A stretch of 57,568 nucleotides of DNA from a virus: positions 1 to 57,568 of the IMG/VR virus record IMGVR_UViG_3300017776_000014; one strand, written 5' to 3'. Under the pieces are notes generated by a model, which was not told the origin of the DNA, searched no databases, and worked only from the letters and a program-made list of their open reading frames with translations. Both the position numbers and the translations under genes were made by a program. Shown one piece after another: positions 1 to 57,568 of the stretch (positions are counted from its first letter, which is position 1; every line of letters begins with the position of its first letter).

Positions 1-123
1 CAGCAAGAGGCTGATGAAGCCTTGCGTAATTTAGGTATTGACGTAGATGAGTTTGTAAGAGTATCTAAACTTTTAGATTCTGGTTACGTCTTGAATGAAG
101 CGGATTTAAACTTTTGGAACGAC
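1..123. repeat. Terminal direct repeat, copy 1 (identical to 57446..57568); consistent with a circular-assembly overlap or terminal redundancy
   Basis: Bases 1-123 (cagcaagaggctgatgaagcc...cttttggaacgac) re-occur exactly at 57446-57568. The repeat lies inside a coding frame that stays open across it. Confidence 0.95.
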
Positions 124-741
124 TCAACTCGTGAAGCAACATTCACATTCATCAATGATGCTGTTGCGCTTCCACAATCTGCTAACAGACCTATGATCTA
201 CCAAGATCCTCGATTCGCTCTCTTCACTCAATTCCAGGGTTTTATGGCTACCTTCACAGCAAACCATATACCAAAGCTATGGGGTGAATACGTTAAGCGT
301 GGTACTCCCGCTATGAAGTACAATGCGTTTGCTACTATGACTACTATGATTATGCTAGGCTTCGCATCTCAATACTTAAAAGACCTTATTAAGTATGGTC
401 AAAAGTCTCCGTACTTAGATGATGCTGAGATTATTCAAAGAGGTGTCATGTCAAGCGGATTGCTTGGCACTGGTGAGAGAGTTATAGAGCAGTTCTTTCC
501 GATCTATGAGCAACGCTCTGATGGAGCGGGAGAGTGGTTCTTTAATACATCAGTTGGCGAATCACCTGCACTAAGCACTGTTAAACGTCTTGGTAGAGTA
601 GGTGGAAGCGTGATTGAAGGTGACATAGAAAGAGCAGCATATCAAGGGCTAAAGACAACTCCGTTTCTTGGTCCATTCACAGAGCTTAATAAGAAGCTTG
701 CAAGTAATCTTTCCGGATGGAATTATAATGGAGAACAGTAA
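1..741 (+). CDS. C-terminal 246 codons of the 1289-aa internal/ejection virion protein that starts at 54317 (wraps across the circular junction)
   Basis: Position 1 is codon position 1 of the frame that is open from ATG 54317 to the window end. The stop TAA is at 739-741. The ORF-track entry 22..741 is the same frame. Confidence 0.85.
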   Translation, partial: QQEADEALRNLGIDVDEFVRVSKLLDSGYVLNEADLNFWNDSTREATFTFINDAVALPQSANRPMIYQDPRFALFTQFQGFMATFTANHIPKLWGEYVKRGTPAMKYNAFATMTTMIMLGFASQYLKDLIKYGQKSPYLDDAEIIQRGVMSSGLLGTGERVIEQFFPIYEQRSDGAGEWFFNTSVGESPALSTVKRLGRVGGSVIEGDIERAAYQGLKTTPFLGPFTELNKKLASNLSGWNYNGEQ

Positions 742-3700
742 TGGCTAGAGCAACAGTAGCAGGTAGTATTAGTGCTGCACAGGATAAGAAGATTCCTCAG
801 GGGGTAGAGTTACCCTCTGAGACAGCATTAGATTACGCTAAAGCTGTACCTTCTTGGCTTGAAAACTTACGTGGTATGCCTGAGCAAGAGCAAGCCATAT
901 CTGAGCAAGAGCAAGCCATATCTGAGCAAGAGCAAGCAACGGAAGTTAGAGCTCCAACTACGACGCAGTTAAGTACACCTGAAAATCCAGAAGATTCTGT
1001 GTCTGCACCTGCCCAACCTATAGTAAATCCTGATAGTTCTTTTATAGAAGAAATAGAAAGACAATCTATACCTTCGTTTAAACAAAAACAACGCATGGAA
1101 ACCGGGCCGGATAAATGGCAATATAATAGTTCAGCTCAAAATGCTAACTCGTTACCTTTACAAACTAACCAATCAGATGGTGGGATGAAGACTCGCGCGA
1201 CTGATATTATTAATAATAAAAATGGTATTGGGTTTACAGTGCAAGCTGATCCTCAAGGTGAAACTACTTCTGCAATGAGTAAAGTCTTACATAAGCTTGG
1301 AGCAGTAGTCGAAAAGCAACCTGAAGATTTAGGCTTTACGCCTGATAAGCTTTCTTATAAAGCTGATCCTGCTTTAATGGGTGTTGGTGCGCTTGTTGTT
1401 GAAAACGATTTTTCTGAAATTATGCTTAATGAAGAAGAAGCTGAATCAGATCCTTTAAAAGAAGTAATGAAAACCTCAAAGTTTGACGAACAATACCAAA
1501 AACCGTTAACTCTTGAAGTAACTCGTGCAAAGAATAATGCAAAGGTCGGTAACAAGGTATACCAAGAGTATCAACGATTAAAAGGTGAAGCATCTGCAGA
1601 TCCTACGATTCCTGAAAGAGCTTTACCAAGAGAAGAAGCTGAAATTCTTGGGCAAGCTATGAAAGAAATATGGGCTCGCAATAATCCTGATATGATTGAG
1701 ATTATCCCTGGCAACGAGAAAGAGCAGGCTACGTATCGTATTACTGATGAAGGACAAACAAAGCTAGCGAGGAATACTCTTGAGCGTACTAAGTTCTTTA
1801 ATAAAACTATTGTACAGCCTTCTAAAATACCTTTACCAGAAGGTAAATTACCGGGAGATGTAGGTGCAACAGTAGTAAAAGATATATCTGGCAGAGTTGG
1901 AAACATAAGACTTGGTAAAGAGATAGCTCAAGCTGCTAGGAATTTATCTACAGTACCGCATGTTGTAGATAATAGACGTGCACGCATTATGTATCAAACT
2001 CTTTTACCAGTGCTTGCCACAAACTCATCTTCATCTTGGATGGCTGACATCTATAGCATAGGCCAAGATAAAATGAATGACTTTCTTGGTGCGCAGAGAG
2101 GTTATCAAAGAAAGGCTAAAGAAGCTGAAGCTCGAGGAGAATTAGATAAGTTTATTAAACTCAACGGTGTATATGATCCACAAGAGAATATGGCTAAGTT
2201 GAGATTTAAGATTGCGCAAGAGGCACAGTCTATTGCACAGAATAGAAAGGGTGCTAATTACCTAACATACAATGTACAGTCTTTTAATGGACGCCTCACA
2301 CCTCAGCAAACTTACTTCAATCCAGTAACATCTAAGCTTGTTAGGTTTGTAACTAAAAATGCAACACCTGCAGTAGTTAAGAAGGGTAGTAGACAAGAAC
2401 GTAATTTAAGACAGATCTATACGTTATTACTTAACGACAGCATTAGTGGCTCACCTATGAATGGAGCTGATTCTCTTTTACCAGATGCTAGAGATAGCGC
2501 TTTAACCGTTGCAACCCCAAAACTAAAACAATGGGGTGAAAGGCTTAAGCAAGTTCTAACTATGACGAACGAAGAGTACGAAGCAGTATCAGAAGCTATC
2601 TCGAAAGGGTTACCATTTTCTGATCCAGCATTCCCTAAAGTTCAACCTCTCGCTCTTGATCCTACGAATGATAAGGATCTTATCGATGCTATACAAAGTA
2701 AAGGCGAAGACGGTCCACATTATATGGACGCGTTGATTGACTTCGTGGATTATGTAGACGCGATGAAAGCAGGTAAGGACTTTAGAACAAGTATTAACGC
2801 TTACATCGATGGTAAGACTAATGGCACTGCATCTAACGCTATGCAGATGGGATATATTCCTACTGCGTTTCGAACAGGTGTTCTTAGGTTAGGCACTGAA
2901 AACCTTCTTGATGAAGGTGATGTGCGAGATCAACTCAAAGAACTTGCTCTATCCTCTATAACCGAAGGTTGGGATGGTAACACAGAAGCTTTTATCGGCG
3001 AACTTAATTTTGTAGCTAGGGAGATTTATAGTGATCGCGGGTTAAACAAGATGACGACTATGACATTTGGTTATGGTAAAGAAATTAATAGCTTTGCTTT
3101 TGCTATGTCTGATCTAATGGATGAACTGGCTGTACAAGATAAAGACTTTGCAGATAATTTAGATAGATTGATAAAGAAATCTAAACTGTCGCAAGACAAA
3201 GTAGCTAAAGATCTTTTAATGAATAAGTACGGTGCAGCTCTTGTAGGTGTTATATCATCTGAAGCTGTCAATGCTAGACGTTTAATGCGGGCTTCTGCAA
3301 TAGTCCATGCGACTATAGATTCGCCTTTAATTATTAAGAGCTATACAGGTATGGACCTTATACTAGGTGGATATGAAAACACAGGAGACTTTGAGACAGA
3401 TAATGTAGTTATCTTTGATAAGCTACAAGAAGCTGCTGGTGGTAAAGTAAGGAATGTATCTAAGGTTATGCATTACGATTCTAAACTTACCGCTGCTGCT
3501 GCTAGAACTCGTACAGATGATGACGGGAATATTACAAATATCCCTGGAGAGTACGTGTATGGTGGTTCTTTACCAGCTCCTGTTCAATCTCTTGATGCTG
3601 CAACTGTAGCCATGTCTTCTTCTGGAAAAAGCTGGAGTAAACTTAAATACAACTCCGGTGGCAACCCATATATGCTAACTATTTATGATGCGTTTAAGAT

Positions 3701-4304
3701 GGATGTTAATGGGTATGATACTATATTGGAAGAAGTAAATGCTAACTGGCTTAAAGCTTCTACTGAATGGTCTTATCTTAAAGAAACTAAAGAGGCTACT
3801 CAAAAAGCAGTTAATGCTTGGAATAAAAAGAATAAAGGTCGAGATCCTAAAGATAAACTTTCTCGAACAGAGAGAATGTTTATGGATTATATGCTTAGTC
3901 TAGAGCCTAACGCTAAAGGTGAGCCTAGTCAAAAACCTTTTGTTAATAAGATAAGTAAAATGCTTATAATCCCTCCTTCGCATACAGATGAAGATGGCTT
4001 CAATCCAAGACTTTGGAAGCTTGCTAGCAAAATTAAAGTTATGATGTCCAATGTAGGATATAATGTTGCTAACGCTCCTGCAGAAGGAGAAGCTACTTGG
4101 GAGCAGCTTAGAGTATTTACTAATTTTATATTACAAGCTCAAGCCCACTATGATCTAGGATCTAGTAAAGATGTGGATGCTGGAGCAAGTAAATTAAGTA
4201 ATCAATTTGACCAAGCAATAGCTCACACTGAGAGTAACAAGAAGAAGTTAAAAGAAAAAATAAAAGAATTAGGCGTTCCAGTCTATCAGTATTACGCTCA
4301 CTAA
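741..4304 (+). CDS. Divergent single-subunit (T7/N4 superfamily) RNA polymerase, candidate virion-packaged RNAP, 1187 aa
   Basis: Four motifs appear in the canonical order: NVQSFNGRL..YFNP (compare T7 DWRGRVY..MFNPQG), YIDGKTNGTASNAMQMG (motif A, compare DGSCSGIQHFSA), RGLNKMTTMTFGYG (motif B, R-x3-K-x7-YG), and LTIYDAFKMD (motif C, compare HDSF). TAATG start overlap with the preceding ejection-protein gene. Confidence 0.75.
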   Translation: MARATVAGSISAAQDKKIPQGVELPSETALDYAKAVPSWLENLRGMPEQEQAISEQEQAISEQEQATEVRAPTTTQLSTPENPEDSVSAPAQPIVNPDSSFIEEIERQSIPSFKQKQRMETGPDKWQYNSSAQNANSLPLQTNQSDGGMKTRATDIINNKNGIGFTVQADPQGETTSAMSKVLHKLGAVVEKQPEDLGFTPDKLSYKADPALMGVGALVVENDFSEIMLNEEEAESDPLKEVMKTSKFDEQYQKPLTLEVTRAKNNAKVGNKVYQEYQRLKGEASADPTIPERALPREEAEILGQAMKEIWARNNPDMIEIIPGNEKEQATYRITDEGQTKLARNTLERTKFFNKTIVQPSKIPLPEGKLPGDVGATVVKDISGRVGNIRLGKEIAQAARNLSTVPHVVDNRRARIMYQTLLPVLATNSSSSWMADIYSIGQDKMNDFLGAQRGYQRKAKEAEARGELDKFIKLNGVYDPQENMAKLRFKIAQEAQSIAQNRKGANYLTYNVQSFNGRLTPQQTYFNPVTSKLVRFVTKNATPAVVKKGSRQERNLRQIYTLLLNDSISGSPMNGADSLLPDARDSALTVATPKLKQWGERLKQVLTMTNEEYEAVSEAISKGLPFSDPAFPKVQPLALDPTNDKDLIDAIQSKGEDGPHYMDALIDFVDYVDAMKAGKDFRTSINAYIDGKTNGTASNAMQMGYIPTAFRTGVLRLGTENLLDEGDVRDQLKELALSSITEGWDGNTEAFIGELNFVAREIYSDRGLNKMTTMTFGYGKEINSFAFAMSDLMDELAVQDKDFADNLDRLIKKSKLSQDKVAKDLLMNKYGAALVGVISSEAVNARRLMRASAIVHATIDSPLIIKSYTGMDLILGGYENTGDFETDNVVIFDKLQEAAGGKVRNVSKVMHYDSKLTAAAARTRTDDDGNITNIPGEYVYGGSLPAPVQSLDAATVAMSSSGKSWSKLKYNSGGNPYMLTIYDAFKMDVNGYDTILEEVNANWLKASTEWSYLKETKEATQKAVNAWNKKNKGRDPKDKLSRTERMFMDYMLSLEPNAKGEPSQKPFVNKISKMLIIPPSHTDEDGFNPRLWKLASKIKVMMSNVGYNVANAPAEGEATWEQLRVFTNFILQAQAHYDLGSSKDVDAGASKLSNQFDQAIAHTESNKKKLKEKIKELGVPVYQYYAH
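881..939 (+). repeat. Tandem 21-bp repeat (about 2.8 copies) encoding (S/P)EQEQAI x3 near the N-terminus of the RNAP-like protein
   Basis: The unit tgagcaagagcaagccatatc occurs at 881-901 and 902-922, with a partial third copy at 923-939. Confidence 0.9.
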
Positions 4305-4319
4305 TCTCTAAGGTGAGAC

Positions 4320-4375
4320 AAAAAAAATAGCCCTACTCAGGTCCATTACGGATCTAAGTAGGGCACTTTTTTTTT
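4320..4375. terminator. Bidirectional intrinsic terminator between convergent genes
   Basis: An A8 run, a long hairpin (GCCCTACT...AGTAGGGC with apical TCC-ATTAC-GGA, 4330-4364), then a T9 run. It lies between the stop of 741..4304 (+) and the stop of 4374..4619 (-). Confidence 0.85.
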
Positions 4376-4619
4376 ATTTAAGCATACCATTCTTGGCAAG
4401 CAGTTCTTTGATGTCACGCTTCGCTGTGTTGAAGTTTTGTGTAGCAATTTCTTCGCTAACACCTTCAGCTATGTTCTCATCATACACACGTTTAAGCATA
4501 ACATCATTAATGCGTGGAGTGTAGGCTACGTCCTCAGGTAATCCAAACTCCTCAACATATTCCATGTCATCCACATTGGCGCCGCGTAGCGCTAAATAAT
4601 TATAAGATTTTTTACTCAT
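4374..4619 (-). CDS. Hypothetical protein (81 aa)
   Basis: ORF with ATGA start/stop overlap with the upstream RNAP gene. It is the last gene of the minus operon, just before the terminator. Confidence 0.6.
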   Translation of the reverse strand: MSKKSYNYLALRGANVDDMEYVEEFGLPEDVAYTPRINDVMLKRVYDENIAEGVSEEIATQNFNTAKRDIKELLAKNGMLK

Positions 4620-6895
4620 GCAAAGAAATACTCCGATTTCTCTATATCAGATATATCAAGTGAGCCTATGGTAGGTTGCTCAACATCTAACTCTGATTGG
4701 TTTGTTACTAATTGATCTTGAATGTAGTTGTAGAAGTTATCCACATCGTACATCCTAATGAATACGCTCTTAGTTAGTGATAGGAGTTTATCCACATCAC
4801 ATGCGTGGGTTGAGAATGAGTCATGCACTGCACCAAAGTCTTCATTCCATTCATCTATAACGAGTGCCATGTGGCTTGCGTCTAGTGAGTGGACGAAGTT
4901 AGGTGATACACCCCTCATAAATCCTCTTATGTCCGGCATTCTACTTGGGACTTGCGCCACATGTTTTATCTGCTTTCCATCAATACTACCTCTAGTTTTA
5001 GCTGATCGCATAATCCAGTTTTCGTAATGGACTTTGAATCCTGAGGGTGTTACCCATGAAAGTGTATCTGATCCGTTACCGTAAACCTTAACACTTGTAT
5101 AACTATTTAGCTGCTTCTTCAGCTCATCCAACTCGTCTAACTCTTCGTCAGTCTTGTCTTCCTGGATGTATAGTTCTTTATACCTAGCTTTAATAGTATC
5201 GTATTCTTTACCAGCCTTTTCTCCATCAGGGCCTACGCGTTCATACTTACCTATCTCAAACGCAGCGAGATTTTGGAAGTAACTCATAGTAGATAATGGA
5301 CCTGGGCATACGTTATCAATCGCTCTAATCAAAGTCTTTGCGAGGCTCTTGCAATTATCCTCTGTGATGTCGTATGTTATATGGAAGTCATCTGCTTTAC
5401 AATCGAAGAACATATTCTCTGCGATCTTACCAGCACCAGCTGAGTATGCTCGAGTCATCGAGCCTCTCTTACTAATGCCTTTACGGATGTGCTTCATCGG
5501 CATGGTGTCGAGCTTACCTTGTATTTCCTCATCCTCATTGAGGTTGATAAGCTCCTTTGCGGTTTGCACGTAGAAGTCTTGTTGAATATCTGTAGGTATT
5601 AGACCAACAAGTTTACCTGTCTGTGGGTCTTTAGATATAGCACCTAAGTGCTGCCATCCGTTATTAGAACCATCGATCGGTATAGGTAGGTGGGTCATGA
5701 ATATTCTATTTTGCTCACGGGCAATTGAATAATCGTACCACTCTATACAAGTTGCGAGAAAAGCCACCGGCTTCTCTGCGTCTTCTGAGAAACTAGCAGC
5801 TCTACCTGCTTGCATTATCTCATCCATATATTCATTAGTCCATTGGATTCTATCTTGTATAACCATTTTGTCTACTGAGATATTATCTAGACCTTCATCT
5901 TTTAAGTACGTTTTGTAGTCTGTGCTGCACCACTCTGGTATTTCATCTATAGAGTAGGACATGTTGAATGAAGTCGCTGTGTGTATAGCTAACCATTGTA
6001 GACCTTCATCGGTCATTGGTTTACCTCTCGCAAACTTCAATAATCCTCTAGCTAAATCAGATCCTTGAAAGTTTAAGAAAGGTTCACTATAATATAGTCT
6101 ACTTCTATAATCCGCTTCTAAATACTGATAGAATACATCAGCATCTTTAAGCTTCTTAGCCTTCTCCGTTATGAAATACCATTCAATACATTTGCTTCTA
6201 CGTTTCTGTTCTTTCGCATCATTATCCTCAATGGGATTATAGGATACGAAGAAGTCTTCATTGTCTAGCAGAGCATCTAATACTCTACGATTAATCCTCC
6301 ACCCAGTCCGTTGCAATTTATTAATCGCTCTAACCCAAGGCTTGTTAATGTCAAACTCGTCCTGGCTATTCTTCACAACATGGATAGTCCTATCAGAGAC
6401 TGACTGGGTTGACTTCCTAATAAGGGGAGGGCGGTTCCGTGAGGTTCCAATAAGGTTTATACGTTCCCGTGTTTCTGGAATGTCTCCTAAAATAGCCCAA
6501 TCAGAGGTTGCGGATATAATGTAGGAGCTATCCCGTACTTTCGGGTAGTATAACTCGATTAAGTTATTAACTTTATATGCTTCAATAAACAAATCACCTA
6601 ATCGAACTTGCATATTCCAAGGTAATGGTTCTCGTTGGATACGCGTAGATATTGCTTGACCAATAAGCATAGACGTAGCTGTAAGCTTAGCCGTCCCTGC
6701 TGGAGAGTCAGAGCTTGTCCTCGAGAATTGAAATTGGATTATTGAGAAGGAGATACTGACGAACTTGTCAATATCCTCTTCCCAAGTTTTATGCAGCCGC
6801 AGAAGAACAGCACCGGAATTAGCTTTGGGATTTTTAGGATTTACTTTCCTTATCTTTTCCCGAAGATGATCGGTTACTCGGTTTAATGCAGTCAA
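4616..6895 (-). CDS. T7-like single-subunit DNA-dependent RNA polymerase (759 aa)
   Basis: DYRSRLYY..FLNFQGSDLARGLL (DxxGR region), PIDGSNNGWQHLGAIS (motif A), KRGSMTRAYSAG (motif B), AVHDSFSTH (motif C). The C-terminal YFFA compares with the T7 FAFA foot. Confidence 0.93.
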   Translation of the reverse strand: MTALNRVTDHLREKIRKVNPKNPKANSGAVLLRLHKTWEEDIDKFVSISFSIIQFQFSRTSSDSPAGTAKLTATSMLIGQAISTRIQREPLPWNMQVRLGDLFIEAYKVNNLIELYYPKVRDSSYIISATSDWAILGDIPETRERINLIGTSRNRPPLIRKSTQSVSDRTIHVVKNSQDEFDINKPWVRAINKLQRTGWRINRRVLDALLDNEDFFVSYNPIEDNDAKEQKRRSKCIEWYFITEKAKKLKDADVFYQYLEADYRSRLYYSEPFLNFQGSDLARGLLKFARGKPMTDEGLQWLAIHTATSFNMSYSIDEIPEWCSTDYKTYLKDEGLDNISVDKMVIQDRIQWTNEYMDEIMQAGRAASFSEDAEKPVAFLATCIEWYDYSIAREQNRIFMTHLPIPIDGSNNGWQHLGAISKDPQTGKLVGLIPTDIQQDFYVQTAKELINLNEDEEIQGKLDTMPMKHIRKGISKRGSMTRAYSAGAGKIAENMFFDCKADDFHITYDITEDNCKSLAKTLIRAIDNVCPGPLSTMSYFQNLAAFEIGKYERVGPDGEKAGKEYDTIKARYKELYIQEDKTDEELDELDELKKQLNSYTSVKVYGNGSDTLSWVTPSGFKVHYENWIMRSAKTRGSIDGKQIKHVAQVPSRMPDIRGFMRGVSPNFVHSLDASHMALVIDEWNEDFGAVHDSFSTHACDVDKLLSLTKSVFIRMYDVDNFYNYIQDQLVTNQSELDVEQPTIGSLDISDIEKSEYFFA

Positions 6896-7277
6896 CTTTA
6901 ACTCCTCTTTCTTTTAAGAATTTTACTGCTTTCTTATCGTATAAGTTATTATACACTACACGTGTAACTCCTGCTTGCAACAGTAATCCTGCGCAGCTAT
7001 AGCAAGGGCTATATGTAACGTAAACGGTGGCTCCTGCAGCGCGACCTCCGTTCCTAGCTAGCTTCATTAAAGCGTTTACCTCGGCATGGATTACTTCAGG
7101 TTTCGTAAGTCCTTCCCCGTCGCGAGTATTATTATCCATCCCTGAGGGCATTCCGTTCCAACCTTGAGAGAGAATCTGACCCTCTTGTACAATGCAGCAG
7201 CCAACTCTAATTTGTTCGTCGTGACTGAGACCTGCAAAGATCTCAGCCACTTCCATGTATGCCTCATCGTAAGTCAA
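6834..7277 (-). CDS. dCMP (deoxycytidylate) deaminase
   Basis: Zinc-binding motifs HAEVNAL and SPCYSCAGLL. The start is uncertain. The ORF is open to 7520, but that extension overlaps the helicase gene. A TTG at 7277, or an ATG at 7256 preceded by GAGG, is more plausible. Confidence 0.85.
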   Translation of the reverse strand: MTYDEAYMEVAEIFAGLSHDEQIRVGCCIVQEGQILSQGWNGMPSGMDNNTRDGEGLTKPEVIHAEVNALMKLARNGGRAAGATVYVTYSPCYSCAGLLLQAGVTRVVYNNLYDKKAVKFLKERGVKVDCIKPSNRSSSGKDKESKS

Positions 7278-8877
7278 CTGCTTCGATAGAGAACGAACCC
7301 GACGCTTTAAGACGTGCGGTGGAGGGGTCGTATATTGCTGACCCGGCATTTCCTGTAAGTCCAGTAAATCGGGACTTGAGTACTCGGAATTGGATTGTGT
7401 TTCGCTCTGTTTCGTTTTCCGCAACGAGGTTACGTGCGAAAGCGATAATGTCGAAGCTAATTTGTTTGATAGAGCCTGAGCCCTTGATGTCATCGATGCT
7501 AGCAAGTTTACCTTCCTCAAATGATTTACCTTGTGGTGATGCTTTACGTAAGTGGGAGATTAAACCTAGCCATACGTTATGTCTCTTAACTACTTTAAGT
7601 AGGTCAGACATAACTTTATCTACAGCTTCGTTACCTGATAGACCTTCACTTCCTTCGCTGACGGCGATTGTGATGTGGTCGAGGACCAAGTATTTACAAC
7701 CGAGTAAGGCCATGTATTCGATTTTATCGATGAGGCTGTCGTCTCCAACTGATCCTTGGTGGTCGAGAAGTACCAACCGTTCGTCTCCGAATACTTGATC
7801 GTATCCAGCTCTGATTTCCTCTTGAGATAGAGGTGGAGGATCGTTGATTGGTCGTTTGAGTTGCATTGAGATAAACTTTTCAGCTGTGTCTCCAACACTC
7901 TCTTCAAGAGAGATGAGGCCCACCTTGTCGTCAGTTGTATCCAGTAAACTGAGAATGATCTCTTTAATAACAGTACTTTTACCAGAGCCAGTACCACTCG
8001 TAAATAGAGAAATTTCACCTTGTCTAATCCCCTTTATTTTTTCATTCAATCCAGAAAGACAATTAGGATATGGTACTGACTCAACGTTTTGCCTTGCGAC
8101 AAATTGATTCCATATCTCTTCACCTACAACGATACCTGAGGGAGACCACGGCGCTGCATCGTACACCGCTTGCAAGATTGCCTTTGCGCCCTCCTTCATT
8201 AGTACTTCATTAGGATCTTTATGTTTCAGTTTAGCGATCCTTACCTTACCTGGCTTCAGCATTTTGCCTAGATAATTAGTAGCTTTCTGACCTGCTTCAT
8301 CGTTATCTAGCATTAAGATTACTGAGTCGAAATTATTAAGCCAATCCCTTTGAGCCAAAGCATGAGAGGTAGCAGAAGCAGAAGGTAAAGAAACCACAGG
8401 GAAAATTCTTCCTTTGGTTTGCTGCCATGCCTCCGCAACGGAAAGTGCGTCAAGTTCTCCTTCTGTAATAACGAGAGTCCTGTTACCGGCACACTGTGTT
8501 TGTCCGAAGAGTTCTGTGTTTTTGAAGTCTCCATGTACTCTAAACTCCTTAGGAAGTTTACGTTCTTTATAAGCTACAATCTCACCATTGCGTGTGTATG
8601 GGTAGTAGTGAGATTCAGGTTTTCCGTCCTGATCTACTGACATTTTCACATTGAAGTAATCTACAATCTGTTGTGAAATACCGCGAGAAGTAATAGGATA
8701 AGACCTATAGGAACTAATGGCGGAATATGTAGTAGGATTTCTATCGGTGCGTAATTCATCTAATGACACTACTTTTCCTTTGTTTGGGTTATATGTATTA
8801 CATGAGAAACAATATTCGTGATCTTCATATACTTCAACTGCGTCACTACTCTGACACTTGTTGCAACTTGTCTTCAT
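7264..8877 (-). CDS. Bifunctional DNA primase/helicase (T7 gp4-like)
   Basis: N-terminal Cys4 zinc finger (CNKCQS...CFSCN). TOPRIM motifs (ITEGELDALS, LMLDNDEAG). Walker A GTGSGKST and Walker B LVLDHIT. Confidence 0.92.
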   Translation of the reverse strand: MKTSCNKCQSSDAVEVYEDHEYCFSCNTYNPNKGKVVSLDELRTDRNPTTYSAISSYRSYPITSRGISQQIVDYFNVKMSVDQDGKPESHYYPYTRNGEIVAYKERKLPKEFRVHGDFKNTELFGQTQCAGNRTLVITEGELDALSVAEAWQQTKGRIFPVVSLPSASATSHALAQRDWLNNFDSVILMLDNDEAGQKATNYLGKMLKPGKVRIAKLKHKDPNEVLMKEGAKAILQAVYDAAPWSPSGIVVGEEIWNQFVARQNVESVPYPNCLSGLNEKIKGIRQGEISLFTSGTGSGKSTVIKEIILSLLDTTDDKVGLISLEESVGDTAEKFISMQLKRPINDPPPLSQEEIRAGYDQVFGDERLVLLDHQGSVGDDSLIDKIEYMALLGCKYLVLDHITIAVSEGSEGLSGNEAVDKVMSDLLKVVKRHNVWLGLISHLRKASPQGKSFEEGKLASIDDIKGSGSIKQISFDIIAFARNLVAENETERNTIQFRVLKSRFTGLTGNAGSAIYDPSTARLKASGSFSIEAVDLR

Positions 8878-9250
8878 CCTTATTCTTTCTTTGTATGTGG
8901 GTTGATGAATGTAGGTCTACTGAGAAGTGTATAAACTCTTCCCCCTTAGGAACGATACGTTTAACAGCTTCTATATAGTAAACTCTACAATCATTAAATT
9001 CTTCATAGACTCTTTGTAATGTATCTAAGAAGGGTTTCAATACGTTATCCAAATCAGCTCGTTTATTAGACAAACCAACTTCAACGAAAAATGATACGGG
9101 GTTATCCTTAAAGGGCCATTCTACTCCAGTGAGCTCATCCCGTATATCATTCTGGTACTCTAAATACTCTCGGGTTTTATTCTTCCCCCGGTAGTACATC
9201 CTGTTCGCGCTGAACGCTTTCACTTTCAGCCTTACTTCTAATAGTCTCAT
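8846..9250 (-). CDS. rusA: RusA-like Holliday junction resolvase
   Basis: Size of 134 aa, with the N-terminal ..KAFSANRMYY.. segment and the ADLDNVLKPFLDTL motif typical of the RusA family. Confidence 0.7.
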   Translation of the reverse strand: MRLLEVRLKVKAFSANRMYYRGKNKTREYLEYQNDIRDELTGVEWPFKDNPVSFFVEVGLSNKRADLDNVLKPFLDTLQRVYEEFNDCRVYYIEAVKRIVPKGEEFIHFSVDLHSSTHIQRKNKDEDKLQQVSE

Positions 9251-9944
9251 ATTCCTCCCAGGACGTCAACAATTCTAATAGACGTCTTGAAGTTGTTGGG
9301 TCTCCGGCGTTATGCCCTCGCCAAGCAGCGCGAACCCTACTCCACTGACGGGAGGAGGGTATACCGTTAAGTATTTTATCCGCTTTCTTAGGGCCAATGC
9401 CTTTTATTCCTGGTATATTATCTGCGGTATCTCCAGTAAGACACTGCCGCATAAGGTTAAGATGACCAGCATCATGATCCACATATACGTGAGAGGATTT
9501 GACAAAGTTGAAGTGATTACCTGGGATTTGTAATAAATCCTTATCAATCCCTGCGATGTAATAGTCTTGGTTTTCTTCAATAGCTTCGTGAGCCCAGATA
9601 CAAACCAAATCATCGGCTTCCATGTCGTCGGCCATAACAGCGCCATGTTTATCGCACATATAACCGTGGCCATAATTAAGAGCTGTACGTAGATCATCAT
9701 TTAATTCTTTCCTGTTTGCTTTATAATCCTTATATATACCATGTCTGAAATTACCCTTACCTTTTACTGCGTGCATAATCTTATCAGACATGCACTCACG
9801 TTTAATTGTGTTAATGGTATGGTTAATTGCTTTACGAATATCGCTCTTCCAGTTACGCTTTAATCCATCTTTAGAAATTGCAGCAGCAGGTCTAAAGAAT
9901 AAACTATCAGCATCACAAAATATGATTGCGTCCTCAGTGAACAT
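9177..9944 (-). CDS. 5'-3' exonuclease / flap endonuclease (PIN plus H3TH)
   Basis: N-terminal acidic PIN-like region (FCDADS, EADD). H3TH motif GDTADNIPGIKGIGPKKADKIL. Confidence 0.88.
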   Translation of the reverse strand: MFTEDAIIFCDADSLFFRPAAAISKDGLKRNWKSDIRKAINHTINTIKRECMSDKIMHAVKGKGNFRHGIYKDYKANRKELNDDLRTALNYGHGYMCDKHGAVMADDMEADDLVCIWAHEAIEENQDYYIAGIDKDLLQIPGNHFNFVKSSHVYVDHDAGHLNLMRQCLTGDTADNIPGIKGIGPKKADKILNGIPSSRQWSRVRAAWRGHNAGDPTTSRRLLELLTSWEEYETIRSKAESESVQREQDVLPGEE

Positions 9945-11760
9945 CAGAATAATCCTTCCCTATTACATAGTCACCACCATCCATACATTCAACTCCGAAT
10001 AATTTAGGTGCTTCTTTAAATGATTCTTGTAGGATTTCACCAACCCTTTCCGCATCATCAGGATGGGATTGGTATGCTATCTCGTCATGATAGAATAAAC
10101 GAGGTTCAGCTCTCAAGCCTTCCTCTTTAATCTTCTTCATAGAGTATGAGAGCGCTGCCTTACAAGTAATACCTTCCGCAGACTGCAGTAAGTAATTAAG
10201 TGCTTGGTGTTCTGAAGGACAAAAGACTGGACGTCCATCCAACGCAGGGAACCAGCCATCTCCTTGGGAGTAACTAGTATTCTTCCACGTTTTACTGAGT
10301 TTATTACGCAACTCTTCCAAACCCTTAATACCCTTAGCGAACTTAACTCTTGATGCTTTACCTACTGAGGCATTAGCTTTTCCTGTAAGGACTTGACCCA
10401 ACTTAGCGTCACCAGCGCCAAATAGGTAAGCGTAAAGATAGTTTTTGGCGAGAGGCCTGCTGCAGCCAAGAGATTCAGCGTTTCGTTGGTGTTGGTCCCC
10501 GTAAATAACTTCACGAGTGAAACTAGGATTGGATACGTAATGGCACAAGCCACGTAGCTGGTTACCGCTAGAATCAGCGCCAACGATAACGTGACCATCA
10601 TCTGCGATAAGAAGTTCCCGAAGAGCTTTACCCCAAGACGCGGTAACCGCAGGAAGGTTGACAATGACCTCATGCCTACAACGGAAAGTTGGTGTGCCAA
10701 TAGTCCACATGTTACCATGAAGGCGGTTATCTCTAAGAGACTCAATCCACCCACGGATAACAGCTTCTCTATTTCGAATTGTGTAGTACTCATCTATCAT
10801 AGTTCCAATTGGACCCTGCTTCTGCAGAGAAGTTGTAGTTAATTTCGGACCTGTGGTTACCCATTCAAACCCGATCTTCTTCTTTTGGTACTCATCTGGT
10901 TTCCAACCGTTGTTAAGTAGCCATTCTTTGACGAGTTCCATGGAGCCGAGTGTAATCTGTTCCTCTCGACTTCTTCTAAACTCAGTACCAGGAGCCATAA
11001 CGTGGGTATCAGTAGGCTTGACAGTGTAGCCAAGATGCTCAGTGAGTATGCGGCATGTATTTGCATTGTACGTTCCGTCTTTCTTATATTTTGGTGTTTT
11101 GGGTTCTTTATCGATGAACACAATGCGAGTACCTAGGAGTGGATGAACTTTATCCTCAATCATTTTCATTCGATCTTGCATTTGCTTTTGAGATTCAAGA
11201 GCTTTTACAATATCGAAGTTCCAGCCTTTAGTTTTGACCGCTGCGTTAAACTTCGCAGTGTCGTGCTCTATTTGTAGTCCTTCTTTAATTTTAGGGTTTT
11301 TACTGTAAATCTTTGTGTACTCATCAAGCAGTCGTTTATAAATATCAACGTTAACTTTAACATCTTGCACACAATACTTCATCATTTCTGGAGTGAACTT
11401 TTCCCATTCATCGAAATCAATCTTCTTATTTCCAAGGTGTTCGCCCCAGCCTGCAAGGCCATGTCGGTGGCTTCGCTTATATCTTAATGTTTGTGACATA
11501 ACCCATGTGTCATATACACGTTTCTCATTAAGACTAGTGTTATACAAATCATCAACGACTCTATTATCAAAGCCGATAATATTATGACCGACTAATAATT
11601 CAGCACCAGACAGAAGATTAACACCGTCTTGTATATTACCGTGGTAGCCTTTTGCATCTGCATATTTGTAAATGTAATCTGTATCTAAGTTATAAGCTAC
11701 AATGCAATGTATTTTACTTGCTTGAAGCCCGTCAGTTTCTATATCGTAGACTAGACGCAT
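9934..11760 (-). CDS. Family A DNA polymerase with 3'-5' exonuclease domain (T7 gp5-like)
   Basis: ExoI YDIETDGL. Pol motif A GADSSGNQLR. Motif B RPLAKNYLYAYLFGAG. Motif C YHDEI. Confidence 0.92.
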   Translation of the reverse strand: MRLVYDIETDGLQASKIHCIVAYNLDTDYIYKYADAKGYHGNIQDGVNLLSGAELLVGHNIIGFDNRVVDDLYNTSLNEKRVYDTWVMSQTLRYKRSHRHGLAGWGEHLGNKKIDFDEWEKFTPEMMKYCVQDVKVNVDIYKRLLDEYTKIYSKNPKIKEGLQIEHDTAKFNAAVKTKGWNFDIVKALESQKQMQDRMKMIEDKVHPLLGTRIVFIDKEPKTPKYKKDGTYNANTCRILTEHLGYTVKPTDTHVMAPGTEFRRSREEQITLGSMELVKEWLLNNGWKPDEYQKKKIGFEWVTTGPKLTTTSLQKQGPIGTMIDEYYTIRNREAVIRGWIESLRDNRLHGNMWTIGTPTFRCRHEVIVNLPAVTASWGKALRELLIADDGHVIVGADSSGNQLRGLCHYVSNPSFTREVIYGDQHQRNAESLGCSRPLAKNYLYAYLFGAGDAKLGQVLTGKANASVGKASRVKFAKGIKGLEELRNKLSKTWKNTSYSQGDGWFPALDGRPVFCPSEHQALNYLLQSAEGITCKAALSYSMKKIKEEGLRAEPRLFYHDEIAYQSHPDDAERVGEILQESFKEAPKLFGVECMDGGDYVIGKDYSDVH

Positions 11761-11773
11761 GTCAAGTCCTTTC

Positions 11774-12004
11774 TTAAGCTATTATAAAATCTACAAGTTT
11801 CCCTTGTGGATGTTTGTTTTGATTATGTGGATGATAAGCATAGACACTTTCATATCTATACTCATCTGCTTTCTTATCGATTGCCTTATGAGTTGTATCA
11901 ACCCTTTCTATCTTTTCGCTTTTGCCTGGTTCAAATATTATATTTTGATGAGTATCGAATGGCATATTAGGTAAAGGGAAGTGAGATATTAGTGTCATCA
12001 CCAT
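11774..12004 (-). CDS. Hypothetical protein (76 aa)
   Basis: ORF translationally coupled to the upstream gene through overlapping start and stop. No recognisable motif. Confidence 0.5.
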   Translation of the reverse strand: MVMTLISHFPLPNMPFDTHQNIIFEPGKSEKIERVDTTHKAIDKKADEYRYESVYAYHPHNQNKHPQGKLVDFIIA

Positions 12005-12294
12005 TTCACCTTGTTAGCCCAGTAGGCTGCTGATAGCGGTCCTTTTGAAATGTTCTTCCTGTGACGCGCTTTGAATGAAGCGCGCTTCTTCTTCATCTTA
12101 TCAGACTCCCCAGATTTAGGTTTACCGGCTGTGCTTGCGCCTTGCTCACCGAAACGTATTAGTTTATAAGTTCCATTAGAGTGCGCCATAACTACGTGAG
12201 ACTTTGTAGGATGGTTAGGAGTCCGCTTAGGTTTATTTACTCCGGATAAACCAAGCCGCTTCATTGTTGATTTTACGCGTTCAGGTGTTGACAT
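11998..12294 (-). CDS. Hypothetical basic protein (98 aa)
   Basis: Lys/Arg-rich ORF (KPKRTPNHPTKSHVV...IRFG...YWANKVKW). AAAGAGG Shine-Dalgarno upstream. Confidence 0.65.
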   Translation of the reverse strand: MSTPERVKSTMKRLGLSGVNKPKRTPNHPTKSHVVMAHSNGTYKLIRFGEQGASTAGKPKSGESDKMKKKRASFKARHRKNISKGPLSAAYWANKVKW

Positions 12295-12402
12295 TTAAAA
12301 CCTCTTTATTATTTGTTGTTTTATTTTATAGGCTTCGTATAAGAGTCCAACAGTTAGTCCGAGATTAATACACATTATAAAATCTAGAAATTGGTTGGTC
12401 AT
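12295..12402 (-). CDS. Small hydrophobic peptide (35 aa), not in the ORF track
   Basis: MTNQFLDFIMCINLGLTVGLLYEAYKIKQQIIKRF. TAATG overlap with the MazG-like stop, and its own stop is immediately followed by the next ATG. Confidence 0.35.
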   Translation of the reverse strand: MTNQFLDFIMCINLGLTVGLLYEAYKIKQQIIKRF

Positions 12403-12827
12403 TATATATAGTCCTTCAAGTTGCCTGTGTTACGTGAGTGGTCTGGGCCTTTCCAATTAGAAGGCTTAATTAAATCGGGAAGTCCTAAAGTGTTGGGACG
12501 TCCAGGCTTTACACCCACTTCTTTGCTCATATTCGCCTTCATAACTTCTTGCCATGCTTTATTAGCATCAACATCAGCAATATCTAATGTACCAATGGCT
12601 ATAACGCATAGGTCTATTAGACCATCTACAAATTCTTCTTCATCACCTTGTAGATACGCTTGTACAGTCTCATTAAACTCTTCGGATAGCATGCGCATAC
12701 GTAATTTCATTAGTTCTTTACGTTTACTACTATCTGCGTTTAATGTCCAGTTATGCACTTTGAATTGCTCGTGCATTGCTTGGATTGTGGTTGGCCAATT
12801 AGAGTAGCTGATTAGTTCTTTATTCAT
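12402..12827 (-). CDS. MazG-like all-alpha NTP pyrophosphohydrolase
   Basis: Metal-binding helix pattern LSEEFNETVQA....EEEFVDGLIDLCVIAIGT, followed by W.EV.KANMSK. Confidence 0.75.
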   Translation of the reverse strand: MNKELISYSNWPTTIQAMHEQFKVHNWTLNADSSKRKELMKLRMRMLSEEFNETVQAYLQGDEEEFVDGLIDLCVIAIGTLDIADVDANKAWQEVMKANMSKEVGVKPGRPNTLGLPDLIKPSNWKGPDHSRNTGNLKDYI

Positions 12828-13065
12828 ATACTTTCCTTTCGAAATGTTGTTTTAGTTCTGTGTATCCACCAATGAAGGTATCATTGATGAATATTTGAGG
12901 CCAAGTTCTTAGCCCTGTTTTAGATATTATGTCTACTGCTATGTCCTTCTTCATGTCTACAGCGATGTCATAAAAACCCATTTGATTGTAACGTAACAAG
13001 TCTTTAGCTTTATCACAAAACGGGCAGTTTGCTATAGAGTATATTAAGTATTTTGTTGTTGTCAT
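12820..13065 (-). CDS. Glutaredoxin / NrdH-like redoxin
   Basis: CPFC active site and TWPQIFINDTFIGGYTEL. 81 aa. Confidence 0.88.
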   Translation of the reverse strand: MTTTKYLIYSIANCPFCDKAKDLLRYNQMGFYDIAVDMKKDIAVDIISKTGLRTWPQIFINDTFIGGYTELKQHFERKVYE

Positions 13066-13211
13066 TTCTTTTTGCTTTTAGATGCTTTTAGTGCTTTAGC
13101 AGTTGGAGCACCTTTTGCGCCTGGTTTACGCATTTTCTCACCAGAACCCGCAGCGATGCGTTTTCTTTTGTTATGTATATTTGTCCATAAGCCTGGTTTC
13201 TTTGCCATCAT
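13062..13211 (-). CDS. Small highly basic protein (49 aa), not in the ORF track
   Basis: MMAKKPGLWTNIHNKRKRIAAGSGEKMRKPGAKGAPTAKALKASKSKKK. Strong AAGGAG Shine-Dalgarno. ATGA overlap with the glutaredoxin start. Confidence 0.6.
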   Translation of the reverse strand: MMAKKPGLWTNIHNKRKRIAAGSGEKMRKPGAKGAPTAKALKASKSKKK

Positions 13212-13237
13212 TAATTCTCCTTATTAATTTTTCTAAT

Positions 13238-13648
13238 TTAGTCCCACAGTGCTTCGTAATACTTACCAAACAACCTAAAACCATTCGACATGCGTTTATA
13301 ATACTCCTCCCTTTCAGGCGTGGCAGCTTCATGCGCTGCATTAAATAACGTTATCTTCTCCGCAAATGCCCAGATCATCTCATCTAGTACCCAATCCCAT
13401 CTCGCATGGAACTGACCATCTACTTCACCAGTTTCACTAAACTTAGCCTTTGCTTCCTCTGACATTCCCATGCCTAGTGGTACGTCACCTTCGTCAACGA
13501 TTGGCGCGCCATGCTTAGTTTCCTTTAGCTGAATGAGCATTGGGTGTATTATGTGGGATAGGGTTATATCCATATTCCAAGTGTCTTGAGGTTCAATCTC
13601 AATGTTCACTGCCCTGTTCTTGCGGTATGGTCCAATTCTGACACGCAT
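13238..13648 (-). CDS. Hypothetical protein (136 aa)
   Basis: ORF contiguous with the neighbouring minus genes. No motif recognised. Confidence 0.6.
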   Translation of the reverse strand: MRVRIGPYRKNRAVNIEIEPQDTWNMDITLSHIIHPMLIQLKETKHGAPIVDEGDVPLGMGMSEEAKAKFSETGEVDGQFHARWDWVLDEMIWAFAEKITLFNAAHEAATPEREEYYKRMSNGFRLFGKYYEALWD

Positions 13649-14103
13649 TATAATTTCCTTACATCTACATAGAACCCATCTGGTTCTTTATAAGATTTTC
13701 TTAGGTTATCTGCCACTTCATCGTAAGTTAAGGTATTTACTAGTTTCACTGTTACTTCATCACTATCTTGGAGTGGACGGTTAGGTTTACTAGCCCATTC
13801 GAAGAATATAAAATAGTTTAGTATGTTGCGCTGCTTGATAACGTTTAGAGTTTTCTCACGGCTTACATTCCAGTATCCACGGATGAATTTAACATCGTAA
13901 GTTTTACCTTCTTTATCCATGAAGTCAACCATCCATGAGGGGTGAGCAAACCATTTCCCTTTCTCGATCATAGTGTGCTCTAGTAGTTCTGCATCTAAAT
14001 CCATTAGGAATTTACGATCAGTCCTACCCCGCTGGTTGTATTGGTTGAACTTTTCTTCACGATGCTTTAAGAAGTTTTGATTAACTGTGATTACTTCGCG
14101 CAT
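13648..14103 (-). CDS. Hypothetical protein (151 aa); weak PD-(D/E)xK-like pattern
   Basis: ORF with the VDFMD...YDVKF segment, reminiscent of a D...(D/E)xK nuclease core. This is weak. Confidence 0.55.
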   Translation of the reverse strand: MREVITVNQNFLKHREEKFNQYNQRGRTDRKFLMDLDAELLEHTMIEKGKWFAHPSWMVDFMDKEGKTYDVKFIRGYWNVSREKTLNVIKQRNILNYFIFFEWASKPNRPLQDSDEVTVKLVNTLTYDEVADNLRKSYKEPDGFYVDVRKL

Positions 14104-14130
14104 AAAATGCCTTTCCGCGGCGCATACCGC

Positions 14131-14152
14131 TTGTCGGTTAAGTCTTGTCGGT
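14131..14152 (-). promoter_or_regulatory. Pair of TGTCGGTT (minus strand: AACCGACA) direct repeats, class B motif site
   Basis: cTTGTCGGTTaagtcTTGTCGGTTtat, located between a terminator hairpin and the start of 13648..14103. Confidence 0.4.
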
Positions 14153-14156
14153 TTAT

Positions 14157-14187
14157 AAAAAATCGGTGAGGGCTTTACGCCCTCGCC
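14157..14187 (-). terminator. Intrinsic terminator (minus strand)
   Basis: 9-bp stem GGTGAGGGC/GCCCTCGCC (14165-14187), followed on the minus strand by GATTTTTTAT. Confidence 0.7.
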
Positions 14188-14190
14188 ATG

Positions 14191-14310
14191 TTACTCATCG
14201 TCACCTAAGATTTCCTTAATAGATTTCTTCATGTGACGTATCTCCATTAGAGCTGCAGTTGTACCTGCAACTACTACGAGAAGACAAACAATAAGTACTA
14301 TATCAGCCAT
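14191..14310 (-). CDS. Small membrane peptide (39 aa), not in the ORF track
   Basis: MADIVLIVCLLVVVAGTTAALMEIRHMKKSIKEILGDDE. ATGGCTGA start/stop overlap with the upstream gene. A terminator follows. Confidence 0.45.
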   Translation of the reverse strand: MADIVLIVCLLVVVAGTTAALMEIRHMKKSIKEILGDDE

Positions 14311-14629
14311 TTAGTTCTTCTTTCATAATTTTATCATGCTCATCTGATAACCATTGGTCGAGCCACTTGTTACCTGTTGAGTAATCGTTGATGGTTTCGT
14401 AGAATTCGTTGCCGTGTACGATGAATACCCATGCAGCTTGCTTGCCTTTTTCTAATAGGATTAGTGTTGAACAGTCACATGCTTTACATTCTTGCCATGC
14501 TTTGTCCTCATCGTAACCTTCGTATGCAGGTTGATTATGGTAAAGGTGATCTTCTTCGTACCATACTTGCAATTCATAACCTACGTCAACCGCTGCTTTC
14601 ATTAAGCGGTACGCAATATCGTTATTCAT
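14303..14629 (-). CDS. Hypothetical protein (108 aa)
   Basis: ORF coupled to its neighbours. No motif. Confidence 0.6.
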   Translation of the reverse strand: MNNDIAYRLMKAAVDVGYELQVWYEEDHLYHNQPAYEGYDEDKAWQECKACDCSTLILLEKGKQAAWVFIVHGNEFYETINDYSTGNKWLDQWLSDEHDKIMKEELNG

Positions 14630-14903
14630 CGGATTGTTCCTTATTGACTATGTATGCTGCCCACATCGCACAGTAGTTTATCATATCAATCAGTGAGTCT
14701 TCAAGAGATTCGAAGTTTGTATGCTCTTGATCTAACACTGAGCGCATTCGTAAATACTTTGTGTGAACCATTTGCATGTAGCTAAGATCGCCGAATGGGA
14801 AGTAGTCTTCTTCTTCGAACTGCGAACCTTGATAATCTTTTGATTTCTGTTGCTTTAGCGCGGCAGCTTCTTCTAGTATTTTAAGAGCTGTCATTTTTGC
14901 CAT
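14622..14903 (-). CDS. Hypothetical protein, DUF1599-like (nucleotide-modification-associated helical domain)
   Basis: The pattern K.KDYQGS....F....YMQMVHTKYLRMRSV resembles the DUF1599 family as I remember it. AAAGGAAAT Shine-Dalgarno. Confidence 0.5.
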   Translation of the reverse strand: MAKMTALKILEEAAALKQQKSKDYQGSQFEEEDYFPFGDLSYMQMVHTKYLRMRSVLDQEHTNFESLEDSLIDMINYCAMWAAYIVNKEQSDE

Positions 14904-14929
14904 ATTATTTCCTTTCGGGATATATTCGG

Positions 14930-14945
14930 GTATAAGTCCCTTTAG
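14930..14945 (+). promoter_or_regulatory. Class A phage-promoter candidate GTATAAGTCCCTTTAG (plus orientation)
   Basis: One of five perfect 16-mer copies. It is followed by AAGAA and lies 84 nt upstream of the ATG at 15029. Confidence 0.6.
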
Positions 14946-14965
14946 AAGAAACTTAAAATTTGCTC

Positions 14966-14998
14966 TTGTTAATTGGCCGCGAATGCGGACAATCGTTA
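14966..14998 (-). promoter_or_regulatory. Conserved 33-nt dyad-symmetric leader/operator element, copy 1
   Basis: TTGTTAATTGGCCGCGAATGCGGACAATCGTTA is 29/33 identical to 21060-21092. Arms ATTG.CCGC / GCGG.CAAT. Confidence 0.55.
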
Positions 14999-15011
14999 AG
15001 TAGAGCTCTAC

Positions 15012-15027
15012 CTAAAGGGACTTATAC
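15012..15027 (-). promoter_or_regulatory. Class A phage-promoter candidate (minus orientation)
   Basis: Reverse complement of GTATAAGTCCCTTTAG. It faces the minus operon that starts at 14903. Confidence 0.6.
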
Positions 15028-15028
15028 A

Positions 15029-15418
15029 ATGTCTAAAGTTAAGATGCATCCTAACAGTTTACGTAACCTTACAGGAGCTTGGGATAGTGAAAGTGCAAAG
15101 GAAGCACAATTACTAGGAGCTGCTAAGAAGAAAGCTAATAGACTTGCTAGAGAACAATTAAAATTATCACTTAATTCTTGGAAAGAGTTAAGAGAAGAGC
15201 TAAGTGATGACTTTAGTTCTGTTGAGTTATTAAGAGTTCTTGCTATGCAGAAGCTTGAAGAAGGCGATGTGGACGCTGGTGTTGAGATTTTGAAGTCAAT
15301 TGCTGAGTTTGAACAACCTAAGCTACAACGTATCGATCAGAAGATTGAAGAGGTTGATGCTAGTGAGTTGTCTGATGAGGAGTTGGAAGCAGCTTTGAAA
15401 CAAATCTCAGAGGAATAA
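15029..15418 (+). CDS. Hypothetical protein (129 aa); lone plus-strand gene inside the minus block, possibly DNA-binding or small-terminase-like
   Basis: ATG at 15029 (the ORF track extends to 14960). Basic N-terminus HPNSLRNL, acidic coiled-coil C-terminus. It has its own class A promoter and terminator. Confidence 0.6.
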   Translation: MSKVKMHPNSLRNLTGAWDSESAKEAQLLGAAKKKANRLAREQLKLSLNSWKELREELSDDFSSVELLRVLAMQKLEEGDVDAGVEILKSIAEFEQPKLQRIDQKIEEVDASELSDEELEAALKQISEE

Positions 15419-15463
15419 TAAAAACCCCGACTATCCGTAATGGATGGCCGGGGCTTTTTTTTT
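15416..15463. terminator. Bidirectional intrinsic terminator between convergent genes
   Basis: An A-run, the hairpin CCCCGACTATCCGTAATGGATGGCCGGGG (15425-15453), then a T9 run. Confidence 0.85.
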
Positions 15464-15725
15464 ATGCTGGATCGAGAGTACGAGTAAGTGAACGTTCTAC
15501 TTGATACCATTTAGCGTTAACTCTTGCGAGTGCTTCTTGAAGTATCCATCCTGACAAGGTACATTCTGCGCCTTGATTAGCGAAGAAACTACGGATTTGC
15601 CATTCGGGATATTCTTCTGCCCAAATATATTCATCATCAGACATGATGTGTCCATCTTCGAGCATTGAAGCGTACACGTCGTAACGCGCATTGCCTATTT
15701 GAACATTTTCAACTGCGATATTCAA
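15462..15725 (-). CDS. Hypothetical protein (87 aa)
   Basis: TTG start preceded by AGGAG. No motif. Confidence 0.55.
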   Translation of the reverse strand: MNIAVENVQIGNARYDVYASMLEDGHIMSDDEYIWAEEYPEWQIRSFFANQGAECTLSGWILQEALARVNAKWYQVERSLTRTLDPA

Positions 15726-15924
15726 TTACAACTCCTGTGTTCCATTTGTTTGCTTCAGCTTGAGCTTCTTTCATGGTGTCGAATAGAGCCGGCTTATCAA
15801 ATTCTGACCATACATTCATTGGCCGTACTAGAGTATACTCGCCGAGCTCTATTTCTATTTCTACTGCGTACTTCATTTGTTTAGCATTCTCATACATGTC
15901 AATACTGAATTTTCGTTCAGACAA
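15709..15924 (-). CDS. Hypothetical protein (71 aa; start uncertain)
   Basis: ORF with a TTG start and no clear Shine-Dalgarno. An internal ATG is an alternative start. Confidence 0.45.
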   Translation of the reverse strand: MSERKFSIDMYENAKQMKYAVEIEIELGEYTLVRPMNVWSEFDKPALFDTMKEAQAEANKWNTGVVIEYRS

Positions 15925-16003
15925 TCAGACCATATGTGGTATAAATATAGAGAACATAATATTAAGACTATACTTGTTGCCACAATGTAGATTAGAGGTT
16001 GTG

Positions 16004-16189
16004 TCATTTGGTGAGCCAATCAAAGATTGACGTACCCGTTGAAGAACGTGATACGAATTTACCTGATGATGAATCACGGGCAATTGATAGGTAACCTTTG
16101 TTGTTACTAATAGAACCTTTCTTTGCATATCTATTAGTTGTTCTACGGAACATTAGGTTTTTCTTGCCGATTGGACGCATATTAATCAT
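16004..16189 (-). CDS. Hypothetical basic protein (61 aa)
   Basis: The ATG at 16189 overlaps the stop of the upstream gene (GATGATTAA). MINMRPIGKKNLMFRRTTNRYAKKG... Confidence 0.5.
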   Translation of the reverse strand: MINMRPIGKKNLMFRRTTNRYAKKGSISNNKGYLSIARDSSSGKFVSRSSTGTSIFDWLTK

Positions 16190-16460
16190 CGTTTTCCCTT
16201 TCTGTGATTGATGCGAATGCTGATGGTTGTGCACCACTTAAATATTGTACAACCAATGAGACTTGGTATGTGCTTGCAGTAGTGCCTGATTGAGTTTTAA
16301 GCATACGTATTAGTTCTACGTAAGGAAGTGTTTCGTTGGACCAACAGTACATTGCGAATAAATCTTTGATTTCTTGCGATTTATCAACGTTGCTAATCCA
16401 TTCTTTTACTTTCTTTTCGGGATTTGTATCCCATTCATCGATTTCTTCACCTGTTAACAT
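16182..16460 (-). CDS. Hypothetical protein (92 aa)
   Basis: The ATG at 16460 overlaps the ThyX-like stop (ATGTTAA). The ORF track extends to 16487. Confidence 0.55.
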   Translation of the reverse strand: MLTGEEIDEWDTNPEKKVKEWISNVDKSQEIKDLFAMYCWSNETLPYVELIRMLKTQSGTTASTYQVSLVVQYLSGAQPSAFASITERENDD

Positions 16461-17119
16461 CGTAACGCCTTCCATCCTACGGGCCATATGTCTTCGAGTA
16501 TTGAATCGATTTGATTAGCCAATACTCTGGTTTCATATTGTGTATCTGATTTTGTACGCAAGTTGCACATATCAGAAAATGCATCCATACTGCCTGACCA
16601 ATACCACTCAGTAATCATTGATTGTGGTAGTATCATACGAGCTTGCTCTGGGCATACACCTTCTGCAAGTAGTCTGTCATAATCGTTAACAGCTCGTTGA
16701 TGGTAGTCGTTTAAGATATTGAATGCAAGATCGTCGTCGCGTAGTGGTTTACCTGAACCTTGCTTTTTATCTTTACTGCGTTCACGTAAACGTAATGGTG
16801 TATAGAACTTTGGTTTATCATCTACGTAGCGACGAGATATTTCATTCCACCGTAAGAATTTATGCTTGACAAGTTGCCTTGCTACAAACACAGGAGCTTT
16901 ACAGTGGAATGTTGCAAAGTTATGGCCGAATGGTGACATATGGCGGTGCTTTGCGAGGTAAGATATAAGCTTTGTATCTTTCTCAGAGAGAATATAAGTA
17001 GCTGTATCTTCATCATACTCCGGGTACTCGTGTTTTGCGAATGATACACGGGCAGAGTTTGTGATAGTGTGGTCGCTGCCCATATATTCTATACAGCTAG
17101 CGACGATTTGCTTATCCAT
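16454..17119 (-). CDS. thyX: ThyX-like flavin-dependent thymidylate synthase (variant signature)
   Basis: HMSPFGH...FHCKAPVFVARQLVKHKFLRWNEISRRY aligns by eye to the ThyX pattern H.S.lEH...SR....Q..RHR..S....SqRY. The RHR triad reads KHK. Confidence 0.75.
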   Translation of the reverse strand: MDKQIVASCIEYMGSDHTITNSARVSFAKHEYPEYDEDTATYILSEKDTKLISYLAKHRHMSPFGHNFATFHCKAPVFVARQLVKHKFLRWNEISRRYVDDKPKFYTPLRLRERSKDKKQGSGKPLRDDDLAFNILNDYHQRAVNDYDRLLAEGVCPEQARMILPQSMITEWYWSGSMDAFSDMCNLRTKSDTQYETRVLANQIDSILEDIWPVGWKALRC

Positions 17120-17295
17120 TAAACTAGTCCTTGCCAGTTATTCCAACCTTTTACTTTTAAAGCGTCAATAAAGGTTGTTTCACAAAAGTTACGGTTGTGC
17201 CGCATGCAGAATGACATTACATCCTGCACGCATTGACGCGACACATTATTATCTGCTAGTATTTCTACGAGTTCTACAAAGTGTTTACGTGTCAT
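17119..17295 (-). CDS. Hypothetical Cys-rich protein (58 aa), not in the ORF track
   Basis: MTRKHFVELVEILADNNVSRQCVQDVMSFCMRHNRNFCETTFIDALKVKGWNNWQGLV. TAATG overlaps at both ends. Confidence 0.55.
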   Translation of the reverse strand: MTRKHFVELVEILADNNVSRQCVQDVMSFCMRHNRNFCETTFIDALKVKGWNNWQGLV

Positions 17296-22840: not shown

Positions 22841-24490
22841 ATGGATAAAAAACAAGCAAAAGCTTTATTAGTGGAGAAGAAAAGGCGGGAGAAGTTAAAA
22901 ACTTATGAGACCGACTTTACTTCTTTTGCTTCAGAGCAGATAAAGATTATAACGAAGGATACGGGGCAAGGCTTCATCCCCTTCACATTTAACGAATGCC
23001 AAAAGCAAATCACCACTGCTTTAGAAAAACAATATAAAGAAACTGGAAGAGTGCGAGCTATTGTGCTTAAAGCACGCCAGCAAGGCATTAGTACTTACTG
23101 TGCTGGTCGAGTATTTTGGAAATCATACTATTCTCCCCACTCACGTTCTGTTGTTATGGCTCATGACTCAGCTACTTCAGACGCTTTATTTAATATGTCT
23201 AAAAATCTCATTAAGAATATGGGAGGGGATATAGCGCCGAAGGAGGTAAGGTCTAACGCGAAGGAGATTATTATTAATTCCCCCGCGATGCCTAAAGATA
23301 CAACAGCATCTTATCGTCTCTACACAGCTGGCTCACCAGAAGCAGGGAGGGGAACAACTCCCACCATTGCGCACCTATCAGAGGTTGCGTTTTGGCAGCA
23401 TGATGAGAAGATCTTAGCCGGTTTATTCCAGGGTATATCCCAAGCTGAAGGTACAGAAGTAATTCTAGAATCAACAGCTAATGGTGCTCAAGGTGAATTT
23501 TACCGGTTGTGGAAGGGTGCTGTAGCAGGAGAGAATGAGTACTTACCTATTTTCCTCCCATGGTTTATTACTCCAGAGTATAGACGTACTGCTCCAGAAG
23601 GTATGGAGCTGGACATGGAGGAGGATAAGTTAAAGGAGAAGTTTTCTCTTGATAATGACCAACTCTACTGGAGAAGGTTAAAGATAGCAGAAGGTGGGAA
23701 GATAAAGTTCCAACAGGAATACCCATCCACACCTGATGAGGCATTTATTGTCTCCGGTGCTAATGTGTTTAACGTAGAGAAGCTCGACGCTCTCATACCT
23801 CGTCCCCACTCTCGTCGTTCTGAGTGGGATGCTTCATCTAAAATGTTTGATGAACATAAAGAAGGTAACCTATTGATATGGGATTATCCCCAATGGGAAG
23901 AGCCTTACGTAGTAGGAGCTGATGTTTCTTTAGGGGTTGGCCAAGATTACTCCTGTGCGGTGGTGTTAAATAAGAAATATGAGGTATGTGCCCTATATAG
24001 AAGCAATAGAATAGACCCTTCCTCATGGGGAGAACTACTATTTTACTTAGGTCGCTACTATAATAACGCATTTCTCGCTGTAGAATCTAATTCTATGGGC
24101 ATTGCAACATTGCAAAAGCTAGACCATATGGGCTATATTAACCTCTACAAGCAGACAAAGATTGCAAATGTTAGCAACGAATCTGGTGAAAGACTAGGTT
24201 TCCGCACTACCTCTGCGACTAAGCCTGCAATTATAGGTAATTTAAAGAATCTTATAGAGAATGAGGAGATTATGATCCCCTCCCCTCAAATGATTCAAGA
24301 ATTAAAAGATTATATCGCAACCGAAAGTGGAAAAACAGAAGCAGCACCTGGCTGTTATGATGATAGTGTTATATCTCTCGCGATTTGCGCGGAAGTTTTA
24401 CGCACCCACTGGGATCGGTTGATGACGAAGAATGTCTCCTGGACAGAACGTGTAGGAGATTTTAAGCCAGACAATACACCCTGGCTATAA
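22841..24490 (+). CDS. terL: Terminase large subunit
   Basis: 549 aa. Walker A-like VLKARQQGISTY. Located just upstream of the portal gene. The C-terminal region has the conserved Asp-rich segments expected of the nuclease domain. Confidence 0.85.
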   Translation: MDKKQAKALLVEKKRREKLKTYETDFTSFASEQIKIITKDTGQGFIPFTFNECQKQITTALEKQYKETGRVRAIVLKARQQGISTYCAGRVFWKSYYSPHSRSVVMAHDSATSDALFNMSKNLIKNMGGDIAPKEVRSNAKEIIINSPAMPKDTTASYRLYTAGSPEAGRGTTPTIAHLSEVAFWQHDEKILAGLFQGISQAEGTEVILESTANGAQGEFYRLWKGAVAGENEYLPIFLPWFITPEYRRTAPEGMELDMEEDKLKEKFSLDNDQLYWRRLKIAEGGKIKFQQEYPSTPDEAFIVSGANVFNVEKLDALIPRPHSRRSEWDASSKMFDEHKEGNLLIWDYPQWEEPYVVGADVSLGVGQDYSCAVVLNKKYEVCALYRSNRIDPSSWGELLFYLGRYYNNAFLAVESNSMGIATLQKLDHMGYINLYKQTKIANVSNESGERLGFRTTSATKPAIIGNLKNLIENEEIMIPSPQMIQELKDYIATESGKTEAAPGCYDDSVISLAICAEVLRTHWDRLMTKNVSWTERVGDFKPDNTPWL

Positions 24491-24578
24491 AGAATTCCGC
24501 ATGTCCTCAGCTCACGGTGGCTGGGCGCGGAAGAGCCACCAACTTAGACAGTTCGATAGACCCGCAGGAGGGAAGGAC

Positions 24579-24746
24579 ATGCGTTACAATGAGCAGGCCG
24601 TGCAGCCTGAGAAAGAAAGTAAAAAGAAAAAGAGTGAGAAGAAGGAAAAGCCTCGAGAGATGGATAAGCCCGGCTCTTACACTACGGAAAGTTTAAAACC
24701 CCTAAAATCCCCACCATTAATGGGGTCTAACCCTTGGTCAGTGTGA
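24579..24746 (+). CDS. Small Lys-rich hypothetical protein (55 aa)
   Basis: The ATG at 24579 is preceded by GGAGGGAAGGAC. The ORF-track version starts at 24501 without an RBS. Confidence 0.4.
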   Translation: MRYNEQAVQPEKESKKKKSEKKEKPREMDKPGSYTTESLKPLKSPPLMGSNPWSV

Positions 24747-24751
24747 TTAAT

Positions 24752-26914
24752 ATGGATGGATATAAACAAAAAGTAAGTGATGAGCAGCTAATTAATCTAG
24801 TCGAATCCGGTGTACAAAACTCCGTAGGTGATTGGCTTAACTCTTCTGATCTCGCTAGAGAGCGATTAAAGTCTACATATGAGTATGCTGGTGTTCCTGA
24901 GTTCCACTTAAAACCGCAAGGTGTGTCAAGTATTGTTGATACATCCACTACGGAAGTTATTGAAGCTTACACAGCTATTCTCTCAGAATTATTCCTTAAT
25001 AATGGGAAGTTAGCAAAATTTGAACCTATGGACGATAGTCCAGCGGGGTGGAATAAAGCTCACGAAGCTTCTATGTTGACTAACCATGCTATATTCAAGC
25101 AGAATAAAGGGTGGGAACTATTACAAACGTGGATTAAGTCCGCTCTCCTATGGAAAAACTCTATCATCCGATGGGATTATATAGAGGACTACCAGTATAA
25201 AATTGAAGAGTATGATGAAATAACTCCAGAGCGTTTAGACCTCCTCCTCTCAGAGGATGGTGTAGAGCTAATCGGTGATTTGAAATACGATAATAAAATT
25301 AGTGAAGTTGTTGATCCTCTCGCAGAACCTATCGATGCGCAGCTTATCTATAAAGATGTGCGTATACGTAGGAAGAAGGATAAGTCTCGCGTTCGTATTG
25401 AGAATATTCCACCTGAATCTTTCCGTATATCCCGTGATGCTAAATCAATAGATGATGCTGTCTTTGTAGGTATACAAGTTGAGATGACGCGGAGTGAGAT
25501 CCGTAAACAATGGCCAGATATTGTAAGTTCATGGAGCGAAGATGACTGGAACGAGTTGGGAACAGATGACGGTTGGATGGGAAGTACTCGCTACTCCCAA
25601 GACGTTGCCGCGAGAAAGTTCGTCACAGGACAAGAGTATTGGCAAGGAAGCGCCAGCACAGAGCACTTCCCCCTTGAAGCAAACCGCCCAGTAACAATTA
25701 CCGAATGCTGGATGAATGTTGATAGGGATGGTGATGGTATTGCAGAGCTAAAGCATTTCATAGTTATAGGTAGTACTATATTGTATGAGTGTGATGTGGA
25801 TATGGTTCCACTAGCTTGTCTCTCCCCTATAGATATTCCATTTGAATTCTATGGTTTGAGCTTAGCGGACTTTGCACGTTCATCTACTCTAGCCTCAACA
25901 GCTATTTTACGTGGATTTGTAGAAAACACCTACCTTACAAACTACGCACCAAAGCTAGCAGATCCAAACGTTGTAGATTTCTCTGCGTTACAGAATATGA
26001 AGCCAAAGCAGATTGTTCCAACGAATGGAAATCCAGCAGCCGCAGTATCTTCACTCCCACCTGAAACAATATCAACAGGCACAGTTCCCCTACTCGAACA
26101 CATACAGCTTATAAAAGAACAAGCTACTGGGATGAGTAAGGCGGCTCAGGGATTGCAGGATGAATTGTTTGTGTCTGGTAATAGTGAAGCTAAGTTAGCT
26201 GCAATACAGACCGCTTCTCAAAAGCGTATCCAACATATTGCTAGACGTTTCGCAGAGACTGGATTAAAGCGCCTATGTAAAGGTGTTTACCAAACGATGC
26301 GTGAGTGTGTGAATACTAAGGTTAAGATGAGGTATGATGGAGTTTACTTAGAAGTAGACCCACAAGAGCTACCCCATGAAATGGAGTGCACAATTTTCTT
26401 AGACCTCGGCGAAAACTCAAATGCTAATCAAATACAGAAGTTAACTAAGGTTGGCTCTGAGATTCTACCTGCTTTAAATGAGCAAGGTGCTGGTATGGTG
26501 GTTAAACCCCAAGCTCCAGCTATACTCGCTACTAAACTAGTAGAAGCTATGGGATTAGATAGCAATGATTTCTTAGAAGATTACACTACGGATGAGTTTA
26601 AGCAGAAAGCCGCTAAATCTGTGGAAGAGCAAACTAAGAATAACATGGAACGTCAGCAGATGGAAACGGCTAAGCTCAAATCAGATGCTGCTTTAGCAGA
26701 CGCAAATGTTTCATTTACTAATGCTCAGTCTAAAAATACTATGGATGATAATGCTAAGCAACTCGCCGTAGCCATTGATAGACACTTCCAAGAGTGGGCT
26801 GATTTGGAAATCAAAGCTGCTAAAGAGGGTATGGAGAAGCCGGTACGTCCAGACTTCAATCAAATCATACAAATGGCAAAAACAATTATTAACCCCCCAG
26901 ATAAAGGACAATAA
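24752..26914 (+). CDS. Portal protein
   Basis: About 720 aa, located between terminase and scaffold/capsid. ATG at 24752 (the ORF track starts at a TTG at 24734). Confidence 0.75.
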   Translation: MDGYKQKVSDEQLINLVESGVQNSVGDWLNSSDLARERLKSTYEYAGVPEFHLKPQGVSSIVDTSTTEVIEAYTAILSELFLNNGKLAKFEPMDDSPAGWNKAHEASMLTNHAIFKQNKGWELLQTWIKSALLWKNSIIRWDYIEDYQYKIEEYDEITPERLDLLLSEDGVELIGDLKYDNKISEVVDPLAEPIDAQLIYKDVRIRRKKDKSRVRIENIPPESFRISRDAKSIDDAVFVGIQVEMTRSEIRKQWPDIVSSWSEDDWNELGTDDGWMGSTRYSQDVAARKFVTGQEYWQGSASTEHFPLEANRPVTITECWMNVDRDGDGIAELKHFIVIGSTILYECDVDMVPLACLSPIDIPFEFYGLSLADFARSSTLASTAILRGFVENTYLTNYAPKLADPNVVDFSALQNMKPKQIVPTNGNPAAAVSSLPPETISTGTVPLLEHIQLIKEQATGMSKAAQGLQDELFVSGNSEAKLAAIQTASQKRIQHIARRFAETGLKRLCKGVYQTMRECVNTKVKMRYDGVYLEVDPQELPHEMECTIFLDLGENSNANQIQKLTKVGSEILPALNEQGAGMVVKPQAPAILATKLVEAMGLDSNDFLEDYTTDEFKQKAAKSVEEQTKNNMERQQMETAKLKSDAALADANVSFTNAQSKNTMDDNAKQLAVAIDRHFQEWADLEIKAAKEGMEKPVRPDFNQIIQMAKTIINPPDKGQ

Positions 26915-27231
26915 TGGATAAGTACAAAAAGACAGCTGAGAAGAGGCTGACACAGAAAGTACATCCTGATGAGTTAGCGAAGGAGGCTCTGGTTAACGCA
27001 GAGTTCTCCGCTCGCGAGCGTGAAGCATTCTTTACAAATGCGTACGGAGAGTTGCTAGTCGACTACTTCATTTCCTGGTTAAAAACAGAACCGCATGAGA
27101 TGAAGACGAGGGAGTTTATTTATAACTCGGCTCTCGCTTTGGGAGATGTAAAAGCTAAACTTATCGGATACGAAACTTACGGGCGCAACATGGCCCACAT
27201 ATCAGAGGACATTGAGGATGCACAAGATTGA
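26914..27231 (+). CDS. Hypothetical protein (105 aa)
   Basis: TAATG overlap with the portal stop. Confidence 0.6.
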   Translation: MDKYKKTAEKRLTQKVHPDELAKEALVNAEFSAREREAFFTNAYGELLVDYFISWLKTEPHEMKTREFIYNSALALGDVKAKLIGYETYGRNMAHISEDIEDAQD

Positions 27232-27403
27232 TAGAGCGCAACTCGAACAGAATTATAAAGACATGATTAATCTACTCGAGTATGACTCGATGCGTAGTCC
27301 GGGCAAGGCGAAGTTAAACTGCCAGCCTCTCTACGCTTTATATAATTTGCTGGATAGACTTGAAAAAGCTCCAGCTAAGCCTACTAAGAAAAAGGAGGCA
27401 TGA
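27218..27403 (+). CDS. Hypothetical protein (61 aa)
   Basis: ATG at 27218 with AGAGGA upstream. Confidence 0.45.
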   Translation: MHKIDRAQLEQNYKDMINLLEYDSMRSPGKAKLNCQPLYALYNLLDRLEKAPAKPTKKKEA

Positions 27404-27408
27404 AATAG

Positions 27409-28503
27409 ATGAGCACAGACACCTCTACCCAAATGGATGACATGTCAAACTCAGGTCCATCAGAACAAGAGCTCCTGGATGCTGTGATGCGTAACTCCCC
27501 CTTAATGGAGGAGGAAGGTATCCCGCTACCCGAAGGGGAGACGAGTGAAGAGGACCCGGTGGAATCAGGGCAGGAAGAAGACCCAATCCCTGAGGAAGTC
27601 GTTAGTGAAGACGAAGAAGAGGAAGTTGAAGATAGTCTAGAGGAAGATGAAGGTGAGGATGCCGGTGAAGAGCCCGCTACCCAAGAACCTGATGTCTACA
27701 CTATGGAAGATCTTGACTTGGATGCAAAGGTTTCTCTCAAAATTGATGGAGAAGAAGTTGCAGTAGCCTTTAGTGACCTTATCAAAGGTTACTCTACCGA
27801 ACAGAGTCTTTCTAAAAAGGGTCGCGAACTCGGTGAAGCGAGAAAAGCGTTAGAAGACGAGCGAACAGCTAAGTTGAAAGAGTTGGAAGCCACTGTAAGC
27901 GTAGCTAATGAAGTTATGTCCACAGCCGAGCAAACCTACTCAAAACAGTATCATGATTTCGAGGCAAAGATAGAAAAAGCTAGAGAGGATGGTGATACGT
28001 TTGAGCTTAGTGAGTTGAAAGATAAGAGGGAGCAAGCACAAAAGCGTTATTGGGCTGCACGTAACAAACGTGAGCAAATGCTTAAGCAAGCTACTGAACA
28101 GTATCAAACAGCTCAGCAAGAAACCTTCCAACAGGAAATTGAAACCTTTATGGATACAATTCCAGACTATATTCCTGATTTTAATGAGGATGTTGCGGGT
28201 AAAATCCGGGACTTCGCGTTAGATAAAGGAATACCTGAAACCATGCTAGAAAGCGTTACAGATCCTGCGATCGTAAAGTTTATAGATGATTACAGGCGTT
28301 TGGAACAGGGAGTTTCTAAAGGGTCTGCTAAAAGAAAAGCAGCGCCTACTAAGAAAGTTCCTGCTAAAAAGGCAACTCCTGCTAAGAAGAAGGAAGCTGA
28401 TAAAGCAAAGATGGTTAAGGCTCGAGCATTTAAACAAGATGCTTCTGAGCAAGATCAAATGGACTTCTTACGTCAATACGCTTCAAAATCTCTAAATCTA
28501 TAA
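27409..28503 (+). CDS. Scaffolding protein
   Basis: Very acidic N-terminus, a central coiled-coil and a Lys-rich C-terminus. It sits immediately upstream of the capsid gene. Confidence 0.7.
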   Translation: MSTDTSTQMDDMSNSGPSEQELLDAVMRNSPLMEEEGIPLPEGETSEEDPVESGQEEDPIPEEVVSEDEEEEVEDSLEEDEGEDAGEEPATQEPDVYTMEDLDLDAKVSLKIDGEEVAVAFSDLIKGYSTEQSLSKKGRELGEARKALEDERTAKLKELEATVSVANEVMSTAEQTYSKQYHDFEAKIEKAREDGDTFELSELKDKREQAQKRYWAARNKREQMLKQATEQYQTAQQETFQQEIETFMDTIPDYIPDFNEDVAGKIRDFALDKGIPETMLESVTDPAIVKFIDDYRRLEQGVSKGSAKRKAAPTKKVPAKKATPAKKKEADKAKMVKARAFKQDASEQDQMDFLRQYASKSLNL

Positions 28504-28531
28504 GTGGGGATAAAACCCCAGGAGCAATGTA

Positions 28532-29662
28532 ATGACTCAACATTTAAGCGGTCGCGTAACGACCGGACCAAGCCAGCGCGGTAATGGAGCTGGCGTATCA
28601 GAGCGGGAAGATCTTGCGAATTTTATTTCCATGATTACTCGTGATGAAACACCTTTTATTTCTTCTATTGGGAAATCAAAAGCAACTGCCATCTATCACG
28701 AATGGCAAACTGACGAGCTACAGGCTCCAGGCAATTCACGTATCGCGGAAGGGCAAGACTATGTCAAGCCAGGTTCTGGTTCTCAAACTCCAGCCACAGG
28801 CGCTGAGTTCGATCCAGTAGGACCTCACCGCACACGTCTGGGTAACTACACTCAGATCAACGGTAAAACCATCGCTATCTCCGGCACTAAGCGTGCAGTA
28901 GACCAAGCTGGTGTTGCCGATGAGTATGCCTATCAGTTGAAGAAGCGCGGTACTGAAATGCGTCGCGATATTGAAATGGATATTGTTAACTCAGCTAACG
29001 TATCTGCTTCTTTCGCAGCTCAATCAGGTTCTGCAGCTCGTACAACTGGTGGTTATAACGCGTGGGTTAATAACGTGAATAACGTTGTTTACGCTGGAAC
29101 CTCAGCTGAAGCTGGTAGTGCAACTGCCGCTCACGTACCTACATCTTCTGAAGCAGGAGTTGGTACATTCTCATGGGCACCTGCAACAACTGTTGCTAAC
29201 CGTGCTGCTTTGGCTCTCACAGATATTGATGCAGCAATGCAGAAAATCTATGAAGCTGGTGGTAAGGCTAGCCGCATCATGGTGTCTCCAAAGCTACGTC
29301 GGGACTTCTCTGACTTGATGGTATCTGATTCTGGTGTTCGTCGTAACATCGATGAAGGTGGTAAACTCCGTCAATCAGTAGACGTTTATATGTCTGACTT
29401 TGGTGATCTTATGGTAGTTCCTAACTACATCATGGGTCTTGAGACAGCTGGCGCGACTACAACTGCGACAAGCAACGATTCATATAAAGATGCATCAGCG
29501 TTGATTTATGATCCACAGTGGTTTGCTATGGCGGCTCTACGTCCAACTCAAGAAGTTGACGTTGGCCAGAAAGGTGACTCAACTGTTGGTATGCTTATCG
29601 AAGAATTCTCTTTGGAAGTTAAGAATCCAAAAGGATGTGGCGCAGTCTACAACCTTAAGTAA
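28532..29662 (+). CDS. Major capsid protein
   Basis: 376 aa, AGGAG Shine-Dalgarno, high-expression codon/GC character, and an intrinsic terminator directly downstream. It follows the scaffold gene. Confidence 0.75.
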   Translation: MTQHLSGRVTTGPSQRGNGAGVSEREDLANFISMITRDETPFISSIGKSKATAIYHEWQTDELQAPGNSRIAEGQDYVKPGSGSQTPATGAEFDPVGPHRTRLGNYTQINGKTIAISGTKRAVDQAGVADEYAYQLKKRGTEMRRDIEMDIVNSANVSASFAAQSGSAARTTGGYNAWVNNVNNVVYAGTSAEAGSATAAHVPTSSEAGVGTFSWAPATTVANRAALALTDIDAAMQKIYEAGGKASRIMVSPKLRRDFSDLMVSDSGVRRNIDEGGKLRQSVDVYMSDFGDLMVVPNYIMGLETAGATTTATSNDSYKDASALIYDPQWFAMAALRPTQEVDVGQKGDSTVGMLIEEFSLEVKNPKGCGAVYNLK

Positions 29663-29668
29663 AAGTTT

Positions 29669-29699
29669 GAGGGAGGGTATTTTACTCTCCCTCTTTTTT
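29669..29699 (+). terminator. Intrinsic terminator after the capsid gene
   Basis: Stem GAGGGAGGGT/ACTCTCCCTC followed by T6. Confidence 0.8.
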
Positions 29700-29721
29700 A
29701 TCATGTTGATAGGAGAAAAAC

Positions 29722-30000
29722 ATGTACGTAATTCAAGCAAATTTGACTAATTCAAGTGGTGGTGCAGTCGCCGTCTTAGGACATTCCATCGCAGCAAACT
29801 CTACTGAAGCCGTCATCCTCCCTGCAGATAAATGCACGTGGCAAGTTGCAGATAACGCAGCAGGTGGATACCAGATCTCAGATGTTAAATTCCATGATGG
29901 AGTATCAGCATCCGTGGATCCAGCTGCAAGTGGAAGTATTGCTGGTGCTTATAACTTTGGCTACATCGGTAAGTCAGGTCGTTTCGTGGAGATGGCGTAA
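29722..30000 (+). CDS. Hypothetical virion-module protein (92 aa)
   Basis: ORF with an AGGAGA Shine-Dalgarno. Confidence 0.6.
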   Translation: MYVIQANLTNSSGGAVAVLGHSIAANSTEAVILPADKCTWQVADNAAGGYQISDVKFHDGVSASVDPAASGSIAGAYNFGYIGKSGRFVEMA

Positions 30001-30335
30001 TGGCTAAATGGGTATTAGGATTAAACAGTAAGAATAGTGCTATTACCTCAACTGTAGACTACTCAGATAAAAATTATGTAGACTTCACAGTCTCTCAGCA
30101 TAATACAGATGCTATTATGAAGGAAGTACAGAGGGATCGTGATATTCTAGCAGCTGAGAAAAAAGTGGGTTCATGGCGTAAAGCCTTTACAGTTCCAGAT
30201 ATTGTAGCAATAGAAATCCTTCAGAAGTATGGATTGGATCTTCACGAACCAACATTCATGTCTGATAAGGGGAAGATGGATAAATTAAAGTACATTGTAA
30301 AAACAGAGTACCCACACCTTCTCATAAGCACGTAG
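30000..30335 (+). CDS. Hypothetical virion-module protein (111 aa)
   Basis: TAATG overlap with the upstream gene. Confidence 0.6.
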   Translation: MAKWVLGLNSKNSAITSTVDYSDKNYVDFTVSQHNTDAIMKEVQRDRDILAAEKKVGSWRKAFTVPDIVAIEILQKYGLDLHEPTFMSDKGKMDKLKYIVKTEYPHLLIST

Positions 30336-30344
30336 GAGAGTGTA

Positions 30345-31241
30345 ATGGCTAAGTACGTAGAAATGATACAAAAGGTTCGCAATTGGGCGAATAGAGATAA
30401 TGCTGTTCTCTCCGATGCGACTATTGAGGAGATGTTACGTTACGGCATTGACGATGTTTATAGGACTTTACGAGTAGCACCTTTAGAAGCGCTTAAAGTA
30501 TATACTGTAAGTGTTGGCTCAGGAGAAGCTAAAAATTCTCTAGTAATTCCATCCGATCTGATTGAACCTATTCAGTTAAGGAAAAGAGATACACAGCAAG
30601 GGTCGGGAACTAATTCCATATACTCCTACAATGTTTACTCTAATAAATCAGATATTCAAACATTTAATGAAGATGCATTCCATTACGGTGAGTATCGCTA
30701 TACAAGACAGCAAGGAAACTTTTTGTTAAACCCAGAGTTTAAAAATGGGGAAGTATATGAACTATTGTACTATCGTAGGCTTGCAGATTTAGATGCTGTT
30801 TACACAGTTACACCAACTAACAATTCCGCTAGTAACTTGCTCTATCACGCAACACGATCTGGATTGTTATCTTCATTTAATACCGAAATGGGTAATACTG
30901 CTGAAACTAATGTTGCCGATTATGTAGATACTTCTCCTCGTTTTACTAACAATGTTGTTGAAGTAACTAATAGTAATAATGGGTCGGGCCAAACATATGC
31001 GGGTATGACCGCCGGGTTTTACATCGGTAAAGAATCTCCTAATTGGTTAAGAGATAGTAATGAGAAAGCAGTGCTATTCGCAGCTTTAAAGCAAACGTTT
31101 GATTTCTTAAATGACATTGAAGGTCAGCAAATCTACGCTGCAAAAGCTGCAGAGGAAGTATTCCAATTAAATAAAGAAGATCAAGCAAGGAACAATAGTG
31201 GTGGCACGGTGCAAACCTCATTCTATTCGAACTTAATATAG
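30345..31241 (+). CDS. Hypothetical structural protein (298 aa), possible head-tail adaptor
   Basis: Call based on position only. AGGAG Shine-Dalgarno. Confidence 0.55.
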
Positions 31242-31251
31242 GGAGGTTGAT

Positions 31252-34200
31252 ATGTCTGGCGGATTATTTGAAACAGAAGATGACACCGATATTATCGACA
31301 ATACTTCAGGTGGACTATTTGCTAATGGGGAAGTTGGCGATGTAATCGCAAGTTTTGAGGTAGCAGCGGAAGCAGCTAAGGATGCAGCAGTAGCAGCTCA
31401 AGCAGCAGCTGAGACCGCAGAGACAAACGCTGAGACTGCTGAAACGAATGCGGCTACTTCAGCTACAGCAGCTGCGGGTTCTGCAACTTCGGCGGCAGCG
31501 AGCGCAACTACTGCAACTACTCAAGCAAGCACGGCTACTACTAAAGCAAGTGAAGCTGCCACGTCCGCGTCTACAGCTACTACGCAAGCTGGTATCGCAA
31601 CGACGAAAGCAGGTGAAGTAGCTTCGTCTATAACTGCAGCCGCATCAAGTGCGACTAGCGCAGCCACAAGTGCAACAACCGCTACTACTAAAGCAAGCGA
31701 AGCAAGTGCGTCTGCAACTACAGCAGCGACGCAAGCAACGAATGCCGCGTCTAGTGCAACTGGTGCCGCTAATAGTGCATCAACTGCGAGCACTCATAAA
31801 ACAGCTGCTGAAACTGCAAAGGCAGCGGCTGAGACTGCGAAGACAGCTGCTGAGACTGCTAAGGCTGCAGCTGAAACCGCAGAGACTAATGCAGAAACTG
31901 CGGAGACTAATGCGGAAACTGCAGAGACTAATGCAGCAGCTAGCGCCACATCCGCATCCACTAGTGCGACTAACGCAGCTGCTAGCGCAACTTCTGCAAG
32001 TAGTTCTGCATCTACAGCGACTACTCAAGCAAGCACGGCTACTACTAAAGCAAGTGAAGCTAGCACATCTGCTACAAACGCTGCAACAAGTGCAACAGCT
32101 GCTGCTAACTCAGCAACCGCCGCAGCTAGCTCCGCGACAAGCGCTTCAAGCAGTGCAACCACTGCAACCACACAAGCATCCACTGCAACAACTAAAGCTA
32201 ATACTGCAACAACAAAAGCAAGTGAAGCATCAACTTCCGCAGCAAGCGCATTATCGGCTAAAACAGCTGCTGAGAGTGCTAGAGACAGTGCACTATCAGC
32301 TTTTGATAATTTTGACGATAAATATTTAGGTGCTAAATCTTCTGATCCTACTGTTGATAATGATGGAGACGCTTTAGTCTCTGGCGCATTATACTTCAAT
32401 ACAACTAATGATATAATGAATGTTTACACAGGGAGCACATGGGTAGCAGCTTACGCTTCATTATCCGGTGCTTTATTAGTTGCAAATAACTTAAGCGATG
32501 TTAATAGTGCTGGTACTGCGGCTACTAACATTGGGTTAGGTACTGGCAGTTCTCCAACTTTCGCTGGAGCTACTATAAATGGAAACATATCTGTAACCGG
32601 TACTGTCGATGGTAGGGATGTTGCAGCAGATGGAACGAAGTTAGATGGCGTTGAAGCTAATGCTACTGCTGACCAGACTGCAGCAGAAATTAGAGCGTTA
32701 GTAGAAAGTGCAAATGATAGTAATGTTTTCACAGATAACGACCATACTAAGCTAAACTCAATTGAGTCTAATGCTACTGCCGATCAAACCGCTGGCGAAA
32801 TTGAAGCAATTGTAAATCATGATAATTTGCAAGGGTTTGTCGCAGCGGAGCATATCGATTGGACAAGCGACCAAGGCTCAACAAATATACATACGGGTAA
32901 TTATGTAAATACTACTTACTCTGTTGGTGACGGCGGACTTACCCAGAAAAACTTTACAACCGCGTTAAATACAAAGCTTAGCAACATTGAGGACAATGCG
33001 ACCGCAGATCAAACGAATGCTGAGATAAGAGCCGCCGTTGAGGCAGCAACCGATAGCAACGTCTTTACTGACGCAGACCATAGCAAGCTAAATGCTATAG
33101 AAGCATCCGCAGACGTTACAGATACAGCAAACGTAGTGGCGGCACTTACAGCAGGGACTAATGTTTCTATTGCGGCAAATGGTACTATTAGTTCTACAGA
33201 CACAAACACAACGTATAGTGTGGGTGACGGTGGCTTAACTCAGAACAACTTTACGAATACGCTAAAGTCAAAACTGGACGCCATCGAAGCCAATGCAACT
33301 GCAGACCAAACGAATGCTGAGATAAGAGCCGCCGTTGAAGCAGCAACCGATAGTAATGTTTTTACAGATGCGGACCACACTAAGTTAAATGGTATAGCTG
33401 CAAGTGCTAACAACTACTCGCATCCTAACCACAGTGGGGAAGTTACATCTTCTGGGGATGGGGCAACGATCATCGCTGATAATGTTGTGGACGAGGCGAA
33501 TTTAAAAGTCAGCAACGCCCCGACGGATGGTTACGTCTTAACAGCAAGAAGCGGAAACACTGGTGGGTTAACTTGGGAAACAACTGCTGTGTCTGTTGGT
33601 GGCTCAACAGGTGTTGACTTTAATGATAATGTTGCAGCACGTTTTGGAACGGGAAATGATTTATCTATATATCATGGTGGTTCGTTTAGTATTATAAATA
33701 ATCTTGGTGCTTCTACTACTCCTCTTATTATTGGAAATGATGGAAATGACCAACAGATAAGAATAAGAACTAAGAAAACTAGTGAGAGTGGAACAACTAA
33801 TATTTTCATTGCAGATGGAGCAACAGGAGAAGCACAGCTTCTACATTTAGGTAGTGAAAAACTTGCAACTAAATCAACAGGTATTAGTGTAACAGGCAAT
33901 ATTGGTGTTTCAGGCACCGTAGACGGGCGTGATTTAGCCAGCGACGGTACAAAATTAGATGGTATATCTGCGGGTGCCAATGTTGGTATTGCAACGACAG
34001 GCGGCACGTTTACGGGCGATGTTACTTTTCAGGGTGGTACTTCTGGGAAAGATATTGTCTTCGATAGATCAGATAATGCTTTAGAGTTTAATAATGATTA
34101 CGTTAAGGCTAAATTCGGCAGCGGCTCGCAGATGGAATTATATTATGCCAGCGCTGAAGGCTCAAACATAAGATCAATTGTAGGTTCTACTGGGTATCCG

Positions 34201-35700
34201 TTGTCTCTTTGGGGTTCAGATGTTCGCATTAAAGATCCTAACGGAAACACTATTTTGAGGTCTGATGGAACATCCGCAGAACTGTATGAAGATGGTGCAA
34301 AGAAACTCGAAACAACATCAGCGGGTATCGACGTAACTGGCAACATCACTGTCTCAGGCACGGTTGATGGTCGTGATCTTGCGACTGATGGCTCAAAACT
34401 TGATGGCATCGCCTCTAGCGCAAACAATTACGTTCACCCTAATCATAGTGGTGAAGTTACATCTTCCGCTGATGGTGCTACGGTTATAGCCGACAATGTT
34501 GTGGATGAGGCTAATTTAAAAGTATCTAACTCACCCACCAATGGTTATGTCCTCACCGCGCAAAGTGGAAACACAGGTGGGTTGACTTGGGCAGAAGCTG
34601 CAAGTGGTGCAGACCTTTATGCTGCGAATCCTTCAAGTGCTACTGATCCAACAGCAAGTGGTACAAATGCAATAGCTATTGGGGATGATGCGGTTGCTTC
34701 TGGTGTTGCTTCTGTGGCGTTTGGTCAACAAACTGATGCGACAGGTACAAATGCGATTGCGATAGGTAGTGGCGCTCAAGCAACTCAACCTCATGCCGTT
34801 GCTATTAGAGCTACTGCTAGTGCAAGAGAAAGTACTGCAATTGGTGTAAATAATATTGCAAACGGGGCAGTAGCAGCAGGAGAAGGGTCTATGTCCCTTC
34901 AGGGTTCTTATGCCTCTGGTGCAGACAGCTTCGCAGCGGCTATAGCTACTAACAGCAGTTCCTATGGTGCTACTGGTGCAAATAGCGTGGCGATGGGGTA
35001 TCAGGCGAAGGCTACAAATCAATACGGTATTGCTATTGGATACCAAGCACAAGCTATTAATGGCGGTGGTGGTGTTGCTATAGGTCGTGCGGCTAAAGCC
35101 TACAATAATGCAATTTCTATTGGGGAAAATGGTTGGGGCGGTGGAACTAATGCTGCTGAAGGTCAAGGTTCTATTGCAATAGGACAAAACAATGCAGCAG
35201 AAAAAACAGCTTCGGTTATAATAGGTATCAACGGAAAAGCTAATGTCGTAGGTAAATACGTTTATTCAAATGGCTATTTAGGTGGTCAAGGTAAGGCTCA
35301 AACAGGAACCTTTGTTCTCATTAGTGATACTACAAGTGCAACTGCCGAAGCCTTAACCACAAATAACAGCACTGCTTCTACAGACAATCAAATAAACCTT
35401 CCCAACAACTCAGTTTATGGCTTCACAGGTACAGTTATTGCGCGTGAAAACTCAGCGCAAACAAACGACTTTGCAGTTTGGGAAATTAAAGGTGGCGCAG
35501 TCAGGGCCGCTAACGCAGGAACAACAGCCCTTGGCTCGTACAACATCAACAAAATCAGTGAAAGCACAGGCGCTGCAAACTGGAGTATCGGCCTATCCGC
35601 AGACACAACAAACGGTGCGGTGGCAATCACAGTAACAGGTGAGGCATCACACTCCATTCGGTGGGTGGCAACCGTGAATACTACGGAGGTAACGTACTAA
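31252..35700 (+). CDS. Giant tail fibre / appendage protein (1482 aa) with several internal repeat families
   Basis: About 300 aa of Ala/Thr/Ser quasi-repeats ([15 protein letters not shown]). At least five ..ATADQT.AEIRA.VE.A.DSNVFTD.DH.KLN.. units. Duplicated [50 protein letters not shown] modules. C-terminal ..AIG..A.A.G..S.A.G.. repeats resembling YadA/Hep-Hag head repeats. Confidence 0.8.
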
Positions 35701-36821
35701 TGGGTTCAGTCAATTTAGATAACACAGGATCAGGCAGTGCAATTACTCTCTCGTCGGACGGCACTAGCCTTCTGTTAAACGGTACAGCTATCGGTGGTGA
35801 TCCTGACCTTTATGCCGCTAATAATGCAAGTGCTACTGATCCTACTGCTAGTGGTAATAATTCAGTAGCTATTGGTGATAGCGCCACCGCCGCAGGTGTA
35901 AGATCAACTGCACTCACTTATTCTCATGCAGGTGGAACTGACTCATTTGCGGCGGCTATTGGTAACAGTTCAAGTGGTCGTGGCGCACAAGCTGCTAATG
36001 CAGTGGCGATTGGTAGCAATGCTTATGTTCAAGCAACCGAAGGTATAGGTTTAGGTTATTATGCTACTATTGGATCAAGTGGTTCAAGGGCTGTGGCGTT
36101 AGGTCATTCTTATGCAAATGGTGGAGATAGCTTTGCAGCCGTTATAGATAACAACACTTCTAGCTACGGCGCTACTGGTGCTAATAGTATTGCGATGGGG
36201 TATCAGGCGAAGGCTTCTGGTAATTATTCTATTGCTATAGATTATCAATCGCAAGCAACAGGACTTGCATCAAGAGCTATTGGCTATCAGGCACTGGCCT
36301 CTGGTACAAACGCATTTGCTCTTGGCAGAAATGCTAATTCAACAGGTGTATATTCGTATGCTATTGGTTGGTCAAAGTCTGCTACTAATGGAAAATTAAC
36401 CTATGGATCAGGTCAGTTTGGCGCTGTAGGCGATGCTCAAGGTGGTCAGTTTATCCTTCGTGCAGACACTACAGATGCAACAGCAACAGTACTCACAACA
36501 GATAACTCAACTGCTGCAAGTACTAACCAAATCGTAGCAGCCAGTGATACCTGCATTACCTTCGATGGCACTATCACTGCAATGCAAAACGGAGCACAAG
36601 CCTATGCCTCATGGCGCATAGAAGGCTTGTTAGTAAATGACGGTGGCACAACCACACTTGCTAACAGTGCAACTACTGTTATTGATAATCAGTCTGACTG
36701 GGTTATGGCTCTCTCAGCAGACAATACAAACAACGCCCTCGCAATAACTTGTACAGGTGAAGCAAGCCATAACATTAGATGGGTGGCTAATATTAGAACC
36801 ACTGAAGTTACATACGCCTAA
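35700..36821 (+). CDS. Tail-fibre tip paralogue (373 aa), homologous to the C-terminal third of the preceding gene
   Basis: TAATG overlap with the upstream gene. [55 protein letters not shown] and ASHNIRWVANIRTTEVTYA mirror the 31252..35700 C-terminus. Confidence 0.75.
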   Translation: MGSVNLDNTGSGSAITLSSDGTSLLLNGTAIGGDPDLYAANNASATDPTASGNNSVAIGDSATAAGVRSTALTYSHAGGTDSFAAAIGNSSSGRGAQAANAVAIGSNAYVQATEGIGLGYYATIGSSGSRAVALGHSYANGGDSFAAVIDNNTSSYGATGANSIAMGYQAKASGNYSIAIDYQSQATGLASRAIGYQALASGTNAFALGRNANSTGVYSYAIGWSKSATNGKLTYGSGQFGAVGDAQGGQFILRADTTDATATVLTTDNSTAASTNQIVAASDTCITFDGTITAMQNGAQAYASWRIEGLLVNDGGTTTLANSATTVIDNQSDWVMALSADNTNNALAITCTGEASHNIRWVANIRTTEVTYA

Positions 36822-36834
36822 AGGAGATAAACTA

Positions 36835-37140
36835 ATGGCTATTTCAAATGATATAACGGCTGAAAACAGCCAATATGGTATTGCCTTTAACGGCGCATAC
36901 TACCGCATTATAACCGCAGCTATATCACGGCAACGTGAGAGTAACCCTAAGTTTTCAGTGATGCTTGACTTGTCAGCGTATGCGACATCAACGCCTACAG
37001 ATGACACTCGTGAGGTAGACTTTAAACGTTATAACGCGCCACTTGATGACATCAACGCAGCATCGGGTGATACGTTTCTAGATAAGTGCTATGCGTGGGT
37101 CATGGCTCAATCTGATATGTCAGGATCATCAGCGGTATAA
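36835..37140 (+). CDS. Hypothetical protein (101 aa)
   Basis: The ATG at 36835 is preceded by AAAGGAGA. The ORF track starts upstream at 36757, overlapping the previous gene. Confidence 0.55.
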   Translation: MAISNDITAENSQYGIAFNGAYYRIITAAISRQRESNPKFSVMLDLSAYATSTPTDDTREVDFKRYNAPLDDINAASGDTFLDKCYAWVMAQSDMSGSSAV

Positions 37141-37159
37141 TATATAAGGGAGTCATCAA

Positions 37160-38995
37160 ATGGCAATTACTATAAACCATCAAACAAATGACATTAGTGC
37201 CACGAGTGGAGATATGACCATTGATGGCTCCTCCCTCGTTACTCAAGGTGACACATCAACGGCGAGTATGTCTTTCGTTATTGATGAAGATAATATGGTC
37301 TCTAATTCAGCAACAAAAGTACCTACACAGCAATCCGTAAAGGCTTATACAGACGCATCTGTAAGCGGATTGGTGGACAGCGCACCTTCTACATTAGACA
37401 CCTTAAATGAACTAGCTGCGGCGCTTGGTGACGATGCTAACTTCAGCACCACTGTTACAAATTCTATCGCTGCAAAGATGCCTCTTGCAGGGGGTACGTT
37501 TACGGGTGATGTCACTTTCGATGGCGCTTCCTACAACGTTGTATGGGATAAGTCTGCCAATTCTTTAAGATTTGCAGACAACGCTAAGGCTGTTTTTGGA
37601 GACGGATCAGACGCATCAATCCATTGGAACGGGAGTGCCTTAGAATTTTCTTCTGAACTTGGGGATGTACTTATTCGTGGCAACAACGAAATAAAACTCC
37701 AAGCCCACACAGGTGAAAATTTCTTTGTTGGCTTATCTAACGGTGCATCTACACTTTACTATGACAATAGCTCTAAACTGGCGACTACGACTAGCGGAAT
37801 TTCAGTCACAGGCAGTGCAACACTAGATAACAATGGCACACTATTAGACTTTAGCCGTGTCGGTGATGCAGTGGCGGGGCAGCTAAAGTACGTCGATGCG
37901 GATACTGGTTTCCATTTTGGGACAACTACTAATCACGATTGGTATGGTATCTCGAATGATACTAAGCGGTTCAAGGTAGACAACGCAGGGGATGTTAGTT
38001 TCTACGACACCTCTGGGAACGCTAACTTTTTCTGGGATGCAAGTGCTGCATCGCTTGGCATCGGCACAAGCAGCCCCACGCATCTTCTCCATGTTCGAAA
38101 TTCTTCGGGCAATGGCTCAATGTCTGTTGGTAGCAGTGCAGGTTTAGAAATAAGCCACGACAACTCAGGTAGCACTACTCAAAGAATAGACAGTCTGTAC
38201 CGCACAACTAGCGACGATGCTAATTTACAGCTTCGGACAGGCACACTTACTATACACACTGGTGCGTCAGATACTGAGCGTATGCGCCTGAAATCCGATG
38301 GGACGCTCATGGTCGGCACAACCGTCAACCAATACGGCCTGACCAGTGGCGGTGATACTGGCATGGTCTATCGCGCGGGTGCGTCTTTAGATGTTGCTAG
38401 AGACAACGCTCCTGTTGTGTATCTCAACCGTTTAACAAGTGACGGTGAATTCATTGTTTTCAACAAGGATGGAAACGATAAAGGCGACATTAGTTGTAGC
38501 GGAGATAACTTTAGCTTTAACGCGCGGAGTTCCGTTGGCAAAGCGCAAATCAAAACCCACGATGGAAATGAGGGCATCTCTTTAGACCCTAGCGGTTCGA
38601 TTAAGTTTGAAACAGCAGGGGCAGAGAGGATGCGCCTTGAAGCTGATGGCGACCTTCACGTTGATGGTAACGTCATTGCCTACTCAACCACAATCTCTGA
38701 TGAACGGCTCAAAGAGGACATCAAGCCAATCGAAGGCGCACTTGATAAAGTCGGTCAGCTATCGGGCTACACGTTTACTTACAAAGCAGATGGCAAACAG
38801 AGCGCAGGGGTCATTGCCCAAGAGGTCGAGGCGGTTCTTCCAAGCGCAGTTACAGAAAGTACACTGCCCTTAAAGACCGACGATGATGTTGAATACAAAA
38901 CCGTACAGTATGACCAACTTCACGGCTTGCTTATCGAGGCCATCAAGGAACTGAAAGCTGAGATTGAGGAGTTAAAGAATGGCTCTGCAAAGTAG
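37160..38995 (+). CDS. Tail fibre/spike protein with C-terminal intramolecular chaperone (peptidase S74-type) domain
   Basis: The C-terminus is ISDERLKEDIKPIEGALDKVGQLSGYTFTYK...AGVIAQEVEAVLPSAV...VQYDQLHGLLIEAIKELKAEIEELK, the typical auto-cleaving chaperone signature. Confidence 0.8.
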   Translation: MAITINHQTNDISATSGDMTIDGSSLVTQGDTSTASMSFVIDEDNMVSNSATKVPTQQSVKAYTDASVSGLVDSAPSTLDTLNELAAALGDDANFSTTVTNSIAAKMPLAGGTFTGDVTFDGASYNVVWDKSANSLRFADNAKAVFGDGSDASIHWNGSALEFSSELGDVLIRGNNEIKLQAHTGENFFVGLSNGASTLYYDNSSKLATTTSGISVTGSATLDNNGTLLDFSRVGDAVAGQLKYVDADTGFHFGTTTNHDWYGISNDTKRFKVDNAGDVSFYDTSGNANFFWDASAASLGIGTSSPTHLLHVRNSSGNGSMSVGSSAGLEISHDNSGSTTQRIDSLYRTTSDDANLQLRTGTLTIHTGASDTERMRLKSDGTLMVGTTVNQYGLTSGGDTGMVYRAGASLDVARDNAPVVYLNRLTSDGEFIVFNKDGNDKGDISCSGDNFSFNARSSVGKAQIKTHDGNEGISLDPSGSIKFETAGAERMRLEADGDLHVDGNVIAYSTTISDERLKEDIKPIEGALDKVGQLSGYTFTYKADGKQSAGVIAQEVEAVLPSAVTESTLPLKTDDDVEYKTVQYDQLHGLLIEAIKELKAEIEELKNGSAK

Positions 38996-39719
38996 TGGAC
39001 AGATTTCATTAAATGATATTCACGTTGAGGCAGGGGGTTCCTCTGGTTCAGCGTGTGAAATTAATGACAGTGACATCAGGGGGCTTATTAGTAAGTCCTC
39101 TGGCGCACAGATGGCTTTCAACGAATGGTATGGTGCAAGTTCGTCAATCACAGCAACCTTGCGCCAAGGCTCGACAAGTTCAACTTCCTTTACTCTTAGC
39201 GGCCTGAGTTCAAGCGCAACAACTCTCATTGCAGGGGTCTATTTTTGGCATGAAGATGTCTATGGGCAAGGCAGTGCGCCTGTACCAAGCGTAAATGGTA
39301 GCAATATGACTAGGGATATTTACCGTCACGCAACGTACTCAAATGAAACACAGTATATTTCATTTTATAGATACTACATTGGAACATCTACTTCCGTAAC
39401 AATGGGTAGAAGTGGTGCGCCGACAGGTGGTTGGAATAGTCAGGGTATGGGTATTTGGGAAGTCACTGGAAATCCCAGCATGCCCCAAAATCAACAAGGG
39501 TCAGGTAACTCCCTTACTCAAGGCGGTAATGCAGGGGATGCTGTGTTTGTAGGAGCTTGTCACAACTGGTCAAGCCCCTCTAACATTTCTAACTTAGACA
39601 ACCAACAAAGCGCAGGGCAGCACAAGTATGGCGTGGATATGAAATCGTCTAGTGGAAGCGTGACCTACTCAACCTCTAGCCTGACAGGCGGCATGTGCTG
39701 CGTCAGATATACACCATAG
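38979..39719 (+). CDS. Hypothetical tail-associated protein (246 aa)
   Basis: GAGGAG Shine-Dalgarno. N-terminus MALQSSGQISLNDIHVEAGG. Located within the fibre gene cluster. Confidence 0.55.
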   Translation: MALQSSGQISLNDIHVEAGGSSGSACEINDSDIRGLISKSSGAQMAFNEWYGASSSITATLRQGSTSSTSFTLSGLSSSATTLIAGVYFWHEDVYGQGSAPVPSVNGSNMTRDIYRHATYSNETQYISFYRYYIGTSTSVTMGRSGAPTGGWNSQGMGIWEVTGNPSMPQNQQGSGNSLTQGGNAGDAVFVGACHNWSSPSNISNLDNQQSAGQHKYGVDMKSSSGSVTYSTSSLTGGMCCVRYTP

Positions 39720-39728
39720 GAGAAAATC

Positions 39729-40166
39729 ATGGCGACATGGAAAATTCACGGCGTGGTTCTTTCCCAAGACCAGAGCCAAATTGTGCAGACAAATTGGGAA
39801 GTTGTTTTATCTAATGGCTCATCAATGGGTTCAGCTAATGTTTCACCGCAAGCACTTGATGTAAGCGAAGCTGCTTTAATTACAGCAACAAAGGCAGCGC
39901 TAGGTTCAGATCAGGTTGCGGCTATGGAAGTAGAGCCAGATACATCCTCTGACAATCTGCATCGCGCCTTTCCAATCCTTACGGCAACTCAAGATGCTGC
40001 AAGGGTTGCACGAAACAAGCGCAATGCTTTGCTTGAGGAAACAGATTTTTTCGCTTTGTCAGATGTTACAATGAGTGATGAGATGGAAGCATATAGGGTT
40101 TCGTTAAGAAATATCCCGCAGCAAGAAGGTTTCCCAAGCAGTATCTCTTGGCCTTTAAAACCTTAA
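39729..40166 (+). CDS. Tail fibre assembly/chaperone-like protein (145 aa)
   Basis: The C-terminal pattern R.KRNALLEETDFFALSDVTMSDEMEAYRVSLRNIPQQ resembles tail-fibre assembly protein motifs. Confidence 0.5.
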   Translation: MATWKIHGVVLSQDQSQIVQTNWEVVLSNGSSMGSANVSPQALDVSEAALITATKAALGSDQVAAMEVEPDTSSDNLHRAFPILTATQDAARVARNKRNALLEETDFFALSDVTMSDEMEAYRVSLRNIPQQEGFPSSISWPLKP

Positions 40167-40174
40167 ATATATGA

Positions 40175-40190
40175 GTATAAGTCCCTTTAG
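40175..40190 (+). promoter_or_regulatory. Class A phage-promoter candidate (plus orientation) inside the late block
   Basis: GTATAAGTCCCTTTAG followed by TAGGGAG, 34 nt upstream of the ATG at 40225. Confidence 0.6.
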
Positions 40191-40224
40191 TAGGGAGCTT
40201 AATATTTAAAAGTGAGGACAAAAA

Positions 40225-40434
40225 ATGTCTACAGAAGAAGAAAATATTTTAACCATCAACGATAATGAATACAAAATCGATGAGTTAACTGACCATCAAA
40301 AGATTTTATTATCTCAAGTTTTAGATTTAGATAAAAAGATAGCTGCTGCTAAATTTAACCTAGATCAAATATCAGTAGCTAAAGATTCGTTCTACAATCT
40401 TCTAACTGCATCTTTAGAAAGTAAAGAAGAATAA
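40225..40434 (+). CDS. Hypothetical protein (69 aa)
   Basis: ORF with a GAGGA Shine-Dalgarno. Confidence 0.55.
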   Translation: MSTEEENILTINDNEYKIDELTDHQKILLSQVLDLDKKIAAAKFNLDQISVAKDSFYNLLTASLESKEE

Positions 40435-40458
40435 AAATAATAAAGTAAGGTGGAAACT

Positions 40459-40734
40459 ATGGATCCAAATGATAGTTGGCATTTAAGTAAATCAGTGCCT
40501 ATTTCTTTTATTTTAGGAATTATAGCTCAGACGGTCGCACTCGTCTGGTACGTGTCAAGTTTAGATAACAATATTGATAATAATAGTAAACAGCTAATAC
40601 GTCATGAAACACGTATAGAAGCCTTAGAGAAAGTAGTTCAACAGCAAGCCGTCACATTAGGGCGCATGGACGAAAATATAAAAGCTATCCGCCACTCTGT
40701 GGAAAAGATGGCGAATAAGGATACAGAACAATAG
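40459..40734 (+). CDS. Hypothetical membrane-anchored coiled-coil protein (91 aa)
   Basis: ATG at 40459 after AAGGTGG. TM segment VPISFILGIIAQTVALVWYV. Confidence 0.55.
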   Translation: MDPNDSWHLSKSVPISFILGIIAQTVALVWYVSSLDNNIDNNSKQLIRHETRIEALEKVVQQQAVTLGRMDENIKAIRHSVEKMANKDTEQ

Positions 40735-40756
40735 AAGCCCAGTGAGGACAACAAAT

Positions 40757-42508
40757 ATGAAGAACGCATACCAAGGCCCTGAACTAACCATCTCTCAAGA
40801 AATCGATCAAATGAAGTATAGACAAGCAGACGAAACCTTCCATGATAAGGTTATACGTATCGCTGGAGCTTTATGTGATGATGACCAACATAAGGAATAC
40901 TTAGAAAGTATTTTAGGTGAGATGAGATTCCTACCAGCTGGACGAGTACAATCAGCTATTGGTTCACGTCGTATTACAACAGCGTACAACTGTTTTGTAA
41001 GTGGTACGATTGATGATAGCATGGATACTATTATGCAACGAGCTGGAGAAGCAGCAGAGACTATGCGTCGAGGCGGAGGTATTGGTTATGATTTTTCACA
41101 ACTGCGTCCATCGGGGAGTAAGATTAAATCCCTTGATTCCTCAGCGTCTGGGCCCGTATCTTTTATGGGCATATTTGACGCTGTTTGCCAAACCATCTCG
41201 AGTTCAGGACATCGACGGGGTGCGCAGATGGGGGTTTTACGTGTGGACCACCCGGATATTAAAGAGTTCATTACTGCTAAACGTAATTCTGATAAGCTTA
41301 CTGGGTTTAATGTTAGTGTTGCCGTAACCGATAAGTTTATGGAAGCAGTAGAGAATGACGCTCCTTATGATCTAATATTTGAAGGTGAAGTGTGGGGACA
41401 GGAAAGTGCTACTGAAATCTGGGATATGATTATGGAAAGCACTTGGGACTGGGCGGAACCAGGTATTATCTTCATCGATAGAATTAACGAATCAAACAAC
41501 CTATGGTATTGTGAAAGCATTGCAGCCACTAATCCTTGTGGTGAGCAGCCTCTTCCACCTTACGGGGCATGCTTGCTTGGAAGTTTCAACTTAACTAAGT
41601 ATGTTGATGGTGAGACTTTCAATTGGAAACAGTTTGATAATGATATACCTCACATTGTCCGCGCAATGGATAATGTTATTGATAGAACAATCTACCCACT
41701 TAAAGAACAGGAGGATGAAGCTAAGAATAAGAGACGAATGGGACTTGGAATCTCTGGATTAGCTAACGCAGGTGAAATGTTAGGACATAATTATGGTAGT
41801 GAATCATTCCTCGAATGGGCAGAAGAGGTATTCAAAACCCTCCGTAACGCTACATACCGTGCCTCATTAGAACTTGCAAAAGAGAAAGGTGCATTCCCTC
41901 TATATAGATCGAGCTGGCTTAAATCAGGCTTTGCAAAAACTCTTCCATACAAACTACGAAAGGGAATTAAAGAGTATGGTATCAGAAATTCACACCTTAC
42001 CTCAATTGCTCCAACAGGCACCATATCACTGGTGGCAGATAACATCAGCGGAGGAATCGAACCAGTCTTTTCACATTACTATGAGCGTACCATCCAAACT
42101 GCTAACGGACCACGCTTTGAGCGCGTTGAGGACTATGCTTACACAAGAGGAGTCAGCGGACGTACGTCAAATGAAATTACCGTTAGAGAACATCTCGCCG
42201 TATTAGCCTTAGCACAACATTACATCGATAGTGCTGTGTCTAAAACTTGTAACGTGGGAGATGATGTTACGTATGAAGAATTTAAAGATGTCTACTTGGA
42301 AGCTTGGAAGAACGGTTGTAAAGGTGTCACAACATTCCGCGCCGCGGGAAAGCGGTACGGTATTCTCAACACCATTGAACAAACCGTGGAAAAGGAAGAG
42401 GAGACAGAGGGCGCGACTGAAATCACTGCAACGACGGGTGGAACGGAGGAGAATAAAGCGGAAGCTTGCTTCTTTGATCCCGTCACAGGAATTAAAGAGT
42501 GTGCTTGA
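40757..42508 (+). CDS. nrdJ: Ribonucleotide reductase, class II (B12-dependent)-like, monomeric-size
   Basis: Active-site NPCGEQPL. 583 aa, with no accompanying small subunit gene. A C-terminal Cys pair (CFFDPVTGIKEC) is present. The class assignment is an inference. Confidence 0.75.
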   Translation: MKNAYQGPELTISQEIDQMKYRQADETFHDKVIRIAGALCDDDQHKEYLESILGEMRFLPAGRVQSAIGSRRITTAYNCFVSGTIDDSMDTIMQRAGEAAETMRRGGGIGYDFSQLRPSGSKIKSLDSSASGPVSFMGIFDAVCQTISSSGHRRGAQMGVLRVDHPDIKEFITAKRNSDKLTGFNVSVAVTDKFMEAVENDAPYDLIFEGEVWGQESATEIWDMIMESTWDWAEPGIIFIDRINESNNLWYCESIAATNPCGEQPLPPYGACLLGSFNLTKYVDGETFNWKQFDNDIPHIVRAMDNVIDRTIYPLKEQEDEAKNKRRMGLGISGLANAGEMLGHNYGSESFLEWAEEVFKTLRNATYRASLELAKEKGAFPLYRSSWLKSGFAKTLPYKLRKGIKEYGIRNSHLTSIAPTGTISLVADNISGGIEPVFSHYYERTIQTANGPRFERVEDYAYTRGVSGRTSNEITVREHLAVLALAQHYIDSAVSKTCNVGDDVTYEEFKDVYLEAWKNGCKGVTTFRAAGKRYGILNTIEQTVEKEEETEGATEITATTGGTEENKAEACFFDPVTGIKECA

Positions 42509-42921
42509 TGATTTATAGGATAAGTATATGTATACTGTTAATGACGACCCTTACAGCGTGCTTAGGCAATTTATCGAAAGATGGGATAATGTCGACGATG
42601 GGCTCGAGTGCTGCGACTGTTATAGGCACGGCGGCGGGTGGACCAATAGTGGGTGCGACTGTAGGAGTAGCCGCGGGTGTTGTAACAGATGTTGTAACAA
42701 CTCCGCCTAGCTCTCCACAAGATTTTTCTGGAGCTGATGGTGAGTTGAACTTTTGGGAAATGTTAGCATTTATGTGGTCTAACTTCACACAGCATTTAAT
42801 TGGATTAGGTGTTGTAGCTGGAGTTGTATGGATTCTAACTGGATACTTAGGGTTACGTGCACGTCGTCCAGAAGAAAAGAAACTAGAAAAGATCCTCGTA
42901 AACAAAATGAAGGAGACTTAA
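42508..42921 (+). CDS. Putative lipoprotein / membrane protein (137 aa)
   Basis: Signal peptide with lipobox LLMTTLTAC, a Gly/Ala/Val-rich region and a C-terminal TM segment. TGATG overlap with the RNR stop. Confidence 0.55.
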   Translation: MIYRISICILLMTTLTACLGNLSKDGIMSTMGSSAATVIGTAAGGPIVGATVGVAAGVVTDVVTTPPSSPQDFSGADGELNFWEMLAFMWSNFTQHLIGLGVVAGVVWILTGYLGLRARRPEEKKLEKILVNKMKET

Positions 42922-42922
42922 T

Positions 42923-43054
42923 ATGGAAACTGAAGCAGCTTTACCAGCTACAACGATGATGCCAAACTCATTACTTGAGTATGTTATCCTCGCCGCAGTA
43001 GTGGGATTTATTGTTTGGAAGTTTGTACTTCCTAAGCTTAAGAAAGACGAATAA
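42923..43054 (+). CDS. Small single-TM peptide (43 aa), not in the ORF track
   Basis: METEAALPATTMMPNSLLEYVILAAVVGFIVWKFVLPKLKKDE. AAGGAG Shine-Dalgarno. Confidence 0.5.
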   Translation: METEAALPATTMMPNSLLEYVILAAVVGFIVWKFVLPKLKKDE

Positions 43055-43069
43055 ACGTAGGAGGCAGAG

Positions 43070-44812
43070 ATGCCAACAGAACCTTTAACTATTTCTAATC
43101 TGACAGAGATTGGGCTAGTAGTTGATACTCCTGCAGTATCTCTCCCACCAAATGTCTTTAGCGATGTTCAAAACGTGCGGTTCCGTGATGGAGCAGTACA
43201 AAAGTTTCCTGGAGAAACAGACCGATTTACTTCTACTGGTATAGACTATGTAGCTTTTTGGCCTGCTCCTTCTGGAGATAAGTACGTTGTTATCCGTGGA
43301 ACTACTTTACAGATTTTAAATGCTAGCTATAGTAATGTGTCTTACACAAACCCAGAGTCTATATCTATATCTGATAGCTCTAATTGGCAGCATACTTTAT
43401 TCAATGGTGGATTTCACATCATTATTAATAATGGTGCTCAGGCGCCAATGTATATACAAGACGACTCCACTCCGGTAATTAAAAAGCTACCAGGGTGGGA
43501 AAGCTATGCACCAAGCACAGCTATTAAAACCTTTGAGTACGAAGGAGAAACAGGCGCGTATAAAACTATTTCTACAGCTCTTGCTTCAGGTGATAAGATA
43601 AAAGTAGAAATGATTCCTAAAAGCGCAGCTACACCTAGACGCTCTGAAACTGTAACTGTTAATGGATCAGTTAATGGAGTTACACCGGATGGAACACTAG
43701 TAGATATTGGAACTATTGATAATGTGTCTGCTACGGCGTTTAGGTTTACTCCTAATGATGGATTAGGCGGAAGCCAATTTATTATTTCTCTCGTAGCACA
43801 AAACCCCGTAACAGCTGTAACAGCAGGTGTTATTAGAGCTTACGGAAATCTATTAGTCGCAGGTAATCTAGCAGAGACTGGTGGTAATGGTAGGAAACTA
43901 ACAGGTGTAGTTAGAACTTCAGACGTTGCTCCGCCTGGAAATATGCCGTTAGGATGGAACCCGTTTGAGATAGGTGCTAGTACTGCTGATGAGTTCACTC
44001 TCTCGTCAACAGGGACAATCCAGGACATGGCTGAACTGCAAGGAGTATTGTACATCTACACGGATACTTCAATACATGCTCTACAGCGCACTGGTAATTC
44101 ATTTATACCTTTTCAGTTTTCGACTATAACAGATAGCTACGGTGCTAATAATACTGGATCTGTTTTACAAGTTGATGGTAAACATATTGTGTATGGCTCA
44201 GGAGATGTGTACGTTTTTGCTGGGCATCCAGGATCAATTGCATCAATCGCAGATGGAAGAGTAAGAAGTATCTTTAGGCAAGGCCATGATTACAAAGCAG
44301 TACGCTTTAACTTGTTTGATGAGATATGGTTCTATAGAAATAATGCAACTCAATACGTTTGGAATTACAGAAAAGATGTATGGACAAAAAGAGTTGGCTC
44401 CGCTCCACTTGCACTAGACAGCATAGATAATAATTTAATCTTAGCAACTGCTACAAAACTAAAGACAGTGAATGAGAATTATCTAAGTGAGTCTTACGTA
44501 GAGCGTAGAAGAATCTCTATAACTCCTGAGTTTGACACAGAATCTTTATCATCCATTGCTTTCATAGTTGAAGGTAGTGGAACATTAGAAGTAGATGCTG
44601 TTGGATCAAATGCTCCTGGAGATAATAAAGATCCTACTGCTTCTGCTAGTGGCCAAATGAACACAACTAGTTTTAACATTGCTAACGATTATAAGCAAGA
44701 CATAAGAGTGCATGGTCGCTTTTTAAACTACAGAGTTACGCATACATCCACATCAAATACATTTAATCTTACAGGAATGCAATTTGGTGTTTCTAAAGGA
44801 GGTCAACGCTAA
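43070..44812 (+). CDS. Virion structural protein (580 aa), function unknown
   Basis: Large ORF with an AGGAGG Shine-Dalgarno, in the tail/virion context. Confidence 0.6.
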   Translation: MPTEPLTISNLTEIGLVVDTPAVSLPPNVFSDVQNVRFRDGAVQKFPGETDRFTSTGIDYVAFWPAPSGDKYVVIRGTTLQILNASYSNVSYTNPESISISDSSNWQHTLFNGGFHIIINNGAQAPMYIQDDSTPVIKKLPGWESYAPSTAIKTFEYEGETGAYKTISTALASGDKIKVEMIPKSAATPRRSETVTVNGSVNGVTPDGTLVDIGTIDNVSATAFRFTPNDGLGGSQFIISLVAQNPVTAVTAGVIRAYGNLLVAGNLAETGGNGRKLTGVVRTSDVAPPGNMPLGWNPFEIGASTADEFTLSSTGTIQDMAELQGVLYIYTDTSIHALQRTGNSFIPFQFSTITDSYGANNTGSVLQVDGKHIVYGSGDVYVFAGHPGSIASIADGRVRSIFRQGHDYKAVRFNLFDEIWFYRNNATQYVWNYRKDVWTKRVGSAPLALDSIDNNLILATATKLKTVNENYLSESYVERRRISITPEFDTESLSSIAFIVEGSGTLEVDAVGSNAPGDNKDPTASASGQMNTTSFNIANDYKQDIRVHGRFLNYRVTHTSTSNTFNLTGMQFGVSKGGQR

Positions 44813-47800
44813 TGACGACTTTAATCCACCCTCCAATTACTGGTGATCCGCAACTAGATAGTTGGACATACCGACTAACAAGTTTGATAAACCAAGGGTT
44901 AAACGCAGGGGAAATCTCAGCGTCTCAATCGAGTGTGGATTCTGGAAGCACAGCGCTTTTCCTATATCAAAGATCAACATCAAATTCTACTGCTCCAACC
45001 TTACCTACTAGTGTAGTATATAATTTTGAAAACTCACCCATAGTTTCATCTGCGAATAATGGATGGACTTCAACGATTCCTACTACAGGTGGTGATAACG
45101 TATGGGTTACTCTACGGTATGTTGCGGCAAGAAGCGGTACTATAACCGGGTCTAACTCATGGAATACTGCAGCGCTTTTAGGAACTGGTGGTGCAGATGG
45201 CGCTGACGGTGTTGATGGGGATGATGGTAAATCGGTAGCTGCTTTATCTATTTATAAACGGTCAAGCTCTACTATATCACAAGCTCCTACAGGAGGCAGT
45301 TATAACTTTAACAGCAATGCTATATCTCCTCCGACTGGTTGGAGTGCAAGCGTTCCATCTGGAACAGGAACTGTTTATATATCCTTGAGTACAGCTACTA
45401 GCGCTGCAGGGGGTACAGGCACAGATTCTAGTTTAACTTGGGGTGTTCCTGATTTATATCTACAAGATGGAGCAGCTGGCGCGCCTGGGACAGACGCAAG
45501 GTCTACATACCAAGCATTAATATTTATACGTGCTGCATCCGCTCCAAGCACACCTTCGGGTGGAAGTTTTAACTTTGGTACAAATACTTTAACAACCCCT
45601 TCAGGATGGTCAGCTTCAGTACCTTCAGGAACTAATCCAATATATGCATCCCGCGGATTGTTCTCCGTCTCAGGAGATACAGGTACAGATTCAACTGTAT
45701 CGTGGAGTGCACCTGAATTGTTTGTTCAAAATGGTACTAACGGAACTAATGGTACTAACGGAACTGACGGAACTGATGGGGCTGATGGGTTAAGCACTTA
45801 TTTCTTTCCAATCTACAAAAGGTCTAGTTCTACTATATCATCAGCTCCTACTGGAGGTAGTTATAACTTTGGAAATAATACAGGTACCGCTCCTACTGGG
45901 TGGTCTACTACTGTACCTTCCGGAACTAATCCTCTATATATAAGTACAACTGTTGCTTCTGTACAAGGAACAACTGCTACAGACTCTTCACTTACGTGGA
46001 GCACACCTGTAATAATATCTCAAAATGGTGCAGATGGTGTTGATGGTGCCGCTGGTAGTAATGGATCTTCAGTAGCATTTGTATCAATATATCAAAGAGC
46101 ATCCTCTGCGCCAAGTGCTCCATCGTCTGGCGGCAGCTATAACTTTACTAATAACACTTTAACAGCTCCTAACAATTGGTATACAAGTGTTCCTTCAGGA
46201 AATAACCCTGTGTACATGTCAGTCTCTACTGCTATAAGCGCGGCAGGAGGTGGAGGTACAGACTCTACTTTAACTTGGGGAACACCTACATTATTAGCTC
46301 AAAATGGAGCTGATGGTGCTGATGGTAATGATGGAGGTACTGGTGCTACCGGTGCCGCAGGCTCTGATGGTGTATCTACTTATCAAGCTATAGTATTCCA
46401 ACGCGCAACTTCTGCGCCAAGCGCACCTACTAATGGAAGCTTTAACTTTGGTAATAACACGCTTACAAATCCTACAGGGTGGTCTGACACAGTGCCCAGC
46501 GGTAATAACCCGATATACGCTACAAGAAATTTGTTTAGTATATCAGGAGATACTGGAACCGATACTTCTGTCAACTGGTCGACACCTACATTGTTTGTTG
46601 AAAATGGTACTAATGGGACTGATGGAGCGGATGGATTAAGCACATTCTTATTTCCAATTTATATTAGAGCTAGCTCAGCTCCAAGTACTCCCACAGGAGG
46701 TGCTTATAACTTTGGCACAAACTCTGGAACTGCGCCAAGTGGATGGAGTACAAGCGTTCCATCCGGGACAAATCCAATTTATGTATCTACTAGTCTTGCT
46801 ACTGTGCAAGGCGCAACAGGATCTGATACCTCACTTACATGGTCTTCACCTCAAATCTTAGCTCAAAATGGAGCTGATGGACAAGACGGTGATGATGGTG
46901 CGGATGCTCCTCGATTAGCCCAAAGAACTATATATACAAACCCAGCGGTTGCTACAGCTCCTTCAGCGCCTGCTGCCACTGTGACTTGGTCAACTGGTGC
47001 TTTATCTGGTATGTCTAGTGGGTGGTCAGAATCTCCTCCTACGCAAAGCGCAACAAGTAGTGATAGTGTATACTCTTCCGTTGTGGTATTTAATGATACT
47101 TCCGGAACCGCTACAACTACTACCGCAACTGGTGCAACTCCTGTAAAAGCTACAGAGTTCTCTGGACTAGTTACTTTCTCCAGTGGAGACTTTGTAACAG
47201 GCGGAGCTACCATCACTAACATTGATGGTGGCAACATTACTACGGGAAGTATATCTGTCAACAGGTTAAGTGTGACTGGTGCGTCTGATGGGAACTATCT
47301 CTCTATTGCTAGTGGGCAATCTGTATGGAGACCTACTGGATTTCTCCACTCAGCTACTTCCTCTGGATCGTACACCCTCCAAGGCGGACAAACTCAAACA
47401 GTTAAGATTGAGATATGGGGCGCTGGTGGAGGAGGTGGAGGTGGACACACGAATGGCACTGGTGGAGGCGGTGGAGGCTACGCTAGTTTTACAGCTTCAT
47501 TATCAAACTTAGGTGGTGTTGGCACAAGTATTTCTTACACTATTGGTAGTGGTGGTACTGGAAGTAATGATACTAATGAAGGAGCAGGAAGTGGAGGTAC
47601 TACAACTGTTACAGTACCAAGCGTCGGCAACGCGACAGCTTCCGGCGGAACCGGAGGTAGTAGCGCAGGCAACCAATCTCAACGCAGTAGCGCGCCCGGT
47701 GGGTCTGGATCACTTTCAACCGCTGTTAGTGCTATCGCTACCCTTTCTCTTTTACAAAGTGGTGGTTCTACTTCAGGTTTATCGAGTAATGGATATTTAT

Positions 47801-48027
47801 CCGGTGGAGCTACTGCTAACGTGACGCATGCAGGTGGTGGTGGTTCTACGAAAGCACGGGGAGGCCAAACATCTTCAGCTGGTACTTCTGATAATGGTGG
47901 TAATGGTGGTTCAATTACACAAAATGGTAATGAACCAGGAGGCGGAGGTGGTGCTAATGGTGGAAGCTATGGCAACTCTCCAGGAGGTAATGGTGCTGCG
48001 GGTCGCATTGTTATAACGGAGACGTAG
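44812..48027 (+). CDS. Repeat-rich virion surface/fibre protein (1071 aa) with collagen-like G-X-Y runs and a Gly-rich C-terminal domain
   Basis: About seven units of about 100 aa (..Y..R.SSAPS.P.GGS.NF..N....P.GWS.SVPSGTNP.Y......G..GTDS.LTW..P....QNGADG.DG..). NGTNGTNGTNGTDGTDGADG at about 45730-45790. IEIWGAGGGGGGGHTNGTGGGGGGYASF near the C-terminus. Confidence 0.75.
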   Translation: MTTLIHPPITGDPQLDSWTYRLTSLINQGLNAGEISASQSSVDSGSTALFLYQRSTSNSTAPTLPTSVVYNFENSPIVSSANNGWTSTIPTTGGDNVWVTLRYVAARSGTITGSNSWNTAALLGTGGADGADGVDGDDGKSVAALSIYKRSSSTISQAPTGGSYNFNSNAISPPTGWSASVPSGTGTVYISLSTATSAAGGTGTDSSLTWGVPDLYLQDGAAGAPGTDARSTYQALIFIRAASAPSTPSGGSFNFGTNTLTTPSGWSASVPSGTNPIYASRGLFSVSGDTGTDSTVSWSAPELFVQNGTNGTNGTNGTDGTDGADGLSTYFFPIYKRSSSTISSAPTGGSYNFGNNTGTAPTGWSTTVPSGTNPLYISTTVASVQGTTATDSSLTWSTPVIISQNGADGVDGAAGSNGSSVAFVSIYQRASSAPSAPSSGGSYNFTNNTLTAPNNWYTSVPSGNNPVYMSVSTAISAAGGGGTDSTLTWGTPTLLAQNGADGADGNDGGTGATGAAGSDGVSTYQAIVFQRATSAPSAPTNGSFNFGNNTLTNPTGWSDTVPSGNNPIYATRNLFSISGDTGTDTSVNWSTPTLFVENGTNGTDGADGLSTFLFPIYIRASSAPSTPTGGAYNFGTNSGTAPSGWSTSVPSGTNPIYVSTSLATVQGATGSDTSLTWSSPQILAQNGADGQDGDDGADAPRLAQRTIYTNPAVATAPSAPAATVTWSTGALSGMSSGWSESPPTQSATSSDSVYSSVVVFNDTSGTATTTTATGATPVKATEFSGLVTFSSGDFVTGGATITNIDGGNITTGSISVNRLSVTGASDGNYLSIASGQSVWRPTGFLHSATSSGSYTLQGGQTQTVKIEIWGAGGGGGGGHTNGTGGGGGGYASFTASLSNLGGVGTSISYTIGSGGTGSNDTNEGAGSGGTTTVTVPSVGNATASGGTGGSSAGNQSQRSSAPGGSGSLSTAVSAIATLSLLQSGGSTSGLSSNGYLSGGATANVTHAGGGGSTKARGGQTSSAGTSDNGGNGGSITQNGNEPGGGGGANGGSYGNSPGGNGAAGRIVITET

Positions 48028-48028
48028 T

Positions 48029-48352
48029 ATGAAAGCAACAATAGAAAAAGATGGTGTTATTATTAACGTTATCGAAATTCCTGATGATGCTAACCACAGC
48101 GACTTCGGGACTCGCGAATATTTGACTACAGATAATATATCAGATTCTGTGATGCAGTCAGAGTATGCAAGACAAAGACAGAGTGAAAGAACTAAAGTTT
48201 TTTCTATTACTATAGATAAGCTTAATCCAATATGGTATAACTCGTTAACTTCAACACAACAGAGTAATCTAGCTACGTGGAGACAACAGTGGTTAGACTA
48301 TCCTTCTACTGGAACAATTCCAAATGAGGCTTTAGTACAGGATATATTTTAA
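48029..48352 (+). CDS. Hypothetical protein (107 aa)
   Basis: ORF. The C-terminal W.QQWLDYP resembles chaperone-like motifs, but weakly. Confidence 0.55.
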   Translation: MKATIEKDGVIINVIEIPDDANHSDFGTREYLTTDNISDSVMQSEYARQRQSERTKVFSITIDKLNPIWYNSLTSTQQSNLATWRQQWLDYPSTGTIPNEALVQDIF

Positions 48353-48765
48353 TGGGGACAAGAATGCTAACTGGTGAGGAGCTAGCACTACGCTGGCACA
48401 TCATCGAACCTTACGTACGTAAATCCCTCGCCTATGGGTTGGGGGATTTAACTACGTATGACATCTTCATCGAATGCCAACAATTCATTTGTCAATGTTG
48501 GGTTAGGGAAGAGGAACATGGAGTTATCAATGGCGTCGCCATAACCAGACTACTTACGCATAAGCAATATAAAGAGATGGTAATTGTCTGTACAACTTCA
48601 GAGGGTTGGTTTGAACACGGCCCAGAGATATTAGAGATGCTTGAACAATTCGGTAGAGATATGGAATGTAAGTACGCTTCCGTCTATGGAAGGAAGGGTT
48701 GGGTCCGAGCATTAAAGGATTATGGGTATGAAGAACCATACACAACACTGATGAAAGAATTATAA
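48352..48765 (+). CDS. Hypothetical protein (137 aa), weak GNAT-like pattern
   Basis: TAATG overlap with the upstream gene. YGRKGWVRAL could be a Q/RxxGxG/A-like motif. Low confidence in the function. Confidence 0.5.
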   Translation: MGTRMLTGEELALRWHIIEPYVRKSLAYGLGDLTTYDIFIECQQFICQCWVREEEHGVINGVAITRLLTHKQYKEMVIVCTTSEGWFEHGPEILEMLEQFGRDMECKYASVYGRKGWVRALKDYGYEEPYTTLMKEL

Positions 48766-48780
48766 TGGAGGTGCCACACG

Positions 48781-49464
48781 ATGAGTGGAGGTGGAAGTCA
48801 AACAACAGAGTCAGGATTACCTGATTGGGCTCGTCCCGCGGTAGAGAGTTCGTTAAATCAAGCAGTATCTTTACATGGTGATGGTGCGTTTTCCCACGTA
48901 GAAAACTTAACTCCCGAGCAACAAGCAGCTATGAAGGCTAAAGCAGAACTTGGTGGGCAAGGTGGTGTGATGGATCAAATCGCGCACGATGCCTATGGTG
49001 GGACGCAAGCATATAGAGATGCGGCTGCGGGCACAGGACTGTTTGGAGCGGATGCTTTAGGTAAACAAACAGCGGCTATGAAAGATAGTATTGGTCAAGC
49101 TGTTAAAGATCAAATGGGTGGACTAGCTGGACAATATTCCCATCAAGGGAATTTAGGTTCTGCTAGAAGTGAAGCTGCTATGAACCAAGCGCTAACTAAA
49201 ACGGGTGCTGATATAGCGGCTAATGAGTTAGCGAACCGGAGAGGATTTGCTATGCAAGGCGCTGGTGGTACTTTAGGTGCGACTGGTACATTGCAACAAG
49301 GATTTCAAACTGGTTCAGATATGCTGCAAGGTGTTGGAGATGCTTTACAACAACAAGGACAGAATGAAGGAGACGCTGCTTACCAAGGTATACAACGTCT
49401 ATTCGGATTGATGGGTTCTCCTGCTATTGGACAGAAGCAGATCTCTACTAAGAGAGGCAAGTGA
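48781..49464 (+). CDS. Internal virion protein candidate (227 aa, Gly/Ala/Gln-rich)
   Basis: Call based on composition and on its position at the head of the ejection-protein block. Confidence 0.55.
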   Translation: MSGGGSQTTESGLPDWARPAVESSLNQAVSLHGDGAFSHVENLTPEQQAAMKAKAELGGQGGVMDQIAHDAYGGTQAYRDAAAGTGLFGADALGKQTAAMKDSIGQAVKDQMGGLAGQYSHQGNLGSARSEAAMNQALTKTGADIAANELANRRGFAMQGAGGTLGATGTLQQGFQTGSDMLQGVGDALQQQGQNEGDAAYQGIQRLFGLMGSPAIGQKQISTKRGK

Positions 49465-49465
49465 T

Positions 49466-50131
49466 ATGAGTTTTGGTGGTAATCCAACTATGAAGTCAGG
49501 ACCTCCCATACAGCCGGGTGCTAATGTGGGTATTTGGTCTCCTCCCCCTACAGGTACGTATACTCCCTCCACAGCTCCAACATCTGTATGGACTCATAAT
49601 CCAAACGCAGGTACGCAGACAGGTATACCTCAAGGCGGACATGCACAAGGGGCTATCGCACAGTACTTACAAGGAACTTCTCCTGTAAAACTATCATACG
49701 ATAGCGCAGCTCATGATGCATGGTTGAATGATGCATTAGCAAAAGCTAGAAAAGCGGGTGAAGTTAGGTATGAAGAATCTAAACAAAGCCGAGCTTCTGC
49801 TGCAGTTGCTCCACCTCCTAGGAAGAAGGGAATTTCAGTTGCTGAGCAGTTGAGGCTAGACAGAATTAAAGCTTCTGAAAACCAATCTTATGCTCCTACC
49901 TACTATAGTAAGAAGCGTGCTGAAAATATAGCAACAACTGGTGGCGAAGAACGTAAAAAGCAAGGTGCAAAACCATACACACCTCCATCTGAAAAAGTTA
50001 TTAAAAATCTTTCTGGTGCTACTATGAAAGGTGGACTTGGTGTTGGCGCAGGGTTTGATGGAAGAGACTTATTTGGGCCTATGAATAAAGGCGGCCGAGT
50101 ATGTGGACCTATAGGGAGAAAGAAGTACTGA
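49466..50131 (+). CDS. Internal virion protein candidate (221 aa)
   Basis: ATG at 49466 after GAGAGG. The C-terminal KGGRVCGPIGRKKY motif is shared with the next gene. Confidence 0.55.
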   Translation: MSFGGNPTMKSGPPIQPGANVGIWSPPPTGTYTPSTAPTSVWTHNPNAGTQTGIPQGGHAQGAIAQYLQGTSPVKLSYDSAAHDAWLNDALAKARKAGEVRYEESKQSRASAAVAPPPRKKGISVAEQLRLDRIKASENQSYAPTYYSKKRAENIATTGGEERKKQGAKPYTPPSEKVIKNLSGATMKGGLGVGAGFDGRDLFGPMNKGGRVCGPIGRKKY

Positions 50132-50754
50132 TGTATTATGATCCAAGAGAACAGCAAAAGCGACAGCAAGAAATTAAGATTGCTCAATCAAACGCTGCAG
50201 TAACTCCTATAACTCCTACAGGTCCTCTCTCAGCACCACATATGCAGAAAGGTATGATGCAAGAAACTACGGAAGACTTTGGTAAGCAAGTATTTACTAA
50301 GATTCTTACAGCTATGTTTGGTGGCATGAATGTTGGTGGACCTATAGGGAAGAAGCGTATGGGTTATAACCACGGTGGTGAAGCTCAACCAATGAACTTT
50401 TTCTCTGCTGCTCAACATAAGATGAAGATGAAAGAGTATGAAGTTCAGAAAGCGCAAGAGCGTGCAGATAAAGCGGCTGCTGCTAAGGAACGCCGTGCTG
50501 AAGAAGCTCACGCTGCTAAGCTAGCTCGTGAGGCTATTAAAGAATCTGGTATGGTACGCAGTGGAACTGTAGCATTCCAAGAACCTCCAGCGATTATGAC
50601 AAGTATTCTTGGAAGTCAAACGTTCCCTTCATATAAGGAGACAGGCTCTCCTCACGTCTACAAATCGCAGGCTGGACTAGAAGAGCAAGCAGCTCGAGAA
50701 GAGCACGCAAAGAAAGTCGGATTCCCATACTTCATAAGTCGGGAAGGGAGATAG
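50131..50754 (+). CDS. Internal virion protein candidate (207 aa)
   Basis: TGATG overlap with the upstream gene. It contains NVGGPIGKKRMGY, similar to the motif in the previous protein. Confidence 0.55.
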   Translation: MYYDPREQQKRQQEIKIAQSNAAVTPITPTGPLSAPHMQKGMMQETTEDFGKQVFTKILTAMFGGMNVGGPIGKKRMGYNHGGEAQPMNFFSAAQHKMKMKEYEVQKAQERADKAAAAKERRAEEAHAAKLAREAIKESGMVRSGTVAFQEPPAIMTSILGSQTFPSYKETGSPHVYKSQAGLEEQAAREEHAKKVGFPYFISREGR

Positions 50755-50756
50755 AT

Positions 50757-53700
50757 ATGAAAGATCTTACTGATCCAACAAATAGGGATAGCGTCCCCGC
50801 GATGCTCACCCCAGGGGAGTACGTCCTCAATAAGGAAGCTACGGAGATGTACGGTCCTATCATCGAACAAATGAATGAGAATGGTTTGGCTGCACGCGCG
50901 GAGGGGAATATGGGAGTACTCTCTTTAAATACTGGTGGTTCATCTCTAAGGCCTAAAGCAAGACCAGATAAATTCAAACCTTATGACTTGCAAGAAGGTA
51001 TAATTGAAACCGCAAAAATACTTAAAATATCTCCTTTAGATTTAGCTACTGTTATATCTTACGAAACAGCCGGAACATTTGATCCTTTGAGAAAAGGTCC
51101 AGTGACTAAACACGGAATGCACAAAGGGCTTATTCAGTTTGGAACAGGAAGTAAAGATGGATCGGTTGCAAAAGGTTCTATAGCAGATGAGTTTGATGTT
51201 GAGTTCAATACTAAAAACTCATCTTTAAGGTCGCAATTAGGATACATGGGTGAAGATGGTAACTGGGTTCCTGGTGCGATTGTTAAACACTCTTTAGCTA
51301 GAGGATTTAAGCCAGGAGAACATGGAGCTCTTGACCTATACTCTTCTATAAATGCTGGTGGAGTTGGACCTAAAGCACATGGTAAGACAGATGAGTTTGC
51401 AGGCGGTATGCCCGGCACTGTTTCTCAAAAATTAAATACAATGTACGAAGACGCTGGAAATATAACTCATTTAGATAGAGCGAAGGCATTATTTCCAGAT
51501 TGGATGGATAAAGGTATGGATCATTACTTACCTCCTATCATAACCACAAATGAAACAGGAGCAGTAGAAACATCCATAAATCCTAAATCAAGACCTACTT
51601 CTGTAGGAATACCTCAAGAAGTACAGGTGGATCAAACACCTACACTTCCGCAGCAAGAACAACCTGTTGTGATGCCGCAAGTACCTCAACAAGTACAGCC
51701 TTCTCCTATGTTAGAAGTGCCTGTGCAAGGGTACCCTGATGCTGGTGTGTTTATTCCTGACTTTGCACCACAACAAGAGCTTATTCCTAATCCTAGCTAT
51801 AGTCCTCCTGGAACTATTAAGGAAGAGTCTAATCCCCAGTTACGTAATGAAATCTATTTAGGACCTGAAACAAACGTTCGGCCTTTACAGATTAAAAATC
51901 CTACAGGGGAGGTACCTGCTGAAGATGCAGATGATGGCTTTTCTTGGAGCGATTATTTTAGGGACGCTGCTGTTAGCACGTATAATTACTTAATGCCTCG
52001 TCAATTTGAAATGCAGGCAGTTCCCTCCGTAGCTGAGGATTTGCAACGCGATCTTTATCGTAGAGGCCCTAGCCAGTACGTAGGTGGAATGGTGTTTAAC
52101 CAAGGAGGTCCTGTGCAACATTTAAATCCCGGCGGTAGAGCTGGAGGAAAGAAGAAGGTATGGGATTCTGCTACGCAAAGTTACATATGGGTAGGACCTA
52201 GTGATCCTCGTCACACTGGCAATGCGCCTACTATTAATGAGGATAGAGTACCTCGCGTAAATCCTAATCCTGCTCCCTTTACTTTTGACTTAACTTCTAA
52301 TATGCCTGTACGTCCAGGTCAAGACAATGTAGTTCAACCTACATCTAACACAATGGTCCCACCCTCACCGCTTAACATTCCGACTATGCCTAATCCTACG
52401 GTAGATGCAGAGCCAATAGTTGTGGATACTGCACCGGCACCAATGAGTGATGAGGCATTGCTGAATACTTCATCTCAAATTGTTGAGCAAAGGGAAGATA
52501 TTGCAGAAGCAAATAGACTAAAGCATAATGCACAGCTAAGAGAGTATGCTCGTCAGTTTCCTGAAGGAGATCCTAGACGTATTGAAGCGTTTAACAATGT
52601 GCTACATCAAAAAGCTGCAGCTCATCCTAGTTATGCTAATGATAGGCCTATTGAATCGGGACTTGTAGCGCAAGCCCCTCCAGTTCCACCACAGCCTTCA
52701 CCTATTAATTACTCTCAACTAAGCGAAGATGCTTTGATTACACTATCAGATGATGGAGATGAAACTGCTTCAGATGAAATTAGGAGACGCAACGATTTAG
52801 TAAATGTTGTAGACCCTATCATTGAAGATCAGCGCAACTTAGGTTATACTGATTTAACGGCGCCGGGTATACATGATTCTAGGCCTGATATAGGAAACCT
52901 AGGACCTGGTATATACGCAGAAGCAGATCACCTTGGCGCTTTATCGCCTGGAGTTATTGCTGAGTTAGGTCCTGAAAATGTTCCTACGTTAGACGGAACT
53001 GTAATCCCATCAACTCATGAGTTAGCTCTTATGGATCCTAGTAGTCCTGAAACATTAGATGCATTAGCTCTTGCAGATGTGGTTGATGTGAATGCTACAG
53101 TAGACTTTGACGATCCTCGCGGTCCTGACCAACGTCAAACTGTTGAGCAGGCGCAAGACTCTAGTCAACGTGAAGCAACTGTTAGAAGTAAAGTTGCAGA
53201 AGTTGATGAGGGTGAAGGTCCAGCTTCTAATATAAGTAATGATGAAGCAGCAAGTAAAGGTGCTGCAGTTATTGCTGAAAATCCAGCTGAAGAATCCAAA
53301 GCTATGTCTGCTATTAAAGGATTCTTTGGAGACCTCTTCACAGCGGATGAGTTGAAACGTGCAGCTGTTCTATTTGTTGGTGCTATGTTAACTGGTGCAA
53401 CACCTGGGCAGGCACTTGCGTTTGCTGGTAAAGACTATCTATCTCGTGGAGATGCACATAGTAAGTATGTCAAAGAGTTAATGGAAGAAGGCGACCATAC
53501 TACTGCATCGATTAAGGCGTATAGTAAAAGTAAAAACTTAGAAGACCTAGTTCCAAAGCAAGCTATGCGCGAAGGCACAGGGGAATATAAAGCAGTGTTT
53601 AGCCCTAGTGGTCAACGTATTAGAGCTATGAAAGTAAACGTAGGAACTAATCAAAACATCTGGGTTAATGCTAAAACTGGTGAAAGAATTCCTGGATATT

Positions 53701-54296
53701 GGAATGATAATCCAGCGCTTCAACCAAGAACTCCTGAATATAGAGAAGCAGTTCAAAAGGCAGGCAAAAACTATGCTAACCAAATTAAAGGTCTTCAAAG
53801 GGATCTTGCTGGTATCGAAGATAGTGATAGGACAATAACCCAATTAACACCTGAAGTTGTAGGTGGAGATATTGCTAAATGGGCTATTGATAATAATGTG
53901 GATGAAACCTATATGCCTACTATTATCCGTAACGCTTACAATGATTTATTGAGAGATGTTAAAGATGGTGGTAAAGCGGGCCAAAGCCTTAAGCCTTATC
54001 TACAAGCACAGTACGTTACTGCAATGTCTACTGGGAGAGGTATATTTACTCTCACTGAAGGAGATAATGCGGGTGAGCGGATGAGTGCTGAGAAGATAAG
54101 TGAAGCCCTCACCACTGCTAAACGTATTGTCACAAGTAGTGGTTCTGCTGAGAACGTAACAGATGTACAGATTGTTGACTCAATATTAATTGAATGGGAA
54201 AAACTAAGTCAAGAAGAACAGTCTAAGTACACACCATCTAATACTGAAACACCGTTCTTTAAATTCTTAAAAGAGCAAATCAATAGTGCAAAATAA
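50757..54296 (+). CDS. Large internal/ejection protein with lytic transglycosylase (SLT) domain (1179 aa)
   Basis: LATVISYETAGTFDP...GLIQFG matches the SLT catalytic-Glu signature (ES..F.P...G.MQ). A long Pro/Gln-rich linker follows. The size and position resemble the T7 gp16 class. Confidence 0.75.
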   Translation: MKDLTDPTNRDSVPAMLTPGEYVLNKEATEMYGPIIEQMNENGLAARAEGNMGVLSLNTGGSSLRPKARPDKFKPYDLQEGIIETAKILKISPLDLATVISYETAGTFDPLRKGPVTKHGMHKGLIQFGTGSKDGSVAKGSIADEFDVEFNTKNSSLRSQLGYMGEDGNWVPGAIVKHSLARGFKPGEHGALDLYSSINAGGVGPKAHGKTDEFAGGMPGTVSQKLNTMYEDAGNITHLDRAKALFPDWMDKGMDHYLPPIITTNETGAVETSINPKSRPTSVGIPQEVQVDQTPTLPQQEQPVVMPQVPQQVQPSPMLEVPVQGYPDAGVFIPDFAPQQELIPNPSYSPPGTIKEESNPQLRNEIYLGPETNVRPLQIKNPTGEVPAEDADDGFSWSDYFRDAAVSTYNYLMPRQFEMQAVPSVAEDLQRDLYRRGPSQYVGGMVFNQGGPVQHLNPGGRAGGKKKVWDSATQSYIWVGPSDPRHTGNAPTINEDRVPRVNPNPAPFTFDLTSNMPVRPGQDNVVQPTSNTMVPPSPLNIPTMPNPTVDAEPIVVDTAPAPMSDEALLNTSSQIVEQREDIAEANRLKHNAQLREYARQFPEGDPRRIEAFNNVLHQKAAAHPSYANDRPIESGLVAQAPPVPPQPSPINYSQLSEDALITLSDDGDETASDEIRRRNDLVNVVDPIIEDQRNLGYTDLTAPGIHDSRPDIGNLGPGIYAEADHLGALSPGVIAELGPENVPTLDGTVIPSTHELALMDPSSPETLDALALADVVDVNATVDFDDPRGPDQRQTVEQAQDSSQREATVRSKVAEVDEGEGPASNISNDEAASKGAAVIAENPAEESKAMSAIKGFFGDLFTADELKRAAVLFVGAMLTGATPGQALAFAGKDYLSRGDAHSKYVKELMEEGDHTTASIKAYSKSKNLEDLVPKQAMREGTGEYKAVFSPSGQRIRAMKVNVGTNQNIWVNAKTGERIPGYWNDNPALQPRTPEYREAVQKAGKNYANQIKGLQRDLAGIEDSDRTITQLTPEVVGGDIAKWAIDNNVDETYMPTIIRNAYNDLLRDVKDGGKAGQSLKPYLQAQYVTAMSTGRGIFTLTEGDNAGERMSAEKISEALTTAKRIVTSSGSAENVTDVQIVDSILIEWEKLSQEEQSKYTPSNTETPFFKFLKEQINSAK

Positions 54297-54316
54297 ACAG
54301 TCTTAAGGAGATTCAT

Positions 54317-57300
54317 ATGGGTTGGTTAGATAACATACAAAATCGTCCAGATACGAGCCTTAACGATCGTTTAAATTTTATTGACGCGGATACTGTTCAG
54401 GATAATGAAGGTAATCTATATAGGCTTCAGGGGTTTGATGCTCCTGAAGTTTCAAAACTATTCGATAACCAGTATAAACCTGGTGAAGCTGGTGGACAAG
54501 TAGCTACGGAATCTATCGCTAGGCTAGCACGCGATCGAGGTTATACAAATATCAAACCGGTTATAGGTGAAGATGGTAAACCTATGGTTGGCCAGTTTGG
54601 TAGGCCTATCGTTGATCTAACAGATGATGCAGGAGATTCATTTGTAAACCGTGTATTGAAAGAAGGTATATTTGAGCCTACTAAATATGCTTCTAGTATG
54701 GATATGACTCGTGCGGCTCTTGGTCAGAACTCAAGAGAGCGTGACGCTGAGGTAGGCGTTGCGAAGGATGAGTGGGATACTGCGAGACAGATGATTGAAG
54801 ATGGTGCCTTACAAGAAGGTGCAAAGTCTTTAGGATTTAAACAGACTGCATTGAACGAGCAGCAACTTGCAAATGCAAAGCGCTCTGGTCTTGGTAATTA
54901 CTTTTCCCATAGTAATACTCAAATTGACCACTTAGATAGGGATATAAATAACCAATCACTAAACCCCTTCTCAGATTCTTGGGAGCAAGGCTGGATTAGC
55001 GTTATGGAATCTAGCTACGGCATCATGAATATGATGGGAGAAACTACTGGGTCTGATTGGTTAGCCGACATTGGTGAGGAGGGAGTGAAGCGTCAGCGTG
55101 ATCTTCTTGGTTCCTACGGGGAAACTACTTTAGATTTTAGAGATGTTGATAGCGCGGGAGAAGCGTTTGATTATCTCGGCAATAACTTAGCGTTATCTAT
55201 TCCATACATGGTTGGTACTGCTATTGGCGCGTTAGGAGCTCCATTTACATATGGTACTTCTATGCTTCTCCCTGTTTCGCTCTACACTGGGCAAGTGTGG
55301 AATGAGATGGAAGGAGAAAATAAAAATGCTGGTGTTGCAATCGGTGCTGGTGTTATGCAAGCAGCATTAGACCGTCTCGGTTTAAAGGGGATTGTAGCAG
55401 CAGGTAAACCAAAGCAGGTTATAAGACAAGCCACAGAAGAACTTGTCCGGCAGGGTGTACCAAGACGCATGGCTCAAGCCCGTGTTCTTGAGGCTACTCG
55501 CAGAGAAGCTGCAGCATTAGTAGGTAATGTTAGAGATATTGCTAAACAGCAAATCGCTAAGAAGCAAGTGTTTAAAGATTTATCTACGCGCGTTGGATTA
55601 GGTGGAGCGTCTGAGGCTGGTACTGAAGCTTTGCAAGAAGCTATAGGCTACACAGCAGCACACCTACAAGAAGGCTTTGACTTCGGTGATCTTAATAACC
55701 GGATGATCTCTGGTGCTGTCGCAGGCGGATCTCTAGGTGGTGCTATGTCTGTGCCTGGAGCTGTCTACAATACGGGAGCTTGGGCTGATCTAGCTTACAG
55801 GTTAGATGATGCTGATAACTCCACTGCATCAGATGCTGGTATGTGGGCTGATTGGGAGAGGCGTCAGAATGGGAGGATACAATCTGTTGAGGAGATAGCA
55901 GAAGAAATCTTTAATAGACCTTCTACTACAGGCCCATCATTTAATGATAGATCAGATCAACATAGGTTATCCAATAGAGAACGTACAACTTGGGATGTGT
56001 TTAAAGAGAATGCTTTAAATGTATCTCAACTATGGCAAGGCGCTACTCGTAATATCTTCACACCTGAGTTAAAAGCTAGATCAAGATCTGCAAGAATACT
56101 TGCCGACATGTTTGGTGGTGGATTGCAGAGAACGTTTAGTGGATCAAGCTTTGAAAGCGCAAAGCAACATATACTAGCTAAGTATAAGAATACTATATCT
56201 AGACCTGATGATGTATACCGTACGCTATCTGGCAATGCTAGATGGTTGAATAGGAAGAAGCGTGGGCAGATCAGTCAAGATATTTATAACAGGCTTAATG
56301 CTGCTGTTGTTAATGGAGTGTTTCAACCTGATAGAGTTACAGGCCCGAATGCTGATGTCATACGCCAGTTAGGTGCGGAGCTGAATAAGCTTGCTGCTGA
56401 TATGCATAGGGACCAAAGGAAATACAACCCTGAGCTAGGCGTAGTTTCTAATTACCTATTTAAGTATAAGGCTTTAAACAAAACTGCGGTTAGGAAAGAC
56501 AGAGCTGGATTTCAACAGGCTTTAGTAGATGAATTTGCAAATGATCCTAATAATAGGATGACGCATGCAGATGCTAAGAAGTTAGTAGACGAAATACTAG
56601 ATAATCCTCAAGTGTCTGACGTTGATGAAGCATTCTCTGTTACGAATGGAGGTATTGTGCCTGCAGCGCATAGGCGTAGAACTCTACGTCTTTCAGAGAG
56701 AGAAGCATTTAAAGACTATATGGATCAAGATATGTTTGCTAATGTTTCAACTGCAGCGAAGTCAGCCGCACGGTACGTAGCTCATAGAAAATATATAGGT
56801 AAGAATGGAGAAGTAGTTAATAAACTTCTCGATGATATGGTGAGTGAGGGTGTATCTCCTGAGGAAGTTAACAAAGTTGCTTCACGAATGAAGGATTACT
56901 TAGATGCTGAATCAGGAAACTATAAACGTCCTACATCAGCTCAAGGTAAAGCCTTGCAGAGAATACAAAGAAGTTTTATGATGCTTACTACTCTAGCAGG
57001 ACTTCCTCTTGCAACTGTGTCTTCAATTGTTGAAGCCGCGTTAGTGCATAAAGCTTTAACAAGCGACCAAATCTTCGGTAAGAATGGAAGTTTAAAAACC
57101 ATGGGAGAAGAGTTTGCTAAAGCTATGTGGCAAGGAGCAGGCTCTATTACTGATGTAGCTACTGGTGCAAAAGAAAGAGCTTTAACTTCTGGCCAAGAAA
57201 GACTACAAGAATTAGGGTTTTATGAGTGGGATGTTGGTGCAGCTACTGTGACAGGCGTTACAGAGACTAATCAATTATCACAGCGGGCATATGAACTATT

Positions 57301-57568
57301 CTTTAAAGCCACTGGTCTAACAGGGTGGACTAACTTTACACGTGCAGCACGAGCAGCTATTGCTATGGACTACATGGTGGATAAAGCTAGAACGCTATTC
57401 GACGCAGATGTTGGTGGCGTTAATCCTGAAGCTAGAACTAGAGAACAGCAAGAGGCTGATGAAGCCTTGCGTAATTTAGGTATTGACGTAGATGAGTTTG
57501 TAAGAGTATCTAAACTTTTAGATTCTGGTTACGTCTTGAATGAAGCGGATTTAAACTTTTGGAACGAC
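54317..57568 (+). CDS. 5' part of a 1289-aa internal/ejection protein with an N-terminal staphylococcal-nuclease-like domain (continues at 1..741)
   Basis: ATG at 54317 after AAGGAG. I spot-translated parts of the frame and found them open. The absence of any plus-strand ORF-track entry after 54296 is also consistent with an ORF that has no stop inside the window. The N-terminus is FIDADTVQDNEGNLYRLQGFDAPE...GQFGRPIVDL...FVNRVLKEGI (SNase pattern DGDT...RL.GIDAPE...YGR...N..L...G.A). Hydrophobic segments lie around 55190-55330. Confidence 0.8.
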   Translation, partial: MGWLDNIQNRPDTSLNDRLNFIDADTVQDNEGNLYRLQGFDAPEVSKLFDNQYKPGEAGGQVATESIARLARDRGYTNIKPVIGEDGKPMVGQFGRPIVDLTDDAGDSFVNRVLKEGIFEPTKYASSMDMTRAALGQNSRERDAEVGVAKDEWDTARQMIEDGALQEGAKSLGFKQTALNEQQLANAKRSGLGNYFSHSNTQIDHLDRDINNQSLNPFSDSWEQGWISVMESSYGIMNMMGETTGSDWLADIGEEGVKRQRDLLGSYGETTLDFRDVDSAGEAFDYLGNNLALSIPYMVGTAIGALGAPFTYGTSMLLPVSLYTGQVWNEMEGENKNAGVAIGAGVMQAALDRLGLKGIVAAGKPKQVIRQATEELVRQGVPRRMAQARVLEATRREAAALVGNVRDIAKQQIAKKQVFKDLSTRVGLGGASEAGTEALQEAIGYTAAHLQEGFDFGDLNNRMISGAVAGGSLGGAMSVPGAVYNTGAWADLAYRLDDADNSTASDAGMWADWERRQNGRIQSVEEIAEEIFNRPSTTGPSFNDRSDQHRLSNRERTTWDVFKENALNVSQLWQGATRNIFTPELKARSRSARILADMFGGGLQRTFSGSSFESAKQHILAKYKNTISRPDDVYRTLSGNARWLNRKKRGQISQDIYNRLNAAVVNGVFQPDRVTGPNADVIRQLGAELNKLAADMHRDQRKYNPELGVVSNYLFKYKALNKTAVRKDRAGFQQALVDEFANDPNNRMTHADAKKLVDEILDNPQVSDVDEAFSVTNGGIVPAAHRRRTLRLSEREAFKDYMDQDMFANVSTAAKSAARYVAHRKYIGKNGEVVNKLLDDMVSEGVSPEEVNKVASRMKDYLDAESGNYKRPTSAQGKALQRIQRSFMMLTTLAGLPLATVSSIVEAALVHKALTSDQIFGKNGSLKTMGEEFAKAMWQGAGSITDVATGAKERALTSGQERLQELGFYEWDVGAATVTGVTETNQLSQRAYELFFKATGLTGWTNFTRAARAAIAMDYMVDKARTLFDADVGGVNPEARTREQQEADEALRNLGIDVDEFVRVSKLLDSGYVLNEADLNFWND
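57446..57568. repeat. Terminal direct repeat, copy 2 (identical to 1..123)
   Basis: Exact 123-nt identity with the window start. Confidence 0.95.

Follow-up and report, generated by a model that had tools for sequence, protein, structure and literature searches.

The window analyzed here (the whole stretch of 57,568 nucleotides, IMG/VR record IMGVR_UViG_3300017776_000014) encodes, at 741..4304 on the + strand, a 1187-residue protein that is a genuine, very divergent single-subunit RNA polymerase (RNAP), with the virion RNAP (vRNAP) of phage N4 as its closest kin. The protein stands alone, has a third of the size of the N4 enzyme, and belongs to an uncultured marine phage group. Evidence from the ORF itself, an AF2 model, Foldseek and hhalign establishes its fold, homology and active-site conservation; its gene position, its avoidance of cysteine and its strict co-occurrence with a T7-like RNAP are likewise established. 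Packaging in the virion is an inference from gene position, translational coupling and the absence of cysteine. A sequence-only reading of this DNA had proposed a second, highly divergent single-subunit RNAP ending an internal/ejection-protein block, an analogue of the N4 vRNAP, and this core proposal is upheld by the fold and profile evidence.

Fold, profile homology and active site

The AF2 model of the protein (pLDDT 81.4, pTM 0.83) displays a right-hand polymerase fold with an RNAP-type N-terminal domain, and Foldseek matches it to both T7 RNAP and the N4 mini-vRNAP. The best 50 PDB matches are all single-subunit RNAPs, aligned over about 1000 columns, and include yeast mtRNAP (3.5e-16), T7 RNAP (about 1e-15), N4 mini-vRNAP (6e-14), and POLRMT. 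The best 50 matches in the viral structure library BFVD are T7-like RNAPs and N4-like vRNAPs only. E-values of the best 50 across the two libraries span 1e-18 to 1e-12. A crAss-like two-barrel virion RNAP, built on a double-psi β-barrel core, was rejected, given that the best 50 matches per library are all right-hand single-subunit RNAPs.

Profile comparison places the protein with the N4 enzymes. A 40-sequence family profile was aligned by hhalign to eight Schitoviridae vRNAP polymerase domains with 98.0% probability (E 2.5e-13, 725 columns), pairing residues 206–1030 of the candidate with mini-vRNAP 145–997; against T7-like RNAPs the family profile reached 7.5% (E 0.0046), which is not significant. 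A genuine N4-like giant vRNAP (L068) was also matched by the family profile (96.6%, E 4.7e-10). Sequence searches of Pfam, PHROGs, NCBIfam and the PDB with the candidate returned no match, nor did tblastn against 50,697 phage genomes. The candidate falls below the gathering score of Pfam PF00940 (RNA_pol), with no match at E <= 1, and sub-threshold PF00940 matches were seen for only two of 40 family members (best 0.0057). None of the Pfam domains of N4 vRNAP was matched. An exhaustive profile search for the family gave 338 unnamed clusters, and no cultured phage carrying a member was found.

The four polymerase signatures picked out from the sequence alone are all present in the 1187-aa protein as quoted, in the right order, and in register with T7 and N4: SFNGRL (514–519) with YFNP (525–528), YIDGKTNG (688–695), RGLNK...YG (766–779), and IYDAFKMD (981–988). 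In the hhalign alignment, R518, D690, K770, Y778, and D983 correspond to N4 R424, D559, K670, Y678, and D951, the catalytic residues listed for the N4 enzyme (PMC2784036). All five, including the motif A and C aspartates D690 and D983, are invariant in 40 relatives of 21–50% identity. Within 219 non-identical family sequences, counting only those that cover each column, every covering sequence keeps the five catalytic columns (191/191 to 200/200). Invariance across the family shows that the four-motif observation is not due to chance.

The T/DxxGR-type motif region, defined by hhalign, comprises residues 510–535 (NVQSFNGRLTPQQTYFNPVTSKLVR; 2268..2345, + strand). Its G517-R518 align to N4 R424 and T7 G424-R425; R518 is kept in 191/191 and R535 in 192/192 family sequences, while the first T/D position is variable in the family and is Ser in the candidate. 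Motif A (residues 686–703, NAYIDGKTNGTASNAMQM; 2796..2849, + strand) contributes D690, which aligns to N4 D559 and T7 D537, is kept in 195/195 sequences, and in the AF2 model lies at the end of a β-strand that is followed by a helix. Motif B, the O-helix (residues 766–780, RGLNKMTTMTFGYGK; 3036..3080, + strand), was also located by hhalign and is helical from 766 to 776 in the model. R766, K770, and Y778 align to N4 R666, K670, and Y678 and, together with G779, to T7 R627, K631, Y639, and G640; K770 and Y778 are kept in 200/200 sequences. A VQSLDAATV segment (residues 948–956; 3582..3608, + strand) aligns with T7 VHSQDGSHL, and its D952 is invariant (200/200). In motif C (residues 978–988, MLTIYDAFKMD; 3672..3704, + strand), D983 aligns to N4 D951 and T7 D812, occupies the turn of a β-hairpin in the AF2 model, and is kept in 197/197 sequences.

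Family members are mostly 1100–1300 aa long. Residues 1–94 of the candidate (741..1022, + strand) are predicted to be disordered (pLDDT <50 in the AF2 model), and this N-terminal region contains a 21-nt EQEQAIS repeat (about 877–942, + strand) that differs in copy number between close relatives. The C-terminus, QYYAH-COOH (4287..4301, + strand), is conserved, with Q1183 in 182/183 and H1187 in 171/171 sequences. By inference, it is possibly an analogue of the catalytically important FAFA-COOH end of T7 RNAP; in the T7-like partner RNAPs the last residues are F-F-A or FAFA.

Gene neighborhood and cysteine content

The RNAP gene closes the + strand late block: it comes last in the late/ejection-protein operon, behind the genes of two giant cysteine-free proteins. 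Both the 1187-aa ORF and its TAATG coupling are as claimed from the sequence alone, the RNAP ATG (741–743) overlapping the TAA (739–741) of the upstream ORF. Because the window opens and closes with the same 123 nt (1–123 duplicate 57446–57568, a circular assembly), this upstream ORF spans from 54317 through the window end to 741 and encodes 1289 aa. Its first part (54317..57568, + strand) continues at position 124, and the product of its C-terminal part (124..741, + strand) matches a PHROG “virion structural protein” (4.5e-6).

The 1289-aa giant, a homolog of gp34 of Roseobacter phage CRP-7, has an N-terminal domain of SNase type and a single strongly hydrophobic segment. The nuclease domain attributed to this neighbor has modest backing: the profile of its N-terminus gives a match to staphylococcal nuclease (E 0.0039) in which the DxDT / R / D-x-PE / GR positions are in register. 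Only weak backing exists for an SLT domain in the preceding gene, which encodes a putative ejection protein of 1179 aa (50757..54296, + strand). This protein has no Pfam match and reaches a lytic transglycosidase at E-value 0.38; its counterparts in two related contigs carry an N-terminal PF00959 lysozyme domain. The further suggestion that the three-domain N4 giant is split here into genes of 1179, 1289, and 1187 aa gains no support from profile comparison. Profiles of the 1179- and 1289-aa giants showed no similarity to the N4 NTD, CTD, gp51, gp52, or gp53, in a comparison that relied on single N4 sequences and had low sensitivity.

The candidate has no Cys in 1187 aa, and 152 of its 162 full-length relatives are also Cys-free. 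Each of the two upstream giants has none, and the same is true of the N4 ejected proteins gp50 (0/3500 residues), gp51, and gp52; the lack of Cys in N4 vRNAP has been remarked upon previously (PMC2784036). T7-like partner RNAPs contain 10 Cys on average, and none of 67 is Cys-free. Since other virion proteins of the candidate's phage are Cys-poor too, the signal indicates a virion-type protein, and not specifically an ejected one.

The convergent partner gene (4616–6895, − strand), which the sequence-only reading took for a T7-like RNAP, is confirmed as such (Pfam PF00940, 1.6e-57; PHROG 414, 1e-102) and encodes a single-subunit enzyme of 759 aa with seven Cys. A convergent T7-like RNAP gene lies directly downstream of the candidate homolog in 62/62 related IMG/VR loci, so that the two-polymerase arrangement is conserved throughout; two ENA contigs have the same gene downstream.

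Comparison with N4 and T7-like enzymes and proposed role

The candidate and the N4/Schitoviridae gp50 mini-vRNAP (residues 998–2103) display the same fold, with profile homology over ~725 columns and a match at all catalytic residues. A motif A signature, DG-x-TNG...NAM, is common to both, as is NP-x3-KLVR after the GR motif. Both enzymes are Cys-free and are encoded last among the late genes (N4 gp50 comes after gp52 and gp51), and both phages pair a vRNAP-type enzyme with a second, T7-like RNAP. In contrast to the N4 protein of about 3500 aa, the candidate has 1187 aa and no counterparts of the N- and C-terminal domains, and its conserved C-terminus QYYAH is free; in N4 the polymerase domain lies inside the longer chain. 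One 759-aa polypeptide makes up the partner RNAP here, against a gp15:gp16 heterodimer in N4. The N- and C-terminal domains of N4 vRNAP have been linked to injection and encapsidation. The NTD is likely membrane-spanning, and the CTD regulates the polymerase (PMC13434306). Reference vRNAPs are 2842–3820 aa long, matches below 2500 aa having been discarded in that study (PMC10654107). A giant single chain of NTD, RNAP, and CTD (about 2800–3800 aa) is ruled out by the 1187-aa length.

T7-like and mitochondrial RNAPs (PF00940) share the overall fold and give the best Foldseek E-values. The alignment with T7-like RNAPs is collinear through T/DxxGR, motifs A, B, and C, and the VHSQD segment, and these enzymes are likewise stand-alone, of comparable size, and have a conserved aromatic C-terminus. 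However, the candidate is Cys-free and encoded in the late virion block, whereas T7-like RNAPs are encoded among early genes.

We favor, with a probability of roughly 0.65, the reading that the gene product is an active, packaged, and ejected N4-type RNAP that starts early transcription; packaging, ejection, activity, targets, and promoters are all inferred. The protein would be an active DNA-dependent single-subunit RNAP, a distant stand-alone homolog of the N4 mini-vRNAP, made late alongside the head, tail, and internal proteins. Most likely the capsid would hold it together with the two giant cysteine-free proteins encoded before it, and it would be ejected into the cell at the next infection, where it may start transcription of the early (minus-strand) genes before any phage protein synthesis. 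The neighboring T7-like RNAP would then handle middle and late transcription. It counts against this reading that the candidate is without the outer domains of the N4 giant, that no similarity to those domains was found in the neighboring giants, that no family member is carried by a cultured phage, and that neither N4-style hairpin promoters nor a second repeated promoter class turned up in a non-exhaustive search.

It is possible, though unlikely, that the enzyme is an active RNAP that is never packaged and works in the producing cell beside the T7-like enzyme, for instance in late or very late transcription or in priming replication. The RNAP identity would be the same in that case, and the lack of the outer domains of the N4 giant speaks for it. 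In Vibrio phage Peru-2, a gene for a second T7-like RNAP is reported to lie between the modules for DNA metabolism and structure, and this enzyme is not among the virion-associated proteins named from mass spectrometry (PMC13320782). An unpackaged enzyme is, however, hard to reconcile with a gene that closes the late structural block in translational coupling with Cys-free giants, and an RNAP whose synthesis begins only as the cycle ends would find little left to transcribe. The candidate also shares its lack of Cys with the N4 ejected proteins and with no intracellular enzyme of its own phage, and its nearest relatives are virion RNAPs.

A considerably more doubtful proposal makes the protein part of the ejection or internal structural machinery, with the RNAP fold kept and polymerization lost, perhaps serving as a DNA-binding motor or ejectosome scaffold. 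Its position in the internal-protein block and its disordered N-terminus would suit such a role, and T7 gp16, in the corresponding position, is no polymerase (PMC13434306). Against this, no substitution of R518, D690, K770, Y778, or D983 occurs in about 200 sequences down to 21% identity, and catalytic invariance at such divergence is not expected of a dead enzyme. Another Pol-A-type nucleotidyl transferase, either a DNA polymerase or a primase-like enzyme, can scarcely be entertained: motifs A, B, and C are common to family A DNA polymerases, and the R-x3-K-x7-YG spacing and two aspartates are also present in Pol I-type DNA polymerases, but no DNA polymerase is among the best 50 matches of either library, which are RNAPs whose alignment extends through the RNAP N-terminal domain. 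The protein also has the RNAP-specific xxGR motif, without exception in the family, and the profile match goes to vRNAPs. The phage encodes its PolA separately, at 9934–11760.

Control elements and related phages

A strong intrinsic terminator, bidirectional and made up of A8, a 14-bp stem and T9, separates the convergent RNAP genes at 4321..4376 (fold −33.2 kcal/mol, z = −7.4). A phage promoter-like motif, GTATAAGTCCCTTTAGAAG, is located at 22290..22308 (+ strand), close upstream of the late (+) block whose final gene encodes the RNAP, with further copies at 14930–14948 (+), 40175–40193 (+), 15009–15027 (−), and 21251–21269 (−). These five matches compare with 0.03 expected, and the motif precedes both early-side and late genes. 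Repeated hairpin promoters of the N4 style were not found in a non-exhaustive search. Nor was a second repeated promoter class found, and the sole repeated class is without a hairpin. Folding of the conserved control region was no stronger than that of shuffled sequences.

Membership of the phage in the Schitoviridae was rejected on the lack of any BLASTP match to the N4 late proteins tested (window proteins against N4 capsid, portal, TerL, tail, and ejection proteins, none at E <= 0.01) and a genome of 57.4 kb. The closest cultured phage by capsid protein is the unclassified CRP-7 (MK613349), with a major capsid protein 59% identical. CRP-7 has the same genome plan, its T7-like RNAP gp30 converging on the giant late ORFs gp35, gp34, and gp33, and homologs of gp34, gp37, and gp43 are encoded in the window. 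The positional counterpart of the candidate, gp33, has no significant similarity to it, and a gp33 family profile matches the candidate family at E 0.01 and only 4% probability. This weak alignment is collinear, with YGK, VIQGGDS, and AIHDAL strings.

Fold and active site of the 1187-residue protein

The ORF at 741-4304 (+) encodes 1187 residues, as the sequence-only reading had claimed, and contains every polymerase motif string quoted there. The claimed TAATG coupling is likewise present, the TAA of the preceding ORF overlapping the ATG of the candidate at 739-743. Positions 1-123 are identical to 57446-57568, and the window is a circularly closed assembly with a unique genome of 57,445 bp, cut within the gene that precedes the candidate. 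Because the ends repeat over these 123 nt, the preceding ORF can be followed from its start at 54317 across the window end to its stop at 741, giving a protein of 1289 aa.

AlphaFold2, supplied with a 40-sequence alignment whose members are 21-50% identical, returned a confident model of the candidate (pLDDT 81.4, pTM 0.83), with disorder at residues 1-94, 122-143, and 233-255. The disordered N-terminus carries three 21-nt tandem repeats encoding EQEQAIS (877-942), where close relatives have one or two. The best 50 Foldseek matches in the PDB are all single-subunit RNA polymerases (RNAPs), aligned over approximately 1000 columns at 10-13% identity, and include yeast mitochondrial RNAP (3.5e-16), T7 RNAP (about 1e-15), the N4 mini-vRNAP (gp50 residues 998-2103; 6e-14), and human POLRMT. 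Both T7 RNAP and the N4 mini-vRNAP, proposed beforehand as the structures for comparison, are thus matched by the model, and a library of viral structures yielded only T7-like RNAPs and N4-like virion RNAPs (vRNAPs). Local secondary structure in the model is consistent with canonical motifs A, B, and C: a strand ends at Asp690 and is followed by a helix (motif A), a helix spanning 766-776 precedes Tyr778-Gly779 (motif B/O-helix), and the turn of a β-hairpin carries Asp983 (motif C).

Profile comparison places the protein closest to the N4-type enzymes. The reference alignment comprised the polymerase domains of eight Schitoviridae vRNAPs (N4 998-2103, Zuri, Frozen, RHph_Y38, RD-1410Ws-07, TR2, Ab09, and Vibrio phi 1), with N4-like sequences taken individually from phage records. 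The 40-sequence family profile matches this set at 98.0% probability (E 2.5e-13) over 725 columns, aligning query residues 206-1030 to mini-vRNAP residues 145-997. Against an alignment of five T7-like RNAPs the same profile reaches only 7.5% (E 0.0046), although every motif is nonetheless collinear; for scale, the N4 and T7 sets match each other at 93% (E 2.7e-7).

The catalytic residues of N4 vRNAP are Arg424, Lys670, Tyr678, Asp559, and Asp951 (PMC2784036). In the alignment, Gly517-Arg518 of the candidate pairs with N4 Arg424, Asp690 with Asp559, Arg766, Lys770, and Tyr778 with Arg666, Lys670, and Tyr678, and Asp983 with Asp951. The family also shares with N4 vRNAP a motif A of the form DG-x-TNG...NAM, and an NP-x3-KLVR string beyond the GR motif. 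Across 219 non-identical family sequences, Arg518, Asp690, Lys770, Tyr778, Asp952, and Asp983 are invariant wherever they are covered; a survey of homologs for the two catalytic aspartates, suggested earlier as a check, therefore finds Asp690 and Asp983 retained in every sequence that spans them.

By fold and motifs the protein belongs to the single-subunit RNAP superfamily, and its homology with the polymerase domain of the N4-type virion enzymes implies a like function. Fold, motifs, and profile homology agree in supporting the original proposal of a second, highly divergent single-subunit RNAP in this genome, and it is near certain that the candidate is an RNAP. Judged from sequence conservation, the enzyme is almost certainly active, with RNA synthesis inferred in the absence of biochemical data. 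It differs from the N4-type virion RNAP family as currently drawn in having no giant three-domain chain, no Pfam domains, and no schitovirus genome around it.

Extent of the family

As far as sequence searches can tell, the candidate falls below every curated threshold: it has no match in Pfam, PHROGs, or NCBIfam, and none among PDB sequences whether searched as a single sequence or as a profile. No description of the protein was found in the available literature, and tblastn with the candidate and two divergent family members found no counterpart in 50,697 deposited phage genomes. A word-indexed search returned 11 relatives; when repeated with the 40-sequence profile it yielded only the same 10 proteins, and with the N4 mini-vRNAP as query only two. 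Searching 1.84 billion representatives exhaustively with a profile, on the other hand, delineates a family of 338 clusters (50% identity), of which 207 score below 1e-30; most members fall at 1100-1300 aa, and no cluster has a name.

IMG/VR holds 63 loci that match the family pattern. A scan of 185,579 genomes of bacterial and archaeal species located it on one contig only, in a metagenome-assembled genome (MAG), and hence there is no sign of family prophages. Given this single MAG contig and the lack of any match in deposited phage genomes, the family is taken to belong to lytic, uncultured phages.

The family pattern also retrieved an ORF of at least 2422 aa from an IMG/VR contig (L068, 1-7266), which ends at the contig edge. 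This is a genuine N4-like giant vRNAP, matching an HMM of the N4 set at 1.6e-78 and the family profile at 96.6%, but with no match to the Pfam vRNAP and RNA_pol models. Since the N4-set HMM recognizes it and Pfam does not, it represents another unannotated divergent vRNAP lineage.

Late-block setting and probable virion delivery

The candidate is the last gene of a plus-strand late block in the order terminase, portal, scaffold, capsid, fibers, small proteins, and three giants, and is translationally coupled to the giant upstream of it. A strong bidirectional terminator (-33 kcal/mol, z -7.4) lies 3′ of the gene. Beyond this, on the opposite strand at 4616-6895 (-), is the clear T7-like RNAP that had been recognized from the sequence (Pfam PF00940, 1.6e-57). 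A convergent T7-like RNAP gene directly downstream, usually about 300 nt away, is found at each of the 62 IMG/VR loci that carry a true family member, as well as on two ENA contigs. The position of the candidate is that of gp50 in N4, which closes the late genes behind gp52 and gp51 and converges on the early/middle block; in the schitovirus ejection operon, the vRNAP comes third among the proteins (PMC13434306).

Composition points the same way. The 1187 residues of the candidate include no cysteine; in full-length relatives there is none in 152 of 162 and a single one in the other 10. Both upstream giants (1179 aa, 50757..54296, and 1289 aa) are also cysteine-free, as are gp50 (3500 aa), gp51, and gp52 of N4, and the absence of cysteine from vRNAP has been linked to host entry (PMC2784036). 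Over six consecutive late proteins (227, 234, 217, 1179, 1289, and 1187 aa; 48781-57568 plus 124-4304) there is one cysteine in approximately 4300 residues, the same pattern as in N4 gp50, gp51, and gp52. The adjoining T7-like RNAPs average 10 cysteines, with none of 67 free of them, and the DNA polymerase, primase, ribonucleotide reductase (RNR), and terminase of this phage have 6-10. Because its other virion proteins are also cysteine-poor, the signal groups the candidate with virion proteins and not with intracellular enzymes.

The domains assigned earlier to the two upstream giants hold in part. The N-terminus of the 1289-aa protein (54317-54830) is staphylococcal nuclease-like, with the DxDT, R, D-x-PE, and GR catalytic positions aligned and conserved in relatives; however, the profile match to PDB entry 2eyf reaches only E 0.0039. 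A single-sequence AlphaFold2 model of this putative domain was unusable (pLDDT 41), and the PDB profile search was used instead. The nuclease may be delivered along with the phage DNA. The protein also has a single strongly hydrophobic segment. For the 1179-aa protein, the proposed SLT domain is only weakly supported in the window copy, which has a weak match to lytic transglycosidase, but its counterparts on related contigs contain a phage lysozyme domain.

The further suggestion that the N4 giant is represented here by three separate genes finds no support, the upstream giants showing no profile similarity to the N4 NTD, CTD, gp51, gp52, or gp53. Their profiles gave nothing above 1.6% probability against single N4 sequences (NTD, CTD, gp51-54, gp65, and gp66), a comparison of limited sensitivity, and BLASTP of the window proteins against N4 late proteins gave no match. 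With no BLASTP-detectable late protein in common with N4, a schitovirus identity for this phage is rejected.

By capsid protein (59% identity), the nearest cultured phage is Roseobacter phage CRP-7, of a type that is abundant in coastal viromes and grows on RCA roseobacter hosts. Its genome is laid out alike: a T7-like RNAP converges on three giant ORFs, which are hypothetical in its description (PMC6918029), and an RNR gene lies in the same place but is split into two ORFs. The 1289-aa protein is homologous to CRP-7 gp34. The positional counterpart of the candidate, gp33 (17859-21566 of the CRP-7 genome), has no significant similarity to it; the weak alignment is nonetheless collinear, with strings resembling motifs B and C (K762-x3-R766-x7-YG, YGK, VIQGGDS, and AIHDAL). 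On this sequence evidence gp33 may be a further-diverged RNAP relative of the candidate.

Virion delivery of the candidate is likely but unproven, since the evidence from position, composition, neighbors, and conserved arrangement is indirect. To our knowledge, a virion-delivered RNAP of the T7 superfamily has so far been treated as a hallmark of N4-like Schitoviridae, and always as a giant of 3500 residues. In one large metagenomic survey of N4-like viruses, matches to the vRNAP model were dropped if they were under 2500 aa (PMC10654107). The most far-reaching interpretation compatible with the data, to which a probability of roughly one half is assigned, is that a widespread, uncultured, non-schitovirus lineage of marine podoviruses packages and ejects a 130-kDa cysteine-free N4-type "mini-vRNAP" without the giant NTD and CTD, always in company with a single-chain T7-like RNAP. 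Such an enzyme would be either the unfused ancestor or a fission product of the N4 giant, and CRP-7 gp33 may be a further-diverged member.

A stand-alone vRNAP-type polymerase of 1100-1300 aa is present in at least 338 protein clusters of another phage group. A large family hitherto without annotation can thus be named, and biotechnology may gain a new compact RNAP. If the protein is packaged, the bring-your-own-polymerase strategy is broader than thought, the enzyme is a natural minimal system for asking what packaging and ejection (35-angstrom tail channel) need, and its existence bears on whether the N4 giant has a fusion origin.

Promoter-like motifs and the early/late intergenic region

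Five copies of a phage promoter-like motif, GTATAAGTCCCTTTAG(A/G/T)(A/T)G, are present where 0.03 would be expected, at 14930-14948, 22290-22308, and 40175-40193 (+) and at 15009-15027 and 21251-21269 (-). Each lies between genes and points toward those downstream of it; the copies at 14930 and 15027 form a divergent pair, and that at 22290 immediately precedes the late block. The motif looks like a duplex T7-class promoter, with no data on which polymerase uses it. The promoter search, which was not exhaustive, found no second repeated motif class or repeated hairpin and no enrichment of sigma-70-like sites, and a "GACACCTACAT" repeat was rejected as a promoter motif, its count being no higher than chance.

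The early and late blocks diverge from a noncoding region (22044-22340) that is nearly 100% identical in a related contig (L081, about 640-1420), despite only about 70% identity in the flanking first gene. It includes a CT-rich (pyrimidine) tract of roughly 70 nt and variable length, 122 nt longer in L081, and no significant DNA hairpin. The region may contain genome ends or early promoters, and a search for the latter would naturally begin here. The first minus-strand gene (21744-22043) is immediately followed by a strong hairpin with a trailing T-run (21709-21736). Also conserved in L081, this element may be an attenuator that separates the earliest gene from the remainder of the leftward block.

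Elsewhere in the genome, the gene for a 1482-aa tail fiber contains extensive in-frame repeats at 31360-33400, in 21-nt alanine-rich units and units of roughly 300 nt, and that for a 1071-aa protein (45160-46900) carries five repeat units, each of about 280 nt, with collagen-like G-x-x runs. The gene for the RNR large subunit (40742-42508) lies inside the structural block, where an internal copy of the promoter-like motif precedes it.

Follow-up and report, generated by a model that had tools for sequence, protein, structure and literature searches.

Internal virion proteins (IVPs) of podoviruses are known to host variable enzymatic domains, i.e., muralytic, methylase and RNA-polymerase domains (PMC4819975). 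The N-terminal enzyme domain of phage T7 gp16 acts in the periplasm (PMC8954989), and the extended IVP-D family takes in phiRIO-1 gp37, H66 gp60 and the C-terminal domain of N4 gp50 (PMC4819975, PMC8954989). Known cargo of ejection proteins of short-tailed phages includes cell-wall hydrolases, with an RNA polymerase or methylase-like domain in some groups. A domain related to staphylococcal nuclease (SNase) has been described at the N-terminus of a virion cell-puncturing protein, the baseplate-hub homologue of the Bacillus prophage-like BtI1, a relative of phage 0305phi8-36 gp147, where it replaces the muralytic domains of related proteins and where its role was considered ‘not obvious’ by the authors (PMC2147016). 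Nuclease domains that enter with invading DNA are represented by the DdrB-like ParB DNase domains of injected polyvalent proteins, for which host-DNA degradation, replication priming and rival exclusion have been proposed as roles; according to the survey of these proteins, no other DNase domain accompanies or replaces ParB (PMC5512222). A literature search for SNase or thermonuclease domains in ejection or internal virion proteins found no report.

The gene considered here is located in a window of 57,568 nucleotides, the whole stretch of DNA that was analysed. The first 123 nt are identical to the last 123 nt (bases 1-123 duplicate 57446-57568), and the contig is therefore a circle, representing a circular phage genome of 57,445 bp after removal of the 123-nt assembly overlap. 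The phage is an uncultured marine short-tailed phage. The gene starts with the ATG at 54317, has no stop codon before the end of the window and, once the circle is closed, reads on to a stop codon at 739-741, yielding a product of exactly 1289 aa, the length given in the first-pass annotation. The stop codon of the preceding gene (54294-54296) lies just 5' of the Shine-Dalgarno sequence. The gene and its neighbours are as follows:

50757..54296, plus strand: upstream neighbour, candidate internal protein of 1179 aa bearing an SLT-like motif (SYETAG ... GLIQFG)
54305..54310, plus strand: Shine-Dalgarno sequence AAGGAG, 6 nt 5' of the ATG
54317..57568, plus strand: SNase-head gene, first 1084 codons (reading frame open at the window end)
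124..741, plus strand: SNase-head gene, last 205 codons and stop, after the circular junction
741..4304, plus strand: downstream neighbour, a 1187-aa RNA-polymerase-like protein

The first-pass annotation had proposed an SNase-like N-terminus for this protein, with a Pfam search and an AlphaFold model as checks. Single-sequence searches with the head of the window protein returned no match in Pfam, NCBIfam, PDB or PHROGs, so that homologue alignments were needed. In Pfam, 18 of 53 homologue heads match PF00565 (best E-value 2.2e-5), whereas the window's own sequence does not. Furthermore, one homologue carries a precomputed PF00565 match, and the CRP-7 head (see below) weakly matches the NucI thermonuclease model. 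A profile of the 53 heads matched SNase chains in the PDB with an E-value of ~1e-3 across the full domain (profile positions 20-130 against chain positions 15-119). The AlphaFold (AF2) model of residues 1-140, with a mean pLDDT of 78.5, displays the SNase order of secondary-structure elements: three beta strands, a low-confidence hairpin, a helix (57-74), two strands and a helix (109-116), with an extra helix (127-138) just beyond the SNase-fold range. A Foldseek search of the PDB with this modelled head identified SNase in all 50 of the 50 matches listed (probability 0.99-1.00, TM 0.45-0.59). The best match of a BFVD fold search was an unnamed protein of 1368 aa, the same length as CRP-7 gp34, while several further matches were named viral thermonuclease homologues. 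The proposal of an SNase fold, composed of a five-stranded OB-fold barrel and three helices, is thus confirmed at the level of the predicted structure for the following region:

54371..54691, plus strand: SNase-fold head, residues ~19-125 (AF2, Foldseek, profile, Pfam and HMMER alignment)

All four motifs quoted in the first-pass annotation are present, i.e., FIDADT at residues 21-26, YRLQGFDAPE at 35-44, FGRPIVDL at 94-101 and VNRVLKEGIFEP at 110-121. In an HMMER alignment of a homologue with SNase, these motifs fall on SNase D19/D21/T22, R35, D40/E43 and R87, which gives the following equivalences:

54383..54394, plus strand: D23-A24-D25-T26, corresponding to SNase D19-G20-D21-T22, the Ca2+ site (HMMER alignment)
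54422..54448, plus strand: R36 to E44 (RLQGFDAPE), containing the counterparts of SNase R35, D40 and E43 (HMMER alignment)
54590..54604, plus strand: G92-Q93-F94-G95-R96, corresponding to SNase D83-K84-Y85-G86-R87 (HMMER alignment)

SNase depends on Ca2+ to cleave DNA and RNA, leaving 3'-phosphate products; the metal is held by the side chains of D21 and D40 and by the backbone carbonyl of T41, while R35, E43 and R87 are catalytic. Conservation at the equivalent positions was counted among 245 homologues from a collection of 1.84 billion cluster representatives. D23 and D25 are each present in 240 of 240 homologues, R36 in 239 of 240, and E44 and R96 in 239 of 239, with F or Y found at position 94 in 145 of 245. 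The equivalent of D40, D41, is an aspartate in the window protein and varies within the family (D in 151, N in 59, another residue in ~29). These near-invariant catalytic positions stand out against an average identity of only ~40% across the head overall, and the assignment of the Ca-site Asp and the catalytic Arg and Glu made from the window sequence thus extends to the family. Judged from the alignments, the head possesses equivalents of the Ca2+ ligands D21 and D40 and near-invariant equivalents of catalytic R35, E43 and R87.

When set beside SNase itself (PF00565; PDB 1STN, 1EY0), the head resembles it in its OB-fold barrel with three helices, in the motifs IDxDT, (F/Y)R...D(A/T)PE and (F/Y)GR, and in equivalents of D19, D21, T22, R35, D40, E43 and R87. 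It differs in its low identity (~15%), in its pI of ~4.5 as opposed to the basic classical enzyme, in an extra low-confidence hairpin (45-56), and in lacking both a K84 equivalent and a signal peptide; moreover, it is not a free-standing secreted enzyme but is fused to the N-terminus of a protein of ~1290 aa. The classical enzyme is strongly basic, whereas each of the 233 heads with a length of 100 residues or more is acidic, with a median pI of 4.6 and none above 6.6. The acidic head and the missing K84 equivalent make tight non-specific DNA binding doubtful. For the SNase family, it is unusual to find strict catalytic conservation together with a surface that is uniformly acidic, and this pairing may mark a substrate or regulation unlike that of classical SNase.

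The head is followed by a body of ~1150 aa, which is all-alpha in the AF2 model of residues 1-1084. The hydrophobic, channel-like segments noted in the first-pass annotation appear as moderately hydrophobic, Gly/Ala-rich helices of this modelled body, with hydrophobic segments at residues 291-309, 338-356, 463-481 and 887-905. The segment at 291-320 is a candidate membrane-inserting helix. The pertinent features are:

54722..54961, plus strand: helical linker, residues ~136-215, from the head to the conserved body (absent from headless relatives)
55187..55276, plus strand: Gly/Ala-rich hydrophobic segment, residues 291-320, LALSIPYMVGTAIGALGAPFTYGTSMLLPV (Kyte-Doolittle 19-residue mean 1.39)
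56975..57031, plus strand: most hydrophobic segment, residues 887-905, FMMLTTLAGLPLATVSSIV (Kyte-Doolittle mean 1.72)

A predicted all-alpha body with hydrophobic helices is as expected for an ejection protein. A search of PDB folds with the 1084-residue model identified no match for the body, the only alignments being spurious ones to ABC transporters (TM <0.11).

Roseobacter phage CRP-7, a cultured phage, encodes a protein with the same head and the same body, gp34 (QBQ72827.1, 1368 aa), annotated as ‘hypothetical protein’ (PMC6918029). Its head contains IDGDT, VRFGFGDAGE and YGRQ and matches the head profile with an E-value of 1.4e-21, and its gene lies in the same order, i.e., the lysozyme-bearing gp35, gp34 and the 1235-aa gp33. 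Unlike the window protein, to which it is 22-29% identical, gp34 carries an N-terminal extension of 40 residues. The SNase-head family is marine and includes this cultured roseophage; it comprises 132 clusters at 50% identity and, when clustered at 90%, more than 389 proteins. Independent fusions of the head to other carriers were considered and rejected, as 74 of the 76 long representatives retrieved with only the head as query possess the same body; as far as sequence searches can see, the head would always sit on this body, suggesting a single ancient fusion. Two seemingly headless members (P0061 and P0062) were found to be frameshift-split reading frames in long-read contigs, with the head intact just upstream. 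Genuinely headless relatives are represented by gp14 of Vibrio phage VPp1 and a 1043-aa protein of Pseudomonas phage JB8, which are collinear with the body from residue ~220 to ~1180. Their genes likewise lie at the end of the structural operon, yet the proteins begin at the Gly/Ala-rich region and possess neither the SNase head nor the linker.

These headless relatives also bear on the location of the protein. The A2 profile matched VPp1 gp14, annotated as ‘particle protein’, with an E-value of 1.3e-12 and the JB8 protein with an E-value of 1.5e-22, and both belong to phrog_6958, ‘virion structural protein’. The tail and IVP (late) operon carries the SNase gene at its distal end, next to the gene for the large muralytic-domain protein; in relatives, the syntenic upstream gene matches Pfam SLT, Phage_lysozyme or Pesticin-type lysozyme, and in all relatives examined the gene after that for the SNase-head protein encodes ~1084-1235 aa. 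The first-pass placement of the gene between those for an SLT-domain and an RNA-polymerase-like protein reflects a wider arrangement, since the order of muralytic protein, SNase gene and RNA-polymerase-like protein is retained in CRP-7 and in four metagenomic relatives. Synteny and body homology to annotated virion proteins together suggest a location in the virion.

Like T7 gp16 and the IVP-D family, the window protein is large, alpha-helical and presumably internal, is encoded where the tail and IVP operon ends, and bears a predicted enzymatic domain at its N-terminus; it differs in that this enzyme is a predicted nuclease, an activity not listed for that family (PMC4819975, PMC8954989). In addition, no sequence or profile similarity to T7 gp15, T7 gp16 or N4 gp50 was detectable. 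An hmmsearch of the A2 profile against N4 gp50-gp55 returned E-values of 0.046 or worse, and hhalign of A2 against T7 gp16, T7 gp15 and the C-terminal and N-terminal domains of N4 gp50, all of them single-sequence templates, gave probabilities below 1%. A search for T7 gp16 homologues returned only sequences at least 94% identical, so that no diverse profile could be built, and the IVP family is notoriously divergent, which makes a single-sequence homology test weak (PMC4819975). As there is neither homology to T7 gp15/gp16 or N4 gp50-gp55 nor a PDB fold match, the label ‘ejection protein’ is one that we infer from context. The BtI1 hub, a virion protein, shares with the window protein an N-terminal SNase-related domain, but it belongs to a myovirus tail and a Gram-positive host and its carrier is unrelated, whereas the protein described here is a presumed podovirus internal protein (PMC2147016). 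Similarly, the ParB DNase domains represent nuclease domains entering with invading DNA, but adopt a different fold, ParB/Srx (PMC5512222). The domain had been called unusual for a podovirus-type ejectosome; this is fair for the nuclease, but enzymatic domains on podoviral IVPs are a described theme (PMC4819975). What appears new is the SNase domain on a podovirus ejection protein, for which no paper was found, while variable IVP enzymatic domains are known.

With moderate confidence, the gene is proposed to encode a large internal virion protein of a CRP-7-type marine podovirus whose head is a catalytically competent, Ca2+-dependent phosphodiesterase of the SNase family. As judged from sequence, the particle would probably deliver a ready-made nuclease with its DNA. 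A few copies may be enclosed in the capsid and leave through the tail during infection, as for T7 gp14-16 or N4 gp50-52, after which the SNase-type head would cut nucleic acid. SNase-type enzymes need millimolar Ca2+, so that the head would have no activity in the cell that produces the particles, whose cytoplasm is poor in Ca2+; it might switch on at seawater-level Ca2+, in the envelope or the periplasm, in the way that T7 gp16 acts there with its muralytic N-terminal domain. The uniformly acidic surface may keep the head off the packaged genome. Candidate substrates would be competitor or superinfecting DNA, host nucleic acid and the end of the phage's own DNA, although the substrate, as well as a periplasmic or cytoplasmic site of action, is purely conjectural.

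The head might instead be active in the host cytoplasm, entering ahead of or with the DNA and degrading the DNA or mRNA of the host or nucleic acids involved in defence, such as crRNA, retron DNA or signalling oligonucleotides, thereby effecting host shut-off or pre-emptive counter-defence, from which modified phage DNA might escape. The intact catalytic residues are compatible with this scenario, as is the next gene, whose RNA-polymerase-like product must reach the cytoplasm; in addition, IVP-D homologues have been reported with domains ‘destined for the cytoplasm’ (PMC4819975), and such roles have been proposed for injected polyvalent proteins with DNases (PMC5512222). It is nonetheless considered unlikely, given that few molecules are delivered per infection and that the acidic surface speaks against avid binding of polymeric nucleic acid. 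Furthermore, the millimolar Ca2+ needed by SNase-type enzymes is absent from the cytoplasm, and SNase is not known to discriminate against modified bases.

Rather less probable again is a head that binds phosphate or nucleic acid but does not cut, its conserved metal and arginine site holding a DNA end or nucleotide; such a module, which would have a parallel in the SN-like domains of Tudor-SN, might serve, e.g., as a pilot for the leading end of the genome. SNase R35 and R87 bind the phosphates of the inhibitor pdTp and their equivalents are invariant here, the gene adjoins DNA-delivery machinery, which fits a pilot role, and the acidic surface and variable D40 position could fit a lost general nuclease activity. 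However, the general base E44 and the Ca ligand D25 are also invariant at ~40% identity, as expected for catalysis, and non-catalytic SN domains typically lose such residues.

That the protein is not packaged at all, being a late non-structural product that lies in the structural operon by chance, such as a membrane-associated nuclease that breaks down host DNA or scavenges nucleotides, is very improbable. The genome does carry nucleotide-metabolism genes, e.g., ribonucleotide reductase, and the lack of detected homology to experimentally proven ejection proteins would be in keeping with such a role, but the body is homologous to genes annotated as ‘virion structural protein’ (phrog_6958) and ‘particle protein’, the gene has a fixed place between the muralytic-domain and RNA-polymerase-like proteins at the late operon end, and the size and all-alpha architecture are typical of IVPs. 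Finally, the reading of the SNase likeness as a chance motif match, or of residues 70-133 as a true ankyrin-type repeat, is already effectively refuted, for although designed ankyrin repeat proteins lead the profile-versus-PDB list (E-value 1.5e-9) and the window's own sequence has no direct SNase match, each ankyrin match covers only residues 70-133 with a per-stretch E-value of 0.56 or worse, inflated by repeat summing, while AF2 places strands rather than helix-turn-helix elements there, fold matches are to SNase only, 18 heads match PF00565 and the motif-by-motif equivalence takes in all catalytic residues.

A more specific role of the SNase head, as a Ca2+-gated ejectosome warhead dedicated to genome delivery or phage-phage competition, is distinctly doubtful and may take either of two forms. 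In the first, the head would sit at the periplasmic face of the channel and destroy rival or superinfecting phage DNA released there, which, if true, would amount to superinfection exclusion that a virion protein exerts from the first second onwards. In the second, it would nick or resect the leading end of the phage's own DNA and, if so, expose the single-stranded template required by the co-injected compact N4-type RNA polymerase for starting transcription.

A nuclease whose active site is intact would represent a new class among the pre-made enzymes that reach the cell along with the DNA, and it raises the questions of how such a nuclease is stored beside ~57 kb of DNA without cutting it and of what is cut on arrival. 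With cultured CRP-7 in the family as a practical model for experiments, these storage and substrate questions are directly testable.

The gene encoding the 1289-aa protein begins at ATG 54317 on the + strand, from which the ORF listing gives a frame of 1084 codons that stays open up to the window end. Positions 1-123 of the window exactly duplicate positions 57446-57568, and the window therefore represents a genome that was assembled as a circle of 57,445 bp. The junction falls inside this gene; across it, the frame resumes and stops at 739-741, which yields the 1289 aa stated in the first-pass annotation, all of whose quoted motifs were found in the translated frame. Three features speak strongly for this start codon: AAGGAG precedes it by 6 nt, the stop of the preceding gene is at 54294-54296, and in at least 90% of the homologues the N-terminus is in register with Met1.

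The window's own 160 N-terminal residues returned no match in Pfam, PHROGs, NCBIfam or the PDB sequence set, and the Pfam family that had been suggested for them, PF00565, was matched not by the window's own N-terminal domain (head), but by 18 of 53 homologous heads taken individually (best E 2.2e-5). These 53 diverse heads make up our alignment A1 (mean column identity 40%). More than 389 full-length homologues of the protein were present in metagenomes, while the head as sole query retrieved 132 clusters among 1.84 billion representatives. The A1 profile aligned with staphylococcal nuclease (SNase) chains (profile 20-130 on chain 15-119, E ~1e-3). Furthermore, AlphaFold2 applied to A1 (mean pLDDT 78.5) produced three strands, a hairpin, a helix, two strands and two helices, which is the element order of the SNase OB-fold, and all 50 PDB matches listed by Foldseek were SNase entries (probability 0.99-1.00, TM 0.45-0.59). 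In BFVD, the best match to the head model was an unnamed 1368-aa protein, identical in length to gp34 of the cultured roseophage CRP-7, and further matches included several viral homologues named 'micrococcal nuclease'. The SNase-like N-terminal domain proposed in the first-pass annotation is thereby borne out.

Two further viral proteins of very large size are represented in BFVD by pieces, A7KUR9_2 (965 aa) and A0A7R7G2A4_1 (1160 aa), whose SNase-like fold matches to the head model were weaker (probability 0.94 and 0.63, respectively); they may be additional cases of nuclease domains within giant virion proteins. Designed ankyrin proteins topped the list obtained with the A1 profile against the PDB, with repeat-summed matches confined to positions 70-133, where the profile segment LAneqGftnvvklldedGep..vdafgRelvdL is similar to the consensus ankyrin repeat. 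An ankyrin repeat at residues 70-133 (window 54524-54715) is contradicted by the AlphaFold2 model and the fold search, and was rejected as spurious.

When the head of a homologue was aligned with SNase by HMMER, IDADT fell on IDGDT (18-22), FRIQGVNAPE on FRLLLVDTPE, and DKYGR on DKYGR; therefore, window residues D23, D25, T26, R36, D41, E44 and R96 correspond to SNase D19, D21, T22, R35, D40, E43 and R87, respectively. Counts from 245 aligned homologues indicate that the Ca-binding Asp and the catalytic Arg and Glu positions, originally recognized from the sequence alone, are conserved: D23 and D25 in 240/240, R36 in 239/240, and E44 and R96 in 239/239 each. The equivalent of SNase D40 is variable (D in 151, N in 59, other in ~29). 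By SNase mutagenesis, every other residue of this set is more critical than D40, so that the conservation pattern of the head mirrors catalytic importance. Invariant positions in A1 are D23, D25, T26, R36, G39, E44, G59, L70, G75, R96 and G106.

In charge, the family head is unexpectedly the opposite of classical SNase, being strongly acidic where the latter is basic. Acidity is shared by each of the 233 heads with 100 residues or more (median pI 4.6, highest value 6.5), and the net charge is about -9 (window 54317-54721, residues 1-135, and the 233 homologous heads). This acidity may keep the head off the packaged genome; alternatively, it may be a sign of a different substrate or of a binding-only role.

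The head-only search returned an identical body type in 74 of 76 long representatives, while the two apparently headless members are frameshift-split genes whose head is the ORF just upstream; the head-body fusion is therefore ancient and fixed. These separate head ORFs (142-164 aa), on long-read metagenome contigs, are:
L009, 4547-5041, separate head ORF
L010, 3011-3439, separate head ORF
Both overlap the body ORF by ~40-50 nt and are likely due to a frameshift, with an assembly error the probable cause, as coverage of L010 is 3x.

The window phage possesses an SU10-type portal and major capsid protein, and a large terminase. Body homologues without a head are VPp1 gp14, a 'particle protein' (E 1.3e-12), and a 1043-aa protein of Pseudomonas phage JB8 (E 1.5e-22), both collinear with the window protein from residue ~220 on. 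Both are members of phrog_6958, 'virion structural protein', which is also matched by the last 246 residues of the window protein (E 4e-7). AlphaFold2 modelling of residues 1-1084 (mean pLDDT 74.4) was all-alpha beyond the head, and the hydrophobic segments previously noted were located as four Gly/Ala-rich helices:
residues 291-309, hydrophobic Gly/Ala-rich helix
residues 338-356, hydrophobic Gly/Ala-rich helix
residues 463-481, hydrophobic Gly/Ala-rich helix
residues 887-905, hydrophobic Gly/Ala-rich helix
A PDB fold search with the body model returned no match, and no homology of the body to N4 gp50-gp55, T7 gp15 or T7 gp16 was detected; the designation 'ejection protein' is thus inferred from context, by which it is well supported.

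Two large proteins come in succession in the window cassette, the first with a peptidoglycan hydrolase as its enzymatic domain and the second with the SNase head, and a stand-alone polymerase-like protein follows. The corresponding gene order recurs in CRP-7 and four metagenomic relatives. CRP-7 gp34 (1368 aa, annotated 'hypothetical') has both head and body in common with the window protein, its head carrying IDGDT, VRFGFGDAGE and YGRQ (E 1.4e-21 to A1), and is flanked by the lysozyme-bearing gp35 and by gp33 (1235 aa). In the four relatives, a large protein (Pfam SLT, Phage_lysozyme or no Pfam match) precedes the SNase protein, and a ~1084-1153-aa protein closes the operon, beyond which lies a convergent T7-like RNA polymerase gene. 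Syntenic genes for the upstream large internal protein are:
window, 50757-54296
metagenome locus L001, 2151-5822
metagenome locus L005, 5767-8991
metagenome locus L009, 1822-4527
The cell-wall hydrolase domain of this protein differs among relatives: an SLT-like motif in the window, Pfam SLT in L005, Phage_lysozyme in L009, and a Pesticin-type lysozyme in CRP-7 gp35. Between the window protein and its L005 counterpart the body has stayed homologous, from which it follows that this neighbouring ejection protein has exchanged its enzyme domain. The N-terminal motif MLTPGEYVLNKEA of the 1179-aa window protein (window 50757-50900, residues 8-62) matches a segment of the tape-measure-type PHROGs phrog_25241 and phrog_35029 and recurs in the L005 counterpart (residues 164-204); it is apparently a short, conserved module that this protein shares with tail tape-measure proteins.

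Podovirus internal virion proteins exit the capsid via the tail and reassemble into a channel that spans the envelope, and the N-terminal transglycosylase of T7 gp16 acts in the periplasm (PMC8954989). In N4, gp51 and gp52 build this channel together with the N-terminal domain of the virion polymerase, which binds membranes (PMC13434306). For the present family, the most likely reading is that the head is an active nuclease, which we consider probable because its four key catalytic residues are invariant despite family divergence to ~40% identity. SNase-type enzymes require millimolar Ca2+; this need would render the enzyme harmless inside the producing cell, and would suggest activity in the Ca2+-rich envelope. 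Host shut-off or counter-defence in the cytoplasm, a site other than the envelope suggested by this Ca2+ need, is an unlikely alternative. That the head binds phosphate or a DNA end without cleavage, to which the uniform acidity of the 233 heads may point, is doubtful beside the invariant catalytic residues. It is quite improbable that the 1289-aa protein is not a virion protein, as its body is related to proteins annotated as virion structural proteins. A chance likeness of the head to SNase is scarcely credible beside the Foldseek matches.

Full-text literature searches yielded no paper that describes an SNase/thermonuclease domain as part of an ejection or internal virion protein, and an ejection-protein review makes no mention of nucleases. 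Among injected polyvalent proteins, a survey reported ParB-type DNases only, neither joined nor replaced by other DNase domains (PMC5512222). The nearest precedent comes from the Bacillus element BtI1, whose baseplate-hub homologue has an SNase-related N-terminal domain; this domain was noted in 2007, and its purpose was called not obvious (PMC2147016). What is new, then, is the type of enzymatic head on a presumed internal virion protein, and the cultured phage CRP-7 allows experimental tests of the SNase-headed protein.
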